Shown piece by piece: positions 1 to 64,000 of a stretch of 64,000 nucleotides of DNA (position 1 is the stretch's first letter; each line of letters opens with the position of its first letter). The notes under the pieces are model-generated. The model did no database searches, was not told where the DNA came from, and saw nothing but the letters and a program-made list of their open reading frames with translations. The stretch is from an uncultured candidatus Brocadiaceae bacterium. Its GTDB lineage: Bacteria > Planctomycetota > Brocadiia > SM23-32. A program made the translations under genes and the position numbers. The stretch is from contig CAZNGS010000009.1 in the NCBI GenBank assembly GCA_964572825.1, positions 8,413-72,412 of the forward strand. The letters are read 5' to 3'.

Positions 1-819
1 TGGGGGCAGTCCTACTACGAGACGGACGGATTCTACCGCCCCAAGGCCAGGATCATCGACGGCCGGTCGCTCTGGTTCGCCTGGAAGCCCTCCCAGGCGA
101 GCGCCGTGGAGCTGGTGCACGCCGCCGACGAAGGCATAGAGCGCTTCTCGCTCGAAGTGGGACGCGGCGCGAAGGGGGTGGACCTGTGGCCGAAGCTGAG
201 CCTGGTCCGATCCGGCGGGGCGGACCTGCTCGTCTATTACACGGGCTACGCGCGGCACCGGAAGCGGTACATGCCCGAAGACGCCGAGGCCGTCCTCAGC
301 CGGTATCCCTACAAGCACAGGCCCTGGGAGGAGCTGCCCCAGCGCACCCGGAACAGCTTCATCGGGCAGGCCCGGCGGTGCGGCGTCTGGACGGACGAGC
401 TGTTCCCCCCGCGCAGCCCCGCTGCCGTCAGTGTCTTCGACGCTCGACTCGGCAGGGTCCAATGGACCTACAATGTCTCTGAGCACCATCCCAGCCTGCC
501 GGCCAACGGTTTCTGGACCTACATCGACCGCTCCCACATGGTGGTGGCGGGGCGATGGGCCTACGTCGGCTGGGTGGATACCGCGGGACAGGAGGCTGTG
601 CTGCGCCTGGTGGCGCTGGACGTCACCGCCGATGCGCCGGAGCCCGTCGAGCGGACCGTTCCGCTGGGGTTCACGTCCAAGGGCCACGAGCGCAGCACGC
701 TGATGGACCTGGCTGCCGTGGACGGGCGCCTTTACGCCTACGTGCTGCAGGCGCAGAACTTCTGGATTCGCGACCCCCGCTGGAAGGCCCAGCACGTGGT
801 GGCCATCGGCACGCACTGA
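1..819 (+). CDS. hypothetical protein, 3' fragment; the reading frame is open from position 1, so the gene continues upstream of the window
   Basis: Frame 1 is open from nt 1 (WGQSYYETDGFYRPKARIIDG...) to the stop at 817-819. The ORF track shows only the part from an internal GTG at 106. GC-rich third codon positions. No family recognised. Confidence 0.45.
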   Translation, partial: WGQSYYETDGFYRPKARIIDGRSLWFAWKPSQASAVELVHAADEGIERFSLEVGRGAKGVDLWPKLSLVRSGGADLLVYYTGYARHRKRYMPEDAEAVLSRYPYKHRPWEELPQRTRNSFIGQARRCGVWTDELFPPRSPAAVSVFDARLGRVQWTYNVSEHHPSLPANGFWTYIDRSHMVVAGRWAYVGWVDTAGQEAVLRLVALDVTADAPEPVERTVPLGFTSKGHERSTLMDLAAVDGRLYAYVLQAQNFWIRDPRWKAQHVVAIGTH

Positions 820-826
820 GCCCCCG

Positions 827-1804
827 TCAGTCCGCCGCGAAGTAGTCGCGCAGCGCCTCGATGGCCATGCGGCCGCACCGCAGGAACATCCGGTGGGTGG
901 TGCCCGCCACGTGGGGCGTCATCACCACGTTGTCCAGCTCCCGCAGCACGTCGTCCTCGGGCGGCGGTTCGGGCTCATAAACGTCCAGGTAAGCGCGGAA
1001 CCGCGCCTTCTGCATCTCGGCGCGGAAGGCCTCGTTGTCCAGCAGGGCAGCCCGCGCGGAGTTGATCAGCAGCGCGCCGTCCTTTATCAGGGACAGCTCC
1101 CGCGCTCCGATCATGGCCGTGGTTTCCTCGGTCACGGGCGCGTGGAGCGAGACCACGTCCGCCGTGCGCAGCAGCGTGTGGAGGTCGGTAAGCTCTACCC
1201 CCAGCTCAGCCGCCTCGGACTCGTCCAGGTAGGGATCGCAGGCGAGAACGCGCACGTCGAACGCCCGCAGGTAGCGCACGACCCACCGGCCGACCCGGCC
1301 CAGGGCGACCAGCCCCACGGTGGACCCGTTGAGCTGGCCGGCCACGCCGCGCCATCCCGGCCATTTGACGCCCGACTTCATCTTACGATCGAACAGGTCG
1401 AACCTCCGCAGACCGGCGATGGCCGCCCCCAGCGTCCACTCCGCCACGGCTTGGTTGCAGGCGTCCGAGGCGTCTATGACCTCCACCCCTGCCGCGCGCC
1501 ATTCCGGGGCAACGTCATTGTGCTGGCCCCACCAGTGCGAGACTGCGGCCACCTTCACGGTGCCGGCCGCCTGCAGCGCCTCGCGCGAGACCTCCGCCGC
1601 GTGGGAGCCGTTCAAAGAGAGGATGGCGTCCGCGCCGCTGAGGTGTTCGACCATCTCGTCCTGGGACAGCTCCTCCCGCCCGTCTGCGTTGTCCCGTACC
1701 TCGGCGAAGGAGCGCAGCAACTGCTCGTTCTCCTCGTCCACGTAATACTCTCGGGGGCACCACTCAACGCGGTGGATGTAAACAAGAGGCCTCCGTGCGT
1801 TCAT
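827..1804 (-). CDS. D-isomer-specific 2-hydroxyacid dehydrogenase family, NAD-binding
   Basis: Translation MNARRPLVYIHRVEW...GLVALGRVGRWVVRYLRAFDVRVLACD...HAPVTEETTAMI...TPHVAGTT carries the D-2-hydroxyacid dehydrogenase signature. The internal ATG at 1804 gives about 325 aa. The 411 aa ORF-track version adds a non-homologous N-terminal extension. Confidence 0.75.
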   Translation of the reverse strand: MNARRPLVYIHRVEWCPREYYVDEENEQLLRSFAEVRDNADGREELSQDEMVEHLSGADAILSLNGSHAAEVSREALQAAGTVKVAAVSHWWGQHNDVAPEWRAAGVEVIDASDACNQAVAEWTLGAAIAGLRRFDLFDRKMKSGVKWPGWRGVAGQLNGSTVGLVALGRVGRWVVRYLRAFDVRVLACDPYLDESEAAELGVELTDLHTLLRTADVVSLHAPVTEETTAMIGARELSLIKDGALLINSARAALLDNEAFRAEMQKARFRAYLDVYEPEPPPEDDVLRELDNVVMTPHVAGTTHRMFLRCGRMAIEALRDYFAAD

Positions 1805-1913
1805 GTAGGCCCGGCCTCCATTGTCTGAAGGGAAACAGCGCCGCGGACCGGATGTCCAGCGTCGCCGTGGCATTGTGTAGTTTGCAGTGCGCGGGCGCAA
1901 GTCCGCGTGGTCT

Positions 1914-1942
1914 TTGAAAACTTCCGGCATCCGTCCTACAAT
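1914..1942 (+). promoter_or_regulatory. sigma-70-like promoter TTGAAA-N17-TACAAT upstream of the methyltransferase/sulfatase operon
   Basis: TTGAAA at 1914-1919, a 17 nt spacer and TACAAT at 1937-1942, about 35 nt upstream of the ATG at 1977. A GGAGAG RBS sits at 1963-1968. Confidence 0.4.
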
Positions 1943-1976
1943 CCGCCGTTCGGCCCCCCACTGGAGAGCAACTTCA

Positions 1977-3065
1977 ATGGCCTGCGCCTGGAAACAGAAC
2001 TGGCAGGAGACGCGAGAGCACTTCGTCGATTGGTGGAACCAGGAAGGGCTGGTGCTGGGCACCTGGGGGCACGTGCGCGGCGGTGAGCCCCGCGAGGACG
2101 TCGAGAATCCGGGCTGGCTGAAGGACGTGACGGAGCGTTACACCAACGCGGACTGGCGCGTGGCCTGGAACCACTATGACCTGGCCTGCGGCCGATTCCC
2201 CGCCGACACGCTGCCGATCGCCGACGTGGGGCTCGGCCCGGGAACCCTCGCCCCCTACCTGGGCAGCGAGCCGGAGTTCGTGGAGGGCACCGTCTGGTAC
2301 CATCCCCTCGCGGCGGATGACCCGGAGCCCGAGAAGTGGCCGCCGCTTCGCTTCGATCCGGACAACGAATGGTGGCGGCTGACCCGGGGGATGCTCCGAC
2401 GGCAGGTTGAGCTGGCCGATGGGCGGTATCTGGTCGGATGCCCCGACCTGATCGAGAACATCGACACGCTGGCCTCCCTGCGCGGCACGCAGCCGATGCT
2501 GATGGACATGGTGGTCCGCCCGGAATGGGTGGACCGGAAGATGGAAGAGATAACCTCCGTCTGGATCGAGGCTTACGACCGTATCTACGAGATCATAAAG
2601 CTGGAGGACGGCAGCGGCGCGTTCTGGGCTTTCATGATATGGGGCCCCGGGAAAACGGCCAAGCTCCAGTGCGACGCCAGCGCCATGATCTCCCCCGAGA
2701 TGTTCGAGCGCTTCATCGTGCCCGGGCTGACCGAGCAGTGCCGCCACGTGGACTACTCCATGTTCCACCTGGACGGCCACCAGTGCATGCCCCACCTGGA
2801 CCTGCTGCTGGGCATCGAGGAGCTGGACGCCATCGAGTGGACACCCGACCCACAGGTCCCGCCCGGCGGGGATCCGGAGTGGCACGACTTGTACGGCCGC
2901 ATACTCGATGCCGGCAAGTCCGTGCAGGCCATCGTGCCCCGGACGAACCGGATCGTGCCGTTGCTGGACGCCGTGGGGGGGAAGGGGATGTACCTGCTGA
3001 CGCAGTTCGAAAGCGAGTCCGCAGCCGAAAACCTGATGCGCGCCGTCGAACCTTACCGGAAGTAG
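1977..3065 (+). CDS. uroporphyrinogen decarboxylase (URO-D) / MtaA-CmuA-like methyltransferase family protein
   Basis: MACAWKQNWQETREHFVDWWN...FHLDGHQCMPHLD gives a URO-D-fold methyltransferase-like protein. The start is at the ATG 1977, preceded by GGAGAG. The ORF-track ORF begins earlier at 1887. Confidence 0.55.
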   Translation: MACAWKQNWQETREHFVDWWNQEGLVLGTWGHVRGGEPREDVENPGWLKDVTERYTNADWRVAWNHYDLACGRFPADTLPIADVGLGPGTLAPYLGSEPEFVEGTVWYHPLAADDPEPEKWPPLRFDPDNEWWRLTRGMLRRQVELADGRYLVGCPDLIENIDTLASLRGTQPMLMDMVVRPEWVDRKMEEITSVWIEAYDRIYEIIKLEDGSGAFWAFMIWGPGKTAKLQCDASAMISPEMFERFIVPGLTEQCRHVDYSMFHLDGHQCMPHLDLLLGIEELDAIEWTPDPQVPPGGDPEWHDLYGRILDAGKSVQAIVPRTNRIVPLLDAVGGKGMYLLTQFESESAAENLMRAVEPYRK

Positions 3066-3079
3066 AAGGAGAGACCGAC

Positions 3080-4306
3080 ATGCCCGCAGAACAGGCAAGA
3101 AAGCCGAACATCGTGCTGGTGTATATGGACGACATGGGTTACGGCGACATGGGCTGCTTTGGCTCGTCGCTGATCAGGACCCCCGTGATGGACTCGATCG
3201 CCGGGCGGGGGGTGAAGTTCACCCGCATGTACGCCGCCGCCGCCATCTGCTCGCCCTCCCGGGCGGGACTCCTGACCGGCCGATACGCCCAGAGGCTGGA
3301 CGTCGAACGGGTGCTGTTCCCCGGCGACACAAAGGGAATTACGGATCAGGAGAAAACCTTCGGCGCCTACCTGCAGGATGCCGGCTACGCCACCTGCATG
3401 CTGGGCAAGTGGCACCTGGGCTGCCAGCCCCAGCACAATCCCGTGCGGCACGGGTTCGATCACTACTTCGGCCTGCTGTACAGCAACGATATGGACCCGC
3501 TGCACCTCTACCGGAACGAGGAGGCCATCGAGACCGAGGTGGACCAGGCCACGCTCACGCGCCGATATACGGACGAGGCCATCGGCTTCATCGAACAGCA
3601 CGCGGACGAGCCGTTCTGCGTTTACCTGGCCCACACCATGCCACACATCCCGCTGCACGTGGAACCCGATTTCCGGGGTCGCTCGGAGGGCGGCACCTAC
3701 GGCGACACCATCGAGTGCATCGACTACCACCTGGGCCGCCTGCTGGAGAAACTGGAGGAGCTAGGTCTGACCGAGGACACGCTGGTGACCGTCACCAGCG
3801 ACAACGGTCCCTGGTTCGAGGGCAGCACGGGCGGGCTGCGGGGCAGGAAGTTCGACAACTACGAGGGCGGCATCCGCATGCCCTTCGTGGCGCAGTGGCC
3901 GGGCACCATCCCCGCTGAGGCCGTCTGCGACGATCCCGCCAGCCAGATGGACATGCTGCCGACGTTCCTGTATCTGGCCGGCCTCACGCCCGACGGGCCG
4001 CAGCTGGACGGCATCAACATCTGGCCGGCCTTCGTGGGCGAGAGGTATCCTGAACGCGAGGCGCTCTACCACTACTTCAAGTACACGCTGACCGCCGTCA
4101 CCTGCGGCCGGTGGAAGCTGCACTTCTGCGACCGGGGGGGCAGCACCAAAGAGATGCCCCAGCTCTACAACATCGAGCGGGACCCGCAGGAGAATTACAA
4201 CCTGGCGAACCTGCAACCCGAGGTGGTCGAGCGCCTGAGCCGGCTGGCCGCGAAGTTCGACGAGGAGATCCAGGCCGCCCGCCCCGAGCAAGAGGGTGAC
4301 GAGTAG
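3080..4306 (+). CDS. sulfatase (formylglycine-dependent), no signal peptide
   Basis: The N-terminus MPAEQARKPNIVLVYMDDMGYGDMGCFG and the CSPSR active-site motif (AAICSPSRAGLLTGRY) are present. The ATG at 3080 has a GGAGAG RBS. The 622 aa ORF-track version is an upstream extension. Confidence 0.85.
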   Translation: MPAEQARKPNIVLVYMDDMGYGDMGCFGSSLIRTPVMDSIAGRGVKFTRMYAAAAICSPSRAGLLTGRYAQRLDVERVLFPGDTKGITDQEKTFGAYLQDAGYATCMLGKWHLGCQPQHNPVRHGFDHYFGLLYSNDMDPLHLYRNEEAIETEVDQATLTRRYTDEAIGFIEQHADEPFCVYLAHTMPHIPLHVEPDFRGRSEGGTYGDTIECIDYHLGRLLEKLEELGLTEDTLVTVTSDNGPWFEGSTGGLRGRKFDNYEGGIRMPFVAQWPGTIPAEAVCDDPASQMDMLPTFLYLAGLTPDGPQLDGINIWPAFVGERYPEREALYHYFKYTLTAVTCGRWKLHFCDRGGSTKEMPQLYNIERDPQENYNLANLQPEVVERLSRLAAKFDEEIQAARPEQEGDE

Positions 4307-4338
4307 AACGGTCCCCGCATGGCAGAAAGGACACACCG

Positions 4339-5682
4339 ATGGACGGACGCGCCCCTAACATCCTGTACATCCACTCGCACGACACGGGGAGGTACGTGTC
4401 CCCGCACGGCTACCGCGTGGACACGCCGAACATACGCAGACTGGCGGAGGAGGGCATTCTGTTCCGCCGCAACTTCTGCATCAACCCCACCTGCAGCCCC
4501 AGCCGGGCGGCCTTGCTGACCGGGTGCTATCCGCACCAGAACGGCATGATCGGGCTGGCGCACCGGGGATTCTCCCTCCACGATTACGGCATGCATCTTG
4601 TGCGCCCGTTGCAGCAGGCCGGATACCACTGCGCGCTCTCCGGCACGCAGCACGTGTGCGGTTCCGCGCTGGCCGAAGCGCGGGACAGGCAGACATGGGA
4701 GATCATCGGCTACGACCGATGCCTGGCCGGCGAGCCCGAGGCGGAGAAGGGGGCCGTTCGCTTCCTGAACGACGGGCCGCCGCAGCCGTTTTTCCTCTCG
4801 GTGGGTTTCCACGAGACGCACCGCAAGTACCCGACCGGGGACGAACTGACGGTGGACCCGCGCTACTGCCGGCCGCCCGAGCCGGTGCCGGACACGCCGG
4901 CGACGCGGCGGGACATGGCCGGCTTCCTGACCATGGCCGCCACCCTGGACCGGAAGATGGGCGAGGTCTTCACCGCGTTGGAGCGAAACGAACTCGCCGA
5001 CAACGCCCTGGTGATCTGCACCACCGACCACGGCATCGCCTTCCCGCGCATGAAGTGCAACCTCCACGATTCCGGCACCGGCGTCATGCTCGTGGTCCGA
5101 GGCCCCGGAGGATTCGGCGGCGGGAAAGCCGCCGATGCCATGACCACGCACATGGACATCTATCCCACTCTGTGCGCCCTGCTCGGAGTTGAACGGCCGG
5201 AGTGGCTGGAGGGCAAATCGCTGCTGCCCCTGGTCCGGGGCGAGGTAGACGAGCTGCATGAGGCCGTTTTCACGCAGGTGAATTACCACGCCGCCTACGA
5301 GCCGATGCGCGCCGTGCGCACGGAGCGATGGAAGTATATCCGGCGGTTCGACGGCCGGACGCGGCCCGTGCTGCCCAACTGCGACCCCGGGCCGAGCAAA
5401 GACGTGTGGCTCCAGCACGGCTGGGCCGACCGGGAGGTCGAAGAGGAGATGCTCTACGACCTGGTCTTTGATCCCAACGAGACGAGCAATATCGCCGACC
5501 ATCCGGAGTGCCGTGACGTTCTGAGCGAAATGCGCGGACGGCTGGAGCGGTGGATGGAGCAGAAGGATGATCCGCTCCTGGAGGGCTGCGTGCCGGCACC
5601 GGCCGGCGTGCGGGTGACAGACGCCGACGCCGTCTCCAACAGCGGCCCCATCCTGCCCCAGGACCGGCTGCCGGGCCGTTAA
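4339..5682 (+). CDS. sulfatase (formylglycine-dependent), no signal peptide
   Basis: NILYIHSHDTGRY...PTCSPSRAALLTG gives a second CxPxR sulfatase. An AAAGGA RBS precedes the ATG. Confidence 0.85.
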   Translation: MDGRAPNILYIHSHDTGRYVSPHGYRVDTPNIRRLAEEGILFRRNFCINPTCSPSRAALLTGCYPHQNGMIGLAHRGFSLHDYGMHLVRPLQQAGYHCALSGTQHVCGSALAEARDRQTWEIIGYDRCLAGEPEAEKGAVRFLNDGPPQPFFLSVGFHETHRKYPTGDELTVDPRYCRPPEPVPDTPATRRDMAGFLTMAATLDRKMGEVFTALERNELADNALVICTTDHGIAFPRMKCNLHDSGTGVMLVVRGPGGFGGGKAADAMTTHMDIYPTLCALLGVERPEWLEGKSLLPLVRGEVDELHEAVFTQVNYHAAYEPMRAVRTERWKYIRRFDGRTRPVLPNCDPGPSKDVWLQHGWADREVEEEMLYDLVFDPNETSNIADHPECRDVLSEMRGRLERWMEQKDDPLLEGCVPAPAGVRVTDADAVSNSGPILPQDRLPGR

Positions 5683-6692
5683 CGCAGAAGCGCGGCCGTT
5701 TGGCGGCGCCAGGCCAGCGCCGTCTCCGCGCGGGCCAGCGCGATGGGGTTGTGGTCGTCTGTGATGGTGACCGCGCCCGGTCGGTCGGTTTCCAGCCGGC
5801 GCCGCGAGAGTTCGTAGCTGAGCCGATCCACGCCCACCGACGGCTGCCAGCTCTGCCAGAGAGGGAGGAGCTGCATGGGGCGCCGAAAGGCGAACACGAT
5901 GATGACCTGCACCGCCGATGCGTCGTTCGTCGTCCGGTAGGCCCGCACCATGTTCCGCCCGAACACATCCCCGAGGGTCCGGAAAAGCGAATCGGTCACG
6001 AAATCCCCCGTGGGCCGGCCGATATAGTTGATGGCCAGTATGCCGTCCTCGGTGAGCCGCTGTTTTGTCAGTTCGAAAAACTCGCGCGTGATCAGGTGGA
6101 AGGGGATTACGTCCGAGTTGTAGGCGTCCAGCACGACGAAGTCCACCGGCTCTTCATGCCGCCGCAGATACTGCCGGCCATCCTGGATGACCGCCCGGCC
6201 GCGGTAGGGGCCGGGGGGGCGGTGCGCACGCCTTTGCTCCTCGCCCGGCACGCCCACCTCCCGGTTTGGGAAGCGCTCGAGGTCCACCCGATGGAGCGTG
6301 CCGTCGGGGTAGAAGATATCGCCGCGATAGCCGAAATATGCCTTCGCCAGTTCGGCGACCTTGACGTCAATCTCCACGGCGGTCCAATCGATGTCGTAGA
6401 ACTCCATCACCCGGGGGAACATGCCACCCGCCAGCACCACGAGGCTGTAGAGCATCCACGCCCGCGGGAGCCGGTCCGCCAGTCGGCCTCCGACCGCGTA
6501 ACCCGCCGCCAGGCAGGTGAGCGTGACGCTCAGCAGCGCCGCCCACACGTAGAGGCTGCTGCCGTAGCAGGTGCCCACCACGCGCGTGCCCAGGATCTCC
6601 AGCGCCAGCACCGAAGCGCCCGTCACGGTCACCAGGCCGAGCAGGTAGATGCGCCCCGGCTCCCGGCGCTGCTCCCCGGGCCTTTCACTCAT
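5679..6692 (-). CDS. spermidine synthase-like (polyamine aminopropyltransferase family) protein with N-terminal transmembrane helices
   Basis: The N-terminus has hydrophobic helices (LLGLVTVTGASVLALEILG, LYVWAALLSVTLTCLAAGYAVG). A SpeE-like core follows (VEIDVKVAELAKAYFG...DFVVLDAYNSDVIPFHLITREFFE...DGILAINY). The start is taken at the internal ATG 6692 (MSERPGEQ...). Confidence 0.6.
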   Translation of the reverse strand: MSERPGEQRREPGRIYLLGLVTVTGASVLALEILGTRVVGTCYGSSLYVWAALLSVTLTCLAAGYAVGGRLADRLPRAWMLYSLVVLAGGMFPRVMEFYDIDWTAVEIDVKVAELAKAYFGYRGDIFYPDGTLHRVDLERFPNREVGVPGEEQRRAHRPPGPYRGRAVIQDGRQYLRRHEEPVDFVVLDAYNSDVIPFHLITREFFELTKQRLTEDGILAINYIGRPTGDFVTDSLFRTLGDVFGRNMVRAYRTTNDASAVQVIIVFAFRRPMQLLPLWQSWQPSVGVDRLSYELSRRRLETDRPGAVTITDDHNPIALARAETALAWRRQTAALLR

Positions 6693-6835
6693 CCCCGGAT
6701 ACCTCGGCAAGCGGCACGGCGGCCACGCCGGAGTAAGTCCGCAGCCACAGCACTCCGGCATAGGGGTCCTCGCACAGCACCCCTGGCTTGAACACACCTT
6801 TCAGAAACGCCACGCACTTTCCCCCCCGGTAGAGG

Positions 6836-8443
6836 TTACTGCTTTTTTTCCGGCAGGAGAAAGCCGTCTGCGGCGGCGGGGGCATCTGCTCCACCGGCGC
6901 CCAGCAGGTCCGGATGCCCCTCGGCGAGAACTATCCGCTGGCCGTGGGAGTGGGAGATGAGCATGAGGTCCGGCTGTTCGCCCTGCAGGTGCAGCTCGCG
7001 TGTGCGGGCATCGAACCGGGCCTTCCAGCCGCCGTCCTCGCGTCGTGCGAGGCAGCCGAACGAGAAGTAGTAGCCGGCATAGTACCGCCTCGGCATCATC
7101 CGGTAGACGCCCCAGATGCGATCGGGCGACAGACACAGGGCTTCAACGGTCCTGGGCACGATTTCATCCTGGTTCACGGTATCCTTCTGCCCCATCACCC
7201 ACCGTTTTTCGGAGGGGAGCTCATGCGCATCGATCAGGACCCAGCCGTCGGCCGTTCGATGCACGAGCGCCAGGCCAGTCGCGCGCGGCTTCCACCTCTT
7301 GACGTGCGCCATGCCGGGATGCGCCCCGAGCTCCACCGGGCGGTCGTAGGTAAGGCAGGCCGCCCAGACTTCGTCACCGTGCGCCGCAATGGTGCTCAGG
7401 AAGCGAATGTCCACGCCGTCCGCCCGTTCGGTTACCGTCCACCGGTCCTTCTCCAGGTCAAACCGGCTGATGCCGCCGCCAATGAACTCTCCGGACTTCT
7501 CGTCGTAGTCGGGCTCGCTGACCAGGTAGAAGGCGTCGTCCGCCAGCGCCATGTCGATGGGTCTGCCCGCTGCGGGACCTTCCCCCAGCGCGTAGGTGGT
7601 CAGGCTGCCGTCTGCCCCCTCGTAGCGCAGGACGCCCGTCGTCCCCAGCGCCCACACCGTCCCGTGCCGTGCGGCGGCGTGCCAGACATTGGTGCTCAGC
7701 GTCCGCCACTGCCCGGCCTGGAGATCGAAGTGGAGCAGCCGTTTCGAGCAGATGCAGTAGAGGCCGTCGTCCGTGCACAGGGCCGGGGGAATGAGGGTAT
7801 CCAGTTTCCGGCGCCAGAAGGCATGCCACCAGTCCTTCGCCGCGATTCGCTGGAGAGCGTGCTGCGCGGGGAATTCGGACAGCGCCTGCCACCGGTGGGA
7901 CTCCGGGGCAAAGTGCCATGCTCCCGCGTCGCTCACGATCCAGGCATGACCCTCCGCCGCGACGACGCGTCCCAGCGTGAAGCGCACCTCCTCGACCGGT
8001 TCGATACGCCCGACCTCCAGGTTCAGCACGGCCAGGCCCGCGCGTGTGGCCAGCCAGACCCGGTCTCGGTCCGGGGCGATGGACTGCACGGCCGCCTCGG
8101 GCAGGCCCCGGGCGCGGCCGTAGGTGGACACGACGCGGCCGTGCGCGGCGCTGACGGCGTAGAGCATTGCGTCGTCAGCCGCCCAGAGGGTATCTCCGTC
8201 CACCGCGTGGCAGAGGAGCCTGCCCTTGCCCGTGCGGACAGCCGGTTGCAGGACGAGCGCGCTGTCGATGTCCTCCGGCACAGCCGCCTGGCGCTCGGCC
8301 GGTCTATGCACCGAACTGAGAAGACAAAAGCCCCGCCGCCACAGCTCCTTCATGGCGGCCCTGGTCCGCTCCGAGGGCTCCTCCGCAGGCACCGCGGCGG
8401 CCGAGGCAACGGTCAACGTCAGCACCAGAAGCAGGCGCTTCAT
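6836..8443 (-). CDS. secreted hypothetical protein with a signal peptide, probably beta-propeller-like
   Basis: MKRLLLVLTLTVASAAAVPA is a signal peptide. The protein is Trp/Gly-rich and repetitive. No confident family assignment. Confidence 0.55.
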   Translation of the reverse strand: MKRLLLVLTLTVASAAAVPAEEPSERTRAAMKELWRRGFCLLSSVHRPAERQAAVPEDIDSALVLQPAVRTGKGRLLCHAVDGDTLWAADDAMLYAVSAAHGRVVSTYGRARGLPEAAVQSIAPDRDRVWLATRAGLAVLNLEVGRIEPVEEVRFTLGRVVAAEGHAWIVSDAGAWHFAPESHRWQALSEFPAQHALQRIAAKDWWHAFWRRKLDTLIPPALCTDDGLYCICSKRLLHFDLQAGQWRTLSTNVWHAAARHGTVWALGTTGVLRYEGADGSLTTYALGEGPAAGRPIDMALADDAFYLVSEPDYDEKSGEFIGGGISRFDLEKDRWTVTERADGVDIRFLSTIAAHGDEVWAACLTYDRPVELGAHPGMAHVKRWKPRATGLALVHRTADGWVLIDAHELPSEKRWVMGQKDTVNQDEIVPRTVEALCLSPDRIWGVYRMMPRRYYAGYYFSFGCLARREDGGWKARFDARTRELHLQGEQPDLMLISHSHGQRIVLAEGHPDLLGAGGADAPAAADGFLLPEKKQ

Positions 8444-8500
8444 CCGCGCTCTACTCTCCGTTCCGGCATAGTCTGCTCAGCCGGCAATAGGCAGAGCGCG

Positions 8501-9667
8501 TCAGTCCACGGGCAGCTCCCTGGGATCCACCGGCCGGTCGGTTTTGGCCGAGAGTTGTGCCGCCAGGCACATGCGCAGGGACTCGATGGCGCCGTCCATA
8601 TGGTTGTCCGGCGGGCAGTTACGCTCGACCCCGCGCATGAGCGAGCCCATCGTCCCCATCATCCCGGCCACGGGCCCGGAGATGTCGTACCAGGGCCCTT
8701 CAAGGGGGTCGAACGGGTTGATGTCGGACCACAGGGGCTCGTACACGTGATCGGGCAGCTCCAGGAGGACCGGCCGTCCGCCGCGCTCGGTGAAGACCTC
8801 GACGAACTCCCGCTCGCCCGGGGCCGGGAAGTGCCAGTTCCAGTTGTGCTGCGCCCGGATGGAGCCGCCCTCGGCCATCACGCGGATGTTGGTCCGGTGC
8901 GCTTCCATGCCGGAGTGGTTCTCGATGTGGTAGGCGACGCAGCCGCCCTCGAACTCGTAGATGGCCATGGTGGTCTTCATGCCCGCCCACGCCTTGACCG
9001 CGATGCAGGGCCTGTCCACCCACCATCGCACGAGGTCCGCGTGATGGATCACGTGGCCCAGGTAGGCGGGCGTGGGGTCCTCCAGGTCGATCGGCCCGCC
9101 CTGCCAGTAGTTCTGTAGCTCGATCACCCCGGGCCGGCCCATGCGCTCGGGCGTGAGCAACTGCTTGACCGAGTAGCAGGCGGGGTTGTAGCGGCAGTTC
9201 TGGTTGACGGCCAGCCAGATGCCGGCCTCCTGCGCCGCGCGCGCCATCTTCCGGGCCGATTCAACGGTGGTGGCCACCGGCTTATGGATCATCAGGTGCT
9301 TTCCTGCCTCGCCCGCCGCCTCGATGACCTCCATGCGGAGGGCCTCTTTCTTCTCGCCGGCGCCGAAGCAGCAGTCCACCACGTCCACCTGGTCGTTTTC
9401 GATTACCTCGTGCCAGTCGTCCGTGATGGTGCCCACGTCGAAGCCCTTGCGCCTGGTTTCCTCGATCCGGTCCTCGTTGATCTCCGCGGCGGTCACCACG
9501 TTGAACCGGGCCGCCTGGTAGGCGGGAAGGTGCATCGTCAGCACCACCCAGTGCAGCCCTATGCTGCCGATGCCGTAGTCCGTCTTCTGGTTCTCGAAGT
9601 CGATCCGGTAGGGCGGAACGCTGAACCCCAGTGCCTGCTCCATGCGGCTGACATCCTGTTCGGCCAT
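8501..9667 (-). CDS. Gfo/Idh/MocA-family NAD(P)-dependent oxidoreductase
   Basis: An IGSIGLHWVV...NVVTAAEINEDRIEETRR...DVVDCCFGAGEKKEALRMEVIEAAGEAGKHLMIHKP Rossmann-like N-terminus and the family's C-terminal domain are present. The start is at the internal ATG 9667, with AGGAG upstream. Confidence 0.7.
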   Translation of the reverse strand: MAEQDVSRMEQALGFSVPPYRIDFENQKTDYGIGSIGLHWVVLTMHLPAYQAARFNVVTAAEINEDRIEETRRKGFDVGTITDDWHEVIENDQVDVVDCCFGAGEKKEALRMEVIEAAGEAGKHLMIHKPVATTVESARKMARAAQEAGIWLAVNQNCRYNPACYSVKQLLTPERMGRPGVIELQNYWQGGPIDLEDPTPAYLGHVIHHADLVRWWVDRPCIAVKAWAGMKTTMAIYEFEGGCVAYHIENHSGMEAHRTNIRVMAEGGSIRAQHNWNWHFPAPGEREFVEVFTERGGRPVLLELPDHVYEPLWSDINPFDPLEGPWYDISGPVAGMMGTMGSLMRGVERNCPPDNHMDGAIESLRMCLAAQLSAKTDRPVDPRELPVD

Positions 9668-9797
9668 GGTCTGACTCCTGCAGTTCCAATGAAGGTCGGT
9701 ACTTCCCACATGCCCAACTCCGGGACAGTCTAAGCGAACCTTCCCCGGCCCACAATGGAAAACGGACGGGCACCGAGAGACGGCTACCCACTTGCCC

Positions 9798-11399
9798 TCA
9801 GTGGCCGTTGTCTGCCGGCTGTTCACGCAGAAACACCACCGACGGCGACTTGCCCGTATGGAGGACGGCGGGTTCCCGGCGGTGGACCTGAAACTGACGG
9901 CTCTGGCGCATGAATTCGGACGTTACCGGCCCCGCGCCATGTCTCACTGCTCTGAGGAAAACGGTCCTGACGGCTTCCTCATCGAGTGGGCCGAGCCTGG
10001 GGTGGACCAGCAGCCGGCAAACGGTTATGCCGGGTTCCGTCTCCGACAGGACCAACTGATAATCGCCCACGTCGCCTCCGAAGCTGCGCGGCAGAACTTC
10101 TTCCAGGACGCGGGCGGCATCCCGCCCGGAGAGCGTCAGTCCCTCCGTCGTCAGCCTGGCAAAACTCCACAGACCGCGAAGGTGGGTATGGAAACCCATA
10201 CGGTCCCAAGGGCATTCGCAACGCCTGCGCTCCACCACGCCCGCGTCACCCGTCTCCGCGTTGATCATAATCTTTGGGCTGGCCGGGGAAAGGGCTGTGA
10301 ACAGCAGGGGGCGCACGAACTTCTCTGTCCCGACTGCCCTGGAATGCGAGATCACGGCGAAACGGTGTTCGTAGACGTGCATGTCGTCGCTGCCCCTTGG
10401 CGCCAGACAGGCTTCGGCGGCTTCCCCCATCTCGGTGGCCCCAAACAGCGGCAGGCAGGCTCCTCCCGCGGCCTCGATGGTGCGTCGTTTCGCCTCGGTG
10501 ATCGGCTCGCCCGCCACCAGCAGAACGCAACCGTCCAGGTCAAGCCCTTGCCGAACGGCCCACGTGGCCAGCCGCGCGGCCGTCGAGGGATAAGTCACCA
10601 TCAGGGCCCCCGGACCCCGGCCGGCCACGCGGGCAAGCCATGCGGCCGGTCGCGAAGGACGTAGAGGCGAGGCGAATTCCGGTCGCGGCAGCGCCAGGCC
10701 GCCCCCCCGAGCCAGCAGCACCAGGCCCCACGCCCTGGCCATCGCCCCGCGCGCCGGTCCCGTTGGAGAGACGGGTACCTGACAGAACCACCTGCGGGGC
10801 ACTGCACCCACCCGGACAAGCCGCAGCAACCGGGACAGCGCCCACTCGGTGGGCGGGAGGTAGAGGGCAAATTCGGCGCCGACCAGGCCGTTTATCTCCA
10901 GGGACCGCCGGGCATGGTGACACTGCTCCCGGTAGTGGCTCGGACCGACTGCCACGCGCGTGGGAGCCCCCGTGCTGCCGCTGCTGACGTGCGGAAAACC
11001 CGGCCACTGGCACGGATTGTCAAACTGCTTCGGCTGGAACTGGAACAGGGCCGCACCGCGGCGGGCTGGTTCCCGGCCCTTCATCTCGTCGAGAGTTACG
11101 TAGAGCCCATCTCCGGCGAGTCGTTGCAGCGCGCCCTCGAGGCCCCGACTGCGCACGAGCACACGCAGGTCCTCATACGTGCAGCCCAGATGTCGGAACA
11201 GCGCCAGATAAGGACTGTCCGGATTGGCGAACACGGCTCGGGCGACCACCCGAAGGAAGCGTCTTCCACGCCGTTCGTTCAGGCGATGGATGGCTTCTCG
11301 GGCACGGCCCCCCTTGTATGGTTCCCGCGCGAACCGCAGAAGGCGCCGGCCGCCCCGGAGCAGAGACAGGCCGCGCCGCAGACAGGCTGAAGCGACCAT
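9798..11399 (-). CDS. PaaK / coenzyme F390 synthetase-like adenylate-forming enzyme (ANL superfamily)
   Basis: HVSSGSTGAPTRVAVGPSHY is a P-loop-like SSGTTG motif. LLVAGEPITEAKRR and ATEMGEA are also present. The length of about 530 aa fits the phenylacetate-CoA ligase family. Confidence 0.6.
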   Translation of the reverse strand: MVASACLRRGLSLLRGGRRLLRFAREPYKGGRAREAIHRLNERRGRRFLRVVARAVFANPDSPYLALFRHLGCTYEDLRVLVRSRGLEGALQRLAGDGLYVTLDEMKGREPARRGAALFQFQPKQFDNPCQWPGFPHVSSGSTGAPTRVAVGPSHYREQCHHARRSLEINGLVGAEFALYLPPTEWALSRLLRLVRVGAVPRRWFCQVPVSPTGPARGAMARAWGLVLLARGGGLALPRPEFASPLRPSRPAAWLARVAGRGPGALMVTYPSTAARLATWAVRQGLDLDGCVLLVAGEPITEAKRRTIEAAGGACLPLFGATEMGEAAEACLAPRGSDDMHVYEHRFAVISHSRAVGTEKFVRPLLFTALSPASPKIMINAETGDAGVVERRRCECPWDRMGFHTHLRGLWSFARLTTEGLTLSGRDAARVLEEVLPRSFGGDVGDYQLVLSETEPGITVCRLLVHPRLGPLDEEAVRTVFLRAVRHGAGPVTSEFMRQSRQFQVHRREPAVLHTGKSPSVVFLREQPADNGH

Positions 11400-11736
11400 C
11401 GACCCCCCGTCGCCGAATGGAAAAGCGCCGCCAGAACCGCCGGACTCCGAACAGGCGCGTTGCGAGCTTACCGTGCACTCACGGCACTGTCAATACGGTC
11501 GGCGCCGGCATCAGGGATGTCCCGGGGTGATGCTGACCGGCCCGGGCCGGATATCCCCGGGTTGCGGCGGATCGGGTGGATCAGCTGTCGGGTCTGGAAG
11601 GAGGGACGTGCTCAGGTCAGCATCATCATGTAGGAGTTTCGCTACCAGTTTGCTGCGGCGGGCACAGCCGATGCACGGGCGGACCTCCAGGCAAGCGATC
11701 CGCCCGGAGGGTTAAGTGAATTGAGGTAAATGCCTT

Positions 11737-11808
11737 CCGGCTGCCAAACAGCCGGCGCGGCGGGGACGCCGCGCCTACCCCTTGGGGTAGGTCCGGCGTC
11801 TCGCCGGA
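11737..11808. repeat. array of four contiguous perfect palindromic hairpins; structured RNA or a REP-like element
   Basis: CCGGCTG-ccaaa-CAGCCGG (11737-11755). CGCGGCG-ggga-CGCCGCG (11756-11773). CCTACCCC-tt-GGGGTAGG (11774-11791). TCCGGCG-tct-CGCCGGA (11792-11808). The four are directly abutting. Confidence 0.5.
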
Positions 11809-12092
11809 CCGGAGTTCGTACGATCTGGGGAGCCGGGCCTTGCCTTCTGTCCAGGTAGTTGAGCCAGCGTGCCCTCAGCGCGTCGGGTTTCGCAAACCGG
11901 AAAAGATTTATCTCGTATCGCTTAACAACTCCCCTTGAGGAATGTAACTCAACCGCTGCCGGGTGAGGATCGCCTTTTTTCGTTGCCACCCGGAGATCAT
12001 ATGTTCTTCAGAAGAGTGTCGGGCGCGCCACCTCGAGTGAACGGCCATCCGGGGGGCGCCGCGGAAAGCCGGTGCATGCATGGCCGGGGCGG

Positions 12093-13283
12093 TCAGGTGG
12101 TCGGCCGGGCAATCGGAGCGGCTATCTGGTCGAAGAAGGGCGTGGTGCGGCGTTCCACGCATTGGGCCGCGTAAAGGTACACGGCCGCCGACCAGGTCTG
12201 CCAGTCCTGCCCCTGCGGGGTGCCGTCCTGGGCCCGAAACCATTCGTTGAAACCGAACTCGACATCGGCGCTTCTGGAGGGACGAACCAGTTCGGTCAGG
12301 GCGGCGAGATTGCGCTCCGCCACGCGGTAACGCCGGGCACTCACGCAGGCCGCGACATAAAAACCGCATATGTAGGGCCATACCCCGCCGTTGTGGTACT
12401 CGCCCGGCCTGCCGTACTGCTCATAGCGCGGGCGCCAGTCCGGGTGCTCGGGCCGGATGTAGGGGAACAGGGCCGGTGGAAGCTCGAGGGCCAGGTCCCC
12501 GTTGCTTCGCAGCGCGGCGCATTCGTGTTCGACCCACGAGACGATGGATTGGGCCCGGGAGCGCGAGGCGATGCCCGAGAGAATGGCCAGGCTGTTGCCC
12601 AGCAGGTCGAATCGCTCGCTGCGGTAGAGCTTGTAGGACCACAGTGCGTAGTACGGCTTGTGCGCCAGCACGAGACCCTCATGGACGTGGGGATGCCTGC
12701 TCTCCGCTTCGACTGAGAAACGGTTCATGAGCTCCCGCAGCGTCCGGGCGCGCTCGTCGTGCCCATAGAGGCGCAGATACATGTGGACCAGGGCGTTCAC
12801 GTACAGGCCGTAGCCCAGCACCCATTGCTCGTCCCGCCAGTCACTGGTGGGCAGTTGAGCGACGATGACGCGGTCCTCGGGGCTCTGGTATTCCATCCAG
12901 GTCAGCGCGGCCCGGGCGGCCTCTTCCAGGAAGCTTTCCTCCCCGGTGGCGTTTCTGAACAGGGCCAGCCCCAGGAGGAAAAGCGGCGTAGTATCGCTGG
13001 CCCCTCTATTCTCCGGATCGTGGACGAGGGAAGGAATGTGTCCCCGCTGGCTCTGGTTGTTAGCCAGCGCCTGGAGGACCCGCCTCACCGTGTAGATGAG
13101 CCGCTCCTCCCCCGAGAGCAAGATGCCCGGCGTGGATATCATGATGTCGCGCGTATAGGGCTCGGGGTAGCCCCAGCCCGCGGTGCGAAAGAGGGAACGG
13201 TAAGGGCCCCGACGGTTGTGCTTCAGAACCTCCAGGGCCGCCTCCTTTGTCTCCGCCACGGCGCAGGCAAGTTTCCTGTCCAT
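12093..13283 (-). CDS. (alpha/alpha)6-barrel glycoside hydrolase (GH63 / GH100 / glycogen-debranching C-terminal-like)
   Basis: About 396 aa, with WGYPEPYTRD, SDTTPLFL, DWRDEQWVLGYGLYVNAL and GEYHNGGVWPY. These motifs are typical of six-hairpin glycosidases such as neutral invertase, mannosylglycerate hydrolase or GDE-C. Confidence 0.55.
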   Translation of the reverse strand: MDRKLACAVAETKEAALEVLKHNRRGPYRSLFRTAGWGYPEPYTRDIMISTPGILLSGEERLIYTVRRVLQALANNQSQRGHIPSLVHDPENRGASDTTPLFLLGLALFRNATGEESFLEEAARAALTWMEYQSPEDRVIVAQLPTSDWRDEQWVLGYGLYVNALVHMYLRLYGHDERARTLRELMNRFSVEAESRHPHVHEGLVLAHKPYYALWSYKLYRSERFDLLGNSLAILSGIASRSRAQSIVSWVEHECAALRSNGDLALELPPALFPYIRPEHPDWRPRYEQYGRPGEYHNGGVWPYICGFYVAACVSARRYRVAERNLAALTELVRPSRSADVEFGFNEWFRAQDGTPQGQDWQTWSAAVYLYAAQCVERRTTPFFDQIAAPIARPTT

Positions 13284-13284
13284 G

Positions 13285-14427
13285 TCAGCCTATCCCCAGT
13301 TTGTTGGAGAGGATTTCCACCAGGGCCCCGGCCACCACCCGGTAGTCGAACAGCTCCACGGCCCTCTTCCTGCCCGCTTCGCCCATCCTGCGCCGAAGGT
13401 CGGGATCGGTCATCAGGTCCATCAGGTAGTTGGCGATGTCGTGCACGCTGGCCCGATAGTCGGCGGTGCGAGGCTGGTCGAAGACGATGCGGTGCTCCGG
13501 CTCGTATCCCTCGTCTTCGCCGAGGAACGTCTCCCCGACGCGGATCTCTTGCCCGATGCCTGCCAGAAAACCGGTTTCCCCGTGCACGATAGTATCCAGC
13601 ATCCCCATGGCCTTCATGCCGAGCACCGGCTTGCCACACGCCTGGGCCTCCACCTGGATCATTCCAAAACCCTCCAGCCGAGACGGCGCCGCGTAGATGT
13701 CACAGGCGGCCATCAGGTACGGCATGAAATTCCTGGAAACCACGCTGGTGGTGTAACTGACGCTCTTCTCGATGCCAAGGCGCGTAGCCAGTTGCAGATC
13801 GTAGAGGTTTTGTTGCTCCGTCCTGGGCTGCGGCCATACCTTGCAGACGTATTTCCAGTCGGGGGCCTTCGTGTCGATAATGGCGAGTGCCTGCATCACC
13901 TCCTGGGCGCCCTTCGAGGCGGCGTCCCCACCGACAGTCAGGATCATGATCTGGTCGGGCGCGACTCCCAATGCCTCGCGCACGGCCTTTACTTTCGGCT
14001 CCTCCCTGTCCCGGGGAATGAACGCATCGGTATCGCACCCTACAGGTAAGACCTCCAATTTCTCTTCCTCAACGCCGTCTCTGATGTATATCTCTTTCAC
14101 CCAATTGGAGGTGACCAGAATCAGCGGCAGTGCGTTCAGCACCTCCATATAATTCGCAATGTAGCCGTCGGCCACGAACCACGGCACAGGCTGCAACCCA
14201 TACCGTTGTGGGTGCAGGATTAAGTGCGGGATATGCCCCCAGTACCCTATGCCGACCGCGACATCCGGTTCAAACCAGCGGTAGTACCATTCTTTCTCCT
14301 GCGCCGATTCGAAATGCACCGCGTGCGCATCCACGCCTATCTCCAGGAGGCCCCGGAACAAGAGGTCCCCCTGCGTGGCCAGCCCTCCCGGCGATGGCGG
14401 GTAGTCGTAAAGCACCAGGACTTTCAT
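13285..14427 (-). CDS. family 4 (GT-B) glycosyltransferase
   Basis: MKVLVLYDYPPSPGGLATQ at the N-terminus and a C-terminal EGFGMIQVEAQACGKPV (the E-x7-E region) are typical of GT4. The start ATG at 14427 overlaps the upstream stop as ATGA. Confidence 0.8.
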   Translation of the reverse strand: MKVLVLYDYPPSPGGLATQGDLLFRGLLEIGVDAHAVHFESAQEKEWYYRWFEPDVAVGIGYWGHIPHLILHPQRYGLQPVPWFVADGYIANYMEVLNALPLILVTSNWVKEIYIRDGVEEEKLEVLPVGCDTDAFIPRDREEPKVKAVREALGVAPDQIMILTVGGDAASKGAQEVMQALAIIDTKAPDWKYVCKVWPQPRTEQQNLYDLQLATRLGIEKSVSYTTSVVSRNFMPYLMAACDIYAAPSRLEGFGMIQVEAQACGKPVLGMKAMGMLDTIVHGETGFLAGIGQEIRVGETFLGEDEGYEPEHRIVFDQPRTADYRASVHDIANYLMDLMTDPDLRRRMGEAGRKRAVELFDYRVVAGALVEILSNKLGIG

Positions 14428-15062
14428 GCGTTCACCTCGTGATCCCTCAGCCACTTCGCGTAGCCATCGGGGTCCTCAAAACACCAGAAGCCCTCCGTCC
14501 GGGGGGCCGCCCTCACTTCGAAGCTCCCGGGCCCGAAACCGTAGATGTCGGTGAGTATGGACTTCTTTCGCCGCCACAAGCTTCCGGGCAGTTTTTCCCG
14601 GCGGTGCGCATCCGCCCTGGCGCGGGGCAGGTGCCGCCCGCCTTCGTCACTGTAGGCAAACAGCCACAGTTTGCCGACCGACAGGCGCCCGTCCACCCAG
14701 AGCCTGGTGACCGCGCGGCTGACTTCCTCATGGCGGCGGTGCCGGGTGTATTCCCCCCACGGGCCGTGGGTCAGCGCCACGTCGAAACTCGCCTCCGACA
14801 GCAGCGAGAGCAGGGCGTCTTCTACCACCTCCGGGGGCAGGGGTGTCTGCTCGGGGCCGTCGTCCAGGTCGGCCATGACGGCGCTGCCCCCCAGTTCATG
14901 GACGGCCTGGGCGTACCGGGGAGCCCGGTCCGGATCGCCCTTGCGGCACGCGGCTATGGCAAGGCACTGCCACGTGCGGTGACCCATGATCGTCCCGCCC
15001 GCCCAGAGGGTCTCATCGTCCGGGTGGGCCACCACAATGGCGACGTCCTTGCGGTCGGTCAT
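14424..15062 (-). CDS. PIG-L / LmbE-family N-acetylglucosaminyl deacetylase
   Basis: VAIVVAHPDDETLWAGGTI is the AHPDDE zinc-binding motif of the PIG-L/MshB/BshB family. The ATG at 15062 is preceded by GGAGG. Confidence 0.8.
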   Translation of the reverse strand: MTDRKDVAIVVAHPDDETLWAGGTIMGHRTWQCLAIAACRKGDPDRAPRYAQAVHELGGSAVMADLDDGPEQTPLPPEVVEDALLSLLSEASFDVALTHGPWGEYTRHRRHEEVSRAVTRLWVDGRLSVGKLWLFAYSDEGGRHLPRARADAHRREKLPGSLWRRKKSILTDIYGFGPGSFEVRAAPRTEGFWCFEDPDGYAKWLRDHEVNA

Positions 15063-15104
15063 CCTCCGCTCCCAGGTGGGACAGGGCAATCCAGCAGGCC
15101 GCTC

Positions 15105-16538
15105 TCAGGTTTTGTAATCTTCTTTGCAAAGGTCGTGCCGTTTCATCTTGTCGTAGAGGGCCCTGGGGCTCAGGCCGGCCCGCTTCGCCGTCTGTCCTAC
15201 GCGCCCCCCGGTGGCCGCCAGCAGCCCCTCGATGTAGCCCTTTTCCAGGTCGGCCAGGAACCGCTCTCGGACGCGGCGCCACGGCATGCGGAGCCATTCC
15301 TCGGGCAGGTCACCGACGATCGGACCGCCGGGTGCAGAGCCTGGCTCGTCCCCCACTGGGCCAGCTCCACCCCGCACGGTTTCCGGCAGATCGGCCGGGC
15401 CGATCATGCCGCCGTCGCAGAGCAAGAGCGCCCGTTCGATGACGTTAATCAGTTCGCGCACGTTTCCCGGCCAGGAGTATTGTATCAGGGCATCGAGGGC
15501 CTGGTCCGTGATCCCTTCCGCCGCACAGCCCACGCGTGGCTGCAGGTAGTCCATGTAGCTCTCGACGAGCACGGGTATGTCCTCCCGGCGCTCCCGGAGG
15601 GGCGGAATGGTGAGCGTGACGACGCTGAGGCGATAGTAGAGGTCCCGTCTGAAGCGCCCTTCGCTGACCTCACTCTCCAGGTCGCGATTGCTGGCGGCCA
15701 TCAGTCGCACGTCCACCGGTATGGTTCTTTCGCCGCCTACGGGCTGGACTTGACGGTCCTGAAGCACGCGCAGCAGTTTGACCTGGACGTGGTAGGGCAA
15801 CTCGCCGATTTCGTCCAGGAACACCGTGCCCCGGTGAGCCAACTCAAACCAGCCCCGGCGAGTCCTGGCCGCCCCCGTAAAGGCTCCTCTCTCGTGGCCG
15901 AAAAGCTCGCTCTCCAGCAGCGACTCGGGCAGGGCTGCGCAGTTGATGGCGACGAACGGGCCCTCGGATCGCGGCCCCTCGCCATGAATGGCCCTGGCGA
16001 GCCGTTCCTTGCCCACGCCGGTCTCGCCCAGGATGAGCAGCGAGACATCGCTGCGCACCACTCGCCGTGCGAGCCCCATGAACACCTGCATGCAGGGGCT
16101 CTCCGAGACGAAGTCGGACAGGCGCGGCGTGGACATATCCCCATCGGCCAGCAGTGTGCTGCGGGCGGCCGCCGCCCGCCGCGCCAGCAGGGCCTGCAGA
16201 ACCTCGCCGAAGACCTCGGCCGACAGCCCTTCGTGGAGGACCGCCAGGCAGCCGGACGCCGTCAGGCAGGCCCGGTTGACCGGGTCGTCACTGGCCGAGA
16301 TGACGATCACGCCCGGGGGGTCCGGCAACTCTCCAAGGGCAGCGATCTTCTGCGCCAGTGGTCCGCGCACGGCGCCCTCGCTGATCACAAGCATGTCCGC
16401 CGTCTTGCGAACGACCCGGTCCCACAGGCCGCTCCCGGTGGCCTCGATTTCCAGCAGGATGTCCGGCTTGTTCAGCAGCCCGCGCAACTGCCGCCGGAGG
16501 GGTGCGGAACTGACGGCCAGAACTACCCGCGTCAGCAT
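15105..16538 (-). CDS. sigma-54-dependent transcriptional activator (NtrC family) with a degenerate N-terminal receiver-like domain
   Basis: AAA+ sigma-54 interaction motifs [14 protein letters not shown] and ESELFGHE are present. A C-terminal Fis-type HTH follows. The N-terminal domain lacks the acidic Asp-Asp pair and reads VVLAVSS. Confidence 0.8.
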
Positions 16539-16707
16539 TCGAGCATGCTCCCCCCAAGAGTCCCGATAAGTACTTTTACTGCCGATTTGACCGGAAGTCA
16601 AGATTCTGATTCCCTATCGACCAACGTTCCGGCGTCTCCGGGTTTTGTTCTTCGCAAAGCTTTCGTACAAAATCACTTGCACAGAATCAGCCCCTGGAAT
16701 GCGGCAA

Positions 16708-16723
16708 TGGCACACCATCTGCT
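16708..16723 (+). promoter_or_regulatory. sigma-54 (-24/-12) promoter TGGCAC-N7-GC
   Basis: TGGCACaccatctGCt has GG at 16709-10 and GC at 16721-22, an exact 12 nt offset. This matches the TGGCAC-N5-TTGC consensus except for T to C at -14. It lies about 78 nt upstream of the small ORF ATG. Confidence 0.45.
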
Positions 16724-16800
16724 TTTCACCTGACGGGAGATAGAAGCGGGATGGTCTCGCTCCCCTGGCGGATTCCGTAGCAGAATGGGAGGCAGGAAAG

Positions 16801-16896
16801 ATGGCAAAGGCAAAGGGCAAAGCAGCCAAGCCGGCCAAGAAGGCCCAGGGCAAGGCAAGAGAGAAGAGCAAGGGCCGAAAGAGCCCCAAGCGTTAG
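16801..16896 (+). CDS. small ORF encoding a 31-aa Lys/Ala-rich basic peptide (MAKAKGKAAKPAKKAQGKAREKSKGRKSPKR)
   Basis: The ATG sits 6 nt after a GGGAGGCAGGAAAG Shine-Dalgarno. G/C dominates third codon positions. A clean TAG stop is followed immediately by a strong hairpin. It is too short (below about 60 aa) to appear in the ORF track. Confidence 0.35.
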   Translation: MAKAKGKAAKPAKKAQGKAREKSKGRKSPKR

Positions 16897-16909
16897 CGGG
16901 GCGCCCGTT

Positions 16910-16937
16910 GGGCGGACGTGTCTTGCCGCGTCCGCCC
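16910..16937. terminator. strong GC hairpin between convergent genes, possibly a bidirectional terminator
   Basis: GGGCGGACG-tgtcttgccg-CGTCCGCCC is a 9 bp perfect stem. It lies right after the sORF stop and just downstream of the stop of the minus-strand EBP gene (16941). No U-run follows. Confidence 0.4.
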
Positions 16938-16940
16938 CTC

Positions 16941-18347
16941 CTATTCCTCGGCCAGCTTGCGCACTATGTCGTCGCGCTCCACGTCGCACTTGCGCATCAG
17001 GCGGTGGAAGCTCTCCCGTTCGATGCCGGCGTGTTCGGCCGCGCGGGTGACGTTGCCCCCGTACTGCTTGAGCACGTCGATCAGATACTGCCTCTGGCAG
17101 CTCAGGCTGGCCTTGTCCATGGCCTTGCGGTAGGGAAGATTCACCAGGGCGGCCATGTCGGCGGGGGGGCGCTGCTCGTCCGATTCCAGAAACGGGAACA
17201 GGGAGGGGGTGATGAGGTAGTCGTCGCACAGCACCACGGCCCGCTCGATGGCGTTTTGGAGCTCGCGGACGTTGCCGGGCCAGTGGTAGTTCATCAGCTT
17301 CTCCATGGCGGCCGTGGACAGCTCGTAACGATCGGCCTCCTCGCCCGCGAACAGGCGCAGGAAGTGGTCCACCAACAGGGGGATGTCCCGGGGTCGCTCC
17401 CGCAGCGGGGGCAGGCGGATGGGGAATACGTTCAACCGATAGTAGAGGTCCTCGCGGAATCTGTCCTCCTCCATGGCCTTCTGCAGGTCCCGGTTGGTGG
17501 AGGCGATGATGCGCACGTCCACGGGGATGTCCTCGGTGTCGCCCACGCGTCGGATCTCGCGCTCCTGAATGGCGCGATTGATCTTGACCTGCAGGTCCGC
17601 CTCCAGCTCGGTAATCTCGTCGAGGAAAAGCGACCCCCCGTCGGCCTCCATGAACAGGCCCCGTTTGTCCTTGGAGGCGCCGCTGAAAGCGCCCCGCACG
17701 TGGCCGAACAGCTCGCTCTCGATCAGCTCTTTGGGCATGGCCCCGCAGTTGATGGCCACGAAGCGGCGCCGCGCCCGATCGCTGGCGGAGTGGATGGCCC
17801 GGGCGAACAGCTCCTTGCCGGTGCCGCTCTCCCCGGTCAGCAGGACAGTTGTGTCGGCCTCGGCCGCCTTGCGGGCCAGCTCGAAGGCATCCTTGATGGC
17901 CTCGCTCTCGCCGATGATATTGGGGAATCCGTATTTCTCCTGCACCTGTTCCTTGAGTATCTGGGTTTCCTCGCGGAGCTGCTTGCGTTCGAGCGCTTTT
18001 TCCAGGGCTATTTTCAGCTCGTCCGGCTCGAACGGCTTGGTCAGGTAGTTGTAGGCGCCGGCCTTGACCGCTTCCACGGCCTGGCTGACGGTGGCGAAAG
18101 CCGTCATGAGGATCACCTCGGTCTGGGGCGCCCTGGCCTTCACCTGCCGCAGCAACTCCATCCCGTCCATCCCCGGCATGCGGATGTCGCTGAGCATCAC
18201 GTCCACCGGCTGCCGGTCGAGCTGATCCAGGGCCCGGTCTGCCGAGCTGAACGTGCTTACCTCGTAGTCTCGTGAGAGCAACTGGGAGAGCATCTTCAGC
18301 ATGCTCTCCTTGTCGTCCACCACGAATATGCGCGCTTTCGCACCCAT
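16941..18347 (-). CDS. sigma-54-dependent two-component response regulator (NtrC/AtoC family)
   Basis: A canonical receiver (IFVVDDKESM...DVMLSDIRMPGMDG) is followed by the AAA+ sigma-54 domain (GESGTGKE, GAFSGA). A C-terminal HTH is present. Confidence 0.85.
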   Translation of the reverse strand: MGAKARIFVVDDKESMLKMLSQLLSRDYEVSTFSSADRALDQLDRQPVDVMLSDIRMPGMDGMELLRQVKARAPQTEVILMTAFATVSQAVEAVKAGAYNYLTKPFEPDELKIALEKALERKQLREETQILKEQVQEKYGFPNIIGESEAIKDAFELARKAAEADTTVLLTGESGTGKELFARAIHSASDRARRRFVAINCGAMPKELIESELFGHVRGAFSGASKDKRGLFMEADGGSLFLDEITELEADLQVKINRAIQEREIRRVGDTEDIPVDVRIIASTNRDLQKAMEEDRFREDLYYRLNVFPIRLPPLRERPRDIPLLVDHFLRLFAGEEADRYELSTAAMEKLMNYHWPGNVRELQNAIERAVVLCDDYLITPSLFPFLESDEQRPPADMAALVNLPYRKAMDKASLSCQRQYLIDVLKQYGGNVTRAAEHAGIERESFHRLMRKCDVERDDIVRKLAEE

Positions 18348-18393
18348 GATGCCAGTTCAACCCCTGCATGCGGGCCCGCTGGGGCCAGCCGTC

Positions 18394-18423
18394 TTGAATC
18401 GGCGTTCCCGCCGAACCTATAAT
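18394..18423 (+). promoter_or_regulatory. sigma-70-like promoter TTGAAT-N18-TATAAT
   Basis: TTGAAT at 18394-99 and TATAAT at 18418-23 lie about 18 nt upstream of the ATG at 18442. Confidence 0.4.
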
Positions 18424-18441
18424 CAGGGGACATTGTAAAAC

Positions 18442-19386
18442 ATGCGCCCCAGCGCGCAAGGAGAGAGCCGCTTGCTGGACCCGAGTAAAGTCAAGACCTA
18501 TCCCATCGCCGAGCGCCACAACCTGGTGACGCTGGACGATTTTCTCGACCCCGAGCGCACCCGTGCCGAGTGGGGCGACGAGGATTTCGAGCGCCTGTGC
18601 GGGCACGTGCACCGGGCCGCCGCGAGGGGCGGGACGGTGCTGATGCAGTTCGGCGCGCACGTGATTAAGTGCGGTCTGGGGCTGGTGGTGCGGGACCTGA
18701 TGCGGCGGGGCTTCATCCGCCACGTGGCCATGAACGGGGCGTGTGCGGTGCACGACTTCGAGATCGCCCTGATCGGAGAGACCAGCGAGGACGTGGCGCA
18801 GGGCATCGAGGACGGCTCCTTCGGGATGGCCGAGGAGACCGGACGCTTCATCAACGAAACGGTCAACGCCACCTCCGAAGGCTTCGGCGCCGCGCTGGGA
18901 CGCCGCATCAGCGAAGATAACCTGCCGCACCGCGACCACAGTGTCCTGTGCGGCGCCTTCCAGATGGGCGTCCGCGCCACGCTGCACGTGGCGATCGGCA
19001 CGGACATCGTCCACCAGCATCCAACCTTCGACGGGGCCAGCACGGGCGCCGCCGCGCACCGGGATTTCAGGCTCTACTGCGACACCGTCTCGGGCATGAG
19101 CGGGGGGGTGCTGCTGAACTTCGGCTCCGCCGTGATCATGCCGGAGGTATTCCTGAAGGCGCTGAGCATCAGCCGCAACCTGGGCCACCCGGTGGCGCCG
19201 CTCTACACCGCCTCTTTCGACATCCGCCGGGACATCGAGGACTACTATTTCCGGCCCTGCAAGAACGTGGTGCGGCGGCCCACTTCCAGGGGCGGGGAGG
19301 GATTCAACTTCCGCGCGGACCACCGCCAGAGCATACCGGCGCTGCACCGCCGGCTGATCCAGCTTTCGGAAGGGGAGAGCCGGTGA
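18442..19386 (+). CDS. deoxyhypusine synthase-like family protein (tentative)
   Basis: Segments [27 protein letters not shown] and [14 protein letters not shown] resemble the DHS-fold motifs TTAGGVEEDLIK, SPALTDGSLGDMIFF and GMIILGGGVVKHH. Confidence 0.4.
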
Positions 19387-19832
19387 GGGCGGTCGTACAG
19401 CGCGTCTCGGAGGCGTCAGTCCGCGTGGACGGCCGGCTGCTGGCACGCATCGGCGCCGGGCTGGTGGTGCTGCTGGGCATGGGCGAAGAAGACCACGAAG
19501 AGCACGCCGCCTACATGGCCGGCAAGATAGCCGGCCTGCGGGTCTTCGAAGACGACGAGGGCCGGATGAACCTGTCCGTCGGCGAGGTGGGCGGCGCGTT
19601 GCTGATCGTGCCGCAGTTCACCCTCTACGGCGACTGCCGCAAGGGACGGCGTCCGTCGTTCAGCCACGCCGCGCCGCCGGACCGCGCGGAGCGGCTTTAC
19701 GAGCTTGTGGTCGAGCGCCTGCGCGGGCGGGGCCTGGAGGTCCAGACGGGCAGTTTCGGGGCGGAGATGGCCGTCTCCCTGGTCAACGAAGGGCCGGTGA
19801 CGCTTTTGCTGGACAGCGCGCGGCAGTTCTGA
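19383..19832 (+). CDS. dtd: D-aminoacyl-tRNA deacylase
   Basis: [40 protein letters not shown]...NEGPVT is a Dtd signature. The GTG start overlaps the upstream stop as GTGA. The product is about 149 aa. Confidence 0.85.
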
Positions 19833-19858
19833 GCAATCCTCCGTCGGGAGCAGCGAAA

Positions 19859-20533
19859 ATGAGAGCGGTTGTGGCAGCGGTCTTGACCGGATTGATCCTC
19901 AGCCTGGCGGGGTGTGCCGTCGGCGGTGAGTTGCATCGCGATCCCGCCGCAGCCGCTGACCAGGAGCCGGCGGGGCACTGGCACCTCACCGATATCGGCG
20001 GAGCGCCTCCCGCCCTGAGCGCCTCCGCGCCAGCGGCGCCGCATCGGCCGCGCCTGCGCCCTCCGCGAGTTCAAGGGCGCCTGGACGTGCCGCTGAAGCG
20101 GCGGTGGGATTACATCATTCTGCATCACAGCGCGGACGAGGTGGGCAGCGCGGAGGCCTTCGATCAGTATCACCGCAGGCACAACGGCTGGCTGGGGGTG
20201 GGCTACGATTTCGTGATCGGCAACGGACACGGCGCCCCCGACGGCCTGGTGCAGGTGACCTTCCGGTGGGAGAAGCAGATCCAGGGCGCCCACGCCGGCC
20301 ACGATCTGTACAATCAGCACGGCGTCGGCATCTGCCTGGTGGGGGACTTCGAGCACGGCTACCCCACCCGGAAACAGATGGAGGCGCTGGTGGGGCTGGT
20401 CAACTACCTGCAGGAGCGATGCCACATCCCCACCGACCACATCCTGGGACACTGCCACGTGCGCCCGGGCGGAACGAAGTGCCCCGGCAGGAACTTCCGC
20501 TGGTACGAGCTGTTCGCCCGCCTGCAGCACTGA
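19859..20533 (+). CDS. N-acetylmuramoyl-L-alanine amidase (Amidase_2 / PGRP / AmpD-like) lipoprotein
   Basis: A signal peptide with a LAGC lipobox is present. The amidase_2 zinc-ligand region reads WDYIILHHSAD...HAGH...GHCHVRPGGTKCPG. Confidence 0.75.
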   Translation: MRAVVAAVLTGLILSLAGCAVGGELHRDPAAAADQEPAGHWHLTDIGGAPPALSASAPAAPHRPRLRPPRVQGRLDVPLKRRWDYIILHHSADEVGSAEAFDQYHRRHNGWLGVGYDFVIGNGHGAPDGLVQVTFRWEKQIQGAHAGHDLYNQHGVGICLVGDFEHGYPTRKQMEALVGLVNYLQERCHIPTDHILGHCHVRPGGTKCPGRNFRWYELFARLQH

Positions 20534-20574
20534 CGCATCCCTTTGGGCAGGTGATCTTCCCCGCCGGCACGCCC

Positions 20575-21780
20575 TCAGGGCGCGTACCGCTGCAGCGCGG
20601 CGGCGAACTCCCGCGCAGTGGCAAACCGGTCCCGCGGCGCTTTTTCGGTGGCCCTGCGGATCACGTCCGCCACGGGGTCCGGGATGAGGGGAGAGGGCTC
20701 GCGGGGGTCCAGCAGCGGCTCGTAGAGATGCTGATACATCAGCGCCAGGTGGGTTCGGTCCCCGTAGGGCAGCCTGCCCAGCAGGGCGTAGTAGAGCACC
20801 AGCCCCATGGCGTAGAGATCGGTGGCGGGGCTGAGCGCTTCGCCTCGCCACTGCTCCGGAGCCATAAAATGGGGCGAACCCATGAGCCTGCCGGTGGTGG
20901 TCAGGCTGGTGGTCTCCTCCAGGAGGCGCGAGACGCCGAAGTCGGTCAACCGCGCTGCCCCGTCCTCGTGGATCAGGATATTGCCCGGCTTCACGTCGCC
21001 GTGCACGATCTTCCGTCCGTGTACCTCCTGCAAGGCGTCGAGCGTCTCCGCGCACAATCGACAGGCCTCCCCGGCGCGCAGGGGACCCCGCCGGCGGACC
21101 GTCTCGTGAAGGGAGACCCCCGGCACCAGCTCCATCTCGATGTAGGGAATGCCCTCGGCCACCCCCATGTCGAAGACGCGCACGATGTTGGGATGGGTGA
21201 TCGAGGTGGCCACGGCCGCCTCGCGGCGCAGCCGTTGGAAGGACCTGGCGGCGGGCTCCAGGGGCTGGAAATCGAGGAGTTTGAGCGCAATCACGCGGGC
21301 GCTGCGCACGTTCCGCGCCCTGTAGACCTTCCCCGCTCCCCCTTTGCCCAGCAGCTCCAGCAATTCGAAATGGGCGAATCGCCGCCCCGGCGGCGCCAGC
21401 TCGAAGGCCGCCACCGATTCCGCGGCGCGCGGCCGGTCCGCCCACCGGTGACCCAGCAGGAAGGCGCTCCGGCCCTTTATTATGGCTTCGCCACACAGGG
21501 GACAGTAGGCGTCGGGATGGATGCGTTCCGAGCGCACGCGGAATCTCCCCCCGCAACCGGGACAGTGGACGGGCAGGTAGTCCGGCCCCAGGGCCAGCAG
21601 CGCCGCCTGCCCGGCCACCCGCGGATGGGCGGCCAGCACCTTTTCCTCCAGGGCCACCAGGTCATCCGGTGCCTCGCCGCAGGCGATGGCGCGCAGATGC
21701 CCGGCCAGCTCACCAGAGGTGAGAATCTCCTCATCCAGCAATCGCAGCCCGAACAGGAGGGCATCCGCCGAGACGCTCAT
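20575..21780 (-). CDS. Hanks-type Ser/Thr protein kinase with an N-terminal zinc-ribbon
   Basis: LGKGGAGKVYRA, HGDVKPGNIL, DFG and APE kinase motifs are present. The N-terminus has CPGCGG...CPLCGE. Confidence 0.8.
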   Translation of the reverse strand: MSVSADALLFGLRLLDEEILTSGELAGHLRAIACGEAPDDLVALEEKVLAAHPRVAGQAALLALGPDYLPVHCPGCGGRFRVRSERIHPDAYCPLCGEAIIKGRSAFLLGHRWADRPRAAESVAAFELAPPGRRFAHFELLELLGKGGAGKVYRARNVRSARVIALKLLDFQPLEPAARSFQRLRREAAVATSITHPNIVRVFDMGVAEGIPYIEMELVPGVSLHETVRRRGPLRAGEACRLCAETLDALQEVHGRKIVHGDVKPGNILIHEDGAARLTDFGVSRLLEETTSLTTTGRLMGSPHFMAPEQWRGEALSPATDLYAMGLVLYYALLGRLPYGDRTHLALMYQHLYEPLLDPREPSPLIPDPVADVIRRATEKAPRDRFATAREFAAALQRYAP

Positions 21781-21810
21781 CGCAGGCTCCGCAGTGGCAG
21801 CACGGGGGAT

Positions 21811-23877
<2,067 letters not shown>

Positions 23878-24591
23878 TCAGTCCGCTTCGCCGGCCACCT
23901 CGTCGAAAAACCGGCGCAGGTCCACCGTGCAGGGCTCGCAGAATGGACCGTGCCGGATGCGGTCTTCGGTGAGCCGGTCCCAGTCTTCCGGCGCCTCATG
24001 GGCGGGCCTCAGTATGCACGTGTTCGAGCAGTAGCGCTCGTCGCCTTCCAGCGTCACGTCGTCCCGGCGCATGTCCGGCAGGCCGAACATGAAACACAAC
24101 TGGCGCATCACCTCGGTCTTCAGGTAGCTGTAGGGCAGGCCCCAGATGTGATCGATCCGGTGGGTGCTGACCACGGCGGCCGTCAGTTGCTGGGCCCGCC
24201 CGACCAGGTACTGCTCTCCGCCCTCCTCGCCGTTGTTGCCGCCGGGCCGGAACATGTCCTCTTCCATGATGAACAGGTCGTAGTGGTCCCCCAGGAGGTC
24301 TTCGTTTCGCCAGGGCTCACTGGCAAAGGACTGAAGGATGCGATCGCAGTCAACCTGGAGCCTTTTCTCGTCCAGCGCGTCGTAGACGTACCAGTCGATG
24401 CTGCGGAAGGGGACCAGTTCGTCGTCCTCGTCGCGCCATTTGCGGTCCCGGTAGTGGCGGTAGTCGTGGATGGGCGGGGGCGTGCGGCACTTGCCGATGC
24501 TCAGCACCTCCTTGATGCCGTCGAAGATGGCCACCTTCTCGGGCCAGAAGCCCTTGTTATTGAACAGGTTGAGGGGTTTGTACTTCTTCAT
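23878..24591 (-). CDS. hypothetical protein with an HxxxH...CxxxC...CxxC metal-binding-like motif
   Basis: The real start is the ATG at 24591 (MKKYKPLNLFNNKGFWPEK...). The 414 aa ORF-track version is a Pro/Gly/Arg-rich extension overlapping the nitroreductase gene. THRIDHIWGL...CSNTC...CEPC is present. Confidence 0.5.
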   Translation of the reverse strand: MKKYKPLNLFNNKGFWPEKVAIFDGIKEVLSIGKCRTPPPIHDYRHYRDRKWRDEDDELVPFRSIDWYVYDALDEKRLQVDCDRILQSFASEPWRNEDLLGDHYDLFIMEEDMFRPGGNNGEEGGEQYLVGRAQQLTAAVVSTHRIDHIWGLPYSYLKTEVMRQLCFMFGLPDMRRDDVTLEGDERYCSNTCILRPAHEAPEDWDRLTEDRIRHGPFCEPCTVDLRRFFDEVAGEAD

Positions 24592-25091
24592 CGGTACTGC
24601 ACAATCTCCTCCAGAGGCTTGCGCGGCGTGGGCGCAGGCTCCTCGGCGGGATAGCCCAGCGGCGTCATGGCCACCGGCTCCAGCTCCGGGGGGATATCCA
24701 GGATCTCTCGCGTCTTTTCCGGCTTGAATGCGCCTATCCAGCAGGTCCCCAGCCCCTCGGCGGTGGCGGCCAGCACCAGGTGCTCCACGGCGATGGCCAG
24801 GTCCACGTCGGCGTAGCTCTTCCCGTCCCGGCGGTGCCACGCCTCCCTGGGCCGGTGGCAGGCGCACACGATGACGGGCGCCGCCGCGAACCAGTCCTGC
24901 GAATACGCCTCCAGCAGGCGCCGCCGGGTCGGTGCATCGCGGATGACGTAGAAGTAAACCGGCTGGCGGTTGGCGGCGCTGGGGGCCATTCGAGCGGCCT
25001 GCAGCACCCGCTGGAGTTTCTCCTTTTCCACCGGCTTCTCTCGGTAGGCCCGCACGCTGCGGCGTTGCGTCACGACATCGTAGAAATCCAT
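24588..25091 (-). CDS. nitroreductase family protein
   Basis: MDFYDVVTQRRSVRAYREKPV...APSAANRQP is a nitroreductase signature. The stop overlaps the downstream start as ATGA. Confidence 0.75.
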   Translation of the reverse strand: MDFYDVVTQRRSVRAYREKPVEKEKLQRVLQAARMAPSAANRQPVYFYVIRDAPTRRRLLEAYSQDWFAAAPVIVCACHRPREAWHRRDGKSYADVDLAIAVEHLVLAATAEGLGTCWIGAFKPEKTREILDIPPELEPVAMTPLGYPAEEPAPTPRKPLEEIVQYR

Positions 25092-25331
25092 GACCGTCCT
25101 CCCCGCTGATAGTCACGTACATTATTCACCACCTTCTGCCCGTTTGCAAGCAGGTGGCGGCTGTGCCGCATGCTTGCTCGGTAGCAGAATGCACCCATGC
25201 CCGGGGGACCGCCGGGGCTTGCGAATGCCTCCGGCCCCGCCCCGGTGTGCTGGCTTTGCGGGTTGCCGCTGCACTATAATGCGCACGGACGTCGCGGGCA
25301 GGGATCGTCTCCGGACGGGGGGCAACAGGCG

Positions 25332-26906
25332 ATGGAGGAGTCAGCCAGGCAGGCCGGTCGCGTCGGGCGGGGCCGGGGAGAGCAGTTCTCCCCCCGGGCC
25401 TACGGGGCGATACTGGAGCATCTCACGGAGGCGACGGGGGTCGAGCTGACCTTCCAGGAGCAACCGGAGGCAGATGAAAGGCCCGGCGTCTGCGCCCCGG
25501 TCTACAGCCGGGGGCGGGACACCGGCTGGGTGGTCACCGCGCCGAACGGTTCGAGCGAGGGGACCGGCGCGGTGGTGCGCGCCGCGGCCCAACTGGTCGG
25601 CCGCATCCTGCGCGCTGACCAGGACAGGGCCGACCTGGAGGCGGAACTGGCCGACCGGGCACGGGAGACGGATTTCCTCTACGAAATGGGCCACCAGGTC
25701 AGCGCGCTCAACGACGAGGACGAGATATGCCGATTCGTGGCCCGGGAGGCATCCCGTCGGCTGCAGTGTGACCGGGCCTCGGTCATGGTGGTGGGCCCCC
25801 GGTCCGGAGAGCTGACCATCCGGGCCGCGCTGGGTCTGCGGGAGGAGATATCCGAGAGCGTGTCGGTGCGGCCCGGCGAGGGCATAAGCGGCCGCGTGTT
25901 CGAGAGCGGCCGGCCGGTGATCGTGAACGAGGGGGACCCCATGCCGTCGGACTCCATAGGCACGCGGGAGCTGCGGGACTCCAACTGCTTCCTGTCCGTT
26001 CCCCTGAAGGCCGCCCTCGGACCGGGGGGCGAGGAGGAGGTGCTGGGCGTGATCAACCTCACCCGCAAGCGGGGCGGCGAAGCGTTCACCCCCGGCGACC
26101 TGAAGCTGGTCAGCACGGTGGCGGTGACGACCGCCGCCAAGATCCACAACTGCCGACTGCTGGTGGCCGAGCAGCAGCGCCAGCGTCTGGAACACGAGAT
26201 GGAGCTGGCGGCCCGCATCCAGACGCGGCTTCTTCCCGAGGCGCCCCTGGCCGTGGGGCGCGTGCGCGCGGCGGGCTGCTCCCGGCCCGCCAAGCACGTC
26301 GGCGGGGACCTGTTCGACTACTGGACCTGCGGCAGCCGGGCCTGCTTCGTGGTGGCAGACGTTTCGGGCCACGACCTGGGAGCTTCCCTGATGGCCGCCT
26401 CCATGCGGAGCGTCGTGCGCAGCGAAGCAGCCCGCGCGGCCTCGGTCCAGCAGTTGATGGCGCAGGTCAACCGGGTCCTTTACAACGACCTGGCGCGGGC
26501 GGAGCTGTTCGTCACCGCGTTTTACGGCGAGATCGATCTGGAGGGCGAACAGTTCACCTTCTGCCGGGCCGGCCATCCGCTGCCGCTCTACGTGGGCTCC
26601 GCCGGGAGGCAGTGGCTGGACACCGAGGGGATGCTGTTCGGGCTGACCACGCAGGGGGGCTACGAGGAGAAGTCCGTCCGCTTGAGCCCGGGCGACACCG
26701 TGGTGCTGTATACGGACGGTTTGATGGAAGCCACCGACCCGGGGGGGCGTCAGTTCGGAAGGGAAGGACTCAAGGATGCCGTGGTAACCGCCCTCGACGC
26801 GCCGCCGGCCGAACTGGCCGGGGAAGTGGTGGACGCCGCCACCCGACATCTGGGGGAGCGCCCGGTCACCGACGACATGACCACGCTGGTGGTGCGCTAC
26901 GGGTAG
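25332..26906 (+). CDS. GAF-domain PP2C-family (RsbU/SpoIIE-like) serine phosphatase
   Basis: A GAF-like region sits upstream of a PP2C domain (KHVGGDLFDY, ADVSGHD, VLYTDGL). The start is at the ATG 25332 (MEESARQAG). Confidence 0.75.
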   Translation: MEESARQAGRVGRGRGEQFSPRAYGAILEHLTEATGVELTFQEQPEADERPGVCAPVYSRGRDTGWVVTAPNGSSEGTGAVVRAAAQLVGRILRADQDRADLEAELADRARETDFLYEMGHQVSALNDEDEICRFVAREASRRLQCDRASVMVVGPRSGELTIRAALGLREEISESVSVRPGEGISGRVFESGRPVIVNEGDPMPSDSIGTRELRDSNCFLSVPLKAALGPGGEEEVLGVINLTRKRGGEAFTPGDLKLVSTVAVTTAAKIHNCRLLVAEQQRQRLEHEMELAARIQTRLLPEAPLAVGRVRAAGCSRPAKHVGGDLFDYWTCGSRACFVVADVSGHDLGASLMAASMRSVVRSEAARAASVQQLMAQVNRVLYNDLARAELFVTAFYGEIDLEGEQFTFCRAGHPLPLYVGSAGRQWLDTEGMLFGLTTQGGYEEKSVRLSPGDTVVLYTDGLMEATDPGGRQFGREGLKDAVVTALDAPPAELAGEVVDAATRHLGERPVTDDMTTLVVRYG

Positions 26907-27007
26907 GAGGCTGTCCTAAAACCCCGCACGCGTGTCCCAATGCCAGGTTGCGGACGCTTTGCGCCGACAGGACCGCCACCGGATTGCGAGACAGTCTCTA
27001 CTGGGCA

Positions 27008-30000
27008 TCAGCCCGCTTTCGGGCGGCGCTCCGGTTCCTCGGCCAGAGCCTCATCCACGTCCTCGAAGCGCACCGACATCTTCTGGGTCACTCCGTCGGC
27101 CATGGTCACCCCGTAGAGGACCTGCGCCACACCCATGGTCAGCTTGTTGTGGGTGACGATGATGAACTGCGTGTCCCGGCGGAACTCCTCCAGCAGCCTC
27201 AGGAAGCGCTCCACGTTGCTGTCGTCCAGAGGCGCGTCCACCTCGTCCAGCACGCAGAAGGGGCTGGGCTTGGTCTGGAAAATGGCGAACAGCAGGGCGA
27301 TGGTGGTGAGCGCCTTTTCGCCGCCGCTCAGCAGCGTGATGGAGTTCATCTCTTTGCCCGGGGGGCGCGCCACGATGTCGATGCCCGCCTCCAGGATGTC
27401 CTCCGCCTCCTCGTCCAGCCGCAGGTCGGCCGTGCCGCCGCCGAACAGCTTGCGGAACAGGGCCTGGAAGTTATCGCGAACCGCCTGGAACGTCTCCGCG
27501 AAACGCTCCCGGCTCTTCTTGTTCAATTCACGTATGATCTCTCGTTCGTGGCGGCGGGCCTTCTCCAGGTCTTCCTTCTGGTCAGTGAGGAACTGAAGAC
27601 GCACCTCCAGCTCCTCCTGCTGGCGGATGGCCGCCACGTTCACGTTGCCGATGCGGTCCACCTTGGCCTTCAGCGTGGCGATCCGCTTCTTGACTTCCTC
27701 CCAATCCGTGGACTCCTCGTCGGCCAGTTCCAGGACCGCGTTGCGCAGTTCGACCGCCTCATCGAGACCGATCAGCTCGACCTCGTCGTTTTGCCCGGGA
27801 CTCTCCTCGTCAGCCTCTCGGTACCAGTCGGCAACCTGTTCGGTCGGCGGCGGGTCGTCGGCCCACTCCCGGATCTGCCGGGTCAGGAACGGAGGGGATT
27901 CCCTCCACTGCTCCGGCTCCAGCGCCAGGCGCTGCAGGCGCACCCCGTAGTCCTCGGCGGCTCGTTCCAGCAGGTCTTCCATCTTGACCTTCAGCTCGTT
28001 CTGCTTCACGCGCAGCCGCTGGATGTTCTCCTCTGCCTCTTCGCGACGGGCCGCCAGGGACTCTGACCGGGCCGTCAGGTCGGATATCCGCTGCTGCAAT
28101 TCACGGATGGCACCGGCCATGTCCTCCAGGGCCTGGTTTAGCCGTGCCTTCTCCTCGCGGCGCTGTTCGATCTCCTGCCGGGCGGCGGCCTCGGCATCCT
28201 CAGCTTTGCTGCGGCGCCGGGCGACCACGGCGTCCTCCTCGTCCAGTCCCTCCAGGCGCCGGCGCGCGGCCCGAAGGTCCCTCTCCAGCCGGTCCAGCAG
28301 GTCCTTCAGGCCGTGGTGGTGCTCCCGGGTCCGGGCCACCTCGCTGTTGAGGGAGCTGACCTGCTGCCCGGTCTCCTGTTCGCGCTCCCTGAGGTCGGCC
28401 AGGGACTGCTGCTCCTCGCGGACGCTCTGTTCCGCGGCGGCGCGTTCGCGGCCGGCCGCCTCCGATTCCTTCTCCAGGACGGCCGTCTGCCGGTCCAGCT
28501 CTTCGATATCTTCCCGGCAGCCCGTCTCCTCGGCGTCGGCGATCTGAAGCTCTTCTTCAAGCTGTTCCACCCGGCGCTCGGCGACGGCCAGGTGGCTGCG
28601 GGCGTCGCCGGCGCTGTCGTGCACGACCTGGATGCGAGACGCCAGGTCCTCCTTCTGGCCGTTCAGCTCCCGTAATTGTCGCGCCTGCTCCTCCTTCTGG
28701 CGCCGCAGTTCGGCCAGGGACTGCTCCAGCTCCCGGATGGAGGATTCGAGCCGGGCCAGTTCGCTGCGCCGGCTCACCAGTCCGGTCTTTTCGGCGGCGC
28801 CGCCGGTCCAGAGGCCGTCGCCGCCGTAGCACTGGCCGCACTCTGTGACCAGGCGCACGCGGTCGGGCAGCCCCTCCCCCAGCATATCCCGGGCCGAGGC
28901 GGGCTCGTCCACCAGGAAGGTGTCACCCAGCAGCCGCTCCACGGCGGGGCGGGCGGCCGCGTCGCACTCGATCAGCTCGCTCAGTCTGCCAAGGCACGGC
29001 GCGGAGCGGGGAGGCTCGGACGGGGTTGCCGGGGGCAGGCAATCGAGAACGATCAGTTCGGCGCGGCCTTTCTGCTCCTCCCCCAGCCGTCGCAGCGCAG
29101 CGTGCGCGCTCTCGGAATCGCGGAACACCAGGGCCTGTGCGTGCTGGCCCAGCGCCGCCTCCACGGCCGGCGCCATCTCCAGGGGCACATCCACAAGGCG
29201 GGCCAGCAGTCCGACCAGGCCGGGCGGCCGGGCTTGCAGCAGGTACTTCACGCCGGATCGCAGCCCCTCGGCACGCTGCTCCAGGTCCAGCAGCACTTCT
29301 CGCCTGGCGTTCTTGCCGCTCAGTTCGCCGCGGACCTGGTTGACCTTATCGCACAGTTGCTCGTGCCGGTGCGCGGCGTCACTCACGCGCTGCCGGAGCT
29401 CGGACATCTGCCGCGCCAGTTCCTCCTGCTCCGACCGCAGGGCCTCCCGGCGGGCGGCGGCTTCCTCACGCTCCTCCCGGGCCGATTTCAGGCCCTTCCG
29501 GAGCTCGCCGCGGCGGTTCTCGATGCGTTCCAGCCGACTGAGCAGGGTCCTCTTCTCGGCGGCGGCGACTTCAAGCTGGTTGCCGAGCCGGGATTCGCGC
29601 TCGAACAGATCGAAGGTTTTGGCCTTCCGGGTTTCCACCTTCTCTTCCACGCGCCGGATTTCCTGCCGCGTGCTCTGCGCCTCGGCGCGTTTCGCCTCCA
29701 GGCGCTCGGAGATGTCGGCGAGCTCCGCCGCGCTCTGGTCCACCTGTCCGCGGACGTCCTCGATCTCCTGGTCCAGCCCTGCGGCGCGCTCCCGGAGCTG
29801 GCGCCGCCGCGCCTGCAGATCCTCGCTCTGCTCTTCCAGTTCGCGGTGTCTCTGCTGGCTGAGCTGTATCTCGCGTTCCAGGCTCTCCAGGCGGGCGTCA
29901 ACGCGGGTGAGGCGCTGTCGGCGCTCGCTCAGTTCGTCACGGGCCGTCTGCAGTTCGTCGCGGGCCGATTCCAGCGCCTCCGCGGCGCAGCGGGCCGCGT

Positions 30001-30778
30001 CGTCCCGACGGGATTTCTCCGCCAGCGCTCCTCGAAGGCTGTCGGCCACGTCCTCCTGCCGGGACAGCAGCTCCCGGTGAACGTGGAGGCTGAGGGCCAG
30101 GCGCAGTTTCTGGAGCTGCTCGGTCTGGCGCTTGAACGTGCGGGCGCGGCCGGCCTGGTACTTGACGCTGCGAAGCTGGCGTTCGACCTCCTCGATGATA
30201 TCGCTGACGCGGGCCAGGTTGTTGGTGACCCTCTCGAGCTTGCGCTCGGCCTCGCGTTTCTGGTCGAGGAAGCGGTTGATGCCGGCGGCCTCCTCGAAGA
30301 CGGCGCGCCGCTCGGCGGGGTTGGCGCGAAGGAGTTCGTCGATCTGGCCCTGCTCGATAAAGCTATAGGAGGATGTCCCGATCCCGGTGTCGAGCAGGAT
30401 GGTCCGGATGTCCTTGAGGCGGCATTGCTGGCCGTTCAGGTAATACGTGCTCTGGCCGGAGCGGTCCACCCGGCGGCGGATGGCGACCTCGTCGTAGTCC
30501 ACGTCCAGCCATCCGTCCGAGTTGTCGATGGTGAGCGTGACTTCGGCGTAGTTGAGAGGTTTGCGCGACTCGCTGCCCCCGAAGATGATGTTGGCCATCT
30601 CGGAGCCGCGCAGCTTGCGGGCGCTGCGCTCACCCAGCACCCACTTGAGGGCATCGGCCACGTTGCTCTTGCCGGAACCGTTGGGGCCGACCAGTGCGGA
30701 AAGGCTGTCCTCGAACTCGAAGACCGTACGCTCGGCGAAAGACTTGAAACCGTACAGTTCGAGTTTCTTCAGGTTCAA
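27008..30778 (-). CDS. smc: chromosome segregation protein SMC
   Basis: MNLKKLELYGFKSFAERTVFEF...GPNGSGKSN is a Walker A. Long coiled coils, a hinge and a C-terminal LSGGEKALT...DEVDAPLD signature are present. The product is 1256 aa. Confidence 0.9.
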   Translation of the reverse strand: MNLKKLELYGFKSFAERTVFEFEDSLSALVGPNGSGKSNVADALKWVLGERSARKLRGSEMANIIFGGSESRKPLNYAEVTLTIDNSDGWLDVDYDEVAIRRRVDRSGQSTYYLNGQQCRLKDIRTILLDTGIGTSSYSFIEQGQIDELLRANPAERRAVFEEAAGINRFLDQKREAERKLERVTNNLARVSDIIEEVERQLRSVKYQAGRARTFKRQTEQLQKLRLALSLHVHRELLSRQEDVADSLRGALAEKSRRDDAARCAAEALESARDELQTARDELSERRQRLTRVDARLESLEREIQLSQQRHRELEEQSEDLQARRRQLRERAAGLDQEIEDVRGQVDQSAAELADISERLEAKRAEAQSTRQEIRRVEEKVETRKAKTFDLFERESRLGNQLEVAAAEKRTLLSRLERIENRRGELRKGLKSAREEREEAAARREALRSEQEELARQMSELRQRVSDAAHRHEQLCDKVNQVRGELSGKNARREVLLDLEQRAEGLRSGVKYLLQARPPGLVGLLARLVDVPLEMAPAVEAALGQHAQALVFRDSESAHAALRRLGEEQKGRAELIVLDCLPPATPSEPPRSAPCLGRLSELIECDAAARPAVERLLGDTFLVDEPASARDMLGEGLPDRVRLVTECGQCYGGDGLWTGGAAEKTGLVSRRSELARLESSIRELEQSLAELRRQKEEQARQLRELNGQKEDLASRIQVVHDSAGDARSHLAVAERRVEQLEEELQIADAEETGCREDIEELDRQTAVLEKESEAAGRERAAAEQSVREEQQSLADLREREQETGQQVSSLNSEVARTREHHHGLKDLLDRLERDLRAARRRLEGLDEEDAVVARRRSKAEDAEAAARQEIEQRREEKARLNQALEDMAGAIRELQQRISDLTARSESLAARREEAEENIQRLRVKQNELKVKMEDLLERAAEDYGVRLQRLALEPEQWRESPPFLTRQIREWADDPPPTEQVADWYREADEESPGQNDEVELIGLDEAVELRNAVLELADEESTDWEEVKKRIATLKAKVDRIGNVNVAAIRQQEELEVRLQFLTDQKEDLEKARRHEREIIRELNKKSRERFAETFQAVRDNFQALFRKLFGGGTADLRLDEEAEDILEAGIDIVARPPGKEMNSITLLSGGEKALTTIALLFAIFQTKPSPFCVLDEVDAPLDDSNVERFLRLLEEFRRDTQFIIVTHNKLTMGVAQVLYGVTMADGVTQKMSVRFEDVDEALAEEPERRPKAG

Positions 30779-31184
30779 TGCGTCCCTCTCCGGCGTCCGG
30801 GGCGATGATCGGGAGCGCTCTGCGACCGGCGGGGGGCGCGCCGTTCCGCGGGCGCCCCCCGCTGGCCTCCGAGATTCCCCTTTTGGGGAAGCATGAGAAC
30901 AGAGATTCTAAGCAATGCGAGCAGGGAAAATCACGCCGGGCGCCCCATCCGGGCAGCCGTCGGACGGCAGCGACGTGCAGCGGGACAGGCGGCGGCGGAC
31001 CGCCTGGCCGTAGGGCACGTTCTGACAAAGACTTACGCCCAGGAATGCAGCGCTACAGGAGGATGGATGAATCGGCCGCGCCGCGATAAAGGGCCCCGGG
31101 ATGCGCCAGAAAAGCGCGGCAAAATGCCCCCGACGGCCCCCCGAATCGGCCGCAGGATGGGGGGGCGTGCGCGCGCGGCGGGGC

Positions 31185-31943
31185 TCAGGTGGTGAGAGCG
31201 TGCTCCCTGCCGCGCACGATGCAGCGCTCGCCCGTCCCCCGCGCCATCTGCCCGAAGGCATCCATTTGTTCCGGCCGGAACGGCATCACTTCGTGAAGCT
31301 CCGGGCTCAGGCAATCGTCGGGACGAAAGTTCTGCAACGCCACGGCCCGGGCCCCCTCCAGCTCCGGCAGGATGCCGCGCAGTTCGTCCTCCCCCACCAG
31401 GCCGGGGACGAGGGTGATGCGGAACTCGTGGGGCAGTCCGCTGTCGCGGATGAGGTTGATGGACCGCCGCACCGCGCCGATGTCCACTTCCGCGTCCGTC
31501 ACCCGCCGGTAGTCCGTCGGGTTCAGCGGCGCTTTGACGTCCATGGACATGACGTCCACGCAGTTTTCTTCGATCAGCTCTTCCACCACGTCCGGGCGGG
31601 TGCCGTTGGTTTCCACCATCACGTCCACGGAGAACTCGTGGAGCCTCTCCGTCAGGTCCACCAGTTCCCGGCCGTGCAGGGCCGGCTCGCCGCCCGTGAC
31701 GGCCACGGCGTCCACCCAGCCCCGCTGAGCGCGCAGATAGGCGGCGACCCGCTCGAACGGGACCGTCTCCATCTGCTCCGGGGCCAGCACCAGGTCCCCG
31801 GCGTGGCAGTAACGACAGCGCAGGTTGCAGTGCGGCAGGAAAAGGACCGAAGAGACCTTACCCTCCCATTCCAGCAGGCTGCTCTCGATGAATCCTTTGA
31901 TTTGCATTTTTCGTGCGCAGACCTGGCAGGCTCCCTCTTTCAT
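31185..31943 (-). CDS. nrdG: anaerobic ribonucleoside-triphosphate reductase activating protein (radical SAM); an alternative start is the ATG at 31907
   Basis: MQIKGFIESSLLEWEGKVSSVLFLPHCNLRCRYCH carries a CxxxCxxC radical-SAM motif. The ATG at 31943 overlaps the upstream stop as ATGA. The ATG at 31907 fits NrdG N-terminal alignments better. Confidence 0.7.
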   Translation of the reverse strand: MKEGACQVCARKMQIKGFIESSLLEWEGKVSSVLFLPHCNLRCRYCHAGDLVLAPEQMETVPFERVAAYLRAQRGWVDAVAVTGGEPALHGRELVDLTERLHEFSVDVMVETNGTRPDVVEELIEENCVDVMSMDVKAPLNPTDYRRVTDAEVDIGAVRRSINLIRDSGLPHEFRITLVPGLVGEDELRGILPELEGARAVALQNFRPDDCLSPELHEVMPFRPEQMDAFGQMARGTGERCIVRGREHALTT

Positions 31944-34900
31944 TCGACGCGGCCGGCAGGCGGGCCGTCACCGGCGGGACACAGCACGATGCTGGTCTGC
32001 ATCGGATAGCCGCAGATGCACCCTACGCTGCCCTCCGGCATCATCAGCAGGCCCCCGGCCGGCAGCATGGTGATCCAGCAGCCGGGCCGCGAGACCATGG
32101 TCAGGGCCACCTTGCGGTCGGCCACCGTATCGTATCCCTTGCAGACTTCTTCGCGGAAGAACAGGCAGCGCTCCGAGGCGCTGAAGGGCATGCAGCGCCG
32201 ACTGCCGCCGAAGTTGCGGTCGCTGACGTCCCTGCCGGTGGCGATCTCGCAAATGGGCACGTTCTCCGTGATCCAGGGGTTGTAATACAGCTTGCCGCCG
32301 ACGACCGCGGGATGCTGGATGCTGCCGTTGTGGTCCGTGGTGTTGGGGAGCACCTTCGCCTGGCTGTTCATGACCGTGTGCCACTTTTGCTGCCCGTTGG
32401 CCGGGTCCCAGGCGGATACGTCGTAAATGGCGATGTAGGGCTTCTCCGATTCATCCTCCAGGTACGTCGTGGTGCACAGGAGCGTCTCGTCGGCGTAGGT
32501 CAGGTAGAGGATGAACCGGGCCTTCTGCTCCAGCGGTTTCCGCCATTCCTCGCGGCCGCTCTCCAGAGCCACGGCCACCAGGTAGGCCTCCTTCTCGATA
32601 AAGTCCACCATGTCCACCCGGCCGTTTTCGGCATTCATGGCGGCGTCGCTGCGGCTCTCGACGAAGAAGACCTGCCGCCGGCCGACCGTGATGGATGGGT
32701 TCAGGATGGCGCCGCCCTCATATTCCCACAGACGCCGGAAGTCGGACTTGTCGATCGCGAAGAGGTTGTCACTGACGATGGGGCGGCTGCGCCCGCAGCG
32801 GGGTCCGTAGAGAAGGGGCTTTTTATTGGGAGCGTCGACGGTGTTGAAGGAGGCGCGGGGGTGCTGGTTGGTGCCGATCAGGTAGTCCCCCTGGGTGGCA
32901 ACGAGCCCCCAGTCGCGGTCAGAGCGCGGTCCCTTCAGCTTCCGTACGGTCCGTCCGTCGGCCAAGTCGAGAACCCGGCACTGGCTGCCCGAGGCCACAT
33001 AGAGGTGCCGGTCATCGACGCACATGGGGTTCGCATCGTGGCTGGCGATCAGCCGGGAGGAATCCGGCACTTCCTTCGTCCACAGGTAGGTGCCGTTGTA
33101 GGCATCCACGACGGTCAGGTAGTTCCGGCCCAGCACGAACAGCCGGCCGTCCCTGTAGAGGGGGGCGGCCGGGATGTGGTGGCGGTCCTGGTAGCGCTCC
33201 GGTCCCGGCGGGCCGAACCACTGGGTCATGAACTGGGTGCCGACCCGCGTGTCGCGGCTGTTGGATGTCTGCTGGGCGTCCGCGTACATGTGGGTCCACG
33301 ACCCCGCCCCGTCCAGCGGGCCGCGCGTCAGCGTGCCCCGGGCGCCGTCCCCCTCGGTGACGATCCGGAGCCCGGGCAGCCTCTCTCCCGCCCACTGCCG
33401 CAGGCGTCGCCCTCCGGACTCATCCGCCAGCACCAGCATGCCCCCGCAGGGCCTCAGCACCCGGAAAACCTGATGGGCCTCGTATGCATCCCAGCCTCCG
33501 GCGGACACGATCAGGTTCGCGGAGTAGCTGGGATACGGCAGCGGCCGGGATATCCGATGCACCACGACTCGTTTTCCGTAGAGTCCGGCGGCGTGGAGTC
33601 GCTCCCGGGCCCGCCGCGCCTCCGCGTCGTCCGGGACGGGGATAACCACCCGGAACTCCGAGTTCGCCGCCACCTCTGCCGCCAGTGAGGGGGCGTCCTG
33701 CCCCAGCACCATGCAGAATCCCTTGCGCATTCGGGTCTCCGCCAGGGCCCGGGCGGCCACCGAGTGCACGGGCGAGCGGAGCCGAACCGTTGCGGACCTC
33801 GAGGAGCCGGCCGACGGCGGCCCGTGGCCGAAGCAGTAGATCAGCCCCTTCGTGGTGCTCACGTAAAGCGAGCCCTCGGCGAAAGCCAGTTCGTGGGCCT
33901 CCCCCTCCACCTGCGTGCGCCACGTCTCCCGCCCCGTGTCGGCGTTGTATGCGGCCACGCAACCCTCCCCACCGGCGAAGAGGGTGGCGCCCGCGAGCAA
34001 AAGCGCCGAGGCGGGGGCCTTATCCACGCGCCACTTCTCGCCGTCCGCCAGGGCCCTGCCCACCGCCGGATGCTCCCGGATGCGGAGGCCGTCGGCCGTC
34101 TTTCCCAGGTAGTATTTCCGTTTGCTCTGGAGGGTCCTTTCCACGCGGGCAGACATGGTTTTTTCGAAGACCTGCCGCGGTACCGCGCAGAGATGGTATT
34201 GGAACCTTTCCCGCATGTATCGACCCCGCCCGTCCGTGATGCGCACCAGGTAGTAAGCATCCTTATCGGCCACCAGATGGCGACATGCTATCCCCACGGC
34301 GTCCGGCGCCGGCTCTCTGGTGAATCTGGGCTGTTTCTCGGGCTTCTCAACTTCGAGCCCGCGCACGCGCACGGTGGAGATTCCGTATTCACTGGGCCCG
34401 TAGACGACCATGTCGTGCATCGCTCTGGGATAGCCGCCGCCACCGGCGCGCTTGTAGGCCACATTCTTGCGCTCCAGGGCCTCTCCATCCGACCGGCGAA
34501 AGACCGCCGGAGCCGTGCGGCCGGTGGGCACCCAGAGGCATCTCTCGGTGGCCAGCACGTAGGATTCGGCCGGATAGGGGCTCTCCCTCTTCCAGTGGAG
34601 CCGACCCGTAGCGGCGTCAACGGCGAACAGATACACGCCCTGCACGGGGAACAGACCGGCGGCGAAATACACGGTGCCGTCATAGACGGTCACGCCGGTC
34701 CGCACGGGCCATTGCGACATCAGGCGCCCGTGGCCGATCACCAGTCGTCGGTCGGGAGCCGCGCTGAATTGCCAGAGCAGTTCACCGTCGCCGGCGTCCA
34801 GGCAATAGACCATGCCGTCGTCGGCACCGAAGTACACGTGCCCATCACCGACCGTGGGCGCCAGCCGGACCGCTCCATTGGCGTAGAAACGCCACCGCTC

Positions 34901-35248
34901 CGCTCCGGAGGCCGCGTCCAGGCAGATCAGGGCTTCCTCCGTGGAGGAGGCGTAATACAGGCGCCCGTCCGCCACGACGCAGGCATAGGCGAAGTCGTAG
35001 CTGACCGGCGGGAGGTAGCCCGGTCGCACGTGGGTGCCGTACCGGGCGGGTCGGGGTGCATGCGGCGCCCGATGCACCCAGAGCTGCCGCAGGGGGGGTT
35101 CCGGGCTTTCAGCGGTAGTGTGGTTCCGCGTCGGGCCGCCCCCGAAAGCGGGCCAGTCGCCAGCATCCGCAACGGAAGCAAGACACAACACTCCAGCGAA
35201 GAGAACTGTGATCGACAGTCTGGACGCTGAGTTTGCGCACTGCATCAT
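31940..35248 (-). CDS. large secreted PQQ-like beta-propeller repeat protein
   Basis: A signal peptide (MMQCANSASRLSITVLFAGVLCLASVADA) is followed by many G.VY.G..DG.LY.LD..TG...W repeats. GGAGAG sits 5 nt before the ATG at 35248. The product is about 1100 aa. Confidence 0.7.
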   Translation of the reverse strand: MMQCANSASRLSITVLFAGVLCLASVADAGDWPAFGGGPTRNHTTAESPEPPLRQLWVHRAPHAPRPARYGTHVRPGYLPPVSYDFAYACVVADGRLYYASSTEEALICLDAASGAERWRFYANGAVRLAPTVGDGHVYFGADDGMVYCLDAGDGELLWQFSAAPDRRLVIGHGRLMSQWPVRTGVTVYDGTVYFAAGLFPVQGVYLFAVDAATGRLHWKRESPYPAESYVLATERCLWVPTGRTAPAVFRRSDGEALERKNVAYKRAGGGGYPRAMHDMVVYGPSEYGISTVRVRGLEVEKPEKQPRFTREPAPDAVGIACRHLVADKDAYYLVRITDGRGRYMRERFQYHLCAVPRQVFEKTMSARVERTLQSKRKYYLGKTADGLRIREHPAVGRALADGEKWRVDKAPASALLLAGATLFAGGEGCVAAYNADTGRETWRTQVEGEAHELAFAEGSLYVSTTKGLIYCFGHGPPSAGSSRSATVRLRSPVHSVAARALAETRMRKGFCMVLGQDAPSLAAEVAANSEFRVVIPVPDDAEARRARERLHAAGLYGKRVVVHRISRPLPYPSYSANLIVSAGGWDAYEAHQVFRVLRPCGGMLVLADESGGRRLRQWAGERLPGLRIVTEGDGARGTLTRGPLDGAGSWTHMYADAQQTSNSRDTRVGTQFMTQWFGPPGPERYQDRHHIPAAPLYRDGRLFVLGRNYLTVVDAYNGTYLWTKEVPDSSRLIASHDANPMCVDDRHLYVASGSQCRVLDLADGRTVRKLKGPRSDRDWGLVATQGDYLIGTNQHPRASFNTVDAPNKKPLLYGPRCGRSRPIVSDNLFAIDKSDFRRLWEYEGGAILNPSITVGRRQVFFVESRSDAAMNAENGRVDMVDFIEKEAYLVAVALESGREEWRKPLEQKARFILYLTYADETLLCTTTYLEDESEKPYIAIYDVSAWDPANGQQKWHTVMNSQAKVLPNTTDHNGSIQHPAVVGGKLYYNPWITENVPICEIATGRDVSDRNFGGSRRCMPFSASERCLFFREEVCKGYDTVADRKVALTMVSRPGCWITMLPAGGLLMMPEGSVGCICGYPMQTSIVLCPAGDGPPAGRVE

Positions 35249-35465
35249 GCACTCTCCAATTCCTTTCAGGCACCCGCGCCGGCCGGACATTCAACTTCGA
35301 TCCGTCCAGTGTACCCGTTGCTGCGCGGCGGGCAACTGCCGGCCGCGGCGGCCCGAACGCGTCCCGAACACGCTGGCCGGCCAGTTCCTTGAGATTACTG
35401 CGTCGTCGACCCACGAGTCCGTCGCCGGCCACCAGAACATTACGTTCCGCAATTGTCCGTCCCTG

Positions 35466-35500
35466 TACTGTTTTGGGGACACTCAAAAAGGGCACCGGGA
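35466..35500 (-). terminator. candidate intrinsic terminator (hairpin plus T5) downstream of the nrdH-like gene
   Basis: The minus strand reads CCGGG-tcaccgt-CCCGG-tgccc-TTTTT, about 60 nt after the nrdH-like stop. Confidence 0.3.
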
Positions 35501-35562
35501 CGGTGACCCGGCAGATCACCGCCCCGGTTGACACGGTGGGGTTGATACCTGCCAACCCCGGC

Positions 35563-35835
35563 CTACGCCGTCAATCTCTGGCGAAGTTCGCTGCTGGGGG
35601 GGGCGTGGCCGTCCCAGCGGGCGACCACATGGTCGGTGTCCTTTTTGAGAAGAACGGAGGGGATATCGAACACGTCGAAGAAGTCCCCCTCGGCGGCCCC
35701 GTGCTCGGTCTCCATGTCCTGGAAGACCACGTCCACCCGGTCCTCCACCTCCCACTTGCTGAGGAAGTGGGAGAGCTTTCGCTTGGCGCTCTGGCAGAGT
35801 TTGCACTCCTGCTTGCCGTAGACTTCGATGATCAT
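35563..35835 (-). CDS. glutaredoxin-like / NrdH-like redoxin
   Basis: The 90 aa product has MIIEVYGKQECKLCQSAK, a CxxC redox motif. It lies immediately downstream of nrdD. Confidence 0.6.
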   Translation of the reverse strand: MIIEVYGKQECKLCQSAKRKLSHFLSKWEVEDRVDVVFQDMETEHGAAEGDFFDVFDIPSVLLKKDTDHVVARWDGHAPPSSELRQRLTA

Positions 35836-35872
35836 TTCTGCTACCTCGCGCTGACTGTGTTCCGTGTGTCGC

Positions 35873-38323
35873 TCACACCAGTGCGACGCTGTAGTTGCCC
35901 CGGTGGCGATCCTTCAGCTCGCCTATCTTGGACTTGTTCCAGTTGGGGATGCGGCTGAAGTAGCCCACCACGCGCGTCATGCCGTAGACGTCCGGGCTGT
36001 GGCAGTGCCCGCAGGCCGGCTTGAGTCCGGGCGTGGAGCGATGGCATTGCCGGCAGATGGTGAACTCGGGGCTGATGGTGAGTTGGGCCGCCTGGGTGTT
36101 GCGATAGGTCTTCTCCACCAGGTTGTGGATGCTGGCGGCGGGCGGCCTTTCCTCGCCCACGAAGGCGTGAATGATGGCGCCGCTCTCGATGGCCCTGTGG
36201 AATTTGCTCTGCAGGCGGATTCGGGTCAGCAGGTCCACCGGCGCATCGGCGCGCAGGTGGATGCTGTTGGTGTAGTAGGCGTCGTCGTCGTCGGTGTCGC
36301 CGCAGACCACCTTCTCCGCCTCGGGGAAACGCTGCAGGTCCACCTTGGCCAGGCGGCGCGCGGCGCTCTCTGCCGGGGATTCCTCCAGCGCCACCCGCAT
36401 TCCCTGCTCTTCCCCCAGGGCTTTTGCCCGGAACTGCATGTGCCGCACCAGGTGGAGCCCTTCGCGCACGAGCTGCTCGTCCTCGTGCAGCTCCCGGCCG
36501 GTCAGGTAGAGCAGGGCCTCGTTCAGACCGATCAGCCCCACGATGTAGGTGGCCTTGTCCAGGTCCACGTAGGGCCGCCCGTCCGCCCCATCTTTGCCGA
36601 TCTCCCACAGGGGTTGGCTGGGGCCGGTCATCAGGGAGCCGATGAACCGGCGCTTCTGCCGATGGGCCCGGATGACCAGGTCGATCATCCGGTCCACCTC
36701 CCGGCGAAATGCCTCCATGTTGCCGGGCCCGGCCCGGTAGGCGGCCTGGGGCAGGTTGATGGTGACGTTCTGGAACCCGCAGAACCGCATGCTCTCCGGG
36801 TGCTGGATCATGTAGTCGTCGCGGATGGTGGTGCGCAGCCGGCAGCAGGCGCTCAGGGTCACCTCATCGCGGTCGAAGATGAAGTAGGGCACGCCGTTCT
36901 CGCTGGCTATCTGGCAGGCGTATTCGAGTATCTCCCGCTGGGCGGGGTCGCTCAGGGTAGCATCGCTGATGTGCAGGTCGCACTTGGGGAACGCGAACAC
37001 GTTGCCGTACTGGTCGCCGGCCCTCCAGACATCCAGCATGGCCTTGCAGAAGCGCTGGGCGGTCTTCTCGTAGTCACCGTAGGTGCGCCCGTCGTACTCG
37101 CCGCCCGGCCCGATGGCGGGAACGTCCTTGAGGTACTCGGGCACGCCGGTGTGGACGTTGAAGTCCAGGAACAGGGTCTGCCCGCCGCGGCTGAAGGCGT
37201 TCTGGGAGGAGCTGAATATCAGGTGCTGCGCCTCCTGCTCCATCTCCCCGTAGGACATACCCTCCACGTAGGGGGCGTAGAAGATGTTGATGTAGCCCAC
37301 GCCCAGGGCTCCGGCGTAGTATGCCTGCATGGAGGCCAGAAAGGTGTTCAGGTGCCCCGTCAGCGTGCGCGCGTGGCGGGCCGGCGCGCTGGAGGTGTCC
37401 AGGTTCTGCAGGTTCAGGCCGTATTTCTTCAGGTATTCCAGGCTATGGCTGGAGCAGTAAACCCGCGTGGGATAGCCCAGGTCGTGCAGATGTATCTCGC
37501 CCAGCATGTGGGCCTCGGCCACCTCGTCGGAGAAGACCTCCTGCAGGGCGTACTGCTTGAGCGTGTGCTCGGCCACCGACAGGTTGATGGCCTCCGGGTT
37601 GTTCTGGGCGATGTTGGCGTTTTCCTTGCTCTTGCTGCGCAGGAGCTGGTCCAGGTCGAACTTGGGCATTCCGACGACGGCCTGCTTTTTCAGCCGGGCG
37701 GTCAGGCCGCGTTCGAACAGCTCGTTGTCCACCAGTTCCCGGATCAGGCCGGTGGAGATGCGGGTGAGGCCGCTTTTCATCACGCGGCGCTCAACGGCGG
37801 AGGCGATCTCGCGGGCCACCCGCGGGGCCAGGTCGGCCTCGGTCTCCAGGGCCTGCGCGATCTTCCCCTTGTCCCACTCGGTCAGCCTGTCCTGGGTCTC
37901 GGTGTTGACCAGCAGCGCTATGTCGGTCGAGTTGCCGTTGCTGCGCACCGGCTTGCGCACCTGCAGGGACTGGCGGACGCGTGCCCGGCGGTCTCGATAC
38001 AGAATATACGCCTTGGCCGTCCTGGCGTGGCCGGTCTCGATCAGCACTTTTTCCACGACGTCCTGGATCTCCTCGATGGTCGGCGGGACGCCGTCGTAGT
38101 CCTTTTCCAGCAGGACGGTTACCATCGAGGCCAGCTCCTCGGCCAGGGCCCGGTCCTTCCCGCCGACGGCCTGCGCGGCCTTGAAGATGGCGTTGGCTAT
38201 CTTGGATTCATCGAAGGGCACGAGTCGGCCGTCCCGCTTTCTCACCTCTTTAATCCCGCGGGACGCGTCCCCCGTGTTTGCCAGATGTCCTTCCTCCTGT
38301 GCGGCGTCCGTCTCAACGGCCAT
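35873..38323 (-). CDS. nrdD: anaerobic ribonucleoside-triphosphate reductase (class III) with an N-terminal ATP-cone
   Basis: The ATP-cone reads VRKRDGRLVPFDESKIANAI. The C-terminus has a four-Cys zinc site (CRQCH...CGHCH) and a glycyl-radical motif (TRVVGYFSR). The ATG at 38323 has a GGGAGGG RBS. Confidence 0.9.
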   Translation of the reverse strand: MAVETDAAQEEGHLANTGDASRGIKEVRKRDGRLVPFDESKIANAIFKAAQAVGGKDRALAEELASMVTVLLEKDYDGVPPTIEEIQDVVEKVLIETGHARTAKAYILYRDRRARVRQSLQVRKPVRSNGNSTDIALLVNTETQDRLTEWDKGKIAQALETEADLAPRVAREIASAVERRVMKSGLTRISTGLIRELVDNELFERGLTARLKKQAVVGMPKFDLDQLLRSKSKENANIAQNNPEAINLSVAEHTLKQYALQEVFSDEVAEAHMLGEIHLHDLGYPTRVYCSSHSLEYLKKYGLNLQNLDTSSAPARHARTLTGHLNTFLASMQAYYAGALGVGYINIFYAPYVEGMSYGEMEQEAQHLIFSSSQNAFSRGGQTLFLDFNVHTGVPEYLKDVPAIGPGGEYDGRTYGDYEKTAQRFCKAMLDVWRAGDQYGNVFAFPKCDLHISDATLSDPAQREILEYACQIASENGVPYFIFDRDEVTLSACCRLRTTIRDDYMIQHPESMRFCGFQNVTINLPQAAYRAGPGNMEAFRREVDRMIDLVIRAHRQKRRFIGSLMTGPSQPLWEIGKDGADGRPYVDLDKATYIVGLIGLNEALLYLTGRELHEDEQLVREGLHLVRHMQFRAKALGEEQGMRVALEESPAESAARRLAKVDLQRFPEAEKVVCGDTDDDDAYYTNSIHLRADAPVDLLTRIRLQSKFHRAIESGAIIHAFVGEERPPAASIHNLVEKTYRNTQAAQLTISPEFTICRQCHRSTPGLKPACGHCHSPDVYGMTRVVGYFSRIPNWNKSKIGELKDRHRGNYSVALV

Positions 38324-38351
38324 TTTGGCCCTCCCGGTGGTCTCAGACGCG

Positions 38352-38855
38352 TCAATCCCTGTGGCGTGAACTGGTTTCTTCCGGCGCGGTCCCGTCATCG
38401 GCGGCGTCCCGCAACACCGTGCCCGCCTCTTCCACGAAGTCGCTGACGTCCTTGAATTCCTGATAGACGGAGGCGAAGCGGATGTACGCCACCTGGTCGA
38501 GCTCGCGCAGCCTGGTCATCACGAGCTGCCCGATCTTCCGGCTTGGCACTTCGCCCTCGTAGTGGCGGTGCAACTCCCGCTCGACGTCCTCGGCCAGCGC
38601 CCTGATGCGCTCGGCGGGGATGGGACGCTTGTAACATGCCTTGTTCAGGCCGGAGATGATTTTCTTCAGGCTGAAGTCCTCGCGGCCCCCGTCTTTCTTG
38701 ATCACCCGCAGGACGCTCTCTTCGATGCGCTCGTAAGTGGTGTAGCGGCGGCCGCAGGCGTTGCATTCCCGGCGGCGCTTCACGTAGGTCCCGTCGGCAC
38801 TGGGGCGGGAGTTGACGACCCGATCATCGTCCTTCTTGCAGTACGGGCACTGCAC
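38352..38855 (-). CDS. nrdR: transcriptional repressor NrdR
   Basis: MQCPYCKKDDDRVVNSRPS...CNACGRRYTTYERIEES is the NrdR zinc ribbon. An ATP-cone follows. The start is GTG with a GAGG RBS. Confidence 0.85.
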   Translation of the reverse strand: MQCPYCKKDDDRVVNSRPSADGTYVKRRRECNACGRRYTTYERIEESVLRVIKKDGGREDFSLKKIISGLNKACYKRPIPAERIRALAEDVERELHRHYEGEVPSRKIGQLVMTRLRELDQVAYIRFASVYQEFKDVSDFVEEAGTVLRDAADDGTAPEETSSRHRD

Positions 38856-38953
38856 CTGTCAAACCCCTCTCAACGGCCCGAAATGCGGCCCTCAGGCCGC
38901 ACGGAGAGTATCGAGCGAAAGAACCAGGCATGCCATATCTTGAACACCGGGAT

Positions 38954-38982
38954 ATCTTACACTCCAAGATGTGGTAAGTCAA
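38954..38982 (-). promoter_or_regulatory. sigma-70-like promoter for nrdR (TTGACT-N17-TAAGAT) with overlapping direct repeats
   Basis: The minus strand reads TTGACT (38982-38977), a 17 nt spacer and TAAGAT (38959-38954). An AT-rich upstream tract is present. Two GTGTnAAGATAT direct repeats overlap and follow the -10. Confidence 0.4.
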
Positions 38983-39280
38983 GCCCTATTTTTGCTTTTC
39001 CGAAGATTTTTGTTTGGACGGCGTTAGAGCGGCTTCCCGTGCGGCCAACGGGCCTGGCCTAAACGGTTGCGAAGGACTCCGTTATGCCCCGGCCCGGGGG
39101 GCGCCGATCGTCCGGGCGCGCGAACGATTTTCAGTCCGCCCGGGGCCGGTTCTCGACCGAGAAAAAGGAATCAGCCCCCCGCCGAACGCACCGACGACGG
39201 TTGCAGCCGGGGCTCGCCCCGGCGACAATAGTGGCAGAGGCGCCCCCGGGGCGGTCAGGCACGGGAAAGGAGACCGATTC

Positions 39281-40252
39281 ATGGAACAGCATGGCAGCCG
39301 GGGCCCGAGGACCGGGCCGGGGGGAGACTTCGACCCGTTCTTCCCCTGCAAGGACAACCTGCCCGGCGTGGTGGACCGGTTGCTTCAGCAGCTCGACGAA
39401 CGGGAGACCGTGCAGCACGTCTGCCGCTATCCCCTGCCGAGTGAGAAGACCGTCATCCGCATCCTCAATCTTCTGGCCGAGGCGCTGTTCCCGGGCTACT
39501 TCAGCCAGAAGGGGCTGAGCCGGGCGAACCTCGCCTTCCACATCGGGGAGACCATCGGCAACGCTTACGACCTGCTGGCCAACGAGATCACCCGCTGCAC
39601 CCTGCACGCCCGGCACGACTCGGCTCGGTCCGAGCATGTCGAGTGCCAGCGGGAGGGGGAACGGCAGGCCTTCGCGCTCCTTGAGAAACTCCCCGACCTG
39701 CTCGACATCCTGGACGACGACGTGCGTGCCGCCTACGAGGGCGACCCCGCCGCCACGGGCTACGACGAGGCCATCTTCTGCTACCCTGGTTTCCGCGCGG
39801 TCATGATCTACCGCATCGCGCACGAGCTGCACGCACGGGGCGTGCAGTGGCTCCCCCGCATCATGACCGAATACGCCCACCGCCTCACGGGCATCGACAT
39901 CCATCCCGGCGCGGCGATCGGCCGCCGCTTCTTCATCGACCACGGCACCGGGGTGGTCATCGGGGAGACCAGCGAGATCGGCGACAACGTGCGCATGTAC
40001 CAGGGCGTGACGCTTGGGGGTTACCGCTTCAAGACCGACGAGGAGGGCAACCTGCTGCGCGGCTACAAGCGGCATCCCACCATCGAGGACGACGTGATCA
40101 TCTACGCCAACGCCAGCATCCTGGGCCCCATCACGGTGGGCGCCGGCTCGGTCATCGGGGCCAATGTCTTCCTCACGCACTCGGTGGACGCGGGCACCCG
40201 GGTGAGCATCGAGAAGCCCGCGCACCGCATCCGCCGGCGCGAGAGCGAGTAA
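39281..40252 (+). CDS. cysE: serine O-acetyltransferase
   Basis: An N-terminal SATase helical domain and a hexapeptide-repeat C-terminus (GIDIHPGAAIGRRFFIDHGTGVVIGETSEIGDNV) are present. AAAGGAG precedes the ATG at 39281. Confidence 0.85.
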   Translation: MEQHGSRGPRTGPGGDFDPFFPCKDNLPGVVDRLLQQLDERETVQHVCRYPLPSEKTVIRILNLLAEALFPGYFSQKGLSRANLAFHIGETIGNAYDLLANEITRCTLHARHDSARSEHVECQREGERQAFALLEKLPDLLDILDDDVRAAYEGDPAATGYDEAIFCYPGFRAVMIYRIAHELHARGVQWLPRIMTEYAHRLTGIDIHPGAAIGRRFFIDHGTGVVIGETSEIGDNVRMYQGVTLGGYRFKTDEEGNLLRGYKRHPTIEDDVIIYANASILGPITVGAGSVIGANVFLTHSVDAGTRVSIEKPAHRIRRRESE

Positions 40253-40377
40253 GCCGTCAGCCCGGGGGCCATTCGACTGTCGGGTTTTCGTTGTCGTTCT
40301 CGGGTTGCGGCTGCGCAGGCGCGGTTTCGGCCCGGATGGTTCGAGCGCGGGCGCGCGGAGCGAAGGGACGGGGGTGC

Positions 40378-41703
40378 TCAGGACCCCTCCTGGTCTCTGC
40401 GGATGCGTTCGCCCCAGAGCTGCTCCCGCCGGGAGAGGTCCGCCGGTTCGCCTCCCCGCCGGAAGGTGGCCGTGTGACCGGCGGCGATGTGCCTGGTGAC
40501 GTCGCCCGTTTTGGCCGAGACTTCTCCCTCGAAAACGGACACGGTCACCACGTCCGGCGTGGAGGCGATGAGCTCCGCCCGGGCCGAGCGAACGATGACG
40601 GTCACCGGCGTGGTGTTCACCTGGATGGACTTCTTGCCCCCGGGGTTCACCACCAGGGCCTCACCCTCATGCAGGCTGACCATCTCCGGGCCGTGCGCGG
40701 TCATGCGCCCGCCGCCCGCAAGGTACACCATCCGTCCGGCGCCGCCGGCCAGCTTCAGGCGGGCCACCGCGCCCTCCGGGACGCGGCAGACGACGTCCTG
40801 CCGCAGCTTCGTCGAATTCCCCCGCTCCACAAGCGCCGTCCCGGAGTTGACCTGGCCCTGCAGGGCCGTCACGGTGGCCACGGGGCGCAGGTTGGACCAG
40901 GTCACCATGGCCACGATGACCACCGCCACGGCACCGGAGAAACGCAGAAACGAAAACAGAGTCTCCCGCCCGGGGGCCGCCAGCAGGACGCCCAGGTCAT
41001 AGAGCACGATGAGGGTGACGGCCATCATGACCTGGGTCAGGGGGTCGGGGGGGGTCAGGAAGGCCCCCACCACGAAGGCCCCCAGGATGACGCCCTTGCG
41101 GATGGTGCGCAGGCTCTTGATGCTGACAATCTTCCACTTCAGCAAATGGTAAATGACCACGGGGGTCTGGAAGGCCAGGCCCATGGCGAAGACCATCAGG
41201 AAGAGCAGGGACAGGTAGGGACCGATCATCAGCACCGGCTCCAGCCCGGCGCCGGAGAGCCGGAGCAGGTAGCGGAAGGCGAAGGGGACGAAGAAGAAAT
41301 ACGCGAACGATACCCCCGCCAGGAAGCACGCGGCACAGGCCATGCCCAGCACGAGCATCTTCCGCCGCTCCCCCGGGAACAGGCCCGGCGAGACGAACGC
41401 CCACACCTGGTAGATGATGAACGGGGCGCAGACAATCAGCGCAACAACCGCGCAGGCGATCAACTGCGCCCAGAGGGGCTCGAAGTACTTGCTGAACTTC
41501 AGGGTGGTGTCCAGCTCCAGCGCCCTGGTCGCCTGGACGTGGGGGTACTTGAGGACCTCGATAACCTCCTGCCGCACGATCAGCAACGCCACGGCCACGA
41601 CCGCGAAGGCGACGATGCACAGGATGATGCGTCGGCGCAGCTCCTCAAGGTGCTCCCCCAGGCTCATGACGGCGCCGAACTGCTCCTGCTGGTCCGTGGC
41701 CAC
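40378..41703 (-). CDS. tatC: twin-arginine translocase subunit TatC fused to a C-terminal FecR-like domain
   Basis: The N-terminal 270 aa are TatC (MSLGEHLEELRRRIILCIVAF..., six TM helices). An extra hydrophobic helix follows. After it, about 140 aa match the FecR fold pattern (RLKLAGGAGRMVYLAGGGRMTAHG...VTVIVRSARAELIASTPDVVTVSVFEGEVSA). The start is GTG. Confidence 0.75.
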   Translation of the reverse strand: MATDQQEQFGAVMSLGEHLEELRRRIILCIVAFAVVAVALLIVRQEVIEVLKYPHVQATRALELDTTLKFSKYFEPLWAQLIACAVVALIVCAPFIIYQVWAFVSPGLFPGERRKMLVLGMACAACFLAGVSFAYFFFVPFAFRYLLRLSGAGLEPVLMIGPYLSLLFLMVFAMGLAFQTPVVIYHLLKWKIVSIKSLRTIRKGVILGAFVVGAFLTPPDPLTQVMMAVTLIVLYDLGVLLAAPGRETLFSFLRFSGAVAVVIVAMVTWSNLRPVATVTALQGQVNSGTALVERGNSTKLRQDVVCRVPEGAVARLKLAGGAGRMVYLAGGGRMTAHGPEMVSLHEGEALVVNPGGKKSIQVNTTPVTVIVRSARAELIASTPDVVTVSVFEGEVSAKTGDVTRHIAAGHTATFRRGGEPADLSRREQLWGERIRRDQEGS

Positions 41704-41755
41704 GCTTCAGGCTCCGAAGTGGTCGTCGAAAAGGAGAAAACCGGGTGAAGGATGC

Positions 41756-41785
41756 ATTATACAGGCCCCGCGCGAAGGGCCAAAG
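41756..41785 (-). promoter_or_regulatory. candidate extended -10 promoter (TGtATAAT) for tatC
   Basis: The minus strand reads TGTATAAT (41763-41756) with a weak -35 about 15-16 nt upstream. It lies about 55 nt upstream of the GTG start. Confidence 0.3.
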
Positions 41786-41816
41786 GAGATGACGCTACGG
41801 GGCCGGGGCCGGCGGA

Positions 41817-43274
41817 TCAATACTCTTTGCGCTGGCGCGAGGACGGTATCTCCAGGATCTTGCGATACTTGGAGACGGTCCGCCGTGCGATGTCGATGCC
41901 CTGCTTGCCGAGTTCGGCGGCGAGTTGCTCGTCGGACAGGGGGTCGCTCTTATCCTCGTTCTCGATAACGTGCAGGAGTTTCTGCCGGACGACCTCCCAG
42001 GACTCCATCTCCCCGTCGTCCTTCTCCAAACCGCCGGTGAAGAAATGCTTCAGCGCGAAGATGCCCTGAGGGGTCTGAACGTATTTGTCCGCGATGGCCC
42101 GGCTGACCGTGGAGATGTGGACGCCGACCTTGTCGGCGATCTCCTGCATCTTCAGCGGCTTCAGGTGCATGGGGCCCTTTTCGAAGAACTCCCGCTGTTC
42201 GTCGACGATGGCGCTGGCGATGTTGTAGATGGTGCTGCGTCGCTGCTGGATGGCGTCCAGAAGCCACTTGGCGCTCTGGAGTTTCTCCTTCAGGTATTCC
42301 CGGGTTTTCTCGTCCAGGTCTTCCTGCTGGAGGCGGCGGGCATAGTAGCCACAGATGCGCAGGGGAGGCAGGGCTTCCTCCTCCAGCACGACCCGGAACT
42401 CTCCCTCCACCAGCTCCACGCGCAGATCGGGCATGACGTGAGGGGCGGCTTCCTCGGCGAACAGGGCGCCAGGGATGGGGTTGAGCCTGGCGATCTTCTC
42501 GACCGCCTCCTTGAGCTGTTCGATGGAGCAGTTCATCGCCTTCGCCACGCGGGGATAGCGGTTCTTGGCAATGTCCTCGAAATGCCGCTCCACGAGTCGT
42601 GTCAGGAACTGGTAATCGGGGGCACGGTCATCGAGCTGGATGACCAGGCATTCCTGGATGTCGCGGGCGCCGACGCCGGGCGGCTCCAGCCTCTGCACGA
42701 CGCGCAGCGCCTCCTCGGCCTGCTCTACGCTGTAGTCCCCTTCGGCGGACTGGACGATCTCCTCCAGGGAGCCGTCCAGGTATCCCCGCCAGTCCAGATT
42801 GGCGACGATATGCTCGCACAGGGCGCGCAGCGCGTCGTCCAGCTCCACGTAGGCCAGTTGCCGGAGCAGGTGTTCCTCCAGCGATATTCCGGGGGCGGGG
42901 GAGTTTTCCAGGGCCGCCAGCTTGGGATCTTTCTCGCCGTCGGAGGAGGAAGACCTGCGCGGCCCGTAGGTGTCGTATTCCCCCGGCTGGATCAGGTCTT
43001 CCAGCGCGTCGTAATCCTCGTTCTCCAGCGGTTCTTCTTCGGGTTCCTCTTCGGCCGTTTCAGCGGCAGGCTCTTCTGCCGCCGCTTCCGGACCCTCCTG
43101 GGTCTGCTCCTGTTCGGTGCTGATTTCCAGCAGCGGATTCTCCAGCAGTTCCTGGTCGATGCGCCCCCTCAACTCCATCAGCGGGAGCTGGAGTATCTCG
43201 ATGGATTGGATAATCTGAGGCGCCAGCTTGAGGCGCATCTCCTGGCGCGCTTGCAGGCTGGCTTCCAGTCTCAT
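41817..43274 (-). CDS. rpoN: RNA polymerase sigma-54 factor
   Basis: Region I reads MRLEASLQARQEMRLKLAPQIIQSIEILQLPLMEL. The C-terminal RpoN box reads ARRTVSKYRKILEIPSSRQRK. The ATG at 43274 is preferred. An in-frame GTG at 43313 with AGGAG is an alternative start. Confidence 0.9.
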   Translation of the reverse strand: MRLEASLQARQEMRLKLAPQIIQSIEILQLPLMELRGRIDQELLENPLLEISTEQEQTQEGPEAAAEEPAAETAEEEPEEEPLENEDYDALEDLIQPGEYDTYGPRRSSSSDGEKDPKLAALENSPAPGISLEEHLLRQLAYVELDDALRALCEHIVANLDWRGYLDGSLEEIVQSAEGDYSVEQAEEALRVVQRLEPPGVGARDIQECLVIQLDDRAPDYQFLTRLVERHFEDIAKNRYPRVAKAMNCSIEQLKEAVEKIARLNPIPGALFAEEAAPHVMPDLRVELVEGEFRVVLEEEALPPLRICGYYARRLQQEDLDEKTREYLKEKLQSAKWLLDAIQQRRSTIYNIASAIVDEQREFFEKGPMHLKPLKMQEIADKVGVHISTVSRAIADKYVQTPQGIFALKHFFTGGLEKDDGEMESWEVVRQKLLHVIENEDKSDPLSDEQLAAELGKQGIDIARRTVSKYRKILEIPSSRQRKEY

Positions 43275-43287
43275 GTAACTCACCCGC

Positions 43288-43911
43288 TCACTTCTGAAGT
43301 TCGCTCGATTCACCCATCTCCTGCCGCCCCGCCAGGGCCTCGCCCAGCACGGCGGAGTTGGCGTAGTCGAGCTGGCTGCCCGCCGGGATGCCCCTGGCCA
43401 GGCGGGTCACCTTCACCGGCAGGTCGGCCAGCGCCTCGCGCACGTACAGCACGGTGGCTTCGCCCTCCATGTCGGCGTTGCATGCCAGGATTAGCTCTTC
43501 CACGCCTCCGGCGGCCACGCGCTCCACCAGGCTGTCCACGGTCAGGTCGTCGGGCTCCATGCCCTCCAGGGGGGCCAGGCGACCGCAGAGCACGTGGTAG
43601 AGGCCGCGGTAATCGGTCTGCTCCATCGCCACCACGTCCTTCGATTCCTCCACCACGCAGATCGTGGACCGGTCTCGCCGGGGGTCGCCGCAGATGGCGC
43701 AGGGATCGCTCTCGGAGAAGTGGTGGCAGGTCGAACACTGCGTGACCCTGTCCTTGACCTCGCGGATGGCGTCGGCCAGCGCCAGCGCCTCGTCGCGGGG
43801 CAGACGCAACACGTGATAGGCCAGCCGCTCGGCGGTCTTCTCCCCGACGCCGGGCATGTGCCCGAGCAACTCCATGAGTCGCTCCAGCGATTCGGTGTAA
43901 CCTCTGGCCAC
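43288..43911 (-). CDS. recR: recombination protein RecR
   Basis: The HhH reads ELLGHMPGVGEKTAERLAYHVL. The C4 zinc finger is CSTCHHFSESDPCAIC. A Toprim follows. The GTG start at 43911 has GGGAGG...AAAGGA upstream. Confidence 0.9.
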   Translation of the reverse strand: MARGYTESLERLMELLGHMPGVGEKTAERLAYHVLRLPRDEALALADAIREVKDRVTQCSTCHHFSESDPCAICGDPRRDRSTICVVEESKDVVAMEQTDYRGLYHVLCGRLAPLEGMEPDDLTVDSLVERVAAGGVEELILACNADMEGEATVLYVREALADLPVKVTRLARGIPAGSQLDYANSAVLGEALAGRQEMGESSELQK

Positions 43912-43978
43912 CGTCCTTTGCCTCCCACGACGAACCGGTGTCGATATACTATCCGATGTGCCACCCGTTCGCAATACG

Positions 43979-44329
43979 TCAGAGCAGATTGCCCAGCCCC
44001 GGGATGTTGAGCCCGCCGGTCACTTTGGCGCGCTCGGATTCTTCCAGCTCCCTGGACTTTTTCAGGCCCTGGCGGATGGCCGCCAGGATCATCTCCTGCA
44101 GGAACTCCGGACCCTCCTCCTCCAGGACGACCGGGTCGATGCGCACGTCCAGCGGCTCCTGCAGACCGTTGAACAGCACCTTCACCATGCCTCCGCCGGC
44201 GCTGCCCTCGACGGCGCGTTCCCGCAGGTCCTCCTCGACCTCGCTCATGCGTCTCTGGATGTCCTTGATCTGTTTCTGGGCCTGTTTCATGAGGCCGCCG
44301 AAGTCCTTCATGCCTCCAAAACCTCTCAT
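43979..44329 (-). CDS. ybaB: YbaB/EbfC nucleoid-associated protein
   Basis: MKDFGGLMKQAQKQIKDIQRRMSEVEEDL gives a YbaB family protein of about 110 aa, between dnaX and recR. Confidence 0.85.
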   Translation of the reverse strand: MRGFGGMKDFGGLMKQAQKQIKDIQRRMSEVEEDLRERAVEGSAGGGMVKVLFNGLQEPLDVRIDPVVLEEEGPEFLQEMILAAIRQGLKKSRELEESERAKVTGGLNIPGLGNLL

Positions 44330-44333
44330 AATC

Positions 44334-45842
44334 TCACTCCTGTTGGGGCCGAAGCCCGTCCTCTCCCAGTGATTCGTCGTCCTCTGACTCTTCCGTTTCG
44401 GGGCTGAGCTTCTCCAGCCGCTGCGGATTGAGCCCCAGCGTTTCCTCGGCCTTCAGGAACGCCTGCATCAGCGGCTTGTCCTCCAGGGCCTCCTTCACTT
44501 CTTCCGGGTCATCCGCTACGGCCAGGAGCTGCCGATACTTGACCTCGTCCATACCCTCCGGCAGGTCGTGCCGGGGAGCCGGGGCCGCTTCGGCGTTGCC
44601 CTTATTGTTCGACAGCTTCTCCCGCATCCTTCGCAGGGCGCCGGTTGTCGCCCCGCTGCCGGACGGGGAGGAAGCTTGCTGCTCCCGCGCGGGGCCCGAT
44701 GGGGACGGAGTGCCGGTGCCCTCCCGCACCGCGCCCAACGCCTCCGCCAGGGGAACCAGGTCGGCCATCCGGCACATGCGTATCACGGCCAGCTCCAGCG
44801 CGATGCGGCCCGTGCTCTCCCGCCGGGCCCGGAGGGCCGCTTCTCGCAGGAGCTGGATCATGTAGGTAAGCTGATCCTCCGAAAACGCGCCGCTCTGGCG
44901 GGTGAGCGTCTCGGCGCCCGCCGCCGAACCGGCCAGCAGCGGCGCGTCGGCCCCCGCGCAGGAGGCCACCAGCAGGTCGCGCACGTATTCGGCCGTCTGC
45001 CGGGTAAAATCTTCAATGGAGGTCCCCCCGCTCAACGCCTCGTCCAGCACCTCCAGCGCGGCGGCGGGGTCCTCCTCCGCCACGGCATCGATCAGCCGCG
45101 TCAGCACGCGCGTATCCACCGCCCCCAGCACGGCCAGCACGTCGGGCATGCGTACGTGGTCGCCGAACGCCGCCAGCTGGTCCAGCGCGCCCAGGGCGTC
45201 CCGCATGCTCCCCCGCGCGGCGCGGGCAATGGCGGGCAGACCGCCCTGCTCGACCTGCAGCCCTTCGTTCTCGCACACGCCCCGCAGGGCATTCACCAGC
45301 TCCGCGTCCGAGATGCGGCGGAAGTCGAACCGCTGACAGCGGCTCCTGACGGTTTCGGGAACGCGCTGCGGATCGGTGGTGGAGAAGATGAACTTCACGT
45401 GCGGGGGCGGTTCTTCCAGGGTCTTCAGCAGTGCGTTGAAGGCCTCCGTGGTCAGCATGTGGACCTCGTCGATGTAATAGACCTTGAAGCGGCTTCGGGC
45501 CGGGGACAGGCCCGCGTTCTGCCGCAGCTCCCGCACGTTGTCGATGCCCCGGTTGGAGGCCCCGTCGATCTCCAGCACGTCGATGTCGTTTCCGGCCGCG
45601 ATGCGCCGGCACGCGTCGCACTCGCAGCAGGGCTTGGGCGTGGGGCCCTGCTCGCAGTTGAGGGCCTTCGCCAGGATGCGGGCCACGGTCGTCTTGCCGA
45701 TGCCGCGGGAGCCGCAGAACAGGTAGGCGTGGGCGACGCGGTCCGTGCGCACGGCGTTCTGGAGCGTCCGCGTGACGTGCTGCTGCCCGATCACGTCCTC
45801 GAAGCGCTGAGGGCGGTATTTGCGGGCGAAGACGACGTACAT
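44334..45842 (-). CDS. dnaX: DNA polymerase III subunit gamma/tau
   Basis: MYVVFARKYRPQRFEDVIGQQHV...GSRGIGKTTVARILAKALNCE..CCECDACRRI..DEVHMLT is the DnaX signature. The start is the ATG at about 45842. The ORF-track TTG-extended version runs into the SRP RNA. My line-label counting placed these codons 1 nt higher, so coordinates carry about 1 nt of uncertainty. Confidence 0.9.
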   Translation of the reverse strand: MYVVFARKYRPQRFEDVIGQQHVTRTLQNAVRTDRVAHAYLFCGSRGIGKTTVARILAKALNCEQGPTPKPCCECDACRRIAAGNDIDVLEIDGASNRGIDNVRELRQNAGLSPARSRFKVYYIDEVHMLTTEAFNALLKTLEEPPPHVKFIFSTTDPQRVPETVRSRCQRFDFRRISDAELVNALRGVCENEGLQVEQGGLPAIARAARGSMRDALGALDQLAAFGDHVRMPDVLAVLGAVDTRVLTRLIDAVAEEDPAAALEVLDEALSGGTSIEDFTRQTAEYVRDLLVASCAGADAPLLAGSAAGAETLTRQSGAFSEDQLTYMIQLLREAALRARRESTGRIALELAVIRMCRMADLVPLAEALGAVREGTGTPSPSGPAREQQASSPSGSGATTGALRRMREKLSNNKGNAEAAPAPRHDLPEGMDEVKYRQLLAVADDPEEVKEALEDKPLMQAFLKAEETLGLNPQRLEKLSPETEESEDDESLGEDGLRPQQE

Positions 45843-45924
45843 CGGCGCTCTCTCGGTCAGGGAAGTTGGGCCGTGCGCTCCGATCGGCCCTGCCTTCCCG
45901 GGCAGCAACCCCCGAGCGACTCGG

Positions 45925-46025
45925 GGCAAGCAACCCCACGGCAGTCCGGGGTACTGCTTATGGCTGCTGGCTTCCGCCCCTGACCAGGTTCACAGCCGCC
46001 CGGCTCCATGGGACCCACCCGTCAA
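45925..46025 (-). ncRNA. ffs: signal recognition particle RNA (small bacterial 4.5S type), ends approximate
   Basis: The minus strand reads ...CCCAUGGAGCCGGGCGGCUGUGAACCUGGUCAGGGGCGGAAGCCAGCAGCCAUAAGCAGUACCCCGGACUGCCGUGGG... It contains the domain IV signature GUCAGG-GGC-GGAA-GCC-AGCAGC with a GGAA tetraloop. Flanking complementary arms pair CCCAUGG/CCGUGGG and CCGGG/CCCGG. It sits immediately upstream of dnaX, the conserved genomic position. Confidence 0.6.
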
Positions 46026-46311
46026 TGACGCCCGGGCAGTCCTGTACCACGGGGAGGCAAACAAGCCTCACGAAGTGGTCAGCCCTGCTGGAGCGGTTTG
46101 CAGGTTACAGGGCACCGCTAGCGCCCCGCTTAGCACGGCCCGCGTCTCGTCGGAATCTTACATCCGTCCGGTGCACGGTGGGCCATCCGGTAAGCTATCA
46201 CAGCCGCCCTCCACGCGCAACCGAAACCGCCCCCGGCCACCTTCCATTTGACCCGGCCGCCCGAGATGCGTATGCTGTTCGACCATCCGATTTTGTGGCG
46301 GGGAATATAGC

Positions 46312-47106
46312 ATGCTCATCATCGGCGAAAGAATCAACGCCACCCGCGGGCCCATCGCCCGCGCACTCAAAGAACGCAACGCGGAGAAGATCGCACACGA
46401 GGCCCGCGTCCAGGCCGAAGCCGGGGCCGACTTTATCGACGTGAACGGCGCCAGCGACCCCTCGCACGAGGCCGAGAACCTGCGGTGGGCCCTGGAGGTG
46501 GTGCAGGAGGCCGTGAACCTGCCGGTCTGCGTGGACTCCGCCAATCCGGACATCCTGCGGGAGGCCGTCGAGCTGGTCGAGTCCGAGCGAATGATGCTCA
46601 ACTCCGCTACGGCCGAGGACGGCAAGCTGCAGACGGTCATGGACATCGCCGCCGGCACGGGCGCTCTCGTGGTGGCCCTCGCCATGGACGACAGCGGAGC
46701 GCCGGACACTGCTGAGCGGCGCGTGTCCGTCGCCGCCCGCCTGATTGAGGCCGCCGAGGAAGCCGGCGTCCCCCGGGAACGGGTTTACGTGGACCCCTGC
46801 GTGCAGCCCATCGGCACGGACGCCACCCAGGGCATGGAGGTCATCTCGGCGGTGTTCCGCATCATGCAGAACTTCCCCGGGGTGCACACCACGTGCGGAT
46901 TGTCCAACATCAGTTTCGGCCTCCCCAACCGCAGCCTCATCAACCGCACCTACCTGTCCTGCCTGATCGTGGCCGGCCTGGACTCCGCCATCCTCGATCC
47001 CACGGAAGAAGGCATGAAGGAGGCGATATGCGTCGGGAAGGTTCTCGCCGGGCGCGACGAATTCTGCATGGACTACATCCGCGCCATGCGGGACAGGGAA
47101 CCGTAG
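46312..47106 (+). CDS. pterin-binding methyltransferase (methyltetrahydrofolate:corrinoid methyltransferase, AcsE/MtrH/MetH-domain family)
   Basis: MLIIGERINATRG...FIDVNGAS...GLSNISFGLP is the pterin-binding (DHPS-like) methyl-H4folate methyltransferase signature. Confidence 0.75.
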   Translation: MLIIGERINATRGPIARALKERNAEKIAHEARVQAEAGADFIDVNGASDPSHEAENLRWALEVVQEAVNLPVCVDSANPDILREAVELVESERMMLNSATAEDGKLQTVMDIAAGTGALVVALAMDDSGAPDTAERRVSVAARLIEAAEEAGVPRERVYVDPCVQPIGTDATQGMEVISAVFRIMQNFPGVHTTCGLSNISFGLPNRSLINRTYLSCLIVAGLDSAILDPTEEGMKEAICVGKVLAGRDEFCMDYIRAMRDREP

Positions 47107-47128
47107 CCCGCCGAAACGGCGGGGGGGA

Positions 47129-49435
47129 TCAGGACTCGGAGGAAGCCGCCTTTTCCCTGCCCGAGAGGTACCGGTCAATCGACGCGGCCGCGCGTTTGCC
47201 GGCGCCCATTGCCTGGATGACGGTGGCCGCGCCGGTGACGATGTCGCCCCCGGCGTAGACCCCCGGCAGGCTGGTCTGCCCCGTCACAACGTCCGCGTCG
47301 ACGGTGCCCCAATCGGTCACTTTCAGACCCGGCGTGGTCTGCGGGACGAGCGGGTGGGGCCGGTTGCCGTAAGCGACGATCACCATGTCCACCGAGAACT
47401 CCATCTCCGAGCCCTGGATGGGGATGGGTCGCCGGCGCCCGTCCTCGCCCGGCTCACCCAGCTCCATGCGGACACAGCGCAGCCCGCGAACCCATCCCTT
47501 CTCGTCCCCGAGCACCTCGACGGCGTTGTGCAGCCACATGAAGCGGATGCCTTCCTCTCTGCCGTGCTCCAGTTCCGCGTCCCGTGCCGGCGATTCTTCC
47601 ACGCTGCGGCGGTAGACGATGTGCACCTCTTTTGCTCCCAGCCGCAGCGCCGTCCTCGCGGAATCCATGGCCACGTTGCCGCCGCCCAGCACGGCTACCC
47701 GGTCCCTGACCATCACCGGCGTGGCATAGTCGGGCCGGTAGCCGCGCATCAGGTTGACCCGCGTGAGGTACTCGTTGGCGCTCAGGACGCCGTTGAGGTT
47801 TTCCCCCGGTATGTCGCCGAAGATGGGCGTGCCCGCGCCGGAACCGATGAAGACGGCCTCGAAGCCCTCCTCGAACAGGTCCTCGACCGCGGCCGTCTTG
47901 CCCACCACGAAGTTGCAGACGATCTCAACGCCCATCGAGCCCACATACTCCACTTCCTGGGCCACCACTTCCTTGGGAAGCCTGAAGGCCGGTATGCCGT
48001 AGAGCAGCACCCCGCCGGGCTCGTGGAGGGCCTCGAAAACGGTGGGCGCGTATCCCTTCCTGCCCAGTTCGCCGGCGGCCGTCAGTCCCGCCGGGCCGGA
48101 GCCGACCACGGCGACCCGACCCTTCGCGTCCGCCGCGACCGAGGGCGGCTGGACCAATCCCTCCTCCCGCTCGTAATCGGCGGCAAATCGCTCCAGGTTG
48201 CCGATCGCAACCGATTCTCCCCGGCGGCCCAGCACGCACAGCCCCTCGCACTGGTCCTCCTGGGGACAGACGCGGCCGCATATGGCGGGCAGGGAGTTGT
48301 CCTCCTTCAGCACCCGGGCCGCGCCCGGGAAGTCCTCCTCCGCGATGCGTTGGATGAAGCCCGGGATGTCGATGCCCACCGGGCAGCCCTCGACGCACTG
48401 GGGGTCCCTGCATTGCAGGCAGCGCCGGGCCTCCACGACGGCCTGCTCGGGACGCAGGCCCAGGGGAACCTCCCCGAAATTGCGCACCCGCACCGCGACG
48501 GGCTGCTCGGGCATGGGCTGGCGCGGTATCTGGACGGGCTTCTCTGCGGAACGGCCGGCCTCCAGCAGGGCCTCCTGGAGCCGCGTGTGCTCCAGGTCGC
48601 AGCCGTGCGCGGGCTGGTATTGGGGCAGGTTCCGCTTGCGGAAATCGTCATCGTACTGGCTCAGACGGCGTGCCAGCTCCTGGAAGTCCACCCGGTGTCC
48701 GTCGAACTCCGGCCCGTCCACGCAGGCAAATTTGGTCTCCCCGCCCACTGTCACCCGGCAGCCGCCGCACATACCCGTGCCATCCACCATGATGGGGTTG
48801 AGGCTCACGATCGTCCTCACGCCGAACGGGCGCGTTACCCCGCTGATGGCGGCCATCATGGGGACGGGCCCCACGGCATAAACGGCGTCGATCTGCTCCT
48901 CGGATTCCAGCATCCCCTGCAGGAGGTCCGTGGGGAACCCGTGGTAACCGGCCGAGCCGTCGTCGGTGGCGATTTCCAGTTCGTCGCAGGTTCGGTCCAT
49001 CTCATCGCGCAGGATGAGCAGCTCCTCGGTGCGGGCGCTGATGATCCCGCTCAGACGATCGGCCCGGCGGGCCAGGGCGCTCGCGATCGGCCAGATGAGG
49101 GCGATTCCCACTCCGCCGCCCACCGCCACGGCGTGCGTGGCGGGCAGTATCTCCGTGGGCTGCCCCAGCGGGCCCGCCACGTCCGGGACCAGGTCTCCGG
49201 GCTCCATGGCGGCAAGCTGGCGGGTGCTGGCGCCGACGGCCTGGAAGATGATGGTGATGGAGAGCGCACGCGGGTCGGCCTGGGCCACGGTCAGAGGCAC
49301 CCGCTCGCCCCGTTCGGTGGGCCGCACGACCACGAACTGCCCCACCTGCCGGGCAACCGCGATGCGGGGGGCGTGGATCGTCATCCGGTAAATATCGGGA
49401 GCCAGCTCTTCTTTGCTGAGTATCTCGAATCTCAT
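47129..49435 (-). CDS. fused ferredoxin-NADP+ reductase-like domain (NfnA/SudB/PyrK type, FAD + 2Fe-2S) and glutamate-synthase-small-chain-like domain (NfnB/SudA/GltD type)
   Basis: An N-terminal PyrK-like domain (MRFEILSKEEL...GTGMCGGCRV...FACVDGPEF) is fused in frame to a GltD-like domain. That domain has two 4Fe-4S motifs (CLQCRDPQCVEGCP, CGRVCPQEDQCEGLC) and two dinucleotide folds (VAVVGSGPAGLTAAGEL, VAVLGGGNVAMD). The start ATG at 49435 overlaps the galU stop as ATGA. Confidence 0.75.
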   Translation of the reverse strand: MRFEILSKEELAPDIYRMTIHAPRIAVARQVGQFVVVRPTERGERVPLTVAQADPRALSITIIFQAVGASTRQLAAMEPGDLVPDVAGPLGQPTEILPATHAVAVGGGVGIALIWPIASALARRADRLSGIISARTEELLILRDEMDRTCDELEIATDDGSAGYHGFPTDLLQGMLESEEQIDAVYAVGPVPMMAAISGVTRPFGVRTIVSLNPIMVDGTGMCGGCRVTVGGETKFACVDGPEFDGHRVDFQELARRLSQYDDDFRKRNLPQYQPAHGCDLEHTRLQEALLEAGRSAEKPVQIPRQPMPEQPVAVRVRNFGEVPLGLRPEQAVVEARRCLQCRDPQCVEGCPVGIDIPGFIQRIAEEDFPGAARVLKEDNSLPAICGRVCPQEDQCEGLCVLGRRGESVAIGNLERFAADYEREEGLVQPPSVAADAKGRVAVVGSGPAGLTAAGELGRKGYAPTVFEALHEPGGVLLYGIPAFRLPKEVVAQEVEYVGSMGVEIVCNFVVGKTAAVEDLFEEGFEAVFIGSGAGTPIFGDIPGENLNGVLSANEYLTRVNLMRGYRPDYATPVMVRDRVAVLGGGNVAMDSARTALRLGAKEVHIVYRRSVEESPARDAELEHGREEGIRFMWLHNAVEVLGDEKGWVRGLRCVRMELGEPGEDGRRRPIPIQGSEMEFSVDMVIVAYGNRPHPLVPQTTPGLKVTDWGTVDADVVTGQTSLPGVYAGGDIVTGAATVIQAMGAGKRAAASIDRYLSGREKAASSES

Positions 49436-50376
49436 GGGCTGCCGAACATGTTGGAGAGCTCGGACCACCATTGCTGTGCCTGCGACCGCAGAGCGCCGGC
49501 CAGGGTCAGCGCCAACTGCGCCTCCAGCATCCCCGCCGGAGTCCCCACGTCGAACCTGGCCCCATCCACCACCAGGCCCCGGTAGGGTTCGGCCTCCGCC
49601 AACAGGTCCTGGGCCATGGTGAGCTGGAACTCGCCCCGCTGCCGTCGTCCCTCCCGGATCATGCGTTCCAGGATGTCGAAAATGCCCGGCGTGAACACGT
49701 GCATGCCGAAGTGGGTCAGGTAGCGCCCGTCCCCCAGCCCGGGGACCCGGCACCGTTCCCTGGCCACCTGGACGCTGGGTTTCTCGATGAACCCCTCCAC
49801 CTCTATCAAACTCGGAATGGCGTCCGCCGGACGGCCCCGTGCGACCCCGAAACGGCCCACCGCTCCCTCGGGCGAGGGCGTCAATGCGGTGAGACTGGCC
49901 CCTTCGAAAACGGTCACAAGCTGTCCAGCGCAGGGCCGCTCCGTACGGCTGATGTAGACGTGGTCGCCCAGCAACGCCAGGAAGGGCTCGTCCCCCACCC
50001 AGTCGCGTGCGCACCAGATGGCGTGTCCCAGCCCTTGCTGTTCCTCCTGGGGGACGAAACTCAGACGCTCGCCCATCTCCTGCAGCCTGTCCGACCACTG
50101 GAAGGCCCATTTCTTGCCTTCGTAGTGGGGGCGCGCGTGCTCGGGCATCGCTCTAAAGTAGCGGCGGAACTCCTCGCGCGCGCCGGGCTGGCACACAATG
50201 CAGACCTCCTCCACCCCGGCCGCCAGCGCCTCCTCCACGCCCATTTGCACCACGGGCTTGGTATACCCGTCGCGGTCCACCAGCGGAAAAAGCTCTTTGC
50301 GCACGCAGGAACTGGCCGGGTACTGGCGCGTGCCCATGCCGGCGGCCGGGATTACGGCCTTCTGCACCATTGTCAT
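49432..50376 (-). CDS. galU: UTP--glucose-1-phosphate uridylyltransferase
   Basis: MTMVQKAVIPAAGMGTRQYPAS...KELFPLVD is the GalU nucleotidyltransferase signature. The start is at the ATG 50376. Confidence 0.85.
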   Translation of the reverse strand: MTMVQKAVIPAAGMGTRQYPASSCVRKELFPLVDRDGYTKPVVQMGVEEALAAGVEEVCIVCQPGAREEFRRYFRAMPEHARPHYEGKKWAFQWSDRLQEMGERLSFVPQEEQQGLGHAIWCARDWVGDEPFLALLGDHVYISRTERPCAGQLVTVFEGASLTALTPSPEGAVGRFGVARGRPADAIPSLIEVEGFIEKPSVQVARERCRVPGLGDGRYLTHFGMHVFTPGIFDILERMIREGRRQRGEFQLTMAQDLLAEAEPYRGLVVDGARFDVGTPAGMLEAQLALTLAGALRSQAQQWWSELSNMFGSP

Positions 50377-50616
50377 ATCGGAGCCCCTTGATGGCAGAGC
50401 TTGTTCTACAGTCCGGCCTGCGCCGGAAAGGGATGCGGCGCCGCGAGGCGGCAAGGCGCAAGCCCTTCATTCTAACGCGACACCGTGGGACTGCAAAATG
50501 CCGGCGCGGACGGTTGTCTTTCGACCGGTGCTCTGATATGAAAGAGGATCGCCAGATGAAGGCATGCAGGGCAGAGACCGCTGGCTCAACGGCACTGCCC
50601 GACAGGAGCGAACGTC

Positions 50617-51942
50617 ATGATGACCTTTCCGGAGGGTTTCGTCTGGGGTGCTGCCACGTCCGCCTTCCAGGTCGAAGGGGCAGCGCGCGAAGACGGCAAA
50701 GCCCCCTCCATATGGGACACCCACGTGCACAAGCCGGGCACGGTCCGAGACGGCTCAAACGCCGACATCGCCGCCGACAGCTACCACCGCTGGCGGGAGG
50801 ACATCGAGTGCCTGAACGAGCTGGGCGCCGATGCCTACCGGTTCTCCATCTCCTGGCCCCGGGTCATTCCGGACGGACGCGGCCCCGGGAACCAGAAGGG
50901 CTTCGACTATTACAACCGCCTGATCGACGCCCTGCTGGAGAACGGCATCACTCCCTACGTCACCCTCTACCACTGGGACCTGCCGCAGGCCCTGGAGGAC
51001 CAGGTGGGCTGGGAAAGCCGGGAGATGGCGGGCATTTTCGCGGACTACGCCGGCCGCATGGTCGCCGCCTTCGGCGACCGCGTCACCCACTGGCTGACGT
51101 TCAACGAAATGCACGCCCTCGTCGATCAGGGCTACGGTACGGGAACCAAGGCGCCCGGGAAGAAACTGCCCGAAAAAGAGGTCACGCAGGTCTATCACCA
51201 CGTTCTGCTCGCCCACGGGAAGGCCGTCCGCCGCATGCGCGCCGAGCGGGATGGCCTGCAGATCGGCACGGCAGAGAATCCTCGCGCCTGCGTGCCCGTC
51301 GTCGCCACGGAGGAGAACATCCGGGCTGCACGCATCGCGTGGGACCGCCAGATCGGGTTCCTCTTCGAGCCCATGTACAACGGGCGCTACCCGGACGGGC
51401 TCGGCGTGTGTCCAGATGTGCGTGAGGGGGATATGGAGACCATCCGGGCAGACCTCGACCTGGTGGGGCTCAACTTCTACTTTGGCACCTACGTGGAGGC
51501 CAGCGACGAGCCGCCGTACTACCGCCGGTTCCCCTGGCCGGAATACCACCCTGCCGCGCCATCCGAGGGATGGATCCGGATGATTCCGGAGGTCGTCTAC
51601 TGGGGGGTGCGCTTCGCCGCCGAGAGATACGACGTCCCGGCCATCTACGTCTTCGAGAACGGTTTCCCCCTGCCCGGGGACGAGGACCCGGAACAGAACC
51701 TGAACGACGTGTCGCGCATCATGTTCGTGCGCAGCTACCTGACCGCCCTCCACCGGGCCGTTCGGGAGGGCTACCCGGTCAAAGGATACTTCTACTGGAC
51801 GCTGATGGATTCCTTCGAATGGGCCAGCGGCTTCGGGAGCCGTTTTGGCCTCTACCGGACCGATTTCGAAACCCTGGAGAGGACGCCCCGGCTGAGCGCC
51901 CGCTGGTACGGCGAGGTGGCGGCGCGTAACGCCATTGTCTGA
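50617..51942 (+). CDS. GH1 beta-glucosidase
   Basis: FPEGFVWGAATSAFQVEGA, the TLYHWDLPQ region with the TFNE acid/base glutamate, and the nucleophile region YVFENG are present. AGGAG sits upstream. Confidence 0.9.
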   Translation: MMTFPEGFVWGAATSAFQVEGAAREDGKAPSIWDTHVHKPGTVRDGSNADIAADSYHRWREDIECLNELGADAYRFSISWPRVIPDGRGPGNQKGFDYYNRLIDALLENGITPYVTLYHWDLPQALEDQVGWESREMAGIFADYAGRMVAAFGDRVTHWLTFNEMHALVDQGYGTGTKAPGKKLPEKEVTQVYHHVLLAHGKAVRRMRAERDGLQIGTAENPRACVPVVATEENIRAARIAWDRQIGFLFEPMYNGRYPDGLGVCPDVREGDMETIRADLDLVGLNFYFGTYVEASDEPPYYRRFPWPEYHPAAPSEGWIRMIPEVVYWGVRFAAERYDVPAIYVFENGFPLPGDEDPEQNLNDVSRIMFVRSYLTALHRAVREGYPVKGYFYWTLMDSFEWASGFGSRFGLYRTDFETLERTPRLSARWYGEVAARNAIV

Positions 51943-52104
51943 CGCCGCGGGCCCGGACCATTGCAGCGAGCGTCTCCTGCGGCCCTATCAGTAAACCAGC
52001 ACAAAACCCGGGTCTACCGCGGGCGGCCGCGACCGGTCGCAATACAGTATGCGCAAAGACCGCGTTTCCACCCGAGGTTCGCCTTCCGCCTGGAGGGACG
52101 TGAA

Positions 52105-55100
52105 ATGAAGCGAGTGGCCCTGTTGACGGTGACGATCCTGGCAGTCTGTTCATCTGGCCCGTGGGGAGTGGACGCAGGGGCGGCCGAGTATTCCTGGCAG
52201 CGGCCGCACGCCCGGGTCCTTCCGAGGGGTGACCTGGAATGGGCGCCGCAGCCTTTCGAGTTCCAGGCCGGCGACGTGGTCCGCTGCATCGACTACGAGG
52301 GCGGCGACGACGCCAATCCCGGCACGAAGGCCCGGCCCTGGAAGCATCACCCCTGGGACCCCGCCGCCACCGGCCGGGCGGCCCGGGCCTCCGGCCCGAT
52401 CACCTACCTCTTCAAACGCGGTGTCATCTACCGGGGCAGGCTCCTCGCCGACGAATCCGGCGAGCCGGGCAACCCCGTCCGCCTGACCAGCGATCCCGAC
52501 TGGGGCGAGGGCGAGGCCGCGTTCTATGGCTCCAGGCGCATCGAGGACGGCTGGAGGCGCTGCACGTCCTCGGACGTCCCCGAGCACATGCCGGAGCCGG
52601 CGAAGGTGTGGTACAAAGACATCGGCACCGAGTGGCGCCCGTGGGCCCTGTGGGAGCTGCGGGACGGGCAGGTCACGCGCATCCCGATCGCCAGGGAGCC
52701 GAACTGGCAGATCAGCAATCCGGACGATCCCCAGAGCGAGTGGCACGAATGGACCGGCCGCATCAAGGGCGAGGGCTCCATCGACACGGTGCACCTGACC
52801 CAGAAGGACCCCCACTTTTTCGACGGCGGCTTCGTCTGGACCGAATGGAGCGGCAACATGGGCACCATCCACCTCGCCGCCATCCGGGGATACGATCCGG
52901 ACCGCCACCTGCTGAAGGCCGGCAACGGCAGCAAGGGCAACCGCTACTACATCGAGAACGTGCCGGGTTTTCTGGACTCCCCCGGCGAGTATTACCACGC
53001 CATGGACGGCCCCCACGCGGGCCGGCTCTACCTGCGCCTGCCGGACGACCGCAACCCCAATGGCGCCATTCTGGAGGGCAGCGCCGTCAAGGTGCCCATC
53101 ACCATCATCGACCGGGCAAACATCGAGATCAGCGGGCTGCGGTTCAGCTTCAACGACGTGGGAGACCCGGGCACGGGCTGGCCGCCCGCCACGCAGGCGC
53201 CGGCCGCCATTCGGGTGGCCGGCAACTGCCGCAACATCCGCGTCTCCCACTGCCGGTTCCTCCATGTGATGAGCGTGCTGACCGCCTACCCCCGCATGAA
53301 CGAGAAGTACACTCAAATCTACCTGCGCGACCTGCTGCCCTGGCGAGAGGACCTGGTGGAGAACATATCCATCACGGACTGCGACATCGCTTACGTTGAC
53401 CGCCCGGCGATACAGTTCCGCACCGGGCGCATGCTGGGGCGCATCGAATGGCCGCCCGTGGGCAAGCTGGGAAACGTCGCCGTGCTGCGCAACCGGCTCC
53501 ACCACGTAAGCAACCGACCGGGCGACAACATGTACAGCGCCATCCCCGCCATTTCGGTGCTCTTCCCCCGGGAGGCGGAGATCGCCGGCAACATCGTGGA
53601 CCGCTGCTGGGGCAGCGGCATCTTCGTTTTCGGCGGCAAGGCCAGCGGGGCCATCGGAGAGGCGCCCCTGACCCGCATCCTGATCCACCACAACAAGGCC
53701 ACCGATACCATGCTCGCCTGCAACGACTACGGGGGCATCGAATACTGGCAGGGCGGCCCCATCTACGCCTTCTGCAACATCTCCGGCAACTCCATCGGCT
53801 ACAAGAATTACATCGATATCAAGAACCACTGGAAGACCGTGGCCTACAACATGTACCTGGACGGGACCTTCAAGAGTTACACCTTTAACAACATCATCTG
53901 GGGCAAGAGCAACGATCTGGACTACCCTTACCGCAACCGCGGGGCCTACTTCGTGGTCCTGGGCTTCATGGACCACTTCTTCAACAATACCGCCTGCAGG
54001 TTTATGCACGGCATCGTGGGCTCGTCCGGCAACCGATCCAGCTTCCTGGGCAACGTGCTGGACGACATCAGCGTCTCCTTCATCCAGCAGAACCGGCCCG
54101 GCGACACCAGCCTGCGGGGAGGTGGAGACACCGGCGCGATGGGCCAGCGCGGCATGCCCACCAATGCCTACGGCTACAACATCTTCGTGGGCGACAGTGA
54201 ACGCGGCGTGGGCTCCGCGCGGGACGTGGGCGGCCCCACCGTCCAGGACTGGCGGGCCGACCTGGAAGAGCTTGGCGCCTTCTGCGCTCAGACCGGCTGG
54301 CGGACCGACCGAAGTCCGCTGCGCGACGGAGAGAACCACGATTTCGGCCTCGTGCCCGATTCCGCCGCGCAGGACCGCGGCGTGAAGTTCTTCGTGCCCT
54401 GGGCCCTTTACGGCATGGCCGGAGAGTGGAATTTCTACCTCCACCCCGCCGACCCCGCAGTGGTGCTCGGGGAAGGTTTCTACATGACCGAGGAATACGT
54501 CGAGAGGCACATGTACAGCAACATCCCCCGTATGAACCTGGAAGTGCCCGGCGCCACCGAGCAGGATTACGTCCGGGGCCCCCTGGAGGACTGGGTCAAG
54601 GGGGCCCTGCGCTTCAACGGCACCGACCGCTACGCCGTCCTCACCCACGAGGCCATCACGCAGGACCGCACCTACGGCCACGGTGTCCCCGAGGGCGAAG
54701 ACCGCATGAGCAGAGGCGAATTCCCCTTCGAGGGCGAGGAGCGCAAAAGCCTGGACATGGAGACCAATGACTTCCTGGTGGAGACCTGCTTCAGGACCGA
54801 ACCGGGCCACACCGGGGGGACGCTGGTCTCGAAAATGGGAGACGCCGGCTACCGGGTCTGCGTCAACGAGCGGGGCGGCACCACGCTGCTGATCCGGCAC
54901 GGGGAGGCCGTTGACCGGGCCGAGTGCGGCACGGCGGTCAACGACGGCCGGTGGCACCACGTGCTCGCCGAAGCCGACCGCGAAAACGCAGAGCTGAACA
55001 TCTACGTGGACGGCCGGCGCACGCGGCGGGCCCGGACCCACAACGTACCCCGCGGCGCATCGCTCGCCAACACGGCCGACTTCCTGGTGGGCAAAAGCCC

Positions 55101-55284
55101 GGAGGGCGACTACTTCGCCGGCGCGATGGACTTCCTGCGGGTCAGCCGCGGCACGCTGGCCGATGCCAACACCACGATCGAGGAGATCTACGCCTGGCAG
55201 TTCGACGGCCCGTTCCTGCGCGACTTCCGCGGCAACGAACCGCTCGGGAAACGCGATGCCGGGGCCATTGAGGGTGTGCAGTAG
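52105..55284 (+). CDS. secreted right-handed parallel beta-helix (pectate-lyase-fold) protein with a C-terminal LamG/concanavalin-A-like domain
   Basis: A signal peptide (MKRVALLTVTILAVCSSG) is followed by PbH1-type beta-helix repeats (NxxxxHH, NIxxNxI patterns). The C-terminal about 180 aa are jelly-roll like (GTAVNDGRWHHVLAE...LNIYVDG...ADFLVGK). GGAGGG precedes the ATG at 52105. Confidence 0.7.
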   Translation: MKRVALLTVTILAVCSSGPWGVDAGAAEYSWQRPHARVLPRGDLEWAPQPFEFQAGDVVRCIDYEGGDDANPGTKARPWKHHPWDPAATGRAARASGPITYLFKRGVIYRGRLLADESGEPGNPVRLTSDPDWGEGEAAFYGSRRIEDGWRRCTSSDVPEHMPEPAKVWYKDIGTEWRPWALWELRDGQVTRIPIAREPNWQISNPDDPQSEWHEWTGRIKGEGSIDTVHLTQKDPHFFDGGFVWTEWSGNMGTIHLAAIRGYDPDRHLLKAGNGSKGNRYYIENVPGFLDSPGEYYHAMDGPHAGRLYLRLPDDRNPNGAILEGSAVKVPITIIDRANIEISGLRFSFNDVGDPGTGWPPATQAPAAIRVAGNCRNIRVSHCRFLHVMSVLTAYPRMNEKYTQIYLRDLLPWREDLVENISITDCDIAYVDRPAIQFRTGRMLGRIEWPPVGKLGNVAVLRNRLHHVSNRPGDNMYSAIPAISVLFPREAEIAGNIVDRCWGSGIFVFGGKASGAIGEAPLTRILIHHNKATDTMLACNDYGGIEYWQGGPIYAFCNISGNSIGYKNYIDIKNHWKTVAYNMYLDGTFKSYTFNNIIWGKSNDLDYPYRNRGAYFVVLGFMDHFFNNTACRFMHGIVGSSGNRSSFLGNVLDDISVSFIQQNRPGDTSLRGGGDTGAMGQRGMPTNAYGYNIFVGDSERGVGSARDVGGPTVQDWRADLEELGAFCAQTGWRTDRSPLRDGENHDFGLVPDSAAQDRGVKFFVPWALYGMAGEWNFYLHPADPAVVLGEGFYMTEEYVERHMYSNIPRMNLEVPGATEQDYVRGPLEDWVKGALRFNGTDRYAVLTHEAITQDRTYGHGVPEGEDRMSRGEFPFEGEERKSLDMETNDFLVETCFRTEPGHTGGTLVSKMGDAGYRVCVNERGGTTLLIRHGEAVDRAECGTAVNDGRWHHVLAEADRENAELNIYVDGRRTRRARTHNVPRGASLANTADFLVGKSPEGDYFAGAMDFLRVSRGTLADANTTIEEIYAWQFDGPFLRDFRGNEPLGKRDAGAIEGVQ

Positions 55285-55334
55285 TCACCCCGTGGCACGA
55301 CGGTCGGTCACGGCGGCAACTGGCTGATCGGGTG

Positions 55335-55363
55335 GGGGCGGGACGTTCTGCACGGTCCGCCCC
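55335..55363. terminator. GC-rich hairpin between convergent genes
   Basis: GGGGCGGGAC-gttctgcacg-GTCCGCCCC forms about 9 bp with one bulge. It lies between the stop of the beta-helix gene (55284) and the stop of the AraC gene (55381). No U-tract follows. Confidence 0.35.
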
Positions 55364-55380
55364 TCCGCGAGGCGCCATTG

Positions 55381-56178
55381 TCACGTCCCGTGGCTGCCGC
55401 GGTATGCCGTGGGGCTCTGGCCGGCGTATTGCTTGAAGGCGGTGGCAAAATACCGCTGGTTGGGAAACCCTACGCGGCGGGCTACGTTTTGTACTGGCAT
55501 GTAGGGTAAGTCCAGCAGCAGCCGCTGGGCTTCCCGCATCCGCAGATTCAGAACGTACTGCCAGGGCGGGGTGTCGAACGCACGAGCCCACCATCGCCGG
55601 AAGGTGGAGGGGCTGAACGCGAAGCGCTCGGCCACGTCCGCCACGGTGAACTGCTCTGCCAGGTGTGCCTGTAACCACTGCTCGGCGGCGTAGATGCGTC
55701 GTAGCGGCTCCCGTTCAACCCGTCGGCCGGAGCCAAATCTGCTGGTCAGCAGCATCAGCCGCACCAGCGCATCCAACTGGTCGGCTACGCCCGGGGCGGC
55801 CGCGTTTTCCATCAGTTGCACCGCGCGGGTGCGGAAGGCGTTCATCGTGGGCGGGTCCTTCATCGGCCAGGGGTGCTCCGGCCAGACGTCCAGCCGCAGG
55901 GTCGTGCCGCTGTCCGCCAAAACGGCGTGGAACTCGTCCCACGTCACGTCCGGACCGTATCGGTAACGTTGCCCGGGCCGGGCGAGGAATACGGCGGGGG
56001 CGGTGATCTCATGGCGGGCGCCACGGTGGATCAGGCGCCCGGTGCCCCGGAAGATAAACATCGCCGCAGGCCGTACGAATATATGGTCCACCGCGTGGTC
56101 CAACCCGGTGCGCCAGCCGACAACGTGCAGCCACGGCTCACCGGTTTTGCGCGAGTAGTCGTGGAGCCCGGTGATCAT
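55381..56178 (-). CDS. AraC-family transcriptional regulator
   Basis: A C-terminal double HTH carries the AraC signature (FSPSTFRRWWARAFDTPPWQYVLNLRMREAQRLL...VGFPNQRYFATAFKQYAGQSP). The N-terminus is cupin-like. Confidence 0.85.
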   Translation of the reverse strand: MITGLHDYSRKTGEPWLHVVGWRTGLDHAVDHIFVRPAAMFIFRGTGRLIHRGARHEITAPAVFLARPGQRYRYGPDVTWDEFHAVLADSGTTLRLDVWPEHPWPMKDPPTMNAFRTRAVQLMENAAAPGVADQLDALVRLMLLTSRFGSGRRVEREPLRRIYAAEQWLQAHLAEQFTVADVAERFAFSPSTFRRWWARAFDTPPWQYVLNLRMREAQRLLLDLPYMPVQNVARRVGFPNQRYFATAFKQYAGQSPTAYRGSHGT

Positions 56179-56402
56179 ATATCAAACATATCCGACGGCA
56201 AAACGGACACGAAAACGCTTTCTAGTGCCGCTTGAGCAACCTATAATATACACTCGCATTGCAGGAATCTCAAACATGCGCGCGGGACCCCGCGTAGACC
56301 TGCGGCGGAGCAAGGTCCCGGCGCAGCGTCCGGACCGACTCCCCGGAGGAAGGGTTTACGCTGGGCGCTCAGATCAGATTACCCCCGGACGGAGGCAGGC
56401 AG

Positions 56403-57638
56403 ATGGCGCAAGCAGTGTACAAAGACGTGCGGGTTCTGGATTTCACGCAGTACCAGCAGGGCCCGGTCGCCACTCAGATGCTGGGCGACTTTGGGGCCGA
56501 AGTCATCAAGATCGAACGTCCCGGGAGCGGTGACGGTTTCCGCGGCAGCAGCGCAACCGGCAGCCTCAACGCCGACCTGGAGGGCGGCTACAGCAAGGCG
56601 TTCATCGCCTGCAATCGGAACAAGAAGAGCATCACGGTCAACCTGAAGAGCGAAAAGGGCACGCAGATTGTCCACGAGTTGGTGAAACTCTCCGACGTGG
56701 TGGTTTCGAATTTCCGCCCCGGTGTGATGGAGCGCCTGGGGCTGGGATACGACGAACTGAGCCAGATCAACCCCGGGATCATCTGCGCCTACGGCACGGG
56801 CTACGGCCTGACCGGCCCCGACCGCGACACGCTGGGGCAGGACATGATGGCCCAGTGCCGCGGAGGTCTGGTCAGGGGCGATCCTCCCCGCAAGGTCGGG
56901 TTCAACGTCTGCGACCAGATGGGGGGCTTCCTGCTGGCGATGGGCGTCATGCTGGCGCTGGCTGCGCGTGAGAAGACGGGAAAGGGGCAGATAGTGGATT
57001 CAAATCTGCTCAACACCGCGGTTGTGGCCGACAGTCTGGCGGCCACCGTTTACCTCAACTCGGAGAATTATCCGCCCGAACCTGAAGAGAAGCAAGGGTC
57101 CGAACAGGACCATGAGCCGAACATGCCCAATCCGACCTACGCCCTCTACCAGGCGGCTGACGGCAGATGGGTGCACATCATTGACGCCTTCCGCGACGAG
57201 CCGCTCCGGCGCCAGTGCCGGGCGCTGGACATCCCCGAGGAGGTGGCCGACGATCCCCGTTTCCAGGATGTCCATAACCTCAGCCCGGAAGCCTACGAGG
57301 AACTGAAGGGCATCCTGGCCGAAGCAGTGGCGAAGTTCACGGCCGAACAGGTGGTCAAGCGGTTCGAAAAACAGGATATGATGGCGGTGCCGGTCAACAG
57401 CTACCGCGAAACCTTCCAGGACCCCCAGGTGCTGCACAACAACATGGTCATCGAGGCACAGCATCCGCGGGCCGGCAAGATGAACCTGGTCGGTTTCCCC
57501 ATCAAGCTTTCCGATACACCGGCCGAACTGCGTGACCCGCCACCCCTGCTGGGCGAGCACAACGAAGAGGTGCTCGGCGACCTGCTGGGAATGAGCGACG
57601 AGGAGATCGAGACACTCAGGGACGAAGGCGTCATCTGA
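56403..57638 (+). CDS. family III CoA-transferase (CaiB/BaiF/Frc family)
   Basis: VRVLDFTQYQQGPVATQMLGDFGAEVIKIERP and a GYGLTGP region are present. The product is about 411 aa. GGAGG precedes the ATG. Confidence 0.85.
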   Translation: MAQAVYKDVRVLDFTQYQQGPVATQMLGDFGAEVIKIERPGSGDGFRGSSATGSLNADLEGGYSKAFIACNRNKKSITVNLKSEKGTQIVHELVKLSDVVVSNFRPGVMERLGLGYDELSQINPGIICAYGTGYGLTGPDRDTLGQDMMAQCRGGLVRGDPPRKVGFNVCDQMGGFLLAMGVMLALAAREKTGKGQIVDSNLLNTAVVADSLAATVYLNSENYPPEPEEKQGSEQDHEPNMPNPTYALYQAADGRWVHIIDAFRDEPLRRQCRALDIPEEVADDPRFQDVHNLSPEAYEELKGILAEAVAKFTAEQVVKRFEKQDMMAVPVNSYRETFQDPQVLHNNMVIEAQHPRAGKMNLVGFPIKLSDTPAELRDPPPLLGEHNEEVLGDLLGMSDEEIETLRDEGVI

Positions 57639-57668
57639 AAAGGACCTTCATAGAGGGGAGAGATAGCG

Positions 57669-58193
57669 GTGAGCGACGAGGAAAGGCAGATCATTACCGA
57701 CGAGGCGCTGGAGAAGCTCCGCGTGGGCGAACTGATCGACACCTATCAGTTTACGGTGACGGACAAGTGGGTGAAGAAATACGCCATGACCATTGAGGAT
57801 CCCAATCCCCTGTGGTTCGAGGACGAGTACGCCGAGCGAGAGGGCCGGTTTGGCCGCCGGGTCGCTCCCGCCGCGTTCTGCGTGGCCATGAACCCCATGG
57901 AAGCCAAAGGCTGCTGTCCGGCCAGCGCTTTCTGGGCCGAGCTGTACGGGGTCCCCGACCACGGGCATCACTGGGGCGGGCTGGCCGCCTACAACGAGTT
58001 CGAGTACGAGAAGCCGATCTACGTCGGCGACACGATAACCTGCGAGGTGCGCAACCGGCGTGCCTACGAGAAGCAGGGCTCGGAGGCCGTGCTGGTCATC
58101 GCCGAGACCGAGTATAAGATGATAAACCAGGACGACGAGACCGTCGGGATCGGCGTCTACGGCAACCTGGTCCAGTTCGGCAACGAGGACTGA
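57669..58193 (+). CDS. MaoC-like (hotdog-fold) dehydratase, N-terminal-half type subunit
   Basis: At 174 aa it resembles the N-terminal non-catalytic hotdog half of split MaoC / mesaconyl-CoA-type hydratases. GTG start with GGGGAG. Confidence 0.55.
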   Translation: MSDEERQIITDEALEKLRVGELIDTYQFTVTDKWVKKYAMTIEDPNPLWFEDEYAEREGRFGRRVAPAAFCVAMNPMEAKGCCPASAFWAELYGVPDHGHHWGGLAAYNEFEYEKPIYVGDTITCEVRNRRAYEKQGSEAVLVIAETEYKMINQDDETVGIGVYGNLVQFGNED

Positions 58194-58247
58194 GCACCGG
58201 CCGAGCCAGGGGATGCTCCTCCAGATCACCGCGAGGGAGAATACACG

Positions 58248-58733
58248 ATGTCTACTGCGCAGCTTTACTACGAAGACGTGAGCGTCGGCGACAACGTCCG
58301 TCCGCTCTACTTCTACATGGACCAGATGCAGCTCATCAAATGGGGCGAGGTCACCGGCAACAGCGACGCGGGCCACTGGCACATCTGGCACAACCGGCAC
58401 AAGGAGGTCTCCACCACCGAAACCGAGCGCAGCGGCCACGACCCCTCCGTGACCGGCCAGTTCAAAACGGCCCTGATGGAAAAGATGCTGATGGACTGGG
58501 CCGGCTCGCGCGCCTGGGTCAAGAAGATGTCCGTCCAGTACCGCGTCTGGGACCACTTCTTCGAACTGAAGACCTTTACCGGCACCGTCACCGGCAAGCG
58601 GCAGCAGGACGGCGAGAACCTGGTCGACCTGGAGGTCCAGATGGCCCGCGAGGACGGCCGCAGGACCACCAGGGGCACCGCGACGATCGCCCTGCCGTCC
58701 GCCTCGAAAAAGGAACCGGAGAGCAGCGAATGA
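58248..58733 (+). CDS. MaoC-like (hotdog-fold) enoyl-CoA hydratase/dehydratase subunit
   Basis: At 161 aa it is a hotdog fold. It pairs with the preceding gene. Its stop overlaps the next ATG as ATGA. Confidence 0.55.
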   Translation: MSTAQLYYEDVSVGDNVRPLYFYMDQMQLIKWGEVTGNSDAGHWHIWHNRHKEVSTTETERSGHDPSVTGQFKTALMEKMLMDWAGSRAWVKKMSVQYRVWDHFFELKTFTGTVTGKRQQDGENLVDLEVQMAREDGRRTTRGTATIALPSASKKEPESSE

Positions 58734-60868
58734 AAAGGCTCCTGGCGGCCGCCGCGCTGGTCATCCTGGTGAGTTCCTGCGCAAGCGTCGGTCCGGCTCC
58801 GCCGGGCTGCCACATGGCCGCTTCACACACCGTTGTCGCCGGCCAACCCGCCGAACTCGGAATCCGCGGAAAGGCCGCGCATCTGGAGATCGAGCAGACG
58901 CTCGAGCCCGGCGGACCGGTCGAGCAATGGAAGGCGGACAACCAGAAGGCGCGGGAAAACGGCGAGCGTTTCCCGGACAAGCTGACCGTGGCCAGGCTGG
59001 CCGTGAGCTATGCCGACGGCCGGGGTGTGGAAGCCGATATCCGCTACAACGAAAGCGTCGGCGCGCTCCGGCGGGAGTGGTGGAACCCCGTCGACGGTTT
59101 CATCCATCACCTCGCCTTCGCGCAGGTGGCCTGGACGCGCCCGATCGGGGAGAGCGGCCTCCGGCACAACGTGGTCTACCGGATGAGATGGGCCAATCCG
59201 CGCCCCGAGGTGGCCATCAGGTCGATTGAGGTGAAGCCGGCAGAGGGTCTGGGCGAGGGGAGACTCCTGATCTTCGATGCAGCCACCGGGTCCACGCCGT
59301 CCGCGGGCGCAACTTACTTCGTGGCGCCCGACGGCGACGATTCCGCCCCCGGCACTTTCGATCGACCGTGGACAACCCTCCACAAGGCCGCCGAAACCAT
59401 CCAGTCGGGCGATACGGTGTACGTCCGCGGGGGTACCTACCGGCCGACCGAGCGGATACTCTTCAAGTACATCGACGCGCCTGAGGGGCAGCGCACCCGC
59501 ATCATCGGCTACCCCGGCGAGACCGCGACCTTCGACTTCATGGACGCTCACTGGGACACCAGCCCGGAACGCCGGCAGTACGGCTTCGAGCCGTATCCCC
59601 ACGATCAATCCATGATCATGGCCTATGACTGCGACCGTTTTACGTTCAAGAACCTGCATCTGACCCGCTCGCGGGCGCGCGGGTTCGGCATGGAGACCGG
59701 CTGGTGGAAGTGGGCTCACCGGGACAACCTGATCGACGGCGGCAGGCCGGAGGTGGTCAATAACACCCCGTTCCAGGATTCCGAAATCTGCTACTGTTCG
59801 ACGTACATGACCTACAACGCGGGGATCCGGTTCCGCGGCGCCCGTAAGGGCAGACTGATAGGCAACGTCCTCATGCGCCCCGAGACGATCGCCATGGGCC
59901 CCGCGGATCCGAAGAATCCCGGCTCCGGCCCCGTGGCGGGGCTGGACGCCACCACGTTCTACTCGCGGAGCGGCAACAAGAAGCGCAACCCCCCCATGGA
60001 GGGAATCGACGGGGGAGGCTTCCACGACGTGGAGGTCGCCTACAACGAGATATGCTGGGGCGACAAGGAGTGCTTTCTTATCGACGGGGACGTGGACGGC
60101 CTGCGCGTGCACCACAATTACGTGCACGATGCCTGGAACCTGCCCTGGGTCGGCGGCATCTCCCCCAACGGCTACGGCCGGCAGGAGGACATCAAGATCG
60201 ACCACAACATCGCCCACCACGTGGGCACAGGCTTCGGCATAGGCACGGAAGGCGGCGGCTGGGGCAAACGGGTCCGCATTCACCACAACCTCGCCTATGA
60301 CTGCCACTGGTCCGGCGTGGGGGTCAGCGGCGCGTGGAAGAGTAACGCAAGCCTTTATGACATCTCGGTCTACAACAACACGCTGTTTCACAACGGCCAC
60401 TACACCCGCAATCCCCGTATCCGGTGGCGCGAGAACAGGGGGCCGGCTGGGGGCATCTCGGTCAGCTTCCCTGCCGAAGACCTGGAGGGGGTTGTGGAGG
60501 ACGTCGTGGTCGCCAACAACCTGATTCTGCGACCCCGGGACTACGCCCTGACCCTCAACGGGGAGGGCGATCCGGAGGAAAGCAACATCGTCTTCACCCA
60601 CAACGTGACCGACCTGGAGGCCGAAAGCGACATCTTCGACCTCGAGCGCAACAGTGGCTGGCACCCGGTTCGAGACGACGGCCTCCTGGTGGTCGAAAGG
60701 CCGCTCCTCCGGGACCCGCGGGACCGGGACTTCCGCCTCGTGCCCTCCACCCCGGCCACAGACGCCGGCATCGCCATCAATCCCCGGGGCAAACCCGACC
60801 CGGAGGGCGGGAAGACCTGCGTCGGCGCCTTCGGGCCGGACTCGAAATGGGTGGAGCTGGACCCGTGA
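58730..60868 (+). CDS. beta-helix (pectate-lyase-fold) lipoprotein with an N-terminal uncharacterised domain
   Basis: A signal peptide with a lipobox (LVILVSSC) is present. An N-terminal domain ends in RWANPRPEVAIRSIEV. Then come FVAPDGDDSAPGTFDRPWTTLHKAAETIQSGDTVYVRGGTY and multiple HHN/NN beta-helix rungs. GGAGAG RBS. Confidence 0.7.
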   Translation: MKRLLAAAALVILVSSCASVGPAPPGCHMAASHTVVAGQPAELGIRGKAAHLEIEQTLEPGGPVEQWKADNQKARENGERFPDKLTVARLAVSYADGRGVEADIRYNESVGALRREWWNPVDGFIHHLAFAQVAWTRPIGESGLRHNVVYRMRWANPRPEVAIRSIEVKPAEGLGEGRLLIFDAATGSTPSAGATYFVAPDGDDSAPGTFDRPWTTLHKAAETIQSGDTVYVRGGTYRPTERILFKYIDAPEGQRTRIIGYPGETATFDFMDAHWDTSPERRQYGFEPYPHDQSMIMAYDCDRFTFKNLHLTRSRARGFGMETGWWKWAHRDNLIDGGRPEVVNNTPFQDSEICYCSTYMTYNAGIRFRGARKGRLIGNVLMRPETIAMGPADPKNPGSGPVAGLDATTFYSRSGNKKRNPPMEGIDGGGFHDVEVAYNEICWGDKECFLIDGDVDGLRVHHNYVHDAWNLPWVGGISPNGYGRQEDIKIDHNIAHHVGTGFGIGTEGGGWGKRVRIHHNLAYDCHWSGVGVSGAWKSNASLYDISVYNNTLFHNGHYTRNPRIRWRENRGPAGGISVSFPAEDLEGVVEDVVVANNLILRPRDYALTLNGEGDPEESNIVFTHNVTDLEAESDIFDLERNSGWHPVRDDGLLVVERPLLRDPRDRDFRLVPSTPATDAGIAINPRGKPDPEGGKTCVGAFGPDSKWVELDP

Positions 60869-61086
60869 CAGCCTTGGCGCAGGGGGTGAAGACCGCCGGA
60901 AGAACGCATCCGGTGAAACTACTGGCCGTCTGGGGGCACTGAGGGCCTCCCGGCCCCTTTGCCGTTCCTCGCCACAAGCGTTACGCGCTGACGGTTGGAC
61001 ACGCCTGTCCGCAGTTGACATAAGGCGAGTCTGGGATTACACCCGCGTATGAACCTTGCTACGCTTTCCGGGATGTGCGAGCAATC

Positions 61087-63909
61087 ATGCCACAAGTCTC
61101 GACGGTAACGCTGTGCGCGCTGGTCGGAATCCTCTGGCTCTTGCTGATGCCGTGCAGTGCCCGCGCCGCGACAGGCGGGAGCCCGATCTCCGTTCCGGGA
61201 GTACACTTGAACGCCACACGGCGGGCGGAGGACGGTCCCGTATGGTTCCGGCGCGAGGGAGTAGATTATAACCTGTCCGATTTCCCCCCAGGGGACGTTG
61301 AACTCGACGGCTTAGAATGGCATGTTTCCGAACGCGGCGTGCTGATGCTCGCGGGGGCAGGCTCCCCGGTCCACCAATCCGATGTCAAAGGCATACCGGT
61401 GGGGCGGAAGGCCGACTCGCTGCATTTCCTGCACACCTTCAACCCCGGCCCCGCGCTGGAGTGGTGGAAAATCAGACTGGCGGTCGAGAAGGAGAAGTTG
61501 AGCAAACCGCCCGCTCCGCCCGTCCTGTTCCGCTACGTGGTGCACTACGAGGACGGGCAGAGCGTCCCGGCGAAGGTCCGCTGGAACGAGGGCATCGGCG
61601 ACTGGTTGCGGGTCGGCCCCATCCCGGAGATGGGCTGGGCGCGTCCGGCCTGGACGAAGAAAGTCGAGGAGCCCCGCGGCGGGCGGCTGGCGGTCTACGC
61701 CATGCACTGGCCCAACCCCCGGCCGGAGGAGACGATCGCCTCGATCGACGTGGTGACCAGCAATGACGTTTACCGGGACTACGGTGCCCCCGCCGTGCTG
61801 GGGATAACCGCCGAGACCGGTTCCCTGCGGGGCCGGCGCCGCTACGTCTCCAGGGACGGGCGGGATTCCAACCCCGGAACGTTCCAGAAGCCCTGGCGGA
61901 CGCTCCATAAGGCGACCGAGGCCCTGGAGCCGGGCGACAGCGCCTACGTCCGCGGCGGCTACTACGGACCCACCGAGCAGATTCTGGTGACCCGGTCCGG
62001 CGAGGAAGACGCCTGGATCACCTACTCCGGCTATCCGGGCGAGACCGCCGTGCTGGACGCCTGCCACCACCTGCCGCCGGCCGACTACGAGGGGCCGCCC
62101 AACTGGAGCGACTGGGGCTTCTTTCAACTCAAGAAGGTGCACCACGTGCGGGTGCAGAACCTCACCATCCAGCGCTCCCGCCGGCAGGGGCTGAACATCT
62201 TCGAATCCAACCACGTCGAGGTGCTCTACAACACTTTCTACAAAACCGCCGAGTGCGGCATGCGCACCTACGCCCACTGGTGGCGGGCTCGCGGCCTGGA
62301 ATGGTCGCATCACGTGCGCATCTACGGCAACAACCTGGCCCGCGTGCACGATAAGACCATGCATCGGAACGAACACGATGCGGTCGTTCCCCGGCCGACC
62401 ACCGGCCACGAGGGCATCACCATCGCATGGACCGACGGATTCGAGATCGGCTTCAACGAGATCTACGGCTGCGGCAAGGAGGCGATCGACTGCAAGAACG
62501 CCAACCGCAACGGCCGCATTCACCACAACTACCTGCACGACGGCACCGCCACGGGCATCTACCTGGATGGATGGGGCCAGGACATCGAGAACATGGAGAT
62601 ATTCGAGAACACCCTCCACAATCTCGGCGGCATCTCCATCAGCAGCGAGCAGTCGGGCGGCACGCTGAGCACTATCCACGTGCACCACAACCTCCTGTGG
62701 GACATCCTCGTGAGCGGCATCTCCGTCAACAGCCACTACGCCAGGGAGAAGAGCCCCAAGCGCGAAGTGCTGGTCGAGCACAACACCGTGCACCGGGCCG
62801 GCTATCCCTCCGCCCGGTGGGGGTGGTGGGGCGCCGGCATCAGCCTGACGGGCGGCGCGCTGGAGGACGTCACCGTCCGGGACAACACCGTCACGGACAA
62901 CGTGGGCGCCCAGATAGCTCTGGACCCCGACGCCCGCGAGTCCGGAGGGGTGCAGGTGGTCAACAATCTGTCCCACCCCATGGTCGGTGAGCGCCCCGGC
63001 CAGCGCGACAGGCGTCGCGGTGTGGCCGGTGAAGACCCCGTGCTGAAACCGCCCCGCTACGTCGACCCGGAAGACGGTGACTTCCGACTGCGGCCGGGCT
63101 CCCCCGCGCGGGGCGCCGCCACGGACGGCACTGACCTGGGCGCACTGCACGAGGATTCCGGCGTCCTCCACTGGCAGAGCCTGGCGCGGGTGGACCAGGA
63201 CTTCGGCGATCCCGCCCTGGCAACAGCGACCGGTCAGCAGCCGGTCGACATACCCGGCCGGCTGCTGAACACCCGGGTTCATCGGCTCGGGTGGCAGAAC
63301 GCCCTCTACAACTTCAGCCTGCACTACAACTACGACTTGCTGCCCCTGCCGGTGGGCGAAACTGCGCTGAGCGGGGTCCGGTGGTTCCTGCCCGACCACG
63401 CCGACACCGGCGCCCCCACCCTGATCACCCTGAAGGGCTTCGGCTCGCAGGCGGAGGAGACCGCGGTTCGGGGCATCCCCGTGGGGCAGCGGGCGGACGC
63501 ATTGTTTTTCCTGCATGCCTTCAACCGCGGACCGGCCGCGCGAGAGTGGGAGCGAAAGGACGAGGGAGCCGCCTCGGCGCCCACGGTGTTCCACTACATC
63601 GTTCATTACGGGGACGGAGCGTCTGCGAAGATTCCGGTGAAATACAGGGTCAACATCGACCAGTGGCTGCGCAAACGCCCGGAGGACGGCCTGCTGCCGG
63701 GTCTGCCGGGGGCGCAGGTGGCGTGGGACCGGCAGGTCTGGCATCGCTGGGGCCACCGCGGGCATGAGTCCATCCGCATTTACCGGATGAGCTGGGAGAA
63801 CCCTCACCCGGAGAAAACGATCGAATCCCTGGACGTTGTGAGCGCCAACGACGAGGAACACGACTGGGGCTCGCCAGCCGTGCTGGGTATCACCACCGGC
63901 AGACAGTGA
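61087..63909 (+). CDS. secreted beta-helix protein, paralog of 58730..60868, with the uncharacterised domain duplicated at its N- and C-termini
   Basis: A signal peptide (MPQVSTVTLCALVGILWLLLMPCSARAA) is present. GIPVGRKADSLHFLHTFNPGPA...HWPNPRPEETIASIDVV lies at the N-terminus. The same module (GIPVGQRADALFFLHAFNRGPA...WENPHPEKTIESLDVV) repeats at the C-terminus. The central region (YVSRDGRDSNPGTFQKPWRTLHKATEALEPGDSAYVRGGYY plus beta-helix rungs) is homologous to 58730..60868. Confidence 0.7.
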   Translation: MPQVSTVTLCALVGILWLLLMPCSARAATGGSPISVPGVHLNATRRAEDGPVWFRREGVDYNLSDFPPGDVELDGLEWHVSERGVLMLAGAGSPVHQSDVKGIPVGRKADSLHFLHTFNPGPALEWWKIRLAVEKEKLSKPPAPPVLFRYVVHYEDGQSVPAKVRWNEGIGDWLRVGPIPEMGWARPAWTKKVEEPRGGRLAVYAMHWPNPRPEETIASIDVVTSNDVYRDYGAPAVLGITAETGSLRGRRRYVSRDGRDSNPGTFQKPWRTLHKATEALEPGDSAYVRGGYYGPTEQILVTRSGEEDAWITYSGYPGETAVLDACHHLPPADYEGPPNWSDWGFFQLKKVHHVRVQNLTIQRSRRQGLNIFESNHVEVLYNTFYKTAECGMRTYAHWWRARGLEWSHHVRIYGNNLARVHDKTMHRNEHDAVVPRPTTGHEGITIAWTDGFEIGFNEIYGCGKEAIDCKNANRNGRIHHNYLHDGTATGIYLDGWGQDIENMEIFENTLHNLGGISISSEQSGGTLSTIHVHHNLLWDILVSGISVNSHYAREKSPKREVLVEHNTVHRAGYPSARWGWWGAGISLTGGALEDVTVRDNTVTDNVGAQIALDPDARESGGVQVVNNLSHPMVGERPGQRDRRRGVAGEDPVLKPPRYVDPEDGDFRLRPGSPARGAATDGTDLGALHEDSGVLHWQSLARVDQDFGDPALATATGQQPVDIPGRLLNTRVHRLGWQNALYNFSLHYNYDLLPLPVGETALSGVRWFLPDHADTGAPTLITLKGFGSQAEETAVRGIPVGQRADALFFLHAFNRGPAAREWERKDEGAASAPTVFHYIVHYGDGASAKIPVKYRVNIDQWLRKRPEDGLLPGLPGAQVAWDRQVWHRWGHRGHESIRIYRMSWENPHPEKTIESLDVVSANDEEHDWGSPAVLGITTGRQ

Positions 63910-64000
63910 GGCGAGGACTCGATCACAACATGAGCACACAAAGGGACGCCCGTGTCAGGTAGAATCAGTTCACCCATCGTCTTTTTGGCCGTCTCCGTTT

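Follow-up and report, generated by a model that had tools for sequence, protein, structure and literature searches.

A rare, conserved gene set pairs a family III CoA-transferase with a predicted two-subunit hotdog hydratase, probably acting on a glycan-derived acid

The steroid side-chain hydratase ChsH1-ChsH2 of M. tuberculosis and the mycolic-acid (3R)-hydroxyacyl-ACP dehydratases HadAB, HadBC, and HadBD are heteromeric MaoC-type enzymes encoded by two adjacent genes. In these systems, a partner subunit with an aromatic residue in place of the motif His and a shortened or broken central helix is combined with a small catalytic subunit carrying the motif and the oxyanion Gly; in ChsH2, the His of the non-catalytic motif is replaced by Tyr (PMC11321319). 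A different architecture is found in the mesaconyl-CoA hydratase MeaC/Mch (PDB 8HGN) and the Pseudomonas aeruginosa itaconyl-CoA hydratase PaIch (PDB 8HUC/8KHG), which are single-chain double hotdogs (~350 aa in Mch/MeaC) with Asn-x4-His at the catalytic positions. This pair is Asn226/His231 in MeaC (PMC10164722) and lies within T-F-N-G-H-R-I-H in PaIch, and some itaconyl-CoA hydratases have been placed among the MaoC proteins without a claim of Asn/His (PMC11789021). In itaconate degradation and the methylaspartate cycle, such a hydratase acts downstream of a dicarboxylate CoA-transferase, in pathways that include a lyase. The family III CoA-transferases SUGCT, Frc/YfdW, Mct, and Rv3272 share a conserved Asp over full-length homologous sequences. 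In the logic of the CaiB/CaiD carnitine system, a CoA-transferase of this kind cycles CoA between product and substrate while a hydratase or dehydratase acts on the thioester, and neither a lyase nor ATP is required. Planctomycetes and Verrucomicrobia rank among the major degraders of complex glycans, which are often sulfated.

Here we report a computational analysis of a module in a 64-kb window (the whole stretch of DNA analysed) that combines elements of these systems. A sequence-only reading of the window had described a family III CoA-transferase gene followed by two small MaoC-type hotdog genes, with an AraC-type regulator encoded divergently. The open reading frame list places the three genes at exactly the coordinates given there, and Pfam, profile, and fold comparisons bear out the family assignments and the divergent arrangement (Table 1). 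The open reading frames of the module are coding: GC content at third codon positions far exceeds that at second positions (0.82 vs 0.39 in the transferase gene, 0.87 vs 0.38 in the hotdog 1 gene), Shine-Dalgarno-like GGAGG or GAGGGAG sequences lie 5' of each gene, and orthologs with 50-94% identity were found.

Table 1. Features of the module and its neighbours in the window
Feature	Coordinates	Strand	Basis or remark
GH1 beta-glucosidase	50617..51942	+	PF00232 1.9e-137; TIGR03356 491 bits vs cut-off 478.5
Secreted LamG-domain protein (start MKRVALL)	52105..55284	+	Laminin_G_3 1.5e-12; signal-peptide-like N-terminus
AraC/XylS-family regulator, 265 aa	55381..56178	-	divergent from operon; HTH_18 2.4e-20, HTH_AraC 3.3e-14, AraC_binding cupin weak
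Divergent control region	56179..56402	.	between araC-type gene and transferase gene
Family III (CaiB/BaiF/Frc-type) CoA-transferase, 411 aa	56403..57638	+	PF02515 CoA_transf_3 E 3.8e-106
Hotdog 1, 174 aa, GTG start	57669..58193	+	PF13452 FAS1_DH_region E 3.2e-19, MaoC match weak
Hotdog 2, 161 aa	58248..58733	+	MaoC-type hotdog by profile and fold
Beta-helix lipoprotein, 712 aa (MKRLLAAAALVILVSSC), Pel9A-like N-cap	58730..60868	+	PF22842 1.9e-8
Second, paralogous beta-helix protein, 944 aa	61075..63909	+	Beta_helix 5.2e-20, NosD, Pel9A-like

The CoA-transferase matches PF02515 over its full length (residues 7-387 against profile positions 2-366 of 366), and its best solved relative is human SUGCT (PDB 9BR6, 3.7e-63). 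Asp171 stands opposite the conserved SUGCT Asp, the position expected of an Asp that forms the acyl-aspartyl anhydride, and its equivalence to Asp169 of Frc follows from the residue offset of the SUGCT alignment. This residue is kept in every aligned ortholog with at least 64% identity, and the transferase, a cytoplasmic protein, retains the catalytic Asp. Unlike SUGCT, Frc, Mct, and Rv3272, it falls in a clade of its own, comprising ~25 proteins with at least 50% identity, beyond which come generic CaiB/BaiF proteins at 49% or less, and it reaches no NCBIfam equivalog cut-off. The highest NCBIfam bit score, 229 bits, was obtained with the Frc models TIGR03253 and NF003809 (cut-offs 504 and 442), followed by the models of succinyl-CoA:mesaconate CoA-transferase (Mct, NF041294; 210 bits vs 700), succinate-glutarate CoA-transferase (NF052585; 207 bits vs 750), and CaiB (76 bits vs 413).

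The top rank of the Frc models raises the question of a formyl-CoA:oxalate transferase serving oxalate detoxification, an affiliation that, with oxalate genes nearby, the sequence-only reading had itself named as contrary to its proposal. We rejected this identity, which is exceedingly improbable: the score is about half of the cut-offs, the match is split into two stretches, and neither oxalyl-CoA decarboxylase nor the oxalate:formate antiporter nor any other oxalate gene was found among the scanned window genes or in the related loci. Moreover, the hotdog pair invariably comes next after the transferase gene, and oxalate metabolism offers it no function.

The hotdog pair resembles the heteromeric MaoC systems most closely, with a PF13452-type partner lacking the catalytic His next to a small catalytic subunit; the ChsH and Had systems are its best sequence and fold matches. 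Hotdog 1 carries the motif D44-P-N-P-L-W49, in which D44, N46, P47, L48, and W49 are invariant in five orthologs and P45 is variable. The motif aligns to D-R-N-P-I-Y of ChsH2, with Trp at the His position. The AF2 model (pLDDT 86) has a fragmented central helix, and its best folds, HadA/HadD and ChsH2-N at TM 0.70, are those of a single MaoC-type hotdog. Hotdog 1 is thus predicted to be a non-catalytic partner subunit of the HadA/ChsH2-N type. An active site shared across the subunits, with Asp from hotdog 1 and His from hotdog 2, was considered but not adopted as the main model, since D-x-N-P-I-Y persists in the non-catalytic ChsH2 as well; the Asp of hotdog 1 therefore looks ancestral or structural.

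Hotdog 2 has no Pfam or NCBIfam matches, and profile comparisons link it to ChsH1 (2.9e-6) and HadB. Its AF2 model (pLDDT 84.5) finds ChsH1, a NodN-like protein, PhaJ, and HadB as the best PDB folds, with ChsH1, PhaJ, and HadB at probability 1.00. In the profile alignment, its SGNsdagHW stands opposite SGDlnpiHW of HadB, so that the Asp of the MaoC/hydratase-2 motif D-x-N-P-x-H is absent and the pair reads Asn38-x4-His43, with His43 as the motif His. Both residues are present in 28 of 28 clade sequences read, whereas the next-best outgroups have Asp and His. Gly70, at the start of the model helix 68-85, is invariant and occupies the place of the oxyanion-hole Gly. Hotdog 2 is thus the predicted catalytic subunit, of the HadB/ChsH1 type, and homology and gene adjacency suggest a hotdog 1/hotdog 2 heterodimer. 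Its clade is rare: database searches returned only 27 clusters, and 26 of these, among 5.8 billion, belong to the clade itself.

Given these relatives, the pair might be taken for a HadAB- or ChsH1-ChsH2-like enoyl-CoA/ACP hydratase that acts on lipids, steroids, or hopanoids and has no connection with glycans, and the broken central helix of hotdog 1 recalls partner subunits that accommodate bulky substrates. We consider this very unlikely. The similarity is remote (E from 1e-6 to 1e-2, only 10-22% identity), and the ChsH and Had enzymes keep Asp/His where the hotdog 2 clade has Asn/His. Genes for the Ltp2 aldolase, DUF35, acyl-CoA dehydrogenase, thiolase, and FAS-II are absent from all loci, as is any ACP context. 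A family III CoA-transferase, to which the module is coupled together with genes of the glycan locus, is foreign to the ChsH and Had systems.

The sequence-only reading had instead likened the split pair to mesaconyl-CoA and itaconyl-CoA hydratases. The catalytic residues agree with this, since Asn-x4-His of hotdog 2 is the pair of MeaC and PaIch, and the enzymology proposed there is broadly supported. The architecture does not, as those hydratases are fused double hotdogs while the split form is that of HadAB and ChsH1-ChsH2; nor do curated models, none of which reaches its equivalog cut-off. Neither hotdog protein matched the RipB/Ich model NF038241 at E up to 0.01, and 8HGN was missing from the sequence and profile searches of the hotdogs at E up to 10, appearing as a fold match only, at rank 48 (E 7e-5). 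Loss of the catalytic Asp/His had been named in the same reading as grounds for abandoning the hydratase assignment. That loss is literally present (Asp to Asn in hotdog 2, His to Trp in hotdog 1), but the criterion was ill-posed, because the model enzymes it named themselves use Asn/His. The nearest relatives of hotdog 2 have Asp/His, so its Asn probably arose by convergence, and the Asn/His pair also occurs outside the dicarboxylyl-CoA hydratases. The Asn could have another meaning altogether, for instance that hydratase activity has been lost.

A module of this composition could serve a classical C5-dicarboxylate pathway (itaconate, mesaconate, citramalate), with the glycan genes as mere neighbours. 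In such a pathway, succinyl-CoA would be the donor for itaconyl-CoA or mesaconyl-CoA, the hotdog pair would yield citramalyl-CoA or beta-methylmalyl-CoA, and a lyase encoded elsewhere would cleave the product. Besides the Asn/His pair, the best transferase matches are consistent with this, SUGCT, Mct, and the succinate-glutarate enzyme being dicarboxylate enzymes, and Rv3272, another transferase match, has been reported as an itaconate:succinyl-CoA transferase. We nevertheless regard this pathway as unlikely, given that all equivalog scores are far under their cut-offs, that MeaC and PaIch are unmatched at the sequence level, and that no CitE- or HpcH-type (citramalyl- or malyl-CoA) lyase is encoded in the 64-kb window or in ~10 related loci. 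The conserved association of the module with beta-helix and GH-like genes, and its stop/start overlap with the lipoprotein gene, further favour a functional link to glycans.

This association begins with the lipoprotein gene, whose ATG (58730-58732) overlaps the TGA of hotdog 2 (58731-58733) in an ATGA arrangement, which points to translational coupling of the two genes. The lipoprotein groups in one family with the beta-helix proteins of loci L007, L012, L013, and L015 (30-43% identity over >600 aa), and the link between this gene and the module, already suspected from the window, holds in four other loci where members of the family are encoded next to or close to the transferase and hotdog genes. 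The second beta-helix protein of the window shares 29% identity with the lipoprotein across 647 aa and 31-35% identity with the members from the same four loci. In profile searches, the family matched solved structures at the N-terminal cap only, that of PL9, GH120, GH138, and GH136 proteins; with the resemblance to these lyases and hydrolases confined to the cap, the glycan substrate is itself something we infer. The LamG-domain protein encoded upstream is possibly part of the same glycan locus, and so possibly is the neighbouring GH1 beta-glucosidase.

Across genomes, the AraC regulator, the transferase, both hotdogs, and one Pel9A-like beta-helix family occur together in about six independent loci, and in each locus examined the two hotdog genes are direct neighbours. 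The three enzyme genes adjoin a beta-helix gene of this family in the window, L007, L013, and L015. Related loci often add GHL6/GHL10 proteins, sulfatases, an aldo-keto reductase, and an Amidohydro_2 protein. Thus, the module accompanies a GHL10/GHL6 protein in L011, a GH140-like protein and an aldo-keto reductase in L003, and GHL6, sulfatase, Amidohydro_2, and aldo-keto reductase on the P0055 contig. In L012, the gene of a 68%-identical transferase immediately follows GHL6, Amidohydro_2, and aldo-keto reductase genes, with two beta-helix genes ~7 kb away. One locus, L001, has beta-propeller neighbours instead. Wider contig scans yielded only two loci on genome contigs and one on metagenome contigs, the latter from the same organism as L013. 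Among the related loci with taxon labels, one is assigned to Verrucomicrobiales and one to 'Brocadiaceae'. The gene set is rare but conserved, in Planctomycete/Verrucomicrobia-type bacteria.

The additional genes of the related loci suggest a more specific role, as a CoA-dependent dehydratase for a sugar acid (aldonate, aldarate, or uronate) derived from sulfated or acidic glycans. The aldo-keto reductase would oxidise the sugar and the Amidohydro_2 protein would open the lactone, after which the transferase would thioesterify the acid, the hotdog pair would eliminate the 3-OH to give a 2-keto-3-deoxy acyl-CoA, and CoA would pass to the next substrate. In line with this, the aldo-keto reductase and Amidohydro_2 genes are co-oriented beside the transferase gene in L012 and on the P0055 contig, the aldo-keto reductase recurs in L003, and its best solved relative is L-galactose dehydrogenase (1.5e-22). 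Enolase-type and IlvD-type dehydratases are absent from all loci, and the sulfatase, GHL6/GHL10, and beta-helix neighbours fit a source in such glycans. More distant transferase homologs (44-51% identity) are encoded near sugar ABC or MFS transporters and GFO/IDH/MocA or SDR dehydrogenases, with an FAH-family hydrolase, a DHDPS-family aldolase, and a crotonase or MaoC hydratase also alongside. The argument is drawn entirely from gene context, however, and several points weigh against it. The scanned window genes include neither an aldo-keto reductase nor an Amidohydro_2 gene, no solved relative of the Amidohydro_2 protein was obtained at E < 1e-5, and Asn/His has no demonstrated role on such substrates. 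The literature searched contained no metabolism of aldonyl-, aldaryl-, or tartryl-CoA and, more generally, no sugar-acid CoA esters in catabolism. We therefore treat the sugar-acid dehydratase as a tentative and rather improbable reading. If true, it would provide Planctomycete/Verrucomicrobia-type bacteria with a thioester-based route in place of the sugar-acid dehydratases of the enolase superfamily and the IlvD/Edd type.

The broader interpretation that we favour, and hold to be reasonably likely, is that of an AraC-controlled catabolic module in glycan-utilisation loci, in which the CoA-transferase and the hotdog hydratase act on a glycan-derived acid. Surface beta-helix proteins would attack an extracellular glycan, and a carboxylic acid released or derived from it would be imported; no conserved transporter accompanies the module. 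The transferase would make the CoA thioester of the acid, with succinyl-CoA, acetyl-CoA, or the pathway's own product-CoA as donor, and the hotdog 1/hotdog 2 heterodimer would add or remove water (R)-specifically across C2-C3 of the acyl-CoA. The replacement of Asp by Asn, common to mesaconyl-CoA and itaconyl-CoA hydratases, suggests a carboxylate or polar group next to the reacting carbon, and hence by analogy a dicarboxylic or polyhydroxy acid in preference to a simple fatty acyl chain; a polar or dicarboxylic acid originating from the glycan is the probable substrate. Since the module has no conserved lyase or thiolase partner, the most economical cycle would be CaiB/CaiD-like, with the transferase passing CoA from the product to the next substrate and a net hydration or dehydration of the free acid. 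The putative cycling resembles that of the carnitine system and of the transferase and dehydratase pairs of 2-hydroxyacid fermentation, whereas the catalysts differ: CaiD belongs to the crotonases and the fermentative dehydratases use radical chemistry, while the window encodes a heteromeric MaoC hotdog.

An operon shared with secreted proteins predicted to degrade sugar polymers points to an undescribed step of glycan breakdown, and no description of the module was found in the literature searched. The four-to-five-gene unit (AraC, CoA-transferase, two hotdogs, and beta-helix protein) would place thioester chemistry inside glycan-utilisation loci, for which the searched literature likewise held no description. 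Its three soluble proteins form a compact, testable system that could reveal which glycan-derived acid needs CoA activation and what the effect of Asp to Asn is in MaoC hydratases, as well as give a functional handle on the beta-helix family and the GHL6/GHL10 proteins.

Upstream of the transferase gene, a TATAAT box with a weak -35 element had been read at 56243-56248, together with a structured leader. The box exists one base away, at 56242-56247, separated by a 17-nt spacer from TTTCTA (56219-56224), a weak -35 element matching at 3/6 positions. A sigma-70 scan of the control region passed no plus-strand site and gave promoter-like sites on the minus strand only (56273-56245 and 56201-56174); a strong plus-strand sigma-70 promoter was thus rejected. 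The structured leader was not confirmed: the fold z-score was -0.11 relative to shuffled sequences and no Rfam family matched, by which a riboswitch was rejected as well. Blocks of the control region are conserved in the close relative L006, where the candidate promoter reads TTTACT/TATACT. The regulator has the C-terminal double HTH of the AraC/XylS family, and proteins with 39-72% identity are encoded beside or near the module in L003, L006, L007, L011, and L013, so that the AraC regulators of six loci, the window included, are orthologous.

Three plus-strand ORFs, encoding a family III CoA-transferase followed by two MaoC-like proteins (hotdog 1 and hotdog 2), and a divergent ORF for an AraC regulator were recovered by the ORF list and Pfam exactly where the sequence-only reading had placed them, and the family III assignment was borne out over the full length of the protein (Table). 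We refer to these four genes as the module. The GC content at third versus second codon positions is 0.82 versus 0.39 in the transferase and 0.87 versus 0.38 in hotdog 1, in a window with 65% GC, which is the pattern of real genes, and each gene is preceded by a GGAGG or GAGGGAG box. Hotdog 2 has no match in Pfam or NCBIfam.

Table. Coordinates of module genes, neighboring features and related loci
Feature	Sequence	Position	Strand	Description
CoA-transferase	window	56403-57638	+	411 aa; CoA_transf_3, full length (Pfam, E 3.8e-106)
Hotdog 1	window	57669-58193	+	174 aa, GTG start; FAS1_DH_region (Pfam, E 3.2e-19), sub-threshold MaoC match
Hotdog 2	window	58248-58733	+	161 aa; MaoC-type hotdog by profile of relatives and fold; stop TGA 58731-58733
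AraC regulator	window	55381-56178	-	265 aa, divergent; HTH_18 and HTH_AraC (Pfam)
Beta-helix lipoprotein	window	ATG 58730-58732	+	712 aa, MKRLLAAAALVILVSSC..., Pel9A-like beta-helix
Stop/start overlap	window	58730-58733	+	ATGA
Paralogous beta-helix protein	window	61075-63909	+	944 aa, 3' of lipoprotein gene
GH1 beta-glucosidase, secreted LamG-domain protein	window			at lower coordinates than the AraC gene (profile matches)
TATAAT	window	56242-56247	+
Two araC-facing sigma-70 sites	window	within 56174-56273	-	TTGAGA-17-TATATT (10/12 matches); TTGCCG-16-TATGAT
Sulfatase	window	4339-5682
GH100/GDE_C-like protein	window	12093-13283
PQQ-like beta-propeller protein	window	31940-35290		1116 aa
Tandem transferases	L013	6074-8696		two paralogs, also on P0055 contig
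Fused transferase	L003	6827-8947	-	706 aa, two CoA_transf_3 domains
Split transferase	L001	8227-9455		283+138 aa
Split transferase	L006	4306-5539		166+258 aa
Duplicated hotdog set	L008	5841-8794		two hotdog 1-like, two hotdog 2-like genes, DUF6282 gene; also L009, L010
Sugar-type cluster	L016	1087-10905
Sugar-type cluster	L018	5452-11664

Based on sequence and fold matches of both proteins, hotdog 1 and hotdog 2 are predicted to be organized like HadAB and ChsH1-ChsH2, heteromeric MaoC hydratases that combine one catalytic subunit with one inert, pocket-forming partner (PMC11321319). A profile of hotdog 2 relatives retrieved ChsH1 (2.9e-6), a mycobacterial HadB-type protein (1.6e-4), and HadB, and the AlphaFold model of hotdog 2 (pLDDT 84.5) matches ChsH1, NodN-like proteins, PhaJ, and HadB with a probability of 1.00. 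Hotdog 1, whose model (pLDDT 86) has the central helix in three short pieces, is alignable in sequence to ChsH2 and HadA, and structure comparison pairs it with HadA/HadD and the ChsH2 N-terminal domain (TM 0.70). The split pair had been read as the organization of mesaconyl- or itaconyl-CoA hydratases; two MaoC-type genes are indeed present, but the known hydratases of these substrates are fused, unlike the window pair, and the split form is that of HadAB and ChsH1-ChsH2.

Canonical MaoC hydratases carry an Asp-x4-His motif and a helix-capping Gly (PMC11321319). The corresponding segment of hotdog 1, D44-P-N-P-L-W49, mirrors D-R-N-P-I-Y of the non-catalytic ChsH2, and five orthologs all keep its D44, N46, P47, L48, and W49. 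In hotdog 2, the motif G-N38-S-D-A-G-H43 pairs with G-D-L-N-P-I-H of HadB in the HMMER alignment, with Asn in the position of the catalytic Asp, while His43 and Gly70 are retained. All 28 clade sequences collected from two database searches contain N38 and H43, and neither residue varies among 13 close relatives. Such strict conservation of Asn in an otherwise kept site argues for function rather than decay. The same pair occurs in two structurally characterized dicarboxylyl-CoA hydratases: in the crystal structure of the mesaconyl-CoA hydratase MeaC, Asn226 and His231 at the same positions are hydrogen-bonded to the hydroxyl of bound malate (PMC10164722), and the chain of the Pseudomonas aeruginosa itaconyl-CoA hydratase PaIch (8HUC/8KHG) has T-F-N-G-H-R-I-H in the same alignment columns. 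The sequence-only reading had named a lack of Asp/His as what would speak against its proposal; in hotdog 2, Asp is indeed replaced and His is kept, and this criterion is ill-posed, since Asn/His is the variant used by MeaC and PaIch themselves. The catalytic pair thus partly supports the proposed kinship with these enzymes, but at the sequence level neither hotdog matches MeaC, PaIch, or the RipB/Ich model. The next-best matches outside the hotdog 2 clade are mostly Asp/His, and because its nearest relatives are of this type, the Asn is probably convergent with that of MeaC and PaIch. A plain itaconate or mesaconate pathway agrees with the Asn/His pair and with the distant affinities of the transferase; however, it comes without a lyase, misses every equivalog cut-off, and leaves the glycan linkage described below unaccounted for, and we consider it quite improbable. 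As a further caveat on the Asn/His pair, itaconyl-CoA hydration has also been reported for other MaoC proteins (PMC11789021). A role of the two hotdogs in lipid or steroid hydration is unlikely.

The transferase is an active-looking family III enzyme that, by its sequence relationships, appears to fall outside every characterized specificity. Human SUGCT (3.7e-63) ranks first among its solved relatives, ahead of a formyl-CoA transferase entry, Rv3272, YfdW, and further Frc entries. The highest NCBIfam scores, for Frc (229 bits), succinyl-CoA:mesaconate transferase (210), and succinate-glutarate transferase (207), are all far under the curated cut-offs (442-750). Asp171 occupies the alignment position of the family's catalytic Asp and is conserved in every aligned ortholog with at least 64% identity. 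In a database of 5.8 billion proteins, the enzyme forms its own clade of about 25 proteins with at least 50% identity; outside it come generic CaiB/BaiF proteins, among others from Actinobacteria and Dehalococcoidia, with identities of at most 49%. Assignment as formyl-CoA transferase, which the sequence-only reading had named as the outcome that would speak against a catabolic role, fails because neither an oxalyl-CoA decarboxylase nor an oxalate transporter lies nearby, in addition to the sub-threshold score, and oxalate metabolism is an unlikely role for the module.

Several related contigs carry variant transferases. The tandem paralogs, which share 68% and 64% identity with the window protein and both retain the Asp, could mean that the transferase is heteromeric or has two acceptor specificities, where the window has one gene. 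In the fused protein adjoining the hotdog pair of L003, both halves lack the Asp171 equivalent in a MAFFT alignment, and the protein may be a non-canonical enzyme or reflect an alignment artefact. The split ORFs in the MAG contigs L001 and L006 are frameshifts, pseudogenes, or assembly errors.

Relatives of hotdog 2 are rare: 5.8 billion proteins yielded 27 clusters, of which 26 belong to its clade, a set of 185,579 species genomes yielded two loci, and the JGI metagenome collection yielded one. The transferase, hotdog 1, and hotdog 2 genes follow each other after an AraC gene in L006, a MAG labelled Brocadiaceae (hotdogs 94% and 84% identical), and in L011, where a GHL10/GHL6 protein gene comes next; they precede a 636-aa Pel9A-like beta-helix gene in the Verrucomicrobiales MAG L007 and follow a Pel9A/malectin beta-helix gene in L015. 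In one organism (L013/L014/L019), AraC is followed by two transferases, both hotdogs, GH32, a Pel9A-like beta-helix, and a sulfatase, and on the P0055 contig GHL6 and AraC precede two transferases, both hotdogs, a sulfatase, Amidohydro_2, and an aldo-keto reductase. The stromatolite contig L003 has an aldo-keto reductase, AraC, both hotdogs, a GH140-like protein, and the fused double transferase. A transferase 68% identical to that of the window occurs without hotdogs in L012, among a sugar ABC transporter, GHL6, Amidohydro_2, an aldo-keto reductase, a sulfatase, and two Pel9A-like beta-helix genes. The exception is L001, with beta-propeller neighbors instead. The AraC proteins across loci are orthologs (39-72% identity). 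Therefore, AraC, the transferase, hotdog 1, and hotdog 2 are the functional unit, which repeatedly occurs together with a single beta-helix family and other glycan-locus genes. A more distant arrangement, the duplicated hotdog set of L008, is divergent from an Opp-type ABC transporter on a contig with no CoA-transferase.

In the window, the stop codon of hotdog 2 overlaps the start codon of the lipoprotein gene. ATGA overlaps typically indicate translational coupling, which here would tie a secreted lipoprotein to CoA enzymes of the cytoplasm. A single family unites the beta-helix proteins of the window with those of L007, L012, L013, and L015 (27-66% identity across ~600 residues), and it matches solved PL9, GH120, GH138, and GH136 proteins at the N-terminal cap only. 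The C-terminus of the 944-aa paralog (~residues 750-940) repeats the shared N-terminal domain of the family (~100-190 aa) with 27-35% identity by blastp; this domain has no Pfam match.

We propose that surface beta-helix enzymes attack a glycan, that a glycan-derived acid is converted to its CoA thioester, and that a hotdog 1/hotdog 2 heterodimer adds water to C2-C3 of the acyl-CoA or removes it there; the Asn of hotdog 2 would point to a substrate bearing a carboxylate or another polar group. Among the window genes scanned, none encodes a lyase, aldolase, thiolase, or oxalate-pathway enzyme, and neither a lyase nor a thiolase accompanies the module in the window and related loci. For this reason, the most economical cycle would be one in which the transferase moves CoA from the product onto the incoming substrate, giving net hydration or dehydration of the free acid, following the CaiB/CaiD logic established in carnitine biochemistry. 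A more specific role in a sugar-acid route would fit the recurrent aldo-keto reductase (best solved relative, L-galactose dehydrogenase) and Amidohydro_2 genes and the absence of a conventional sugar-acid dehydratase from the loci. Distant transferase homologs (44-51% identity) also lie beside GntR/FCD, an FAH-family hydrolase, a GFO/IDH/MocA dehydrogenase, a sugar ABC transporter, and crotonase in L016, and beside LysR, a canonical Asp/His MaoC hydratase, SDR, a Sugar_tr MFS transporter, and a DHDPS-family (aldolase-type) protein in L018 (Mycolicibacterium tokaiense). However, these arguments are purely contextual and no precedent was found in the literature, so this route is a tentative and rather doubtful candidate.

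The sequence-only reading had also proposed a TATAAT promoter with a structured leader upstream of the transferase. The hexamer exists, one base away from the proposed position, and no plus-strand site of the control region passed the sigma-70 scan, which detected two minus-strand sites facing araC; the first overlaps the AT-rich block of the TATAAT. The TTGAGA block is kept in L006, as is the block around the araC start codon containing the second site. The leader is not structured in the proposed sense, because the fold of its 151 nt is no better than that of shuffled sequence (z -0.11) and no Rfam family was matched.

All parts of the module fall in known superfamilies, and our literature searches found no description of their combination. 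What is new by these searches is a split MaoC hydratase with a putative Asn/His catalytic subunit, coupled to its own family III transferase clade and an orthologous AraC, embedded in glycan loci (two relatives carry labels, Verrucomicrobiales and "Brocadiaceae"), and joined to a beta-helix lipoprotein by apparent translational coupling. The substrate and reaction direction are directly testable with three soluble proteins.

Elsewhere, the window encodes a sulfatase, a GH100/GDE_C-like protein adjoining a GT4 glycosyltransferase and a PIG-L deacetylase, a PQQ-like beta-propeller protein, two sigma-54 activators, and one Ser/Thr kinase. Such a gene set is typical of Planctomycete/Verrucomicrobia-type genomes.

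What the first reader, a model, noticed from the sequence alone, without database searches (positions are those of the whole stretch)
58730..63909. Uncharacterised roughly 200-aa domain present three times (once in one beta-helix protein, duplicated at both ends of its paralog)
The module starts GIPVG(R/Q)(K/R)AD(S/A)L(H/F)FLH(T/A)FN(P/R)GPA. It continues through a VHYEDGQSVPAKVRWNEGIGDW-like segment and ends W(A/P/E)NP(R/H)PE(V/E/K)(A/T)I(R/A/E)S(I/L)(E/D)VV.

It occurs at the N-terminus of the 58730..60868 product, in its VAR...YADGRGVEADIRYNESVG...RWANPRPEVAIRSIEV variant. It also occurs at both the N-terminus (residues about 80-250) and the C-terminus (about 760-940) of the 61087..63909 product, where it brackets the beta-helix core.

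The copies are diverged at the DNA level, so this is an ancient domain duplication and not a recent repeat. I do not recognise the domain. It may be a carbohydrate-binding or cell-surface anchoring module specific to this lineage.
Basis: seen in the sequence. Interest (0 to 1): 0.5.

Follow-up and report, generated by a model that had tools for sequence, protein, structure and literature searches.

The report
Undescribed PVC-wide beta-sandwich domain
The repeated segment is a real beta-sandwich domain of about 215 residues that no protein-family or structure database describes; it is common in secreted and membrane-anchored proteins of Planctomycetes and Verrucomicrobia, and here it flanks a polysaccharide-acting beta-helix enzyme, probably as a binding module.

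Summary
ProtB (61087-63909) carries two full copies of a module of about 215-225 aa, at residues ~31-245 and ~715-940. They share 36% identity over 227 aa (E 2e-42). ProtA (58730-60868) carries only a shortened, degenerate copy at residues ~36-188.

The module is not specific to this lineage. A profile search finds 6,243 cluster representatives (4,072 at E <= 1e-10). Of 80 genomic loci, 70 carry PVC taxon labels. The module usually sits at the extreme C-terminus. It occurs alone behind a signal peptide, or fused to ECF sigma factors, FecR, BlaR1, Ser/Thr kinases, TPR/WD40, redoxins or beta-helix enzymes.

Best reading: a non-catalytic extracytoplasmic ligand-binding (probably glycan-binding) module. 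The function is inferred, not shown.

The parts
61087..63909 (+). ProtB gene (940 aa; an alternative GTG start lies at 61075): signal peptide, N-terminal module, right-handed beta-helix core, C-terminal module
   Evidence: ORF and translation. Pfam Beta_helix 5e-20, plus NosD and Pel9A-like. An ortholog of 74-75% identity occurs in a related MAG and an ENA contig.
61177..61821 (+). Full module copy BN (ProtB residues ~31-245)
   Evidence: Profile domain E 3.6e-65. 36% identity to BC over 227 aa. AF2 model pLDDT 86.3, pTM 0.85, a beta-sandwich with one helix.
61822..63156 (+). Right-handed parallel beta-helix core of ProtB (residues ~246-690)
63229..63906 (+). Full module copy BC (ProtB residues ~715-940); it ends at the protein's C-terminus
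   Evidence: Profile domain E 3.2e-67. Pairwise alignment with BN.
58730..60868 (+). ProtA gene (712 aa): lipoprotein-type signal (VSSC lipobox, Cys17), shortened module, beta-helix core, no C-terminal module
   Evidence: Translation. Pfam Pel9A-like and Beta_helix. 29% identity to ProtB over 648 aa, E 3e-56.
58835..59293 (+). Partial, degenerate module copy in ProtA (residues ~36-188; the profile-confirmed core is residues 73-169, window 58946-59236)
   Evidence: The profile matches only positions 114-206 of 226, E 3.7e-14. Alignment with other N copies shows the missing first strands and the decayed GIPVG/LHFLH motif. No remnant lies upstream in any frame.

Best explanation
The module is one member of a large, unnamed family of extracytoplasmic beta-sandwich (jelly-roll) domains of about 200-225 aa, found mainly in the PVC superphylum.

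In ProtB, two anciently duplicated copies bracket a polysaccharide-acting right-handed beta-helix. ProtA keeps only a shortened N-terminal copy.

The most likely role is non-catalytic ligand binding, probably of a glycan or cell-envelope polymer. On the beta-helix enzymes it would hold or target the polymeric substrate, as a CBM does. On membrane-anchored ECF sigma factors, FecR, BlaR1 and Ser/Thr kinases, the same fold would serve as the outward-facing sensor.

Shown here: the existence of the domain, its boundaries, its fold class, its family size, its partner domains and its conserved architecture. Inferred: that it binds a ligand, and that the ligand is a carbohydrate.
For: - **Real three-fold homology.**
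- **Confident model.** AF2 gives a beta-sandwich at pLDDT 86.
- **Conserved architecture.** The module/beta-helix/module layout recurs in at least 10 diverged proteins: P0019, P0031, P0045, P0046, P0059, P0080, P0088, P0108, P0120 and P0161.
- **Sugar-related locus.** A LamG beta-helix protein lies next to sugar regulators, GH1 (window) and GH94 (relative). The LamG protein is 83% identical between the two.
- **Extracytoplasmic setting.** Family members carry signal peptides, or the module follows a transmembrane segment.
- **Partner domains.** These include sigma-70 r2/r4, FecR, BlaR1 M56, redoxin, DUF1559, CBM48, TPR and WD40.
Against: - No binding has been measured, and no member of the family is characterised.
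- The family-wide conserved residues include many His, Asp, Arg and Asn (LHFLH, HY.DG, DVRDWW, W.NP.P, ID). That is more conservation than most CBM families show.
- The only close structural neighbour, AziU2, is a subunit of an enzyme complex and not a lectin.
- Foldseek against the PDB gives nothing significant.
- Among the members sampled, most are not attached to carbohydrate-active enzymes.
- I had no model coordinates, so I could not check whether the conserved residues form a surface site.
Confidence: 0.5

Rival explanations
1. The module is a protein-protein interaction, oligomerisation or envelope-anchoring domain. It would dock diverse periplasmic or secreted proteins onto a common PVC cell-envelope partner and would not bind free ligand.
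For: - It sits at the extreme C-terminus in 121 of 149 representatives.
- It is attached to functionally unrelated proteins, including redoxins, DUF1559 proteins, enzymes, kinases and sigma factors.
- The core motifs are strongly conserved across the family. That fits one common partner better than many different ligands.
Against: - It also occurs N-terminally, internally and in 2-3 tandem or TPR-spaced copies.
- It occurs as a stand-alone secreted protein, which is odd for an anchor.
- No partner has been identified, and the contexts of stand-alone genes are not informative.
Confidence: 0.22
2. The module is a small-molecule-binding or catalytic domain distantly related to AziU2, the accessory subunit of the AziU3/U2 aziridine-forming enzyme. 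Its conserved His, Asp and Tyr residues would form a pocket.
For: - Conserved polar residues include H102, H105, H134, Y135, D137, D150, R152, D153, N193 and D204, in profile numbering.
Against: - Two different profiles give no sequence-level link to any PDB chain at E <= 10.
- AziU2 is a cytoplasmic actinobacterial biosynthetic protein that works with a papain-like partner (PMC12865890). These modules are secreted, and I saw no such partner.
- In the ProtB copies several family-consensus polar positions are replaced: H to F, D to G/N, R to G/D, N to K/H. A shared active site is therefore not kept.
Confidence: 0.13
3. In ProtA and ProtB the modules are purely structural caps or folding aids for the ends of the beta-helix, with no binding role of their own.
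For: - The modules sit directly on both ends of the helix.
- The N copies form their own subfamily with an inserted helix (PGPA.E.WK...KRKL..PP).
- The ProtA copy tolerates loss of its strands and motif.
Against: - The same domain is common without any beta-helix, alone or on signalling proteins.
- ProtA functions without a C-terminal copy.
- A linker of about 25 residues with low pLDDT separates the core from BC.
Confidence: 0.1

Closest known systems
CAZy carbohydrate-binding modules with a beta-jelly-roll fold (for example CBM6, CBM29, CBM32, CBM36, CBM86, and the C-terminal domain of GH85 enzymes)
   Different: No sequence or profile match to any CBM model in Pfam. About 100 extra residues. 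Motifs strongly conserved across the whole family. Among the members sampled, most are on sensors or stand alone and not on CAZymes. Binding is untested.
AziU2 (PDB 7wuw chain A), subunit of the AziU3/U2 aziridine-forming complex of Streptomyces sahachiroi
   Different: No detectable sequence relationship. It is a cytoplasmic secondary-metabolite enzyme subunit that pairs with a papain-like protein. The window modules are extracytoplasmic, duplicated and fused to a beta-helix.
Right-handed beta-helix polysaccharide lyases, epimerases and hydrolases (AlgE4 A-module, RbmB, PL9 Pel9A and BT4170, PL6, GH28): the partner domain, not the module
   Different: Only 10-18% identity. No family-level assignment or catalytic residues were established. 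None of these solved enzymes carries the flanking module.

Membership tests
Any Pfam-A or NCBIfam family (including CBM and Ig-like families) | The sequence scores above threshold against the family HMM | tested here: not met
   No hit over the module in ProtA or ProtB at E <= 1. None in 20 + 24 family members at E <= 10 or 1. Among 80 multidomain members, no Pfam family is shared by more than 8.
Beta-jelly-roll CBM (generic kind) | Beta-sandwich jelly-roll fold | tested here: met
Beta-jelly-roll CBM (generic kind) | Demonstrated carbohydrate binding through a defined aromatic/polar site | not testable with these tools
   No coordinates were available to map conserved residues, and no biochemical data exist.
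Beta-jelly-roll CBM (generic kind) | Appended to a carbohydrate-active catalytic domain | tested here: inconclusive
   True for ProtA, ProtB and about 10 relatives with a beta-helix core. Among the members sampled, most are on sigma factors, kinases, redoxins or TPR/WD40 proteins, or stand alone.
AziU2/Vzb11-like proteins | Shared fold with AziU2 | tested here: met
AziU2/Vzb11-like proteins | Detectable sequence homology, and pairing with a papain-like AziU3-type partner in a biosynthetic cluster | tested here: not met
   The PDB profile searches do not recover 7wuw at E <= 10. The window neighbours are an AraC regulator, a CoA-transferase, MaoC-like proteins and beta-helix proteins.
C-terminal sorting domains (for example the T9SS CTD) | A short (~70-100 aa) domain found only at the extreme C-terminus of cargo proteins | tested here: not met
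   The module is about 200-225 aa. It also occurs N-terminally, internally and in 2-3 copies.
Recent tandem or DNA-level repeat | High nucleotide identity between the copies | tested here: not met
   Only two patches of 78-100 nt at 70-74% identity.

The most novel reading that the evidence does not exclude
This may be the main, still unnamed extracytoplasmic sensor domain of PVC bacteria. It would be a fold so far solved only in AziU2, reused on ECF sigma factors, FecR, BlaR1, Ser/Thr kinases and giant ATPase-WD40-TPR proteins. It would detect a common class of environmental or envelope ligand through the conserved His/Asp/Trp site. The copies on the beta-helix enzymes would be a derived, partly degenerate offshoot.
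Probability: 0.25. Interest if true: 0.65.

Novelty: new variant of a known kind. Interest (0 to 1): 0.45.

Why it matters
Planctomycetes and Verrucomicrobia have large, poorly annotated secreted proteomes and signalling proteomes. This family has at least 4,000 robust 50%-identity clusters and belongs to no curated family. It is attached to many sigma factors, kinases and polysaccharide-type enzymes. Naming it and finding its ligand would annotate thousands of 'hypothetical' regions at once. It would also indicate what these bacteria sense and what their beta-helix enzymes degrade. For this window alone, the result is a well-delimited new domain, not a new mechanism.

Tried and rejected
**Searches that found nothing**
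- The AlphaFold-database fold search (afdb50) was not available. AFDB neighbours and their UniProt names could not be checked.
- Foldseek against the PDB gave nothing at E < 0.03.
- Sequence-profile searches of the PDB with two alignments gave only chance-level hits: IFT122 at E 0.49 and IgA1 protease at E 0.45.
- Literature searches for the domain found no description, neither under ECF C-terminal extensions nor under PVC-specific domains. Papers mentioning AziU2 gave only its pairing with a papain-like subunit.
- The gene neighbourhoods of two stand-alone members showed no recurring partner.

**Ideas rejected**
- Low-complexity similarity: the alignment spans more than 200 aa.
- A recent repeat: the DNA has diverged.
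- A mis-called start or frameshift to explain the short ProtA copy: no upstream remnant exists in any frame, and a lipoprotein signal sits at 58730.
- A sorting-signal domain: the size and the positions are wrong.
- Membership of an Ig-like family: there are no such fold or profile hits.

**Not done**
- A second word-index homolog search, because source names and precomputed Pfam fields were already empty for every hit.

Full report
**Observation**

The window encodes two paralogous secreted proteins.
- ProtA (58730-60868, 712 aa) has a lipoprotein-type signal with Cys17.
- ProtB (61087-63909, 940 aa) has a signal peptide.

They are 29% identical over 648 aa (E 3e-56). Both contain a right-handed beta-helix (Pfam Beta_helix, NosD and Pel9A-like).

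ProtB residues 31-250 and 691-940 align over 227 positions at 36% identity, E 2e-42. The ProtA N-terminus matches both ProtB copies, at E 7e-19 and 7e-13. A family profile run over all six reading frames of the window finds exactly these three sites and no others. The repeat is therefore real and is not a low-complexity artefact.

Between the two ProtB copies only two short DNA patches of 70-74% identity remain.

**Corrections to the finding**

The full module begins about 50 residues before GIPVG. It spans ProtB ~31-245 (window 61177-61821) and ~715-940 (63229-63906).

The ProtA copy is partial.
- The profile covers only positions 114-206 of 226.
- Alignment with other N-terminal copies shows about 150 aa (residues ~36-188, window 58835-59293).
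- These lack the first two or three strands, and the motif has decayed to LGIRGKAAHLEIEQ.
- No remnant lies upstream in any frame. This is a genuine shortening and not a mis-called start.

**What the module is**

No Pfam-A or NCBIfam model matches the module in ProtA or ProtB. None matches 20 close or 24 diverse family members. Among 80 multidomain members, no Pfam family is shared by more than eight. Profile searches of all PDB sequences give only chance-level hits.

AlphaFold2 with a 20-sequence alignment gives a confident model: pLDDT 86.3 and pTM 0.85. It has eleven strands of three or more residues plus one helix.

- the GH85 C-terminal domain;
- CBM8, CBM29, CBM86, CBM36, CBM6 and CBM32;
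- Cry toxin domain III.

Foldseek finds nothing significant. The fold is thus an elaborated beta-jelly-roll. Its core resembles CBMs, and its full topology has one solved counterpart.

**Family size and spread**

The word-index search found only 18 relatives. Most are stand-alone proteins of about 226 aa with signal peptides, and all lack Pfam domains.

The exhaustive profile search found 6,243 50%-identity representatives at E <= 1e-3, 4,072 at E <= 1e-10 and 1,116 at E <= 1e-30. The profile includes signal-peptide columns, so the weakest hits may include some noise.

A scan of species-representative genomes confirmed 127 loci. I counted the taxon labels of the 80 loci listed:

| Label | Loci |
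|---|---|
| Verrucomicrobiota | 40 |
| Planctomycetota | 26 |
| Lentisphaerota | 3 |
| Omnitrophota | 1 |
| Other (Armatimonadota, Bacteroidota-labelled MAGs and others) | 10 |

MAG labels may be unreliable.

Among the 149 best representatives:
- 121 have the module within 20 residues of the C-terminus;
- 100 have one copy, 43 have two and 6 have three;
- 47 are 300 aa or shorter.

Partner domains include sigma-70 r2/r4, FecR, BlaR1 M56, redoxin/AhpC-TSA, DUF1559, CBM48, TPR, WD40 and beta-helix. Ser/Thr kinase and ATPase N-termini were read directly from the sequences. In these proteins the module follows a signal peptide or a transmembrane segment, which implies an extracytoplasmic location. 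That is an inference from sequence.

The family signature, derived from 191 non-redundant copies, is:

`DL..N..L..LP.G.Q..GV.F..G.IQL...P..V.GI.VG....LHFLH...G..IG.Y.VHY.DG...IPI.YG.DVRDWW...VAW.G.N...RLY..W.NP.P...I.SID..S...APF.VAIT.E`

**Context in ProtB and the locus**

A full-length model of ProtB (pLDDT 79, pTM 0.71) places the two sandwiches at either end of the beta-helix. A low-confidence linker lies at residues 694-714.

The module/beta-helix/module layout recurs in at least ten diverged proteins. N copies are closer to other N copies (38%) than to C copies (29%). The duplication therefore predates the radiation of this enzyme family.

In a related metagenome contig the locus runs as follows:
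1. a LamG beta-helix protein, 83% identical to the window's 1107-aa protein;
2. a LacI-type regulator;
3. a 941-aa module/beta-helix/module protein;
4. a methyltransferase-PQQ protein;
5. the ProtB ortholog (75% identity);
6. an aldo-keto reductase;
7. GH94.

The window has GH1, the LamG protein, an AraC regulator, a CoA-transferase, two MaoC-like genes, ProtA and ProtB. ProtA has no close ortholog in the relative.

**Mechanism**

The best-supported reading (confidence about 0.5) is a non-catalytic, extracytoplasmic ligand-binding module, probably for a glycan or envelope polymer. It would act as a CBM-like substrate holder on the beta-helix enzymes and as a sensor domain on signalling proteins. 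This rests on fold class, partner domains, location and locus content. No binding has been shown.

The rivals are:
- an envelope-anchoring or protein-interaction domain (0.22);
- an AziU2-like small-molecule or catalytic pocket (0.13);
- a purely structural cap for the helix (0.10).

Two facts keep the second and third readings alive. One is the high conservation of His, Asp, Arg and Asn residues across the family. The other is the AziU2 match. However, the ProtB copies replace several of those consensus residues.

**Novelty and verdict**

The domain is a genuine, large family that I found described nowhere. It is not in the 2025 Pfam-A copy, NCBIfam 20.0 or the PDB, and the searched literature does not describe it. 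Its general kind, a beta-sandwich accessory or sensor module, is familiar, so I rate it a new variant of a known kind.

From memory, and not checked here: the AziU3/U2 structure paper described that complex as having a new overall fold. If that is right, this family's fold is rarely sampled in the PDB.

Noticed in passing
window 52105-55284 (+), within ORF 51961-55284: A protein of about 1060 aa with a signal peptide and a C-terminal LamG/Laminin_G_3 domain (E 1.5e-12). It is 83% identical to the first gene of the syntenic locus in a related metagenome contig. It therefore belongs to the same conserved locus as ProtB. It does not carry the module.
   Followed up: partly
L083 (ENA contig NODE_479, 65 kb) and L001 (MAG CAYVBE010000019.1): The relative has two full module/beta-helix/module paralogs (941/923 aa and 925 aa), separated by a methyltransferase-PQQ propeller protein of about 1000 aa. 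It has no ProtA ortholog and no CoA-transferase/MaoC insert. The window's arrangement is a rearranged version of this locus.
   Followed up: partly
window 56403-58733 (+): A family III CoA-transferase and two MaoC/FAS1-dehydratase-like genes lie between the AraC regulator and ProtA. The last of them overlaps the ProtA start by 4 nt (58730-58733). This is an acyl-CoA metabolism cassette apparently unrelated to the glycan genes around it.
   Followed up: no
family members P0060, P0073, P0091, P0086, P0072 (not in the window): Single polypeptides combine ECF sigma-70 regions 2 and 4 (or FecR, or BlaR1 M56), a transmembrane segment and this module at the C-terminus. This suggests one-protein transmembrane signalling devices in PVC bacteria with the module as the outside part.
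   Followed up: partly
family members P0023, P0029, P0041 (about 2650-2680 aa): Giant proteins have an N-terminal P-loop ATPase, a transmembrane segment, long WD40 arrays and three module copies spaced by TPR regions. A similar ATPase-plus-module protein sits in tandem with a paralogous ATPase-TPR protein in L027.
   Followed up: no
window 58823-61021 (-) and 61312-63939 (-): Very long antisense ORFs (732 and 875 aa) lie opposite ProtA and ProtB. They are the usual artefact of 66% G+C DNA. Homologs and Pfam hits support the + strand genes only.
   Followed up: partly
profile positions 87-120 vs PDB 7uvl_P, 6xjb_A (IgA1 protease, residues ~498-540): A weak, non-significant match (E 0.45-1) links the 'G..IG.Y.LHY.DG...I.I.Y..D' strand pair to a segment of streptococcal IgA1 proteases. 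It is probably chance but could be checked by structure superposition.
   Followed up: no
window 2438-4306 (+), 31940-35290 (-): A sulfatase and a protein of about 1100 aa with PQQ/BamB-like beta-propeller repeats lie elsewhere in the window. They fit a polysaccharide-degrading PVC-type genome. The organism itself was not identified; the nearest relative carries a Brocadiaceae MAG label of doubtful reliability.
   Followed up: no
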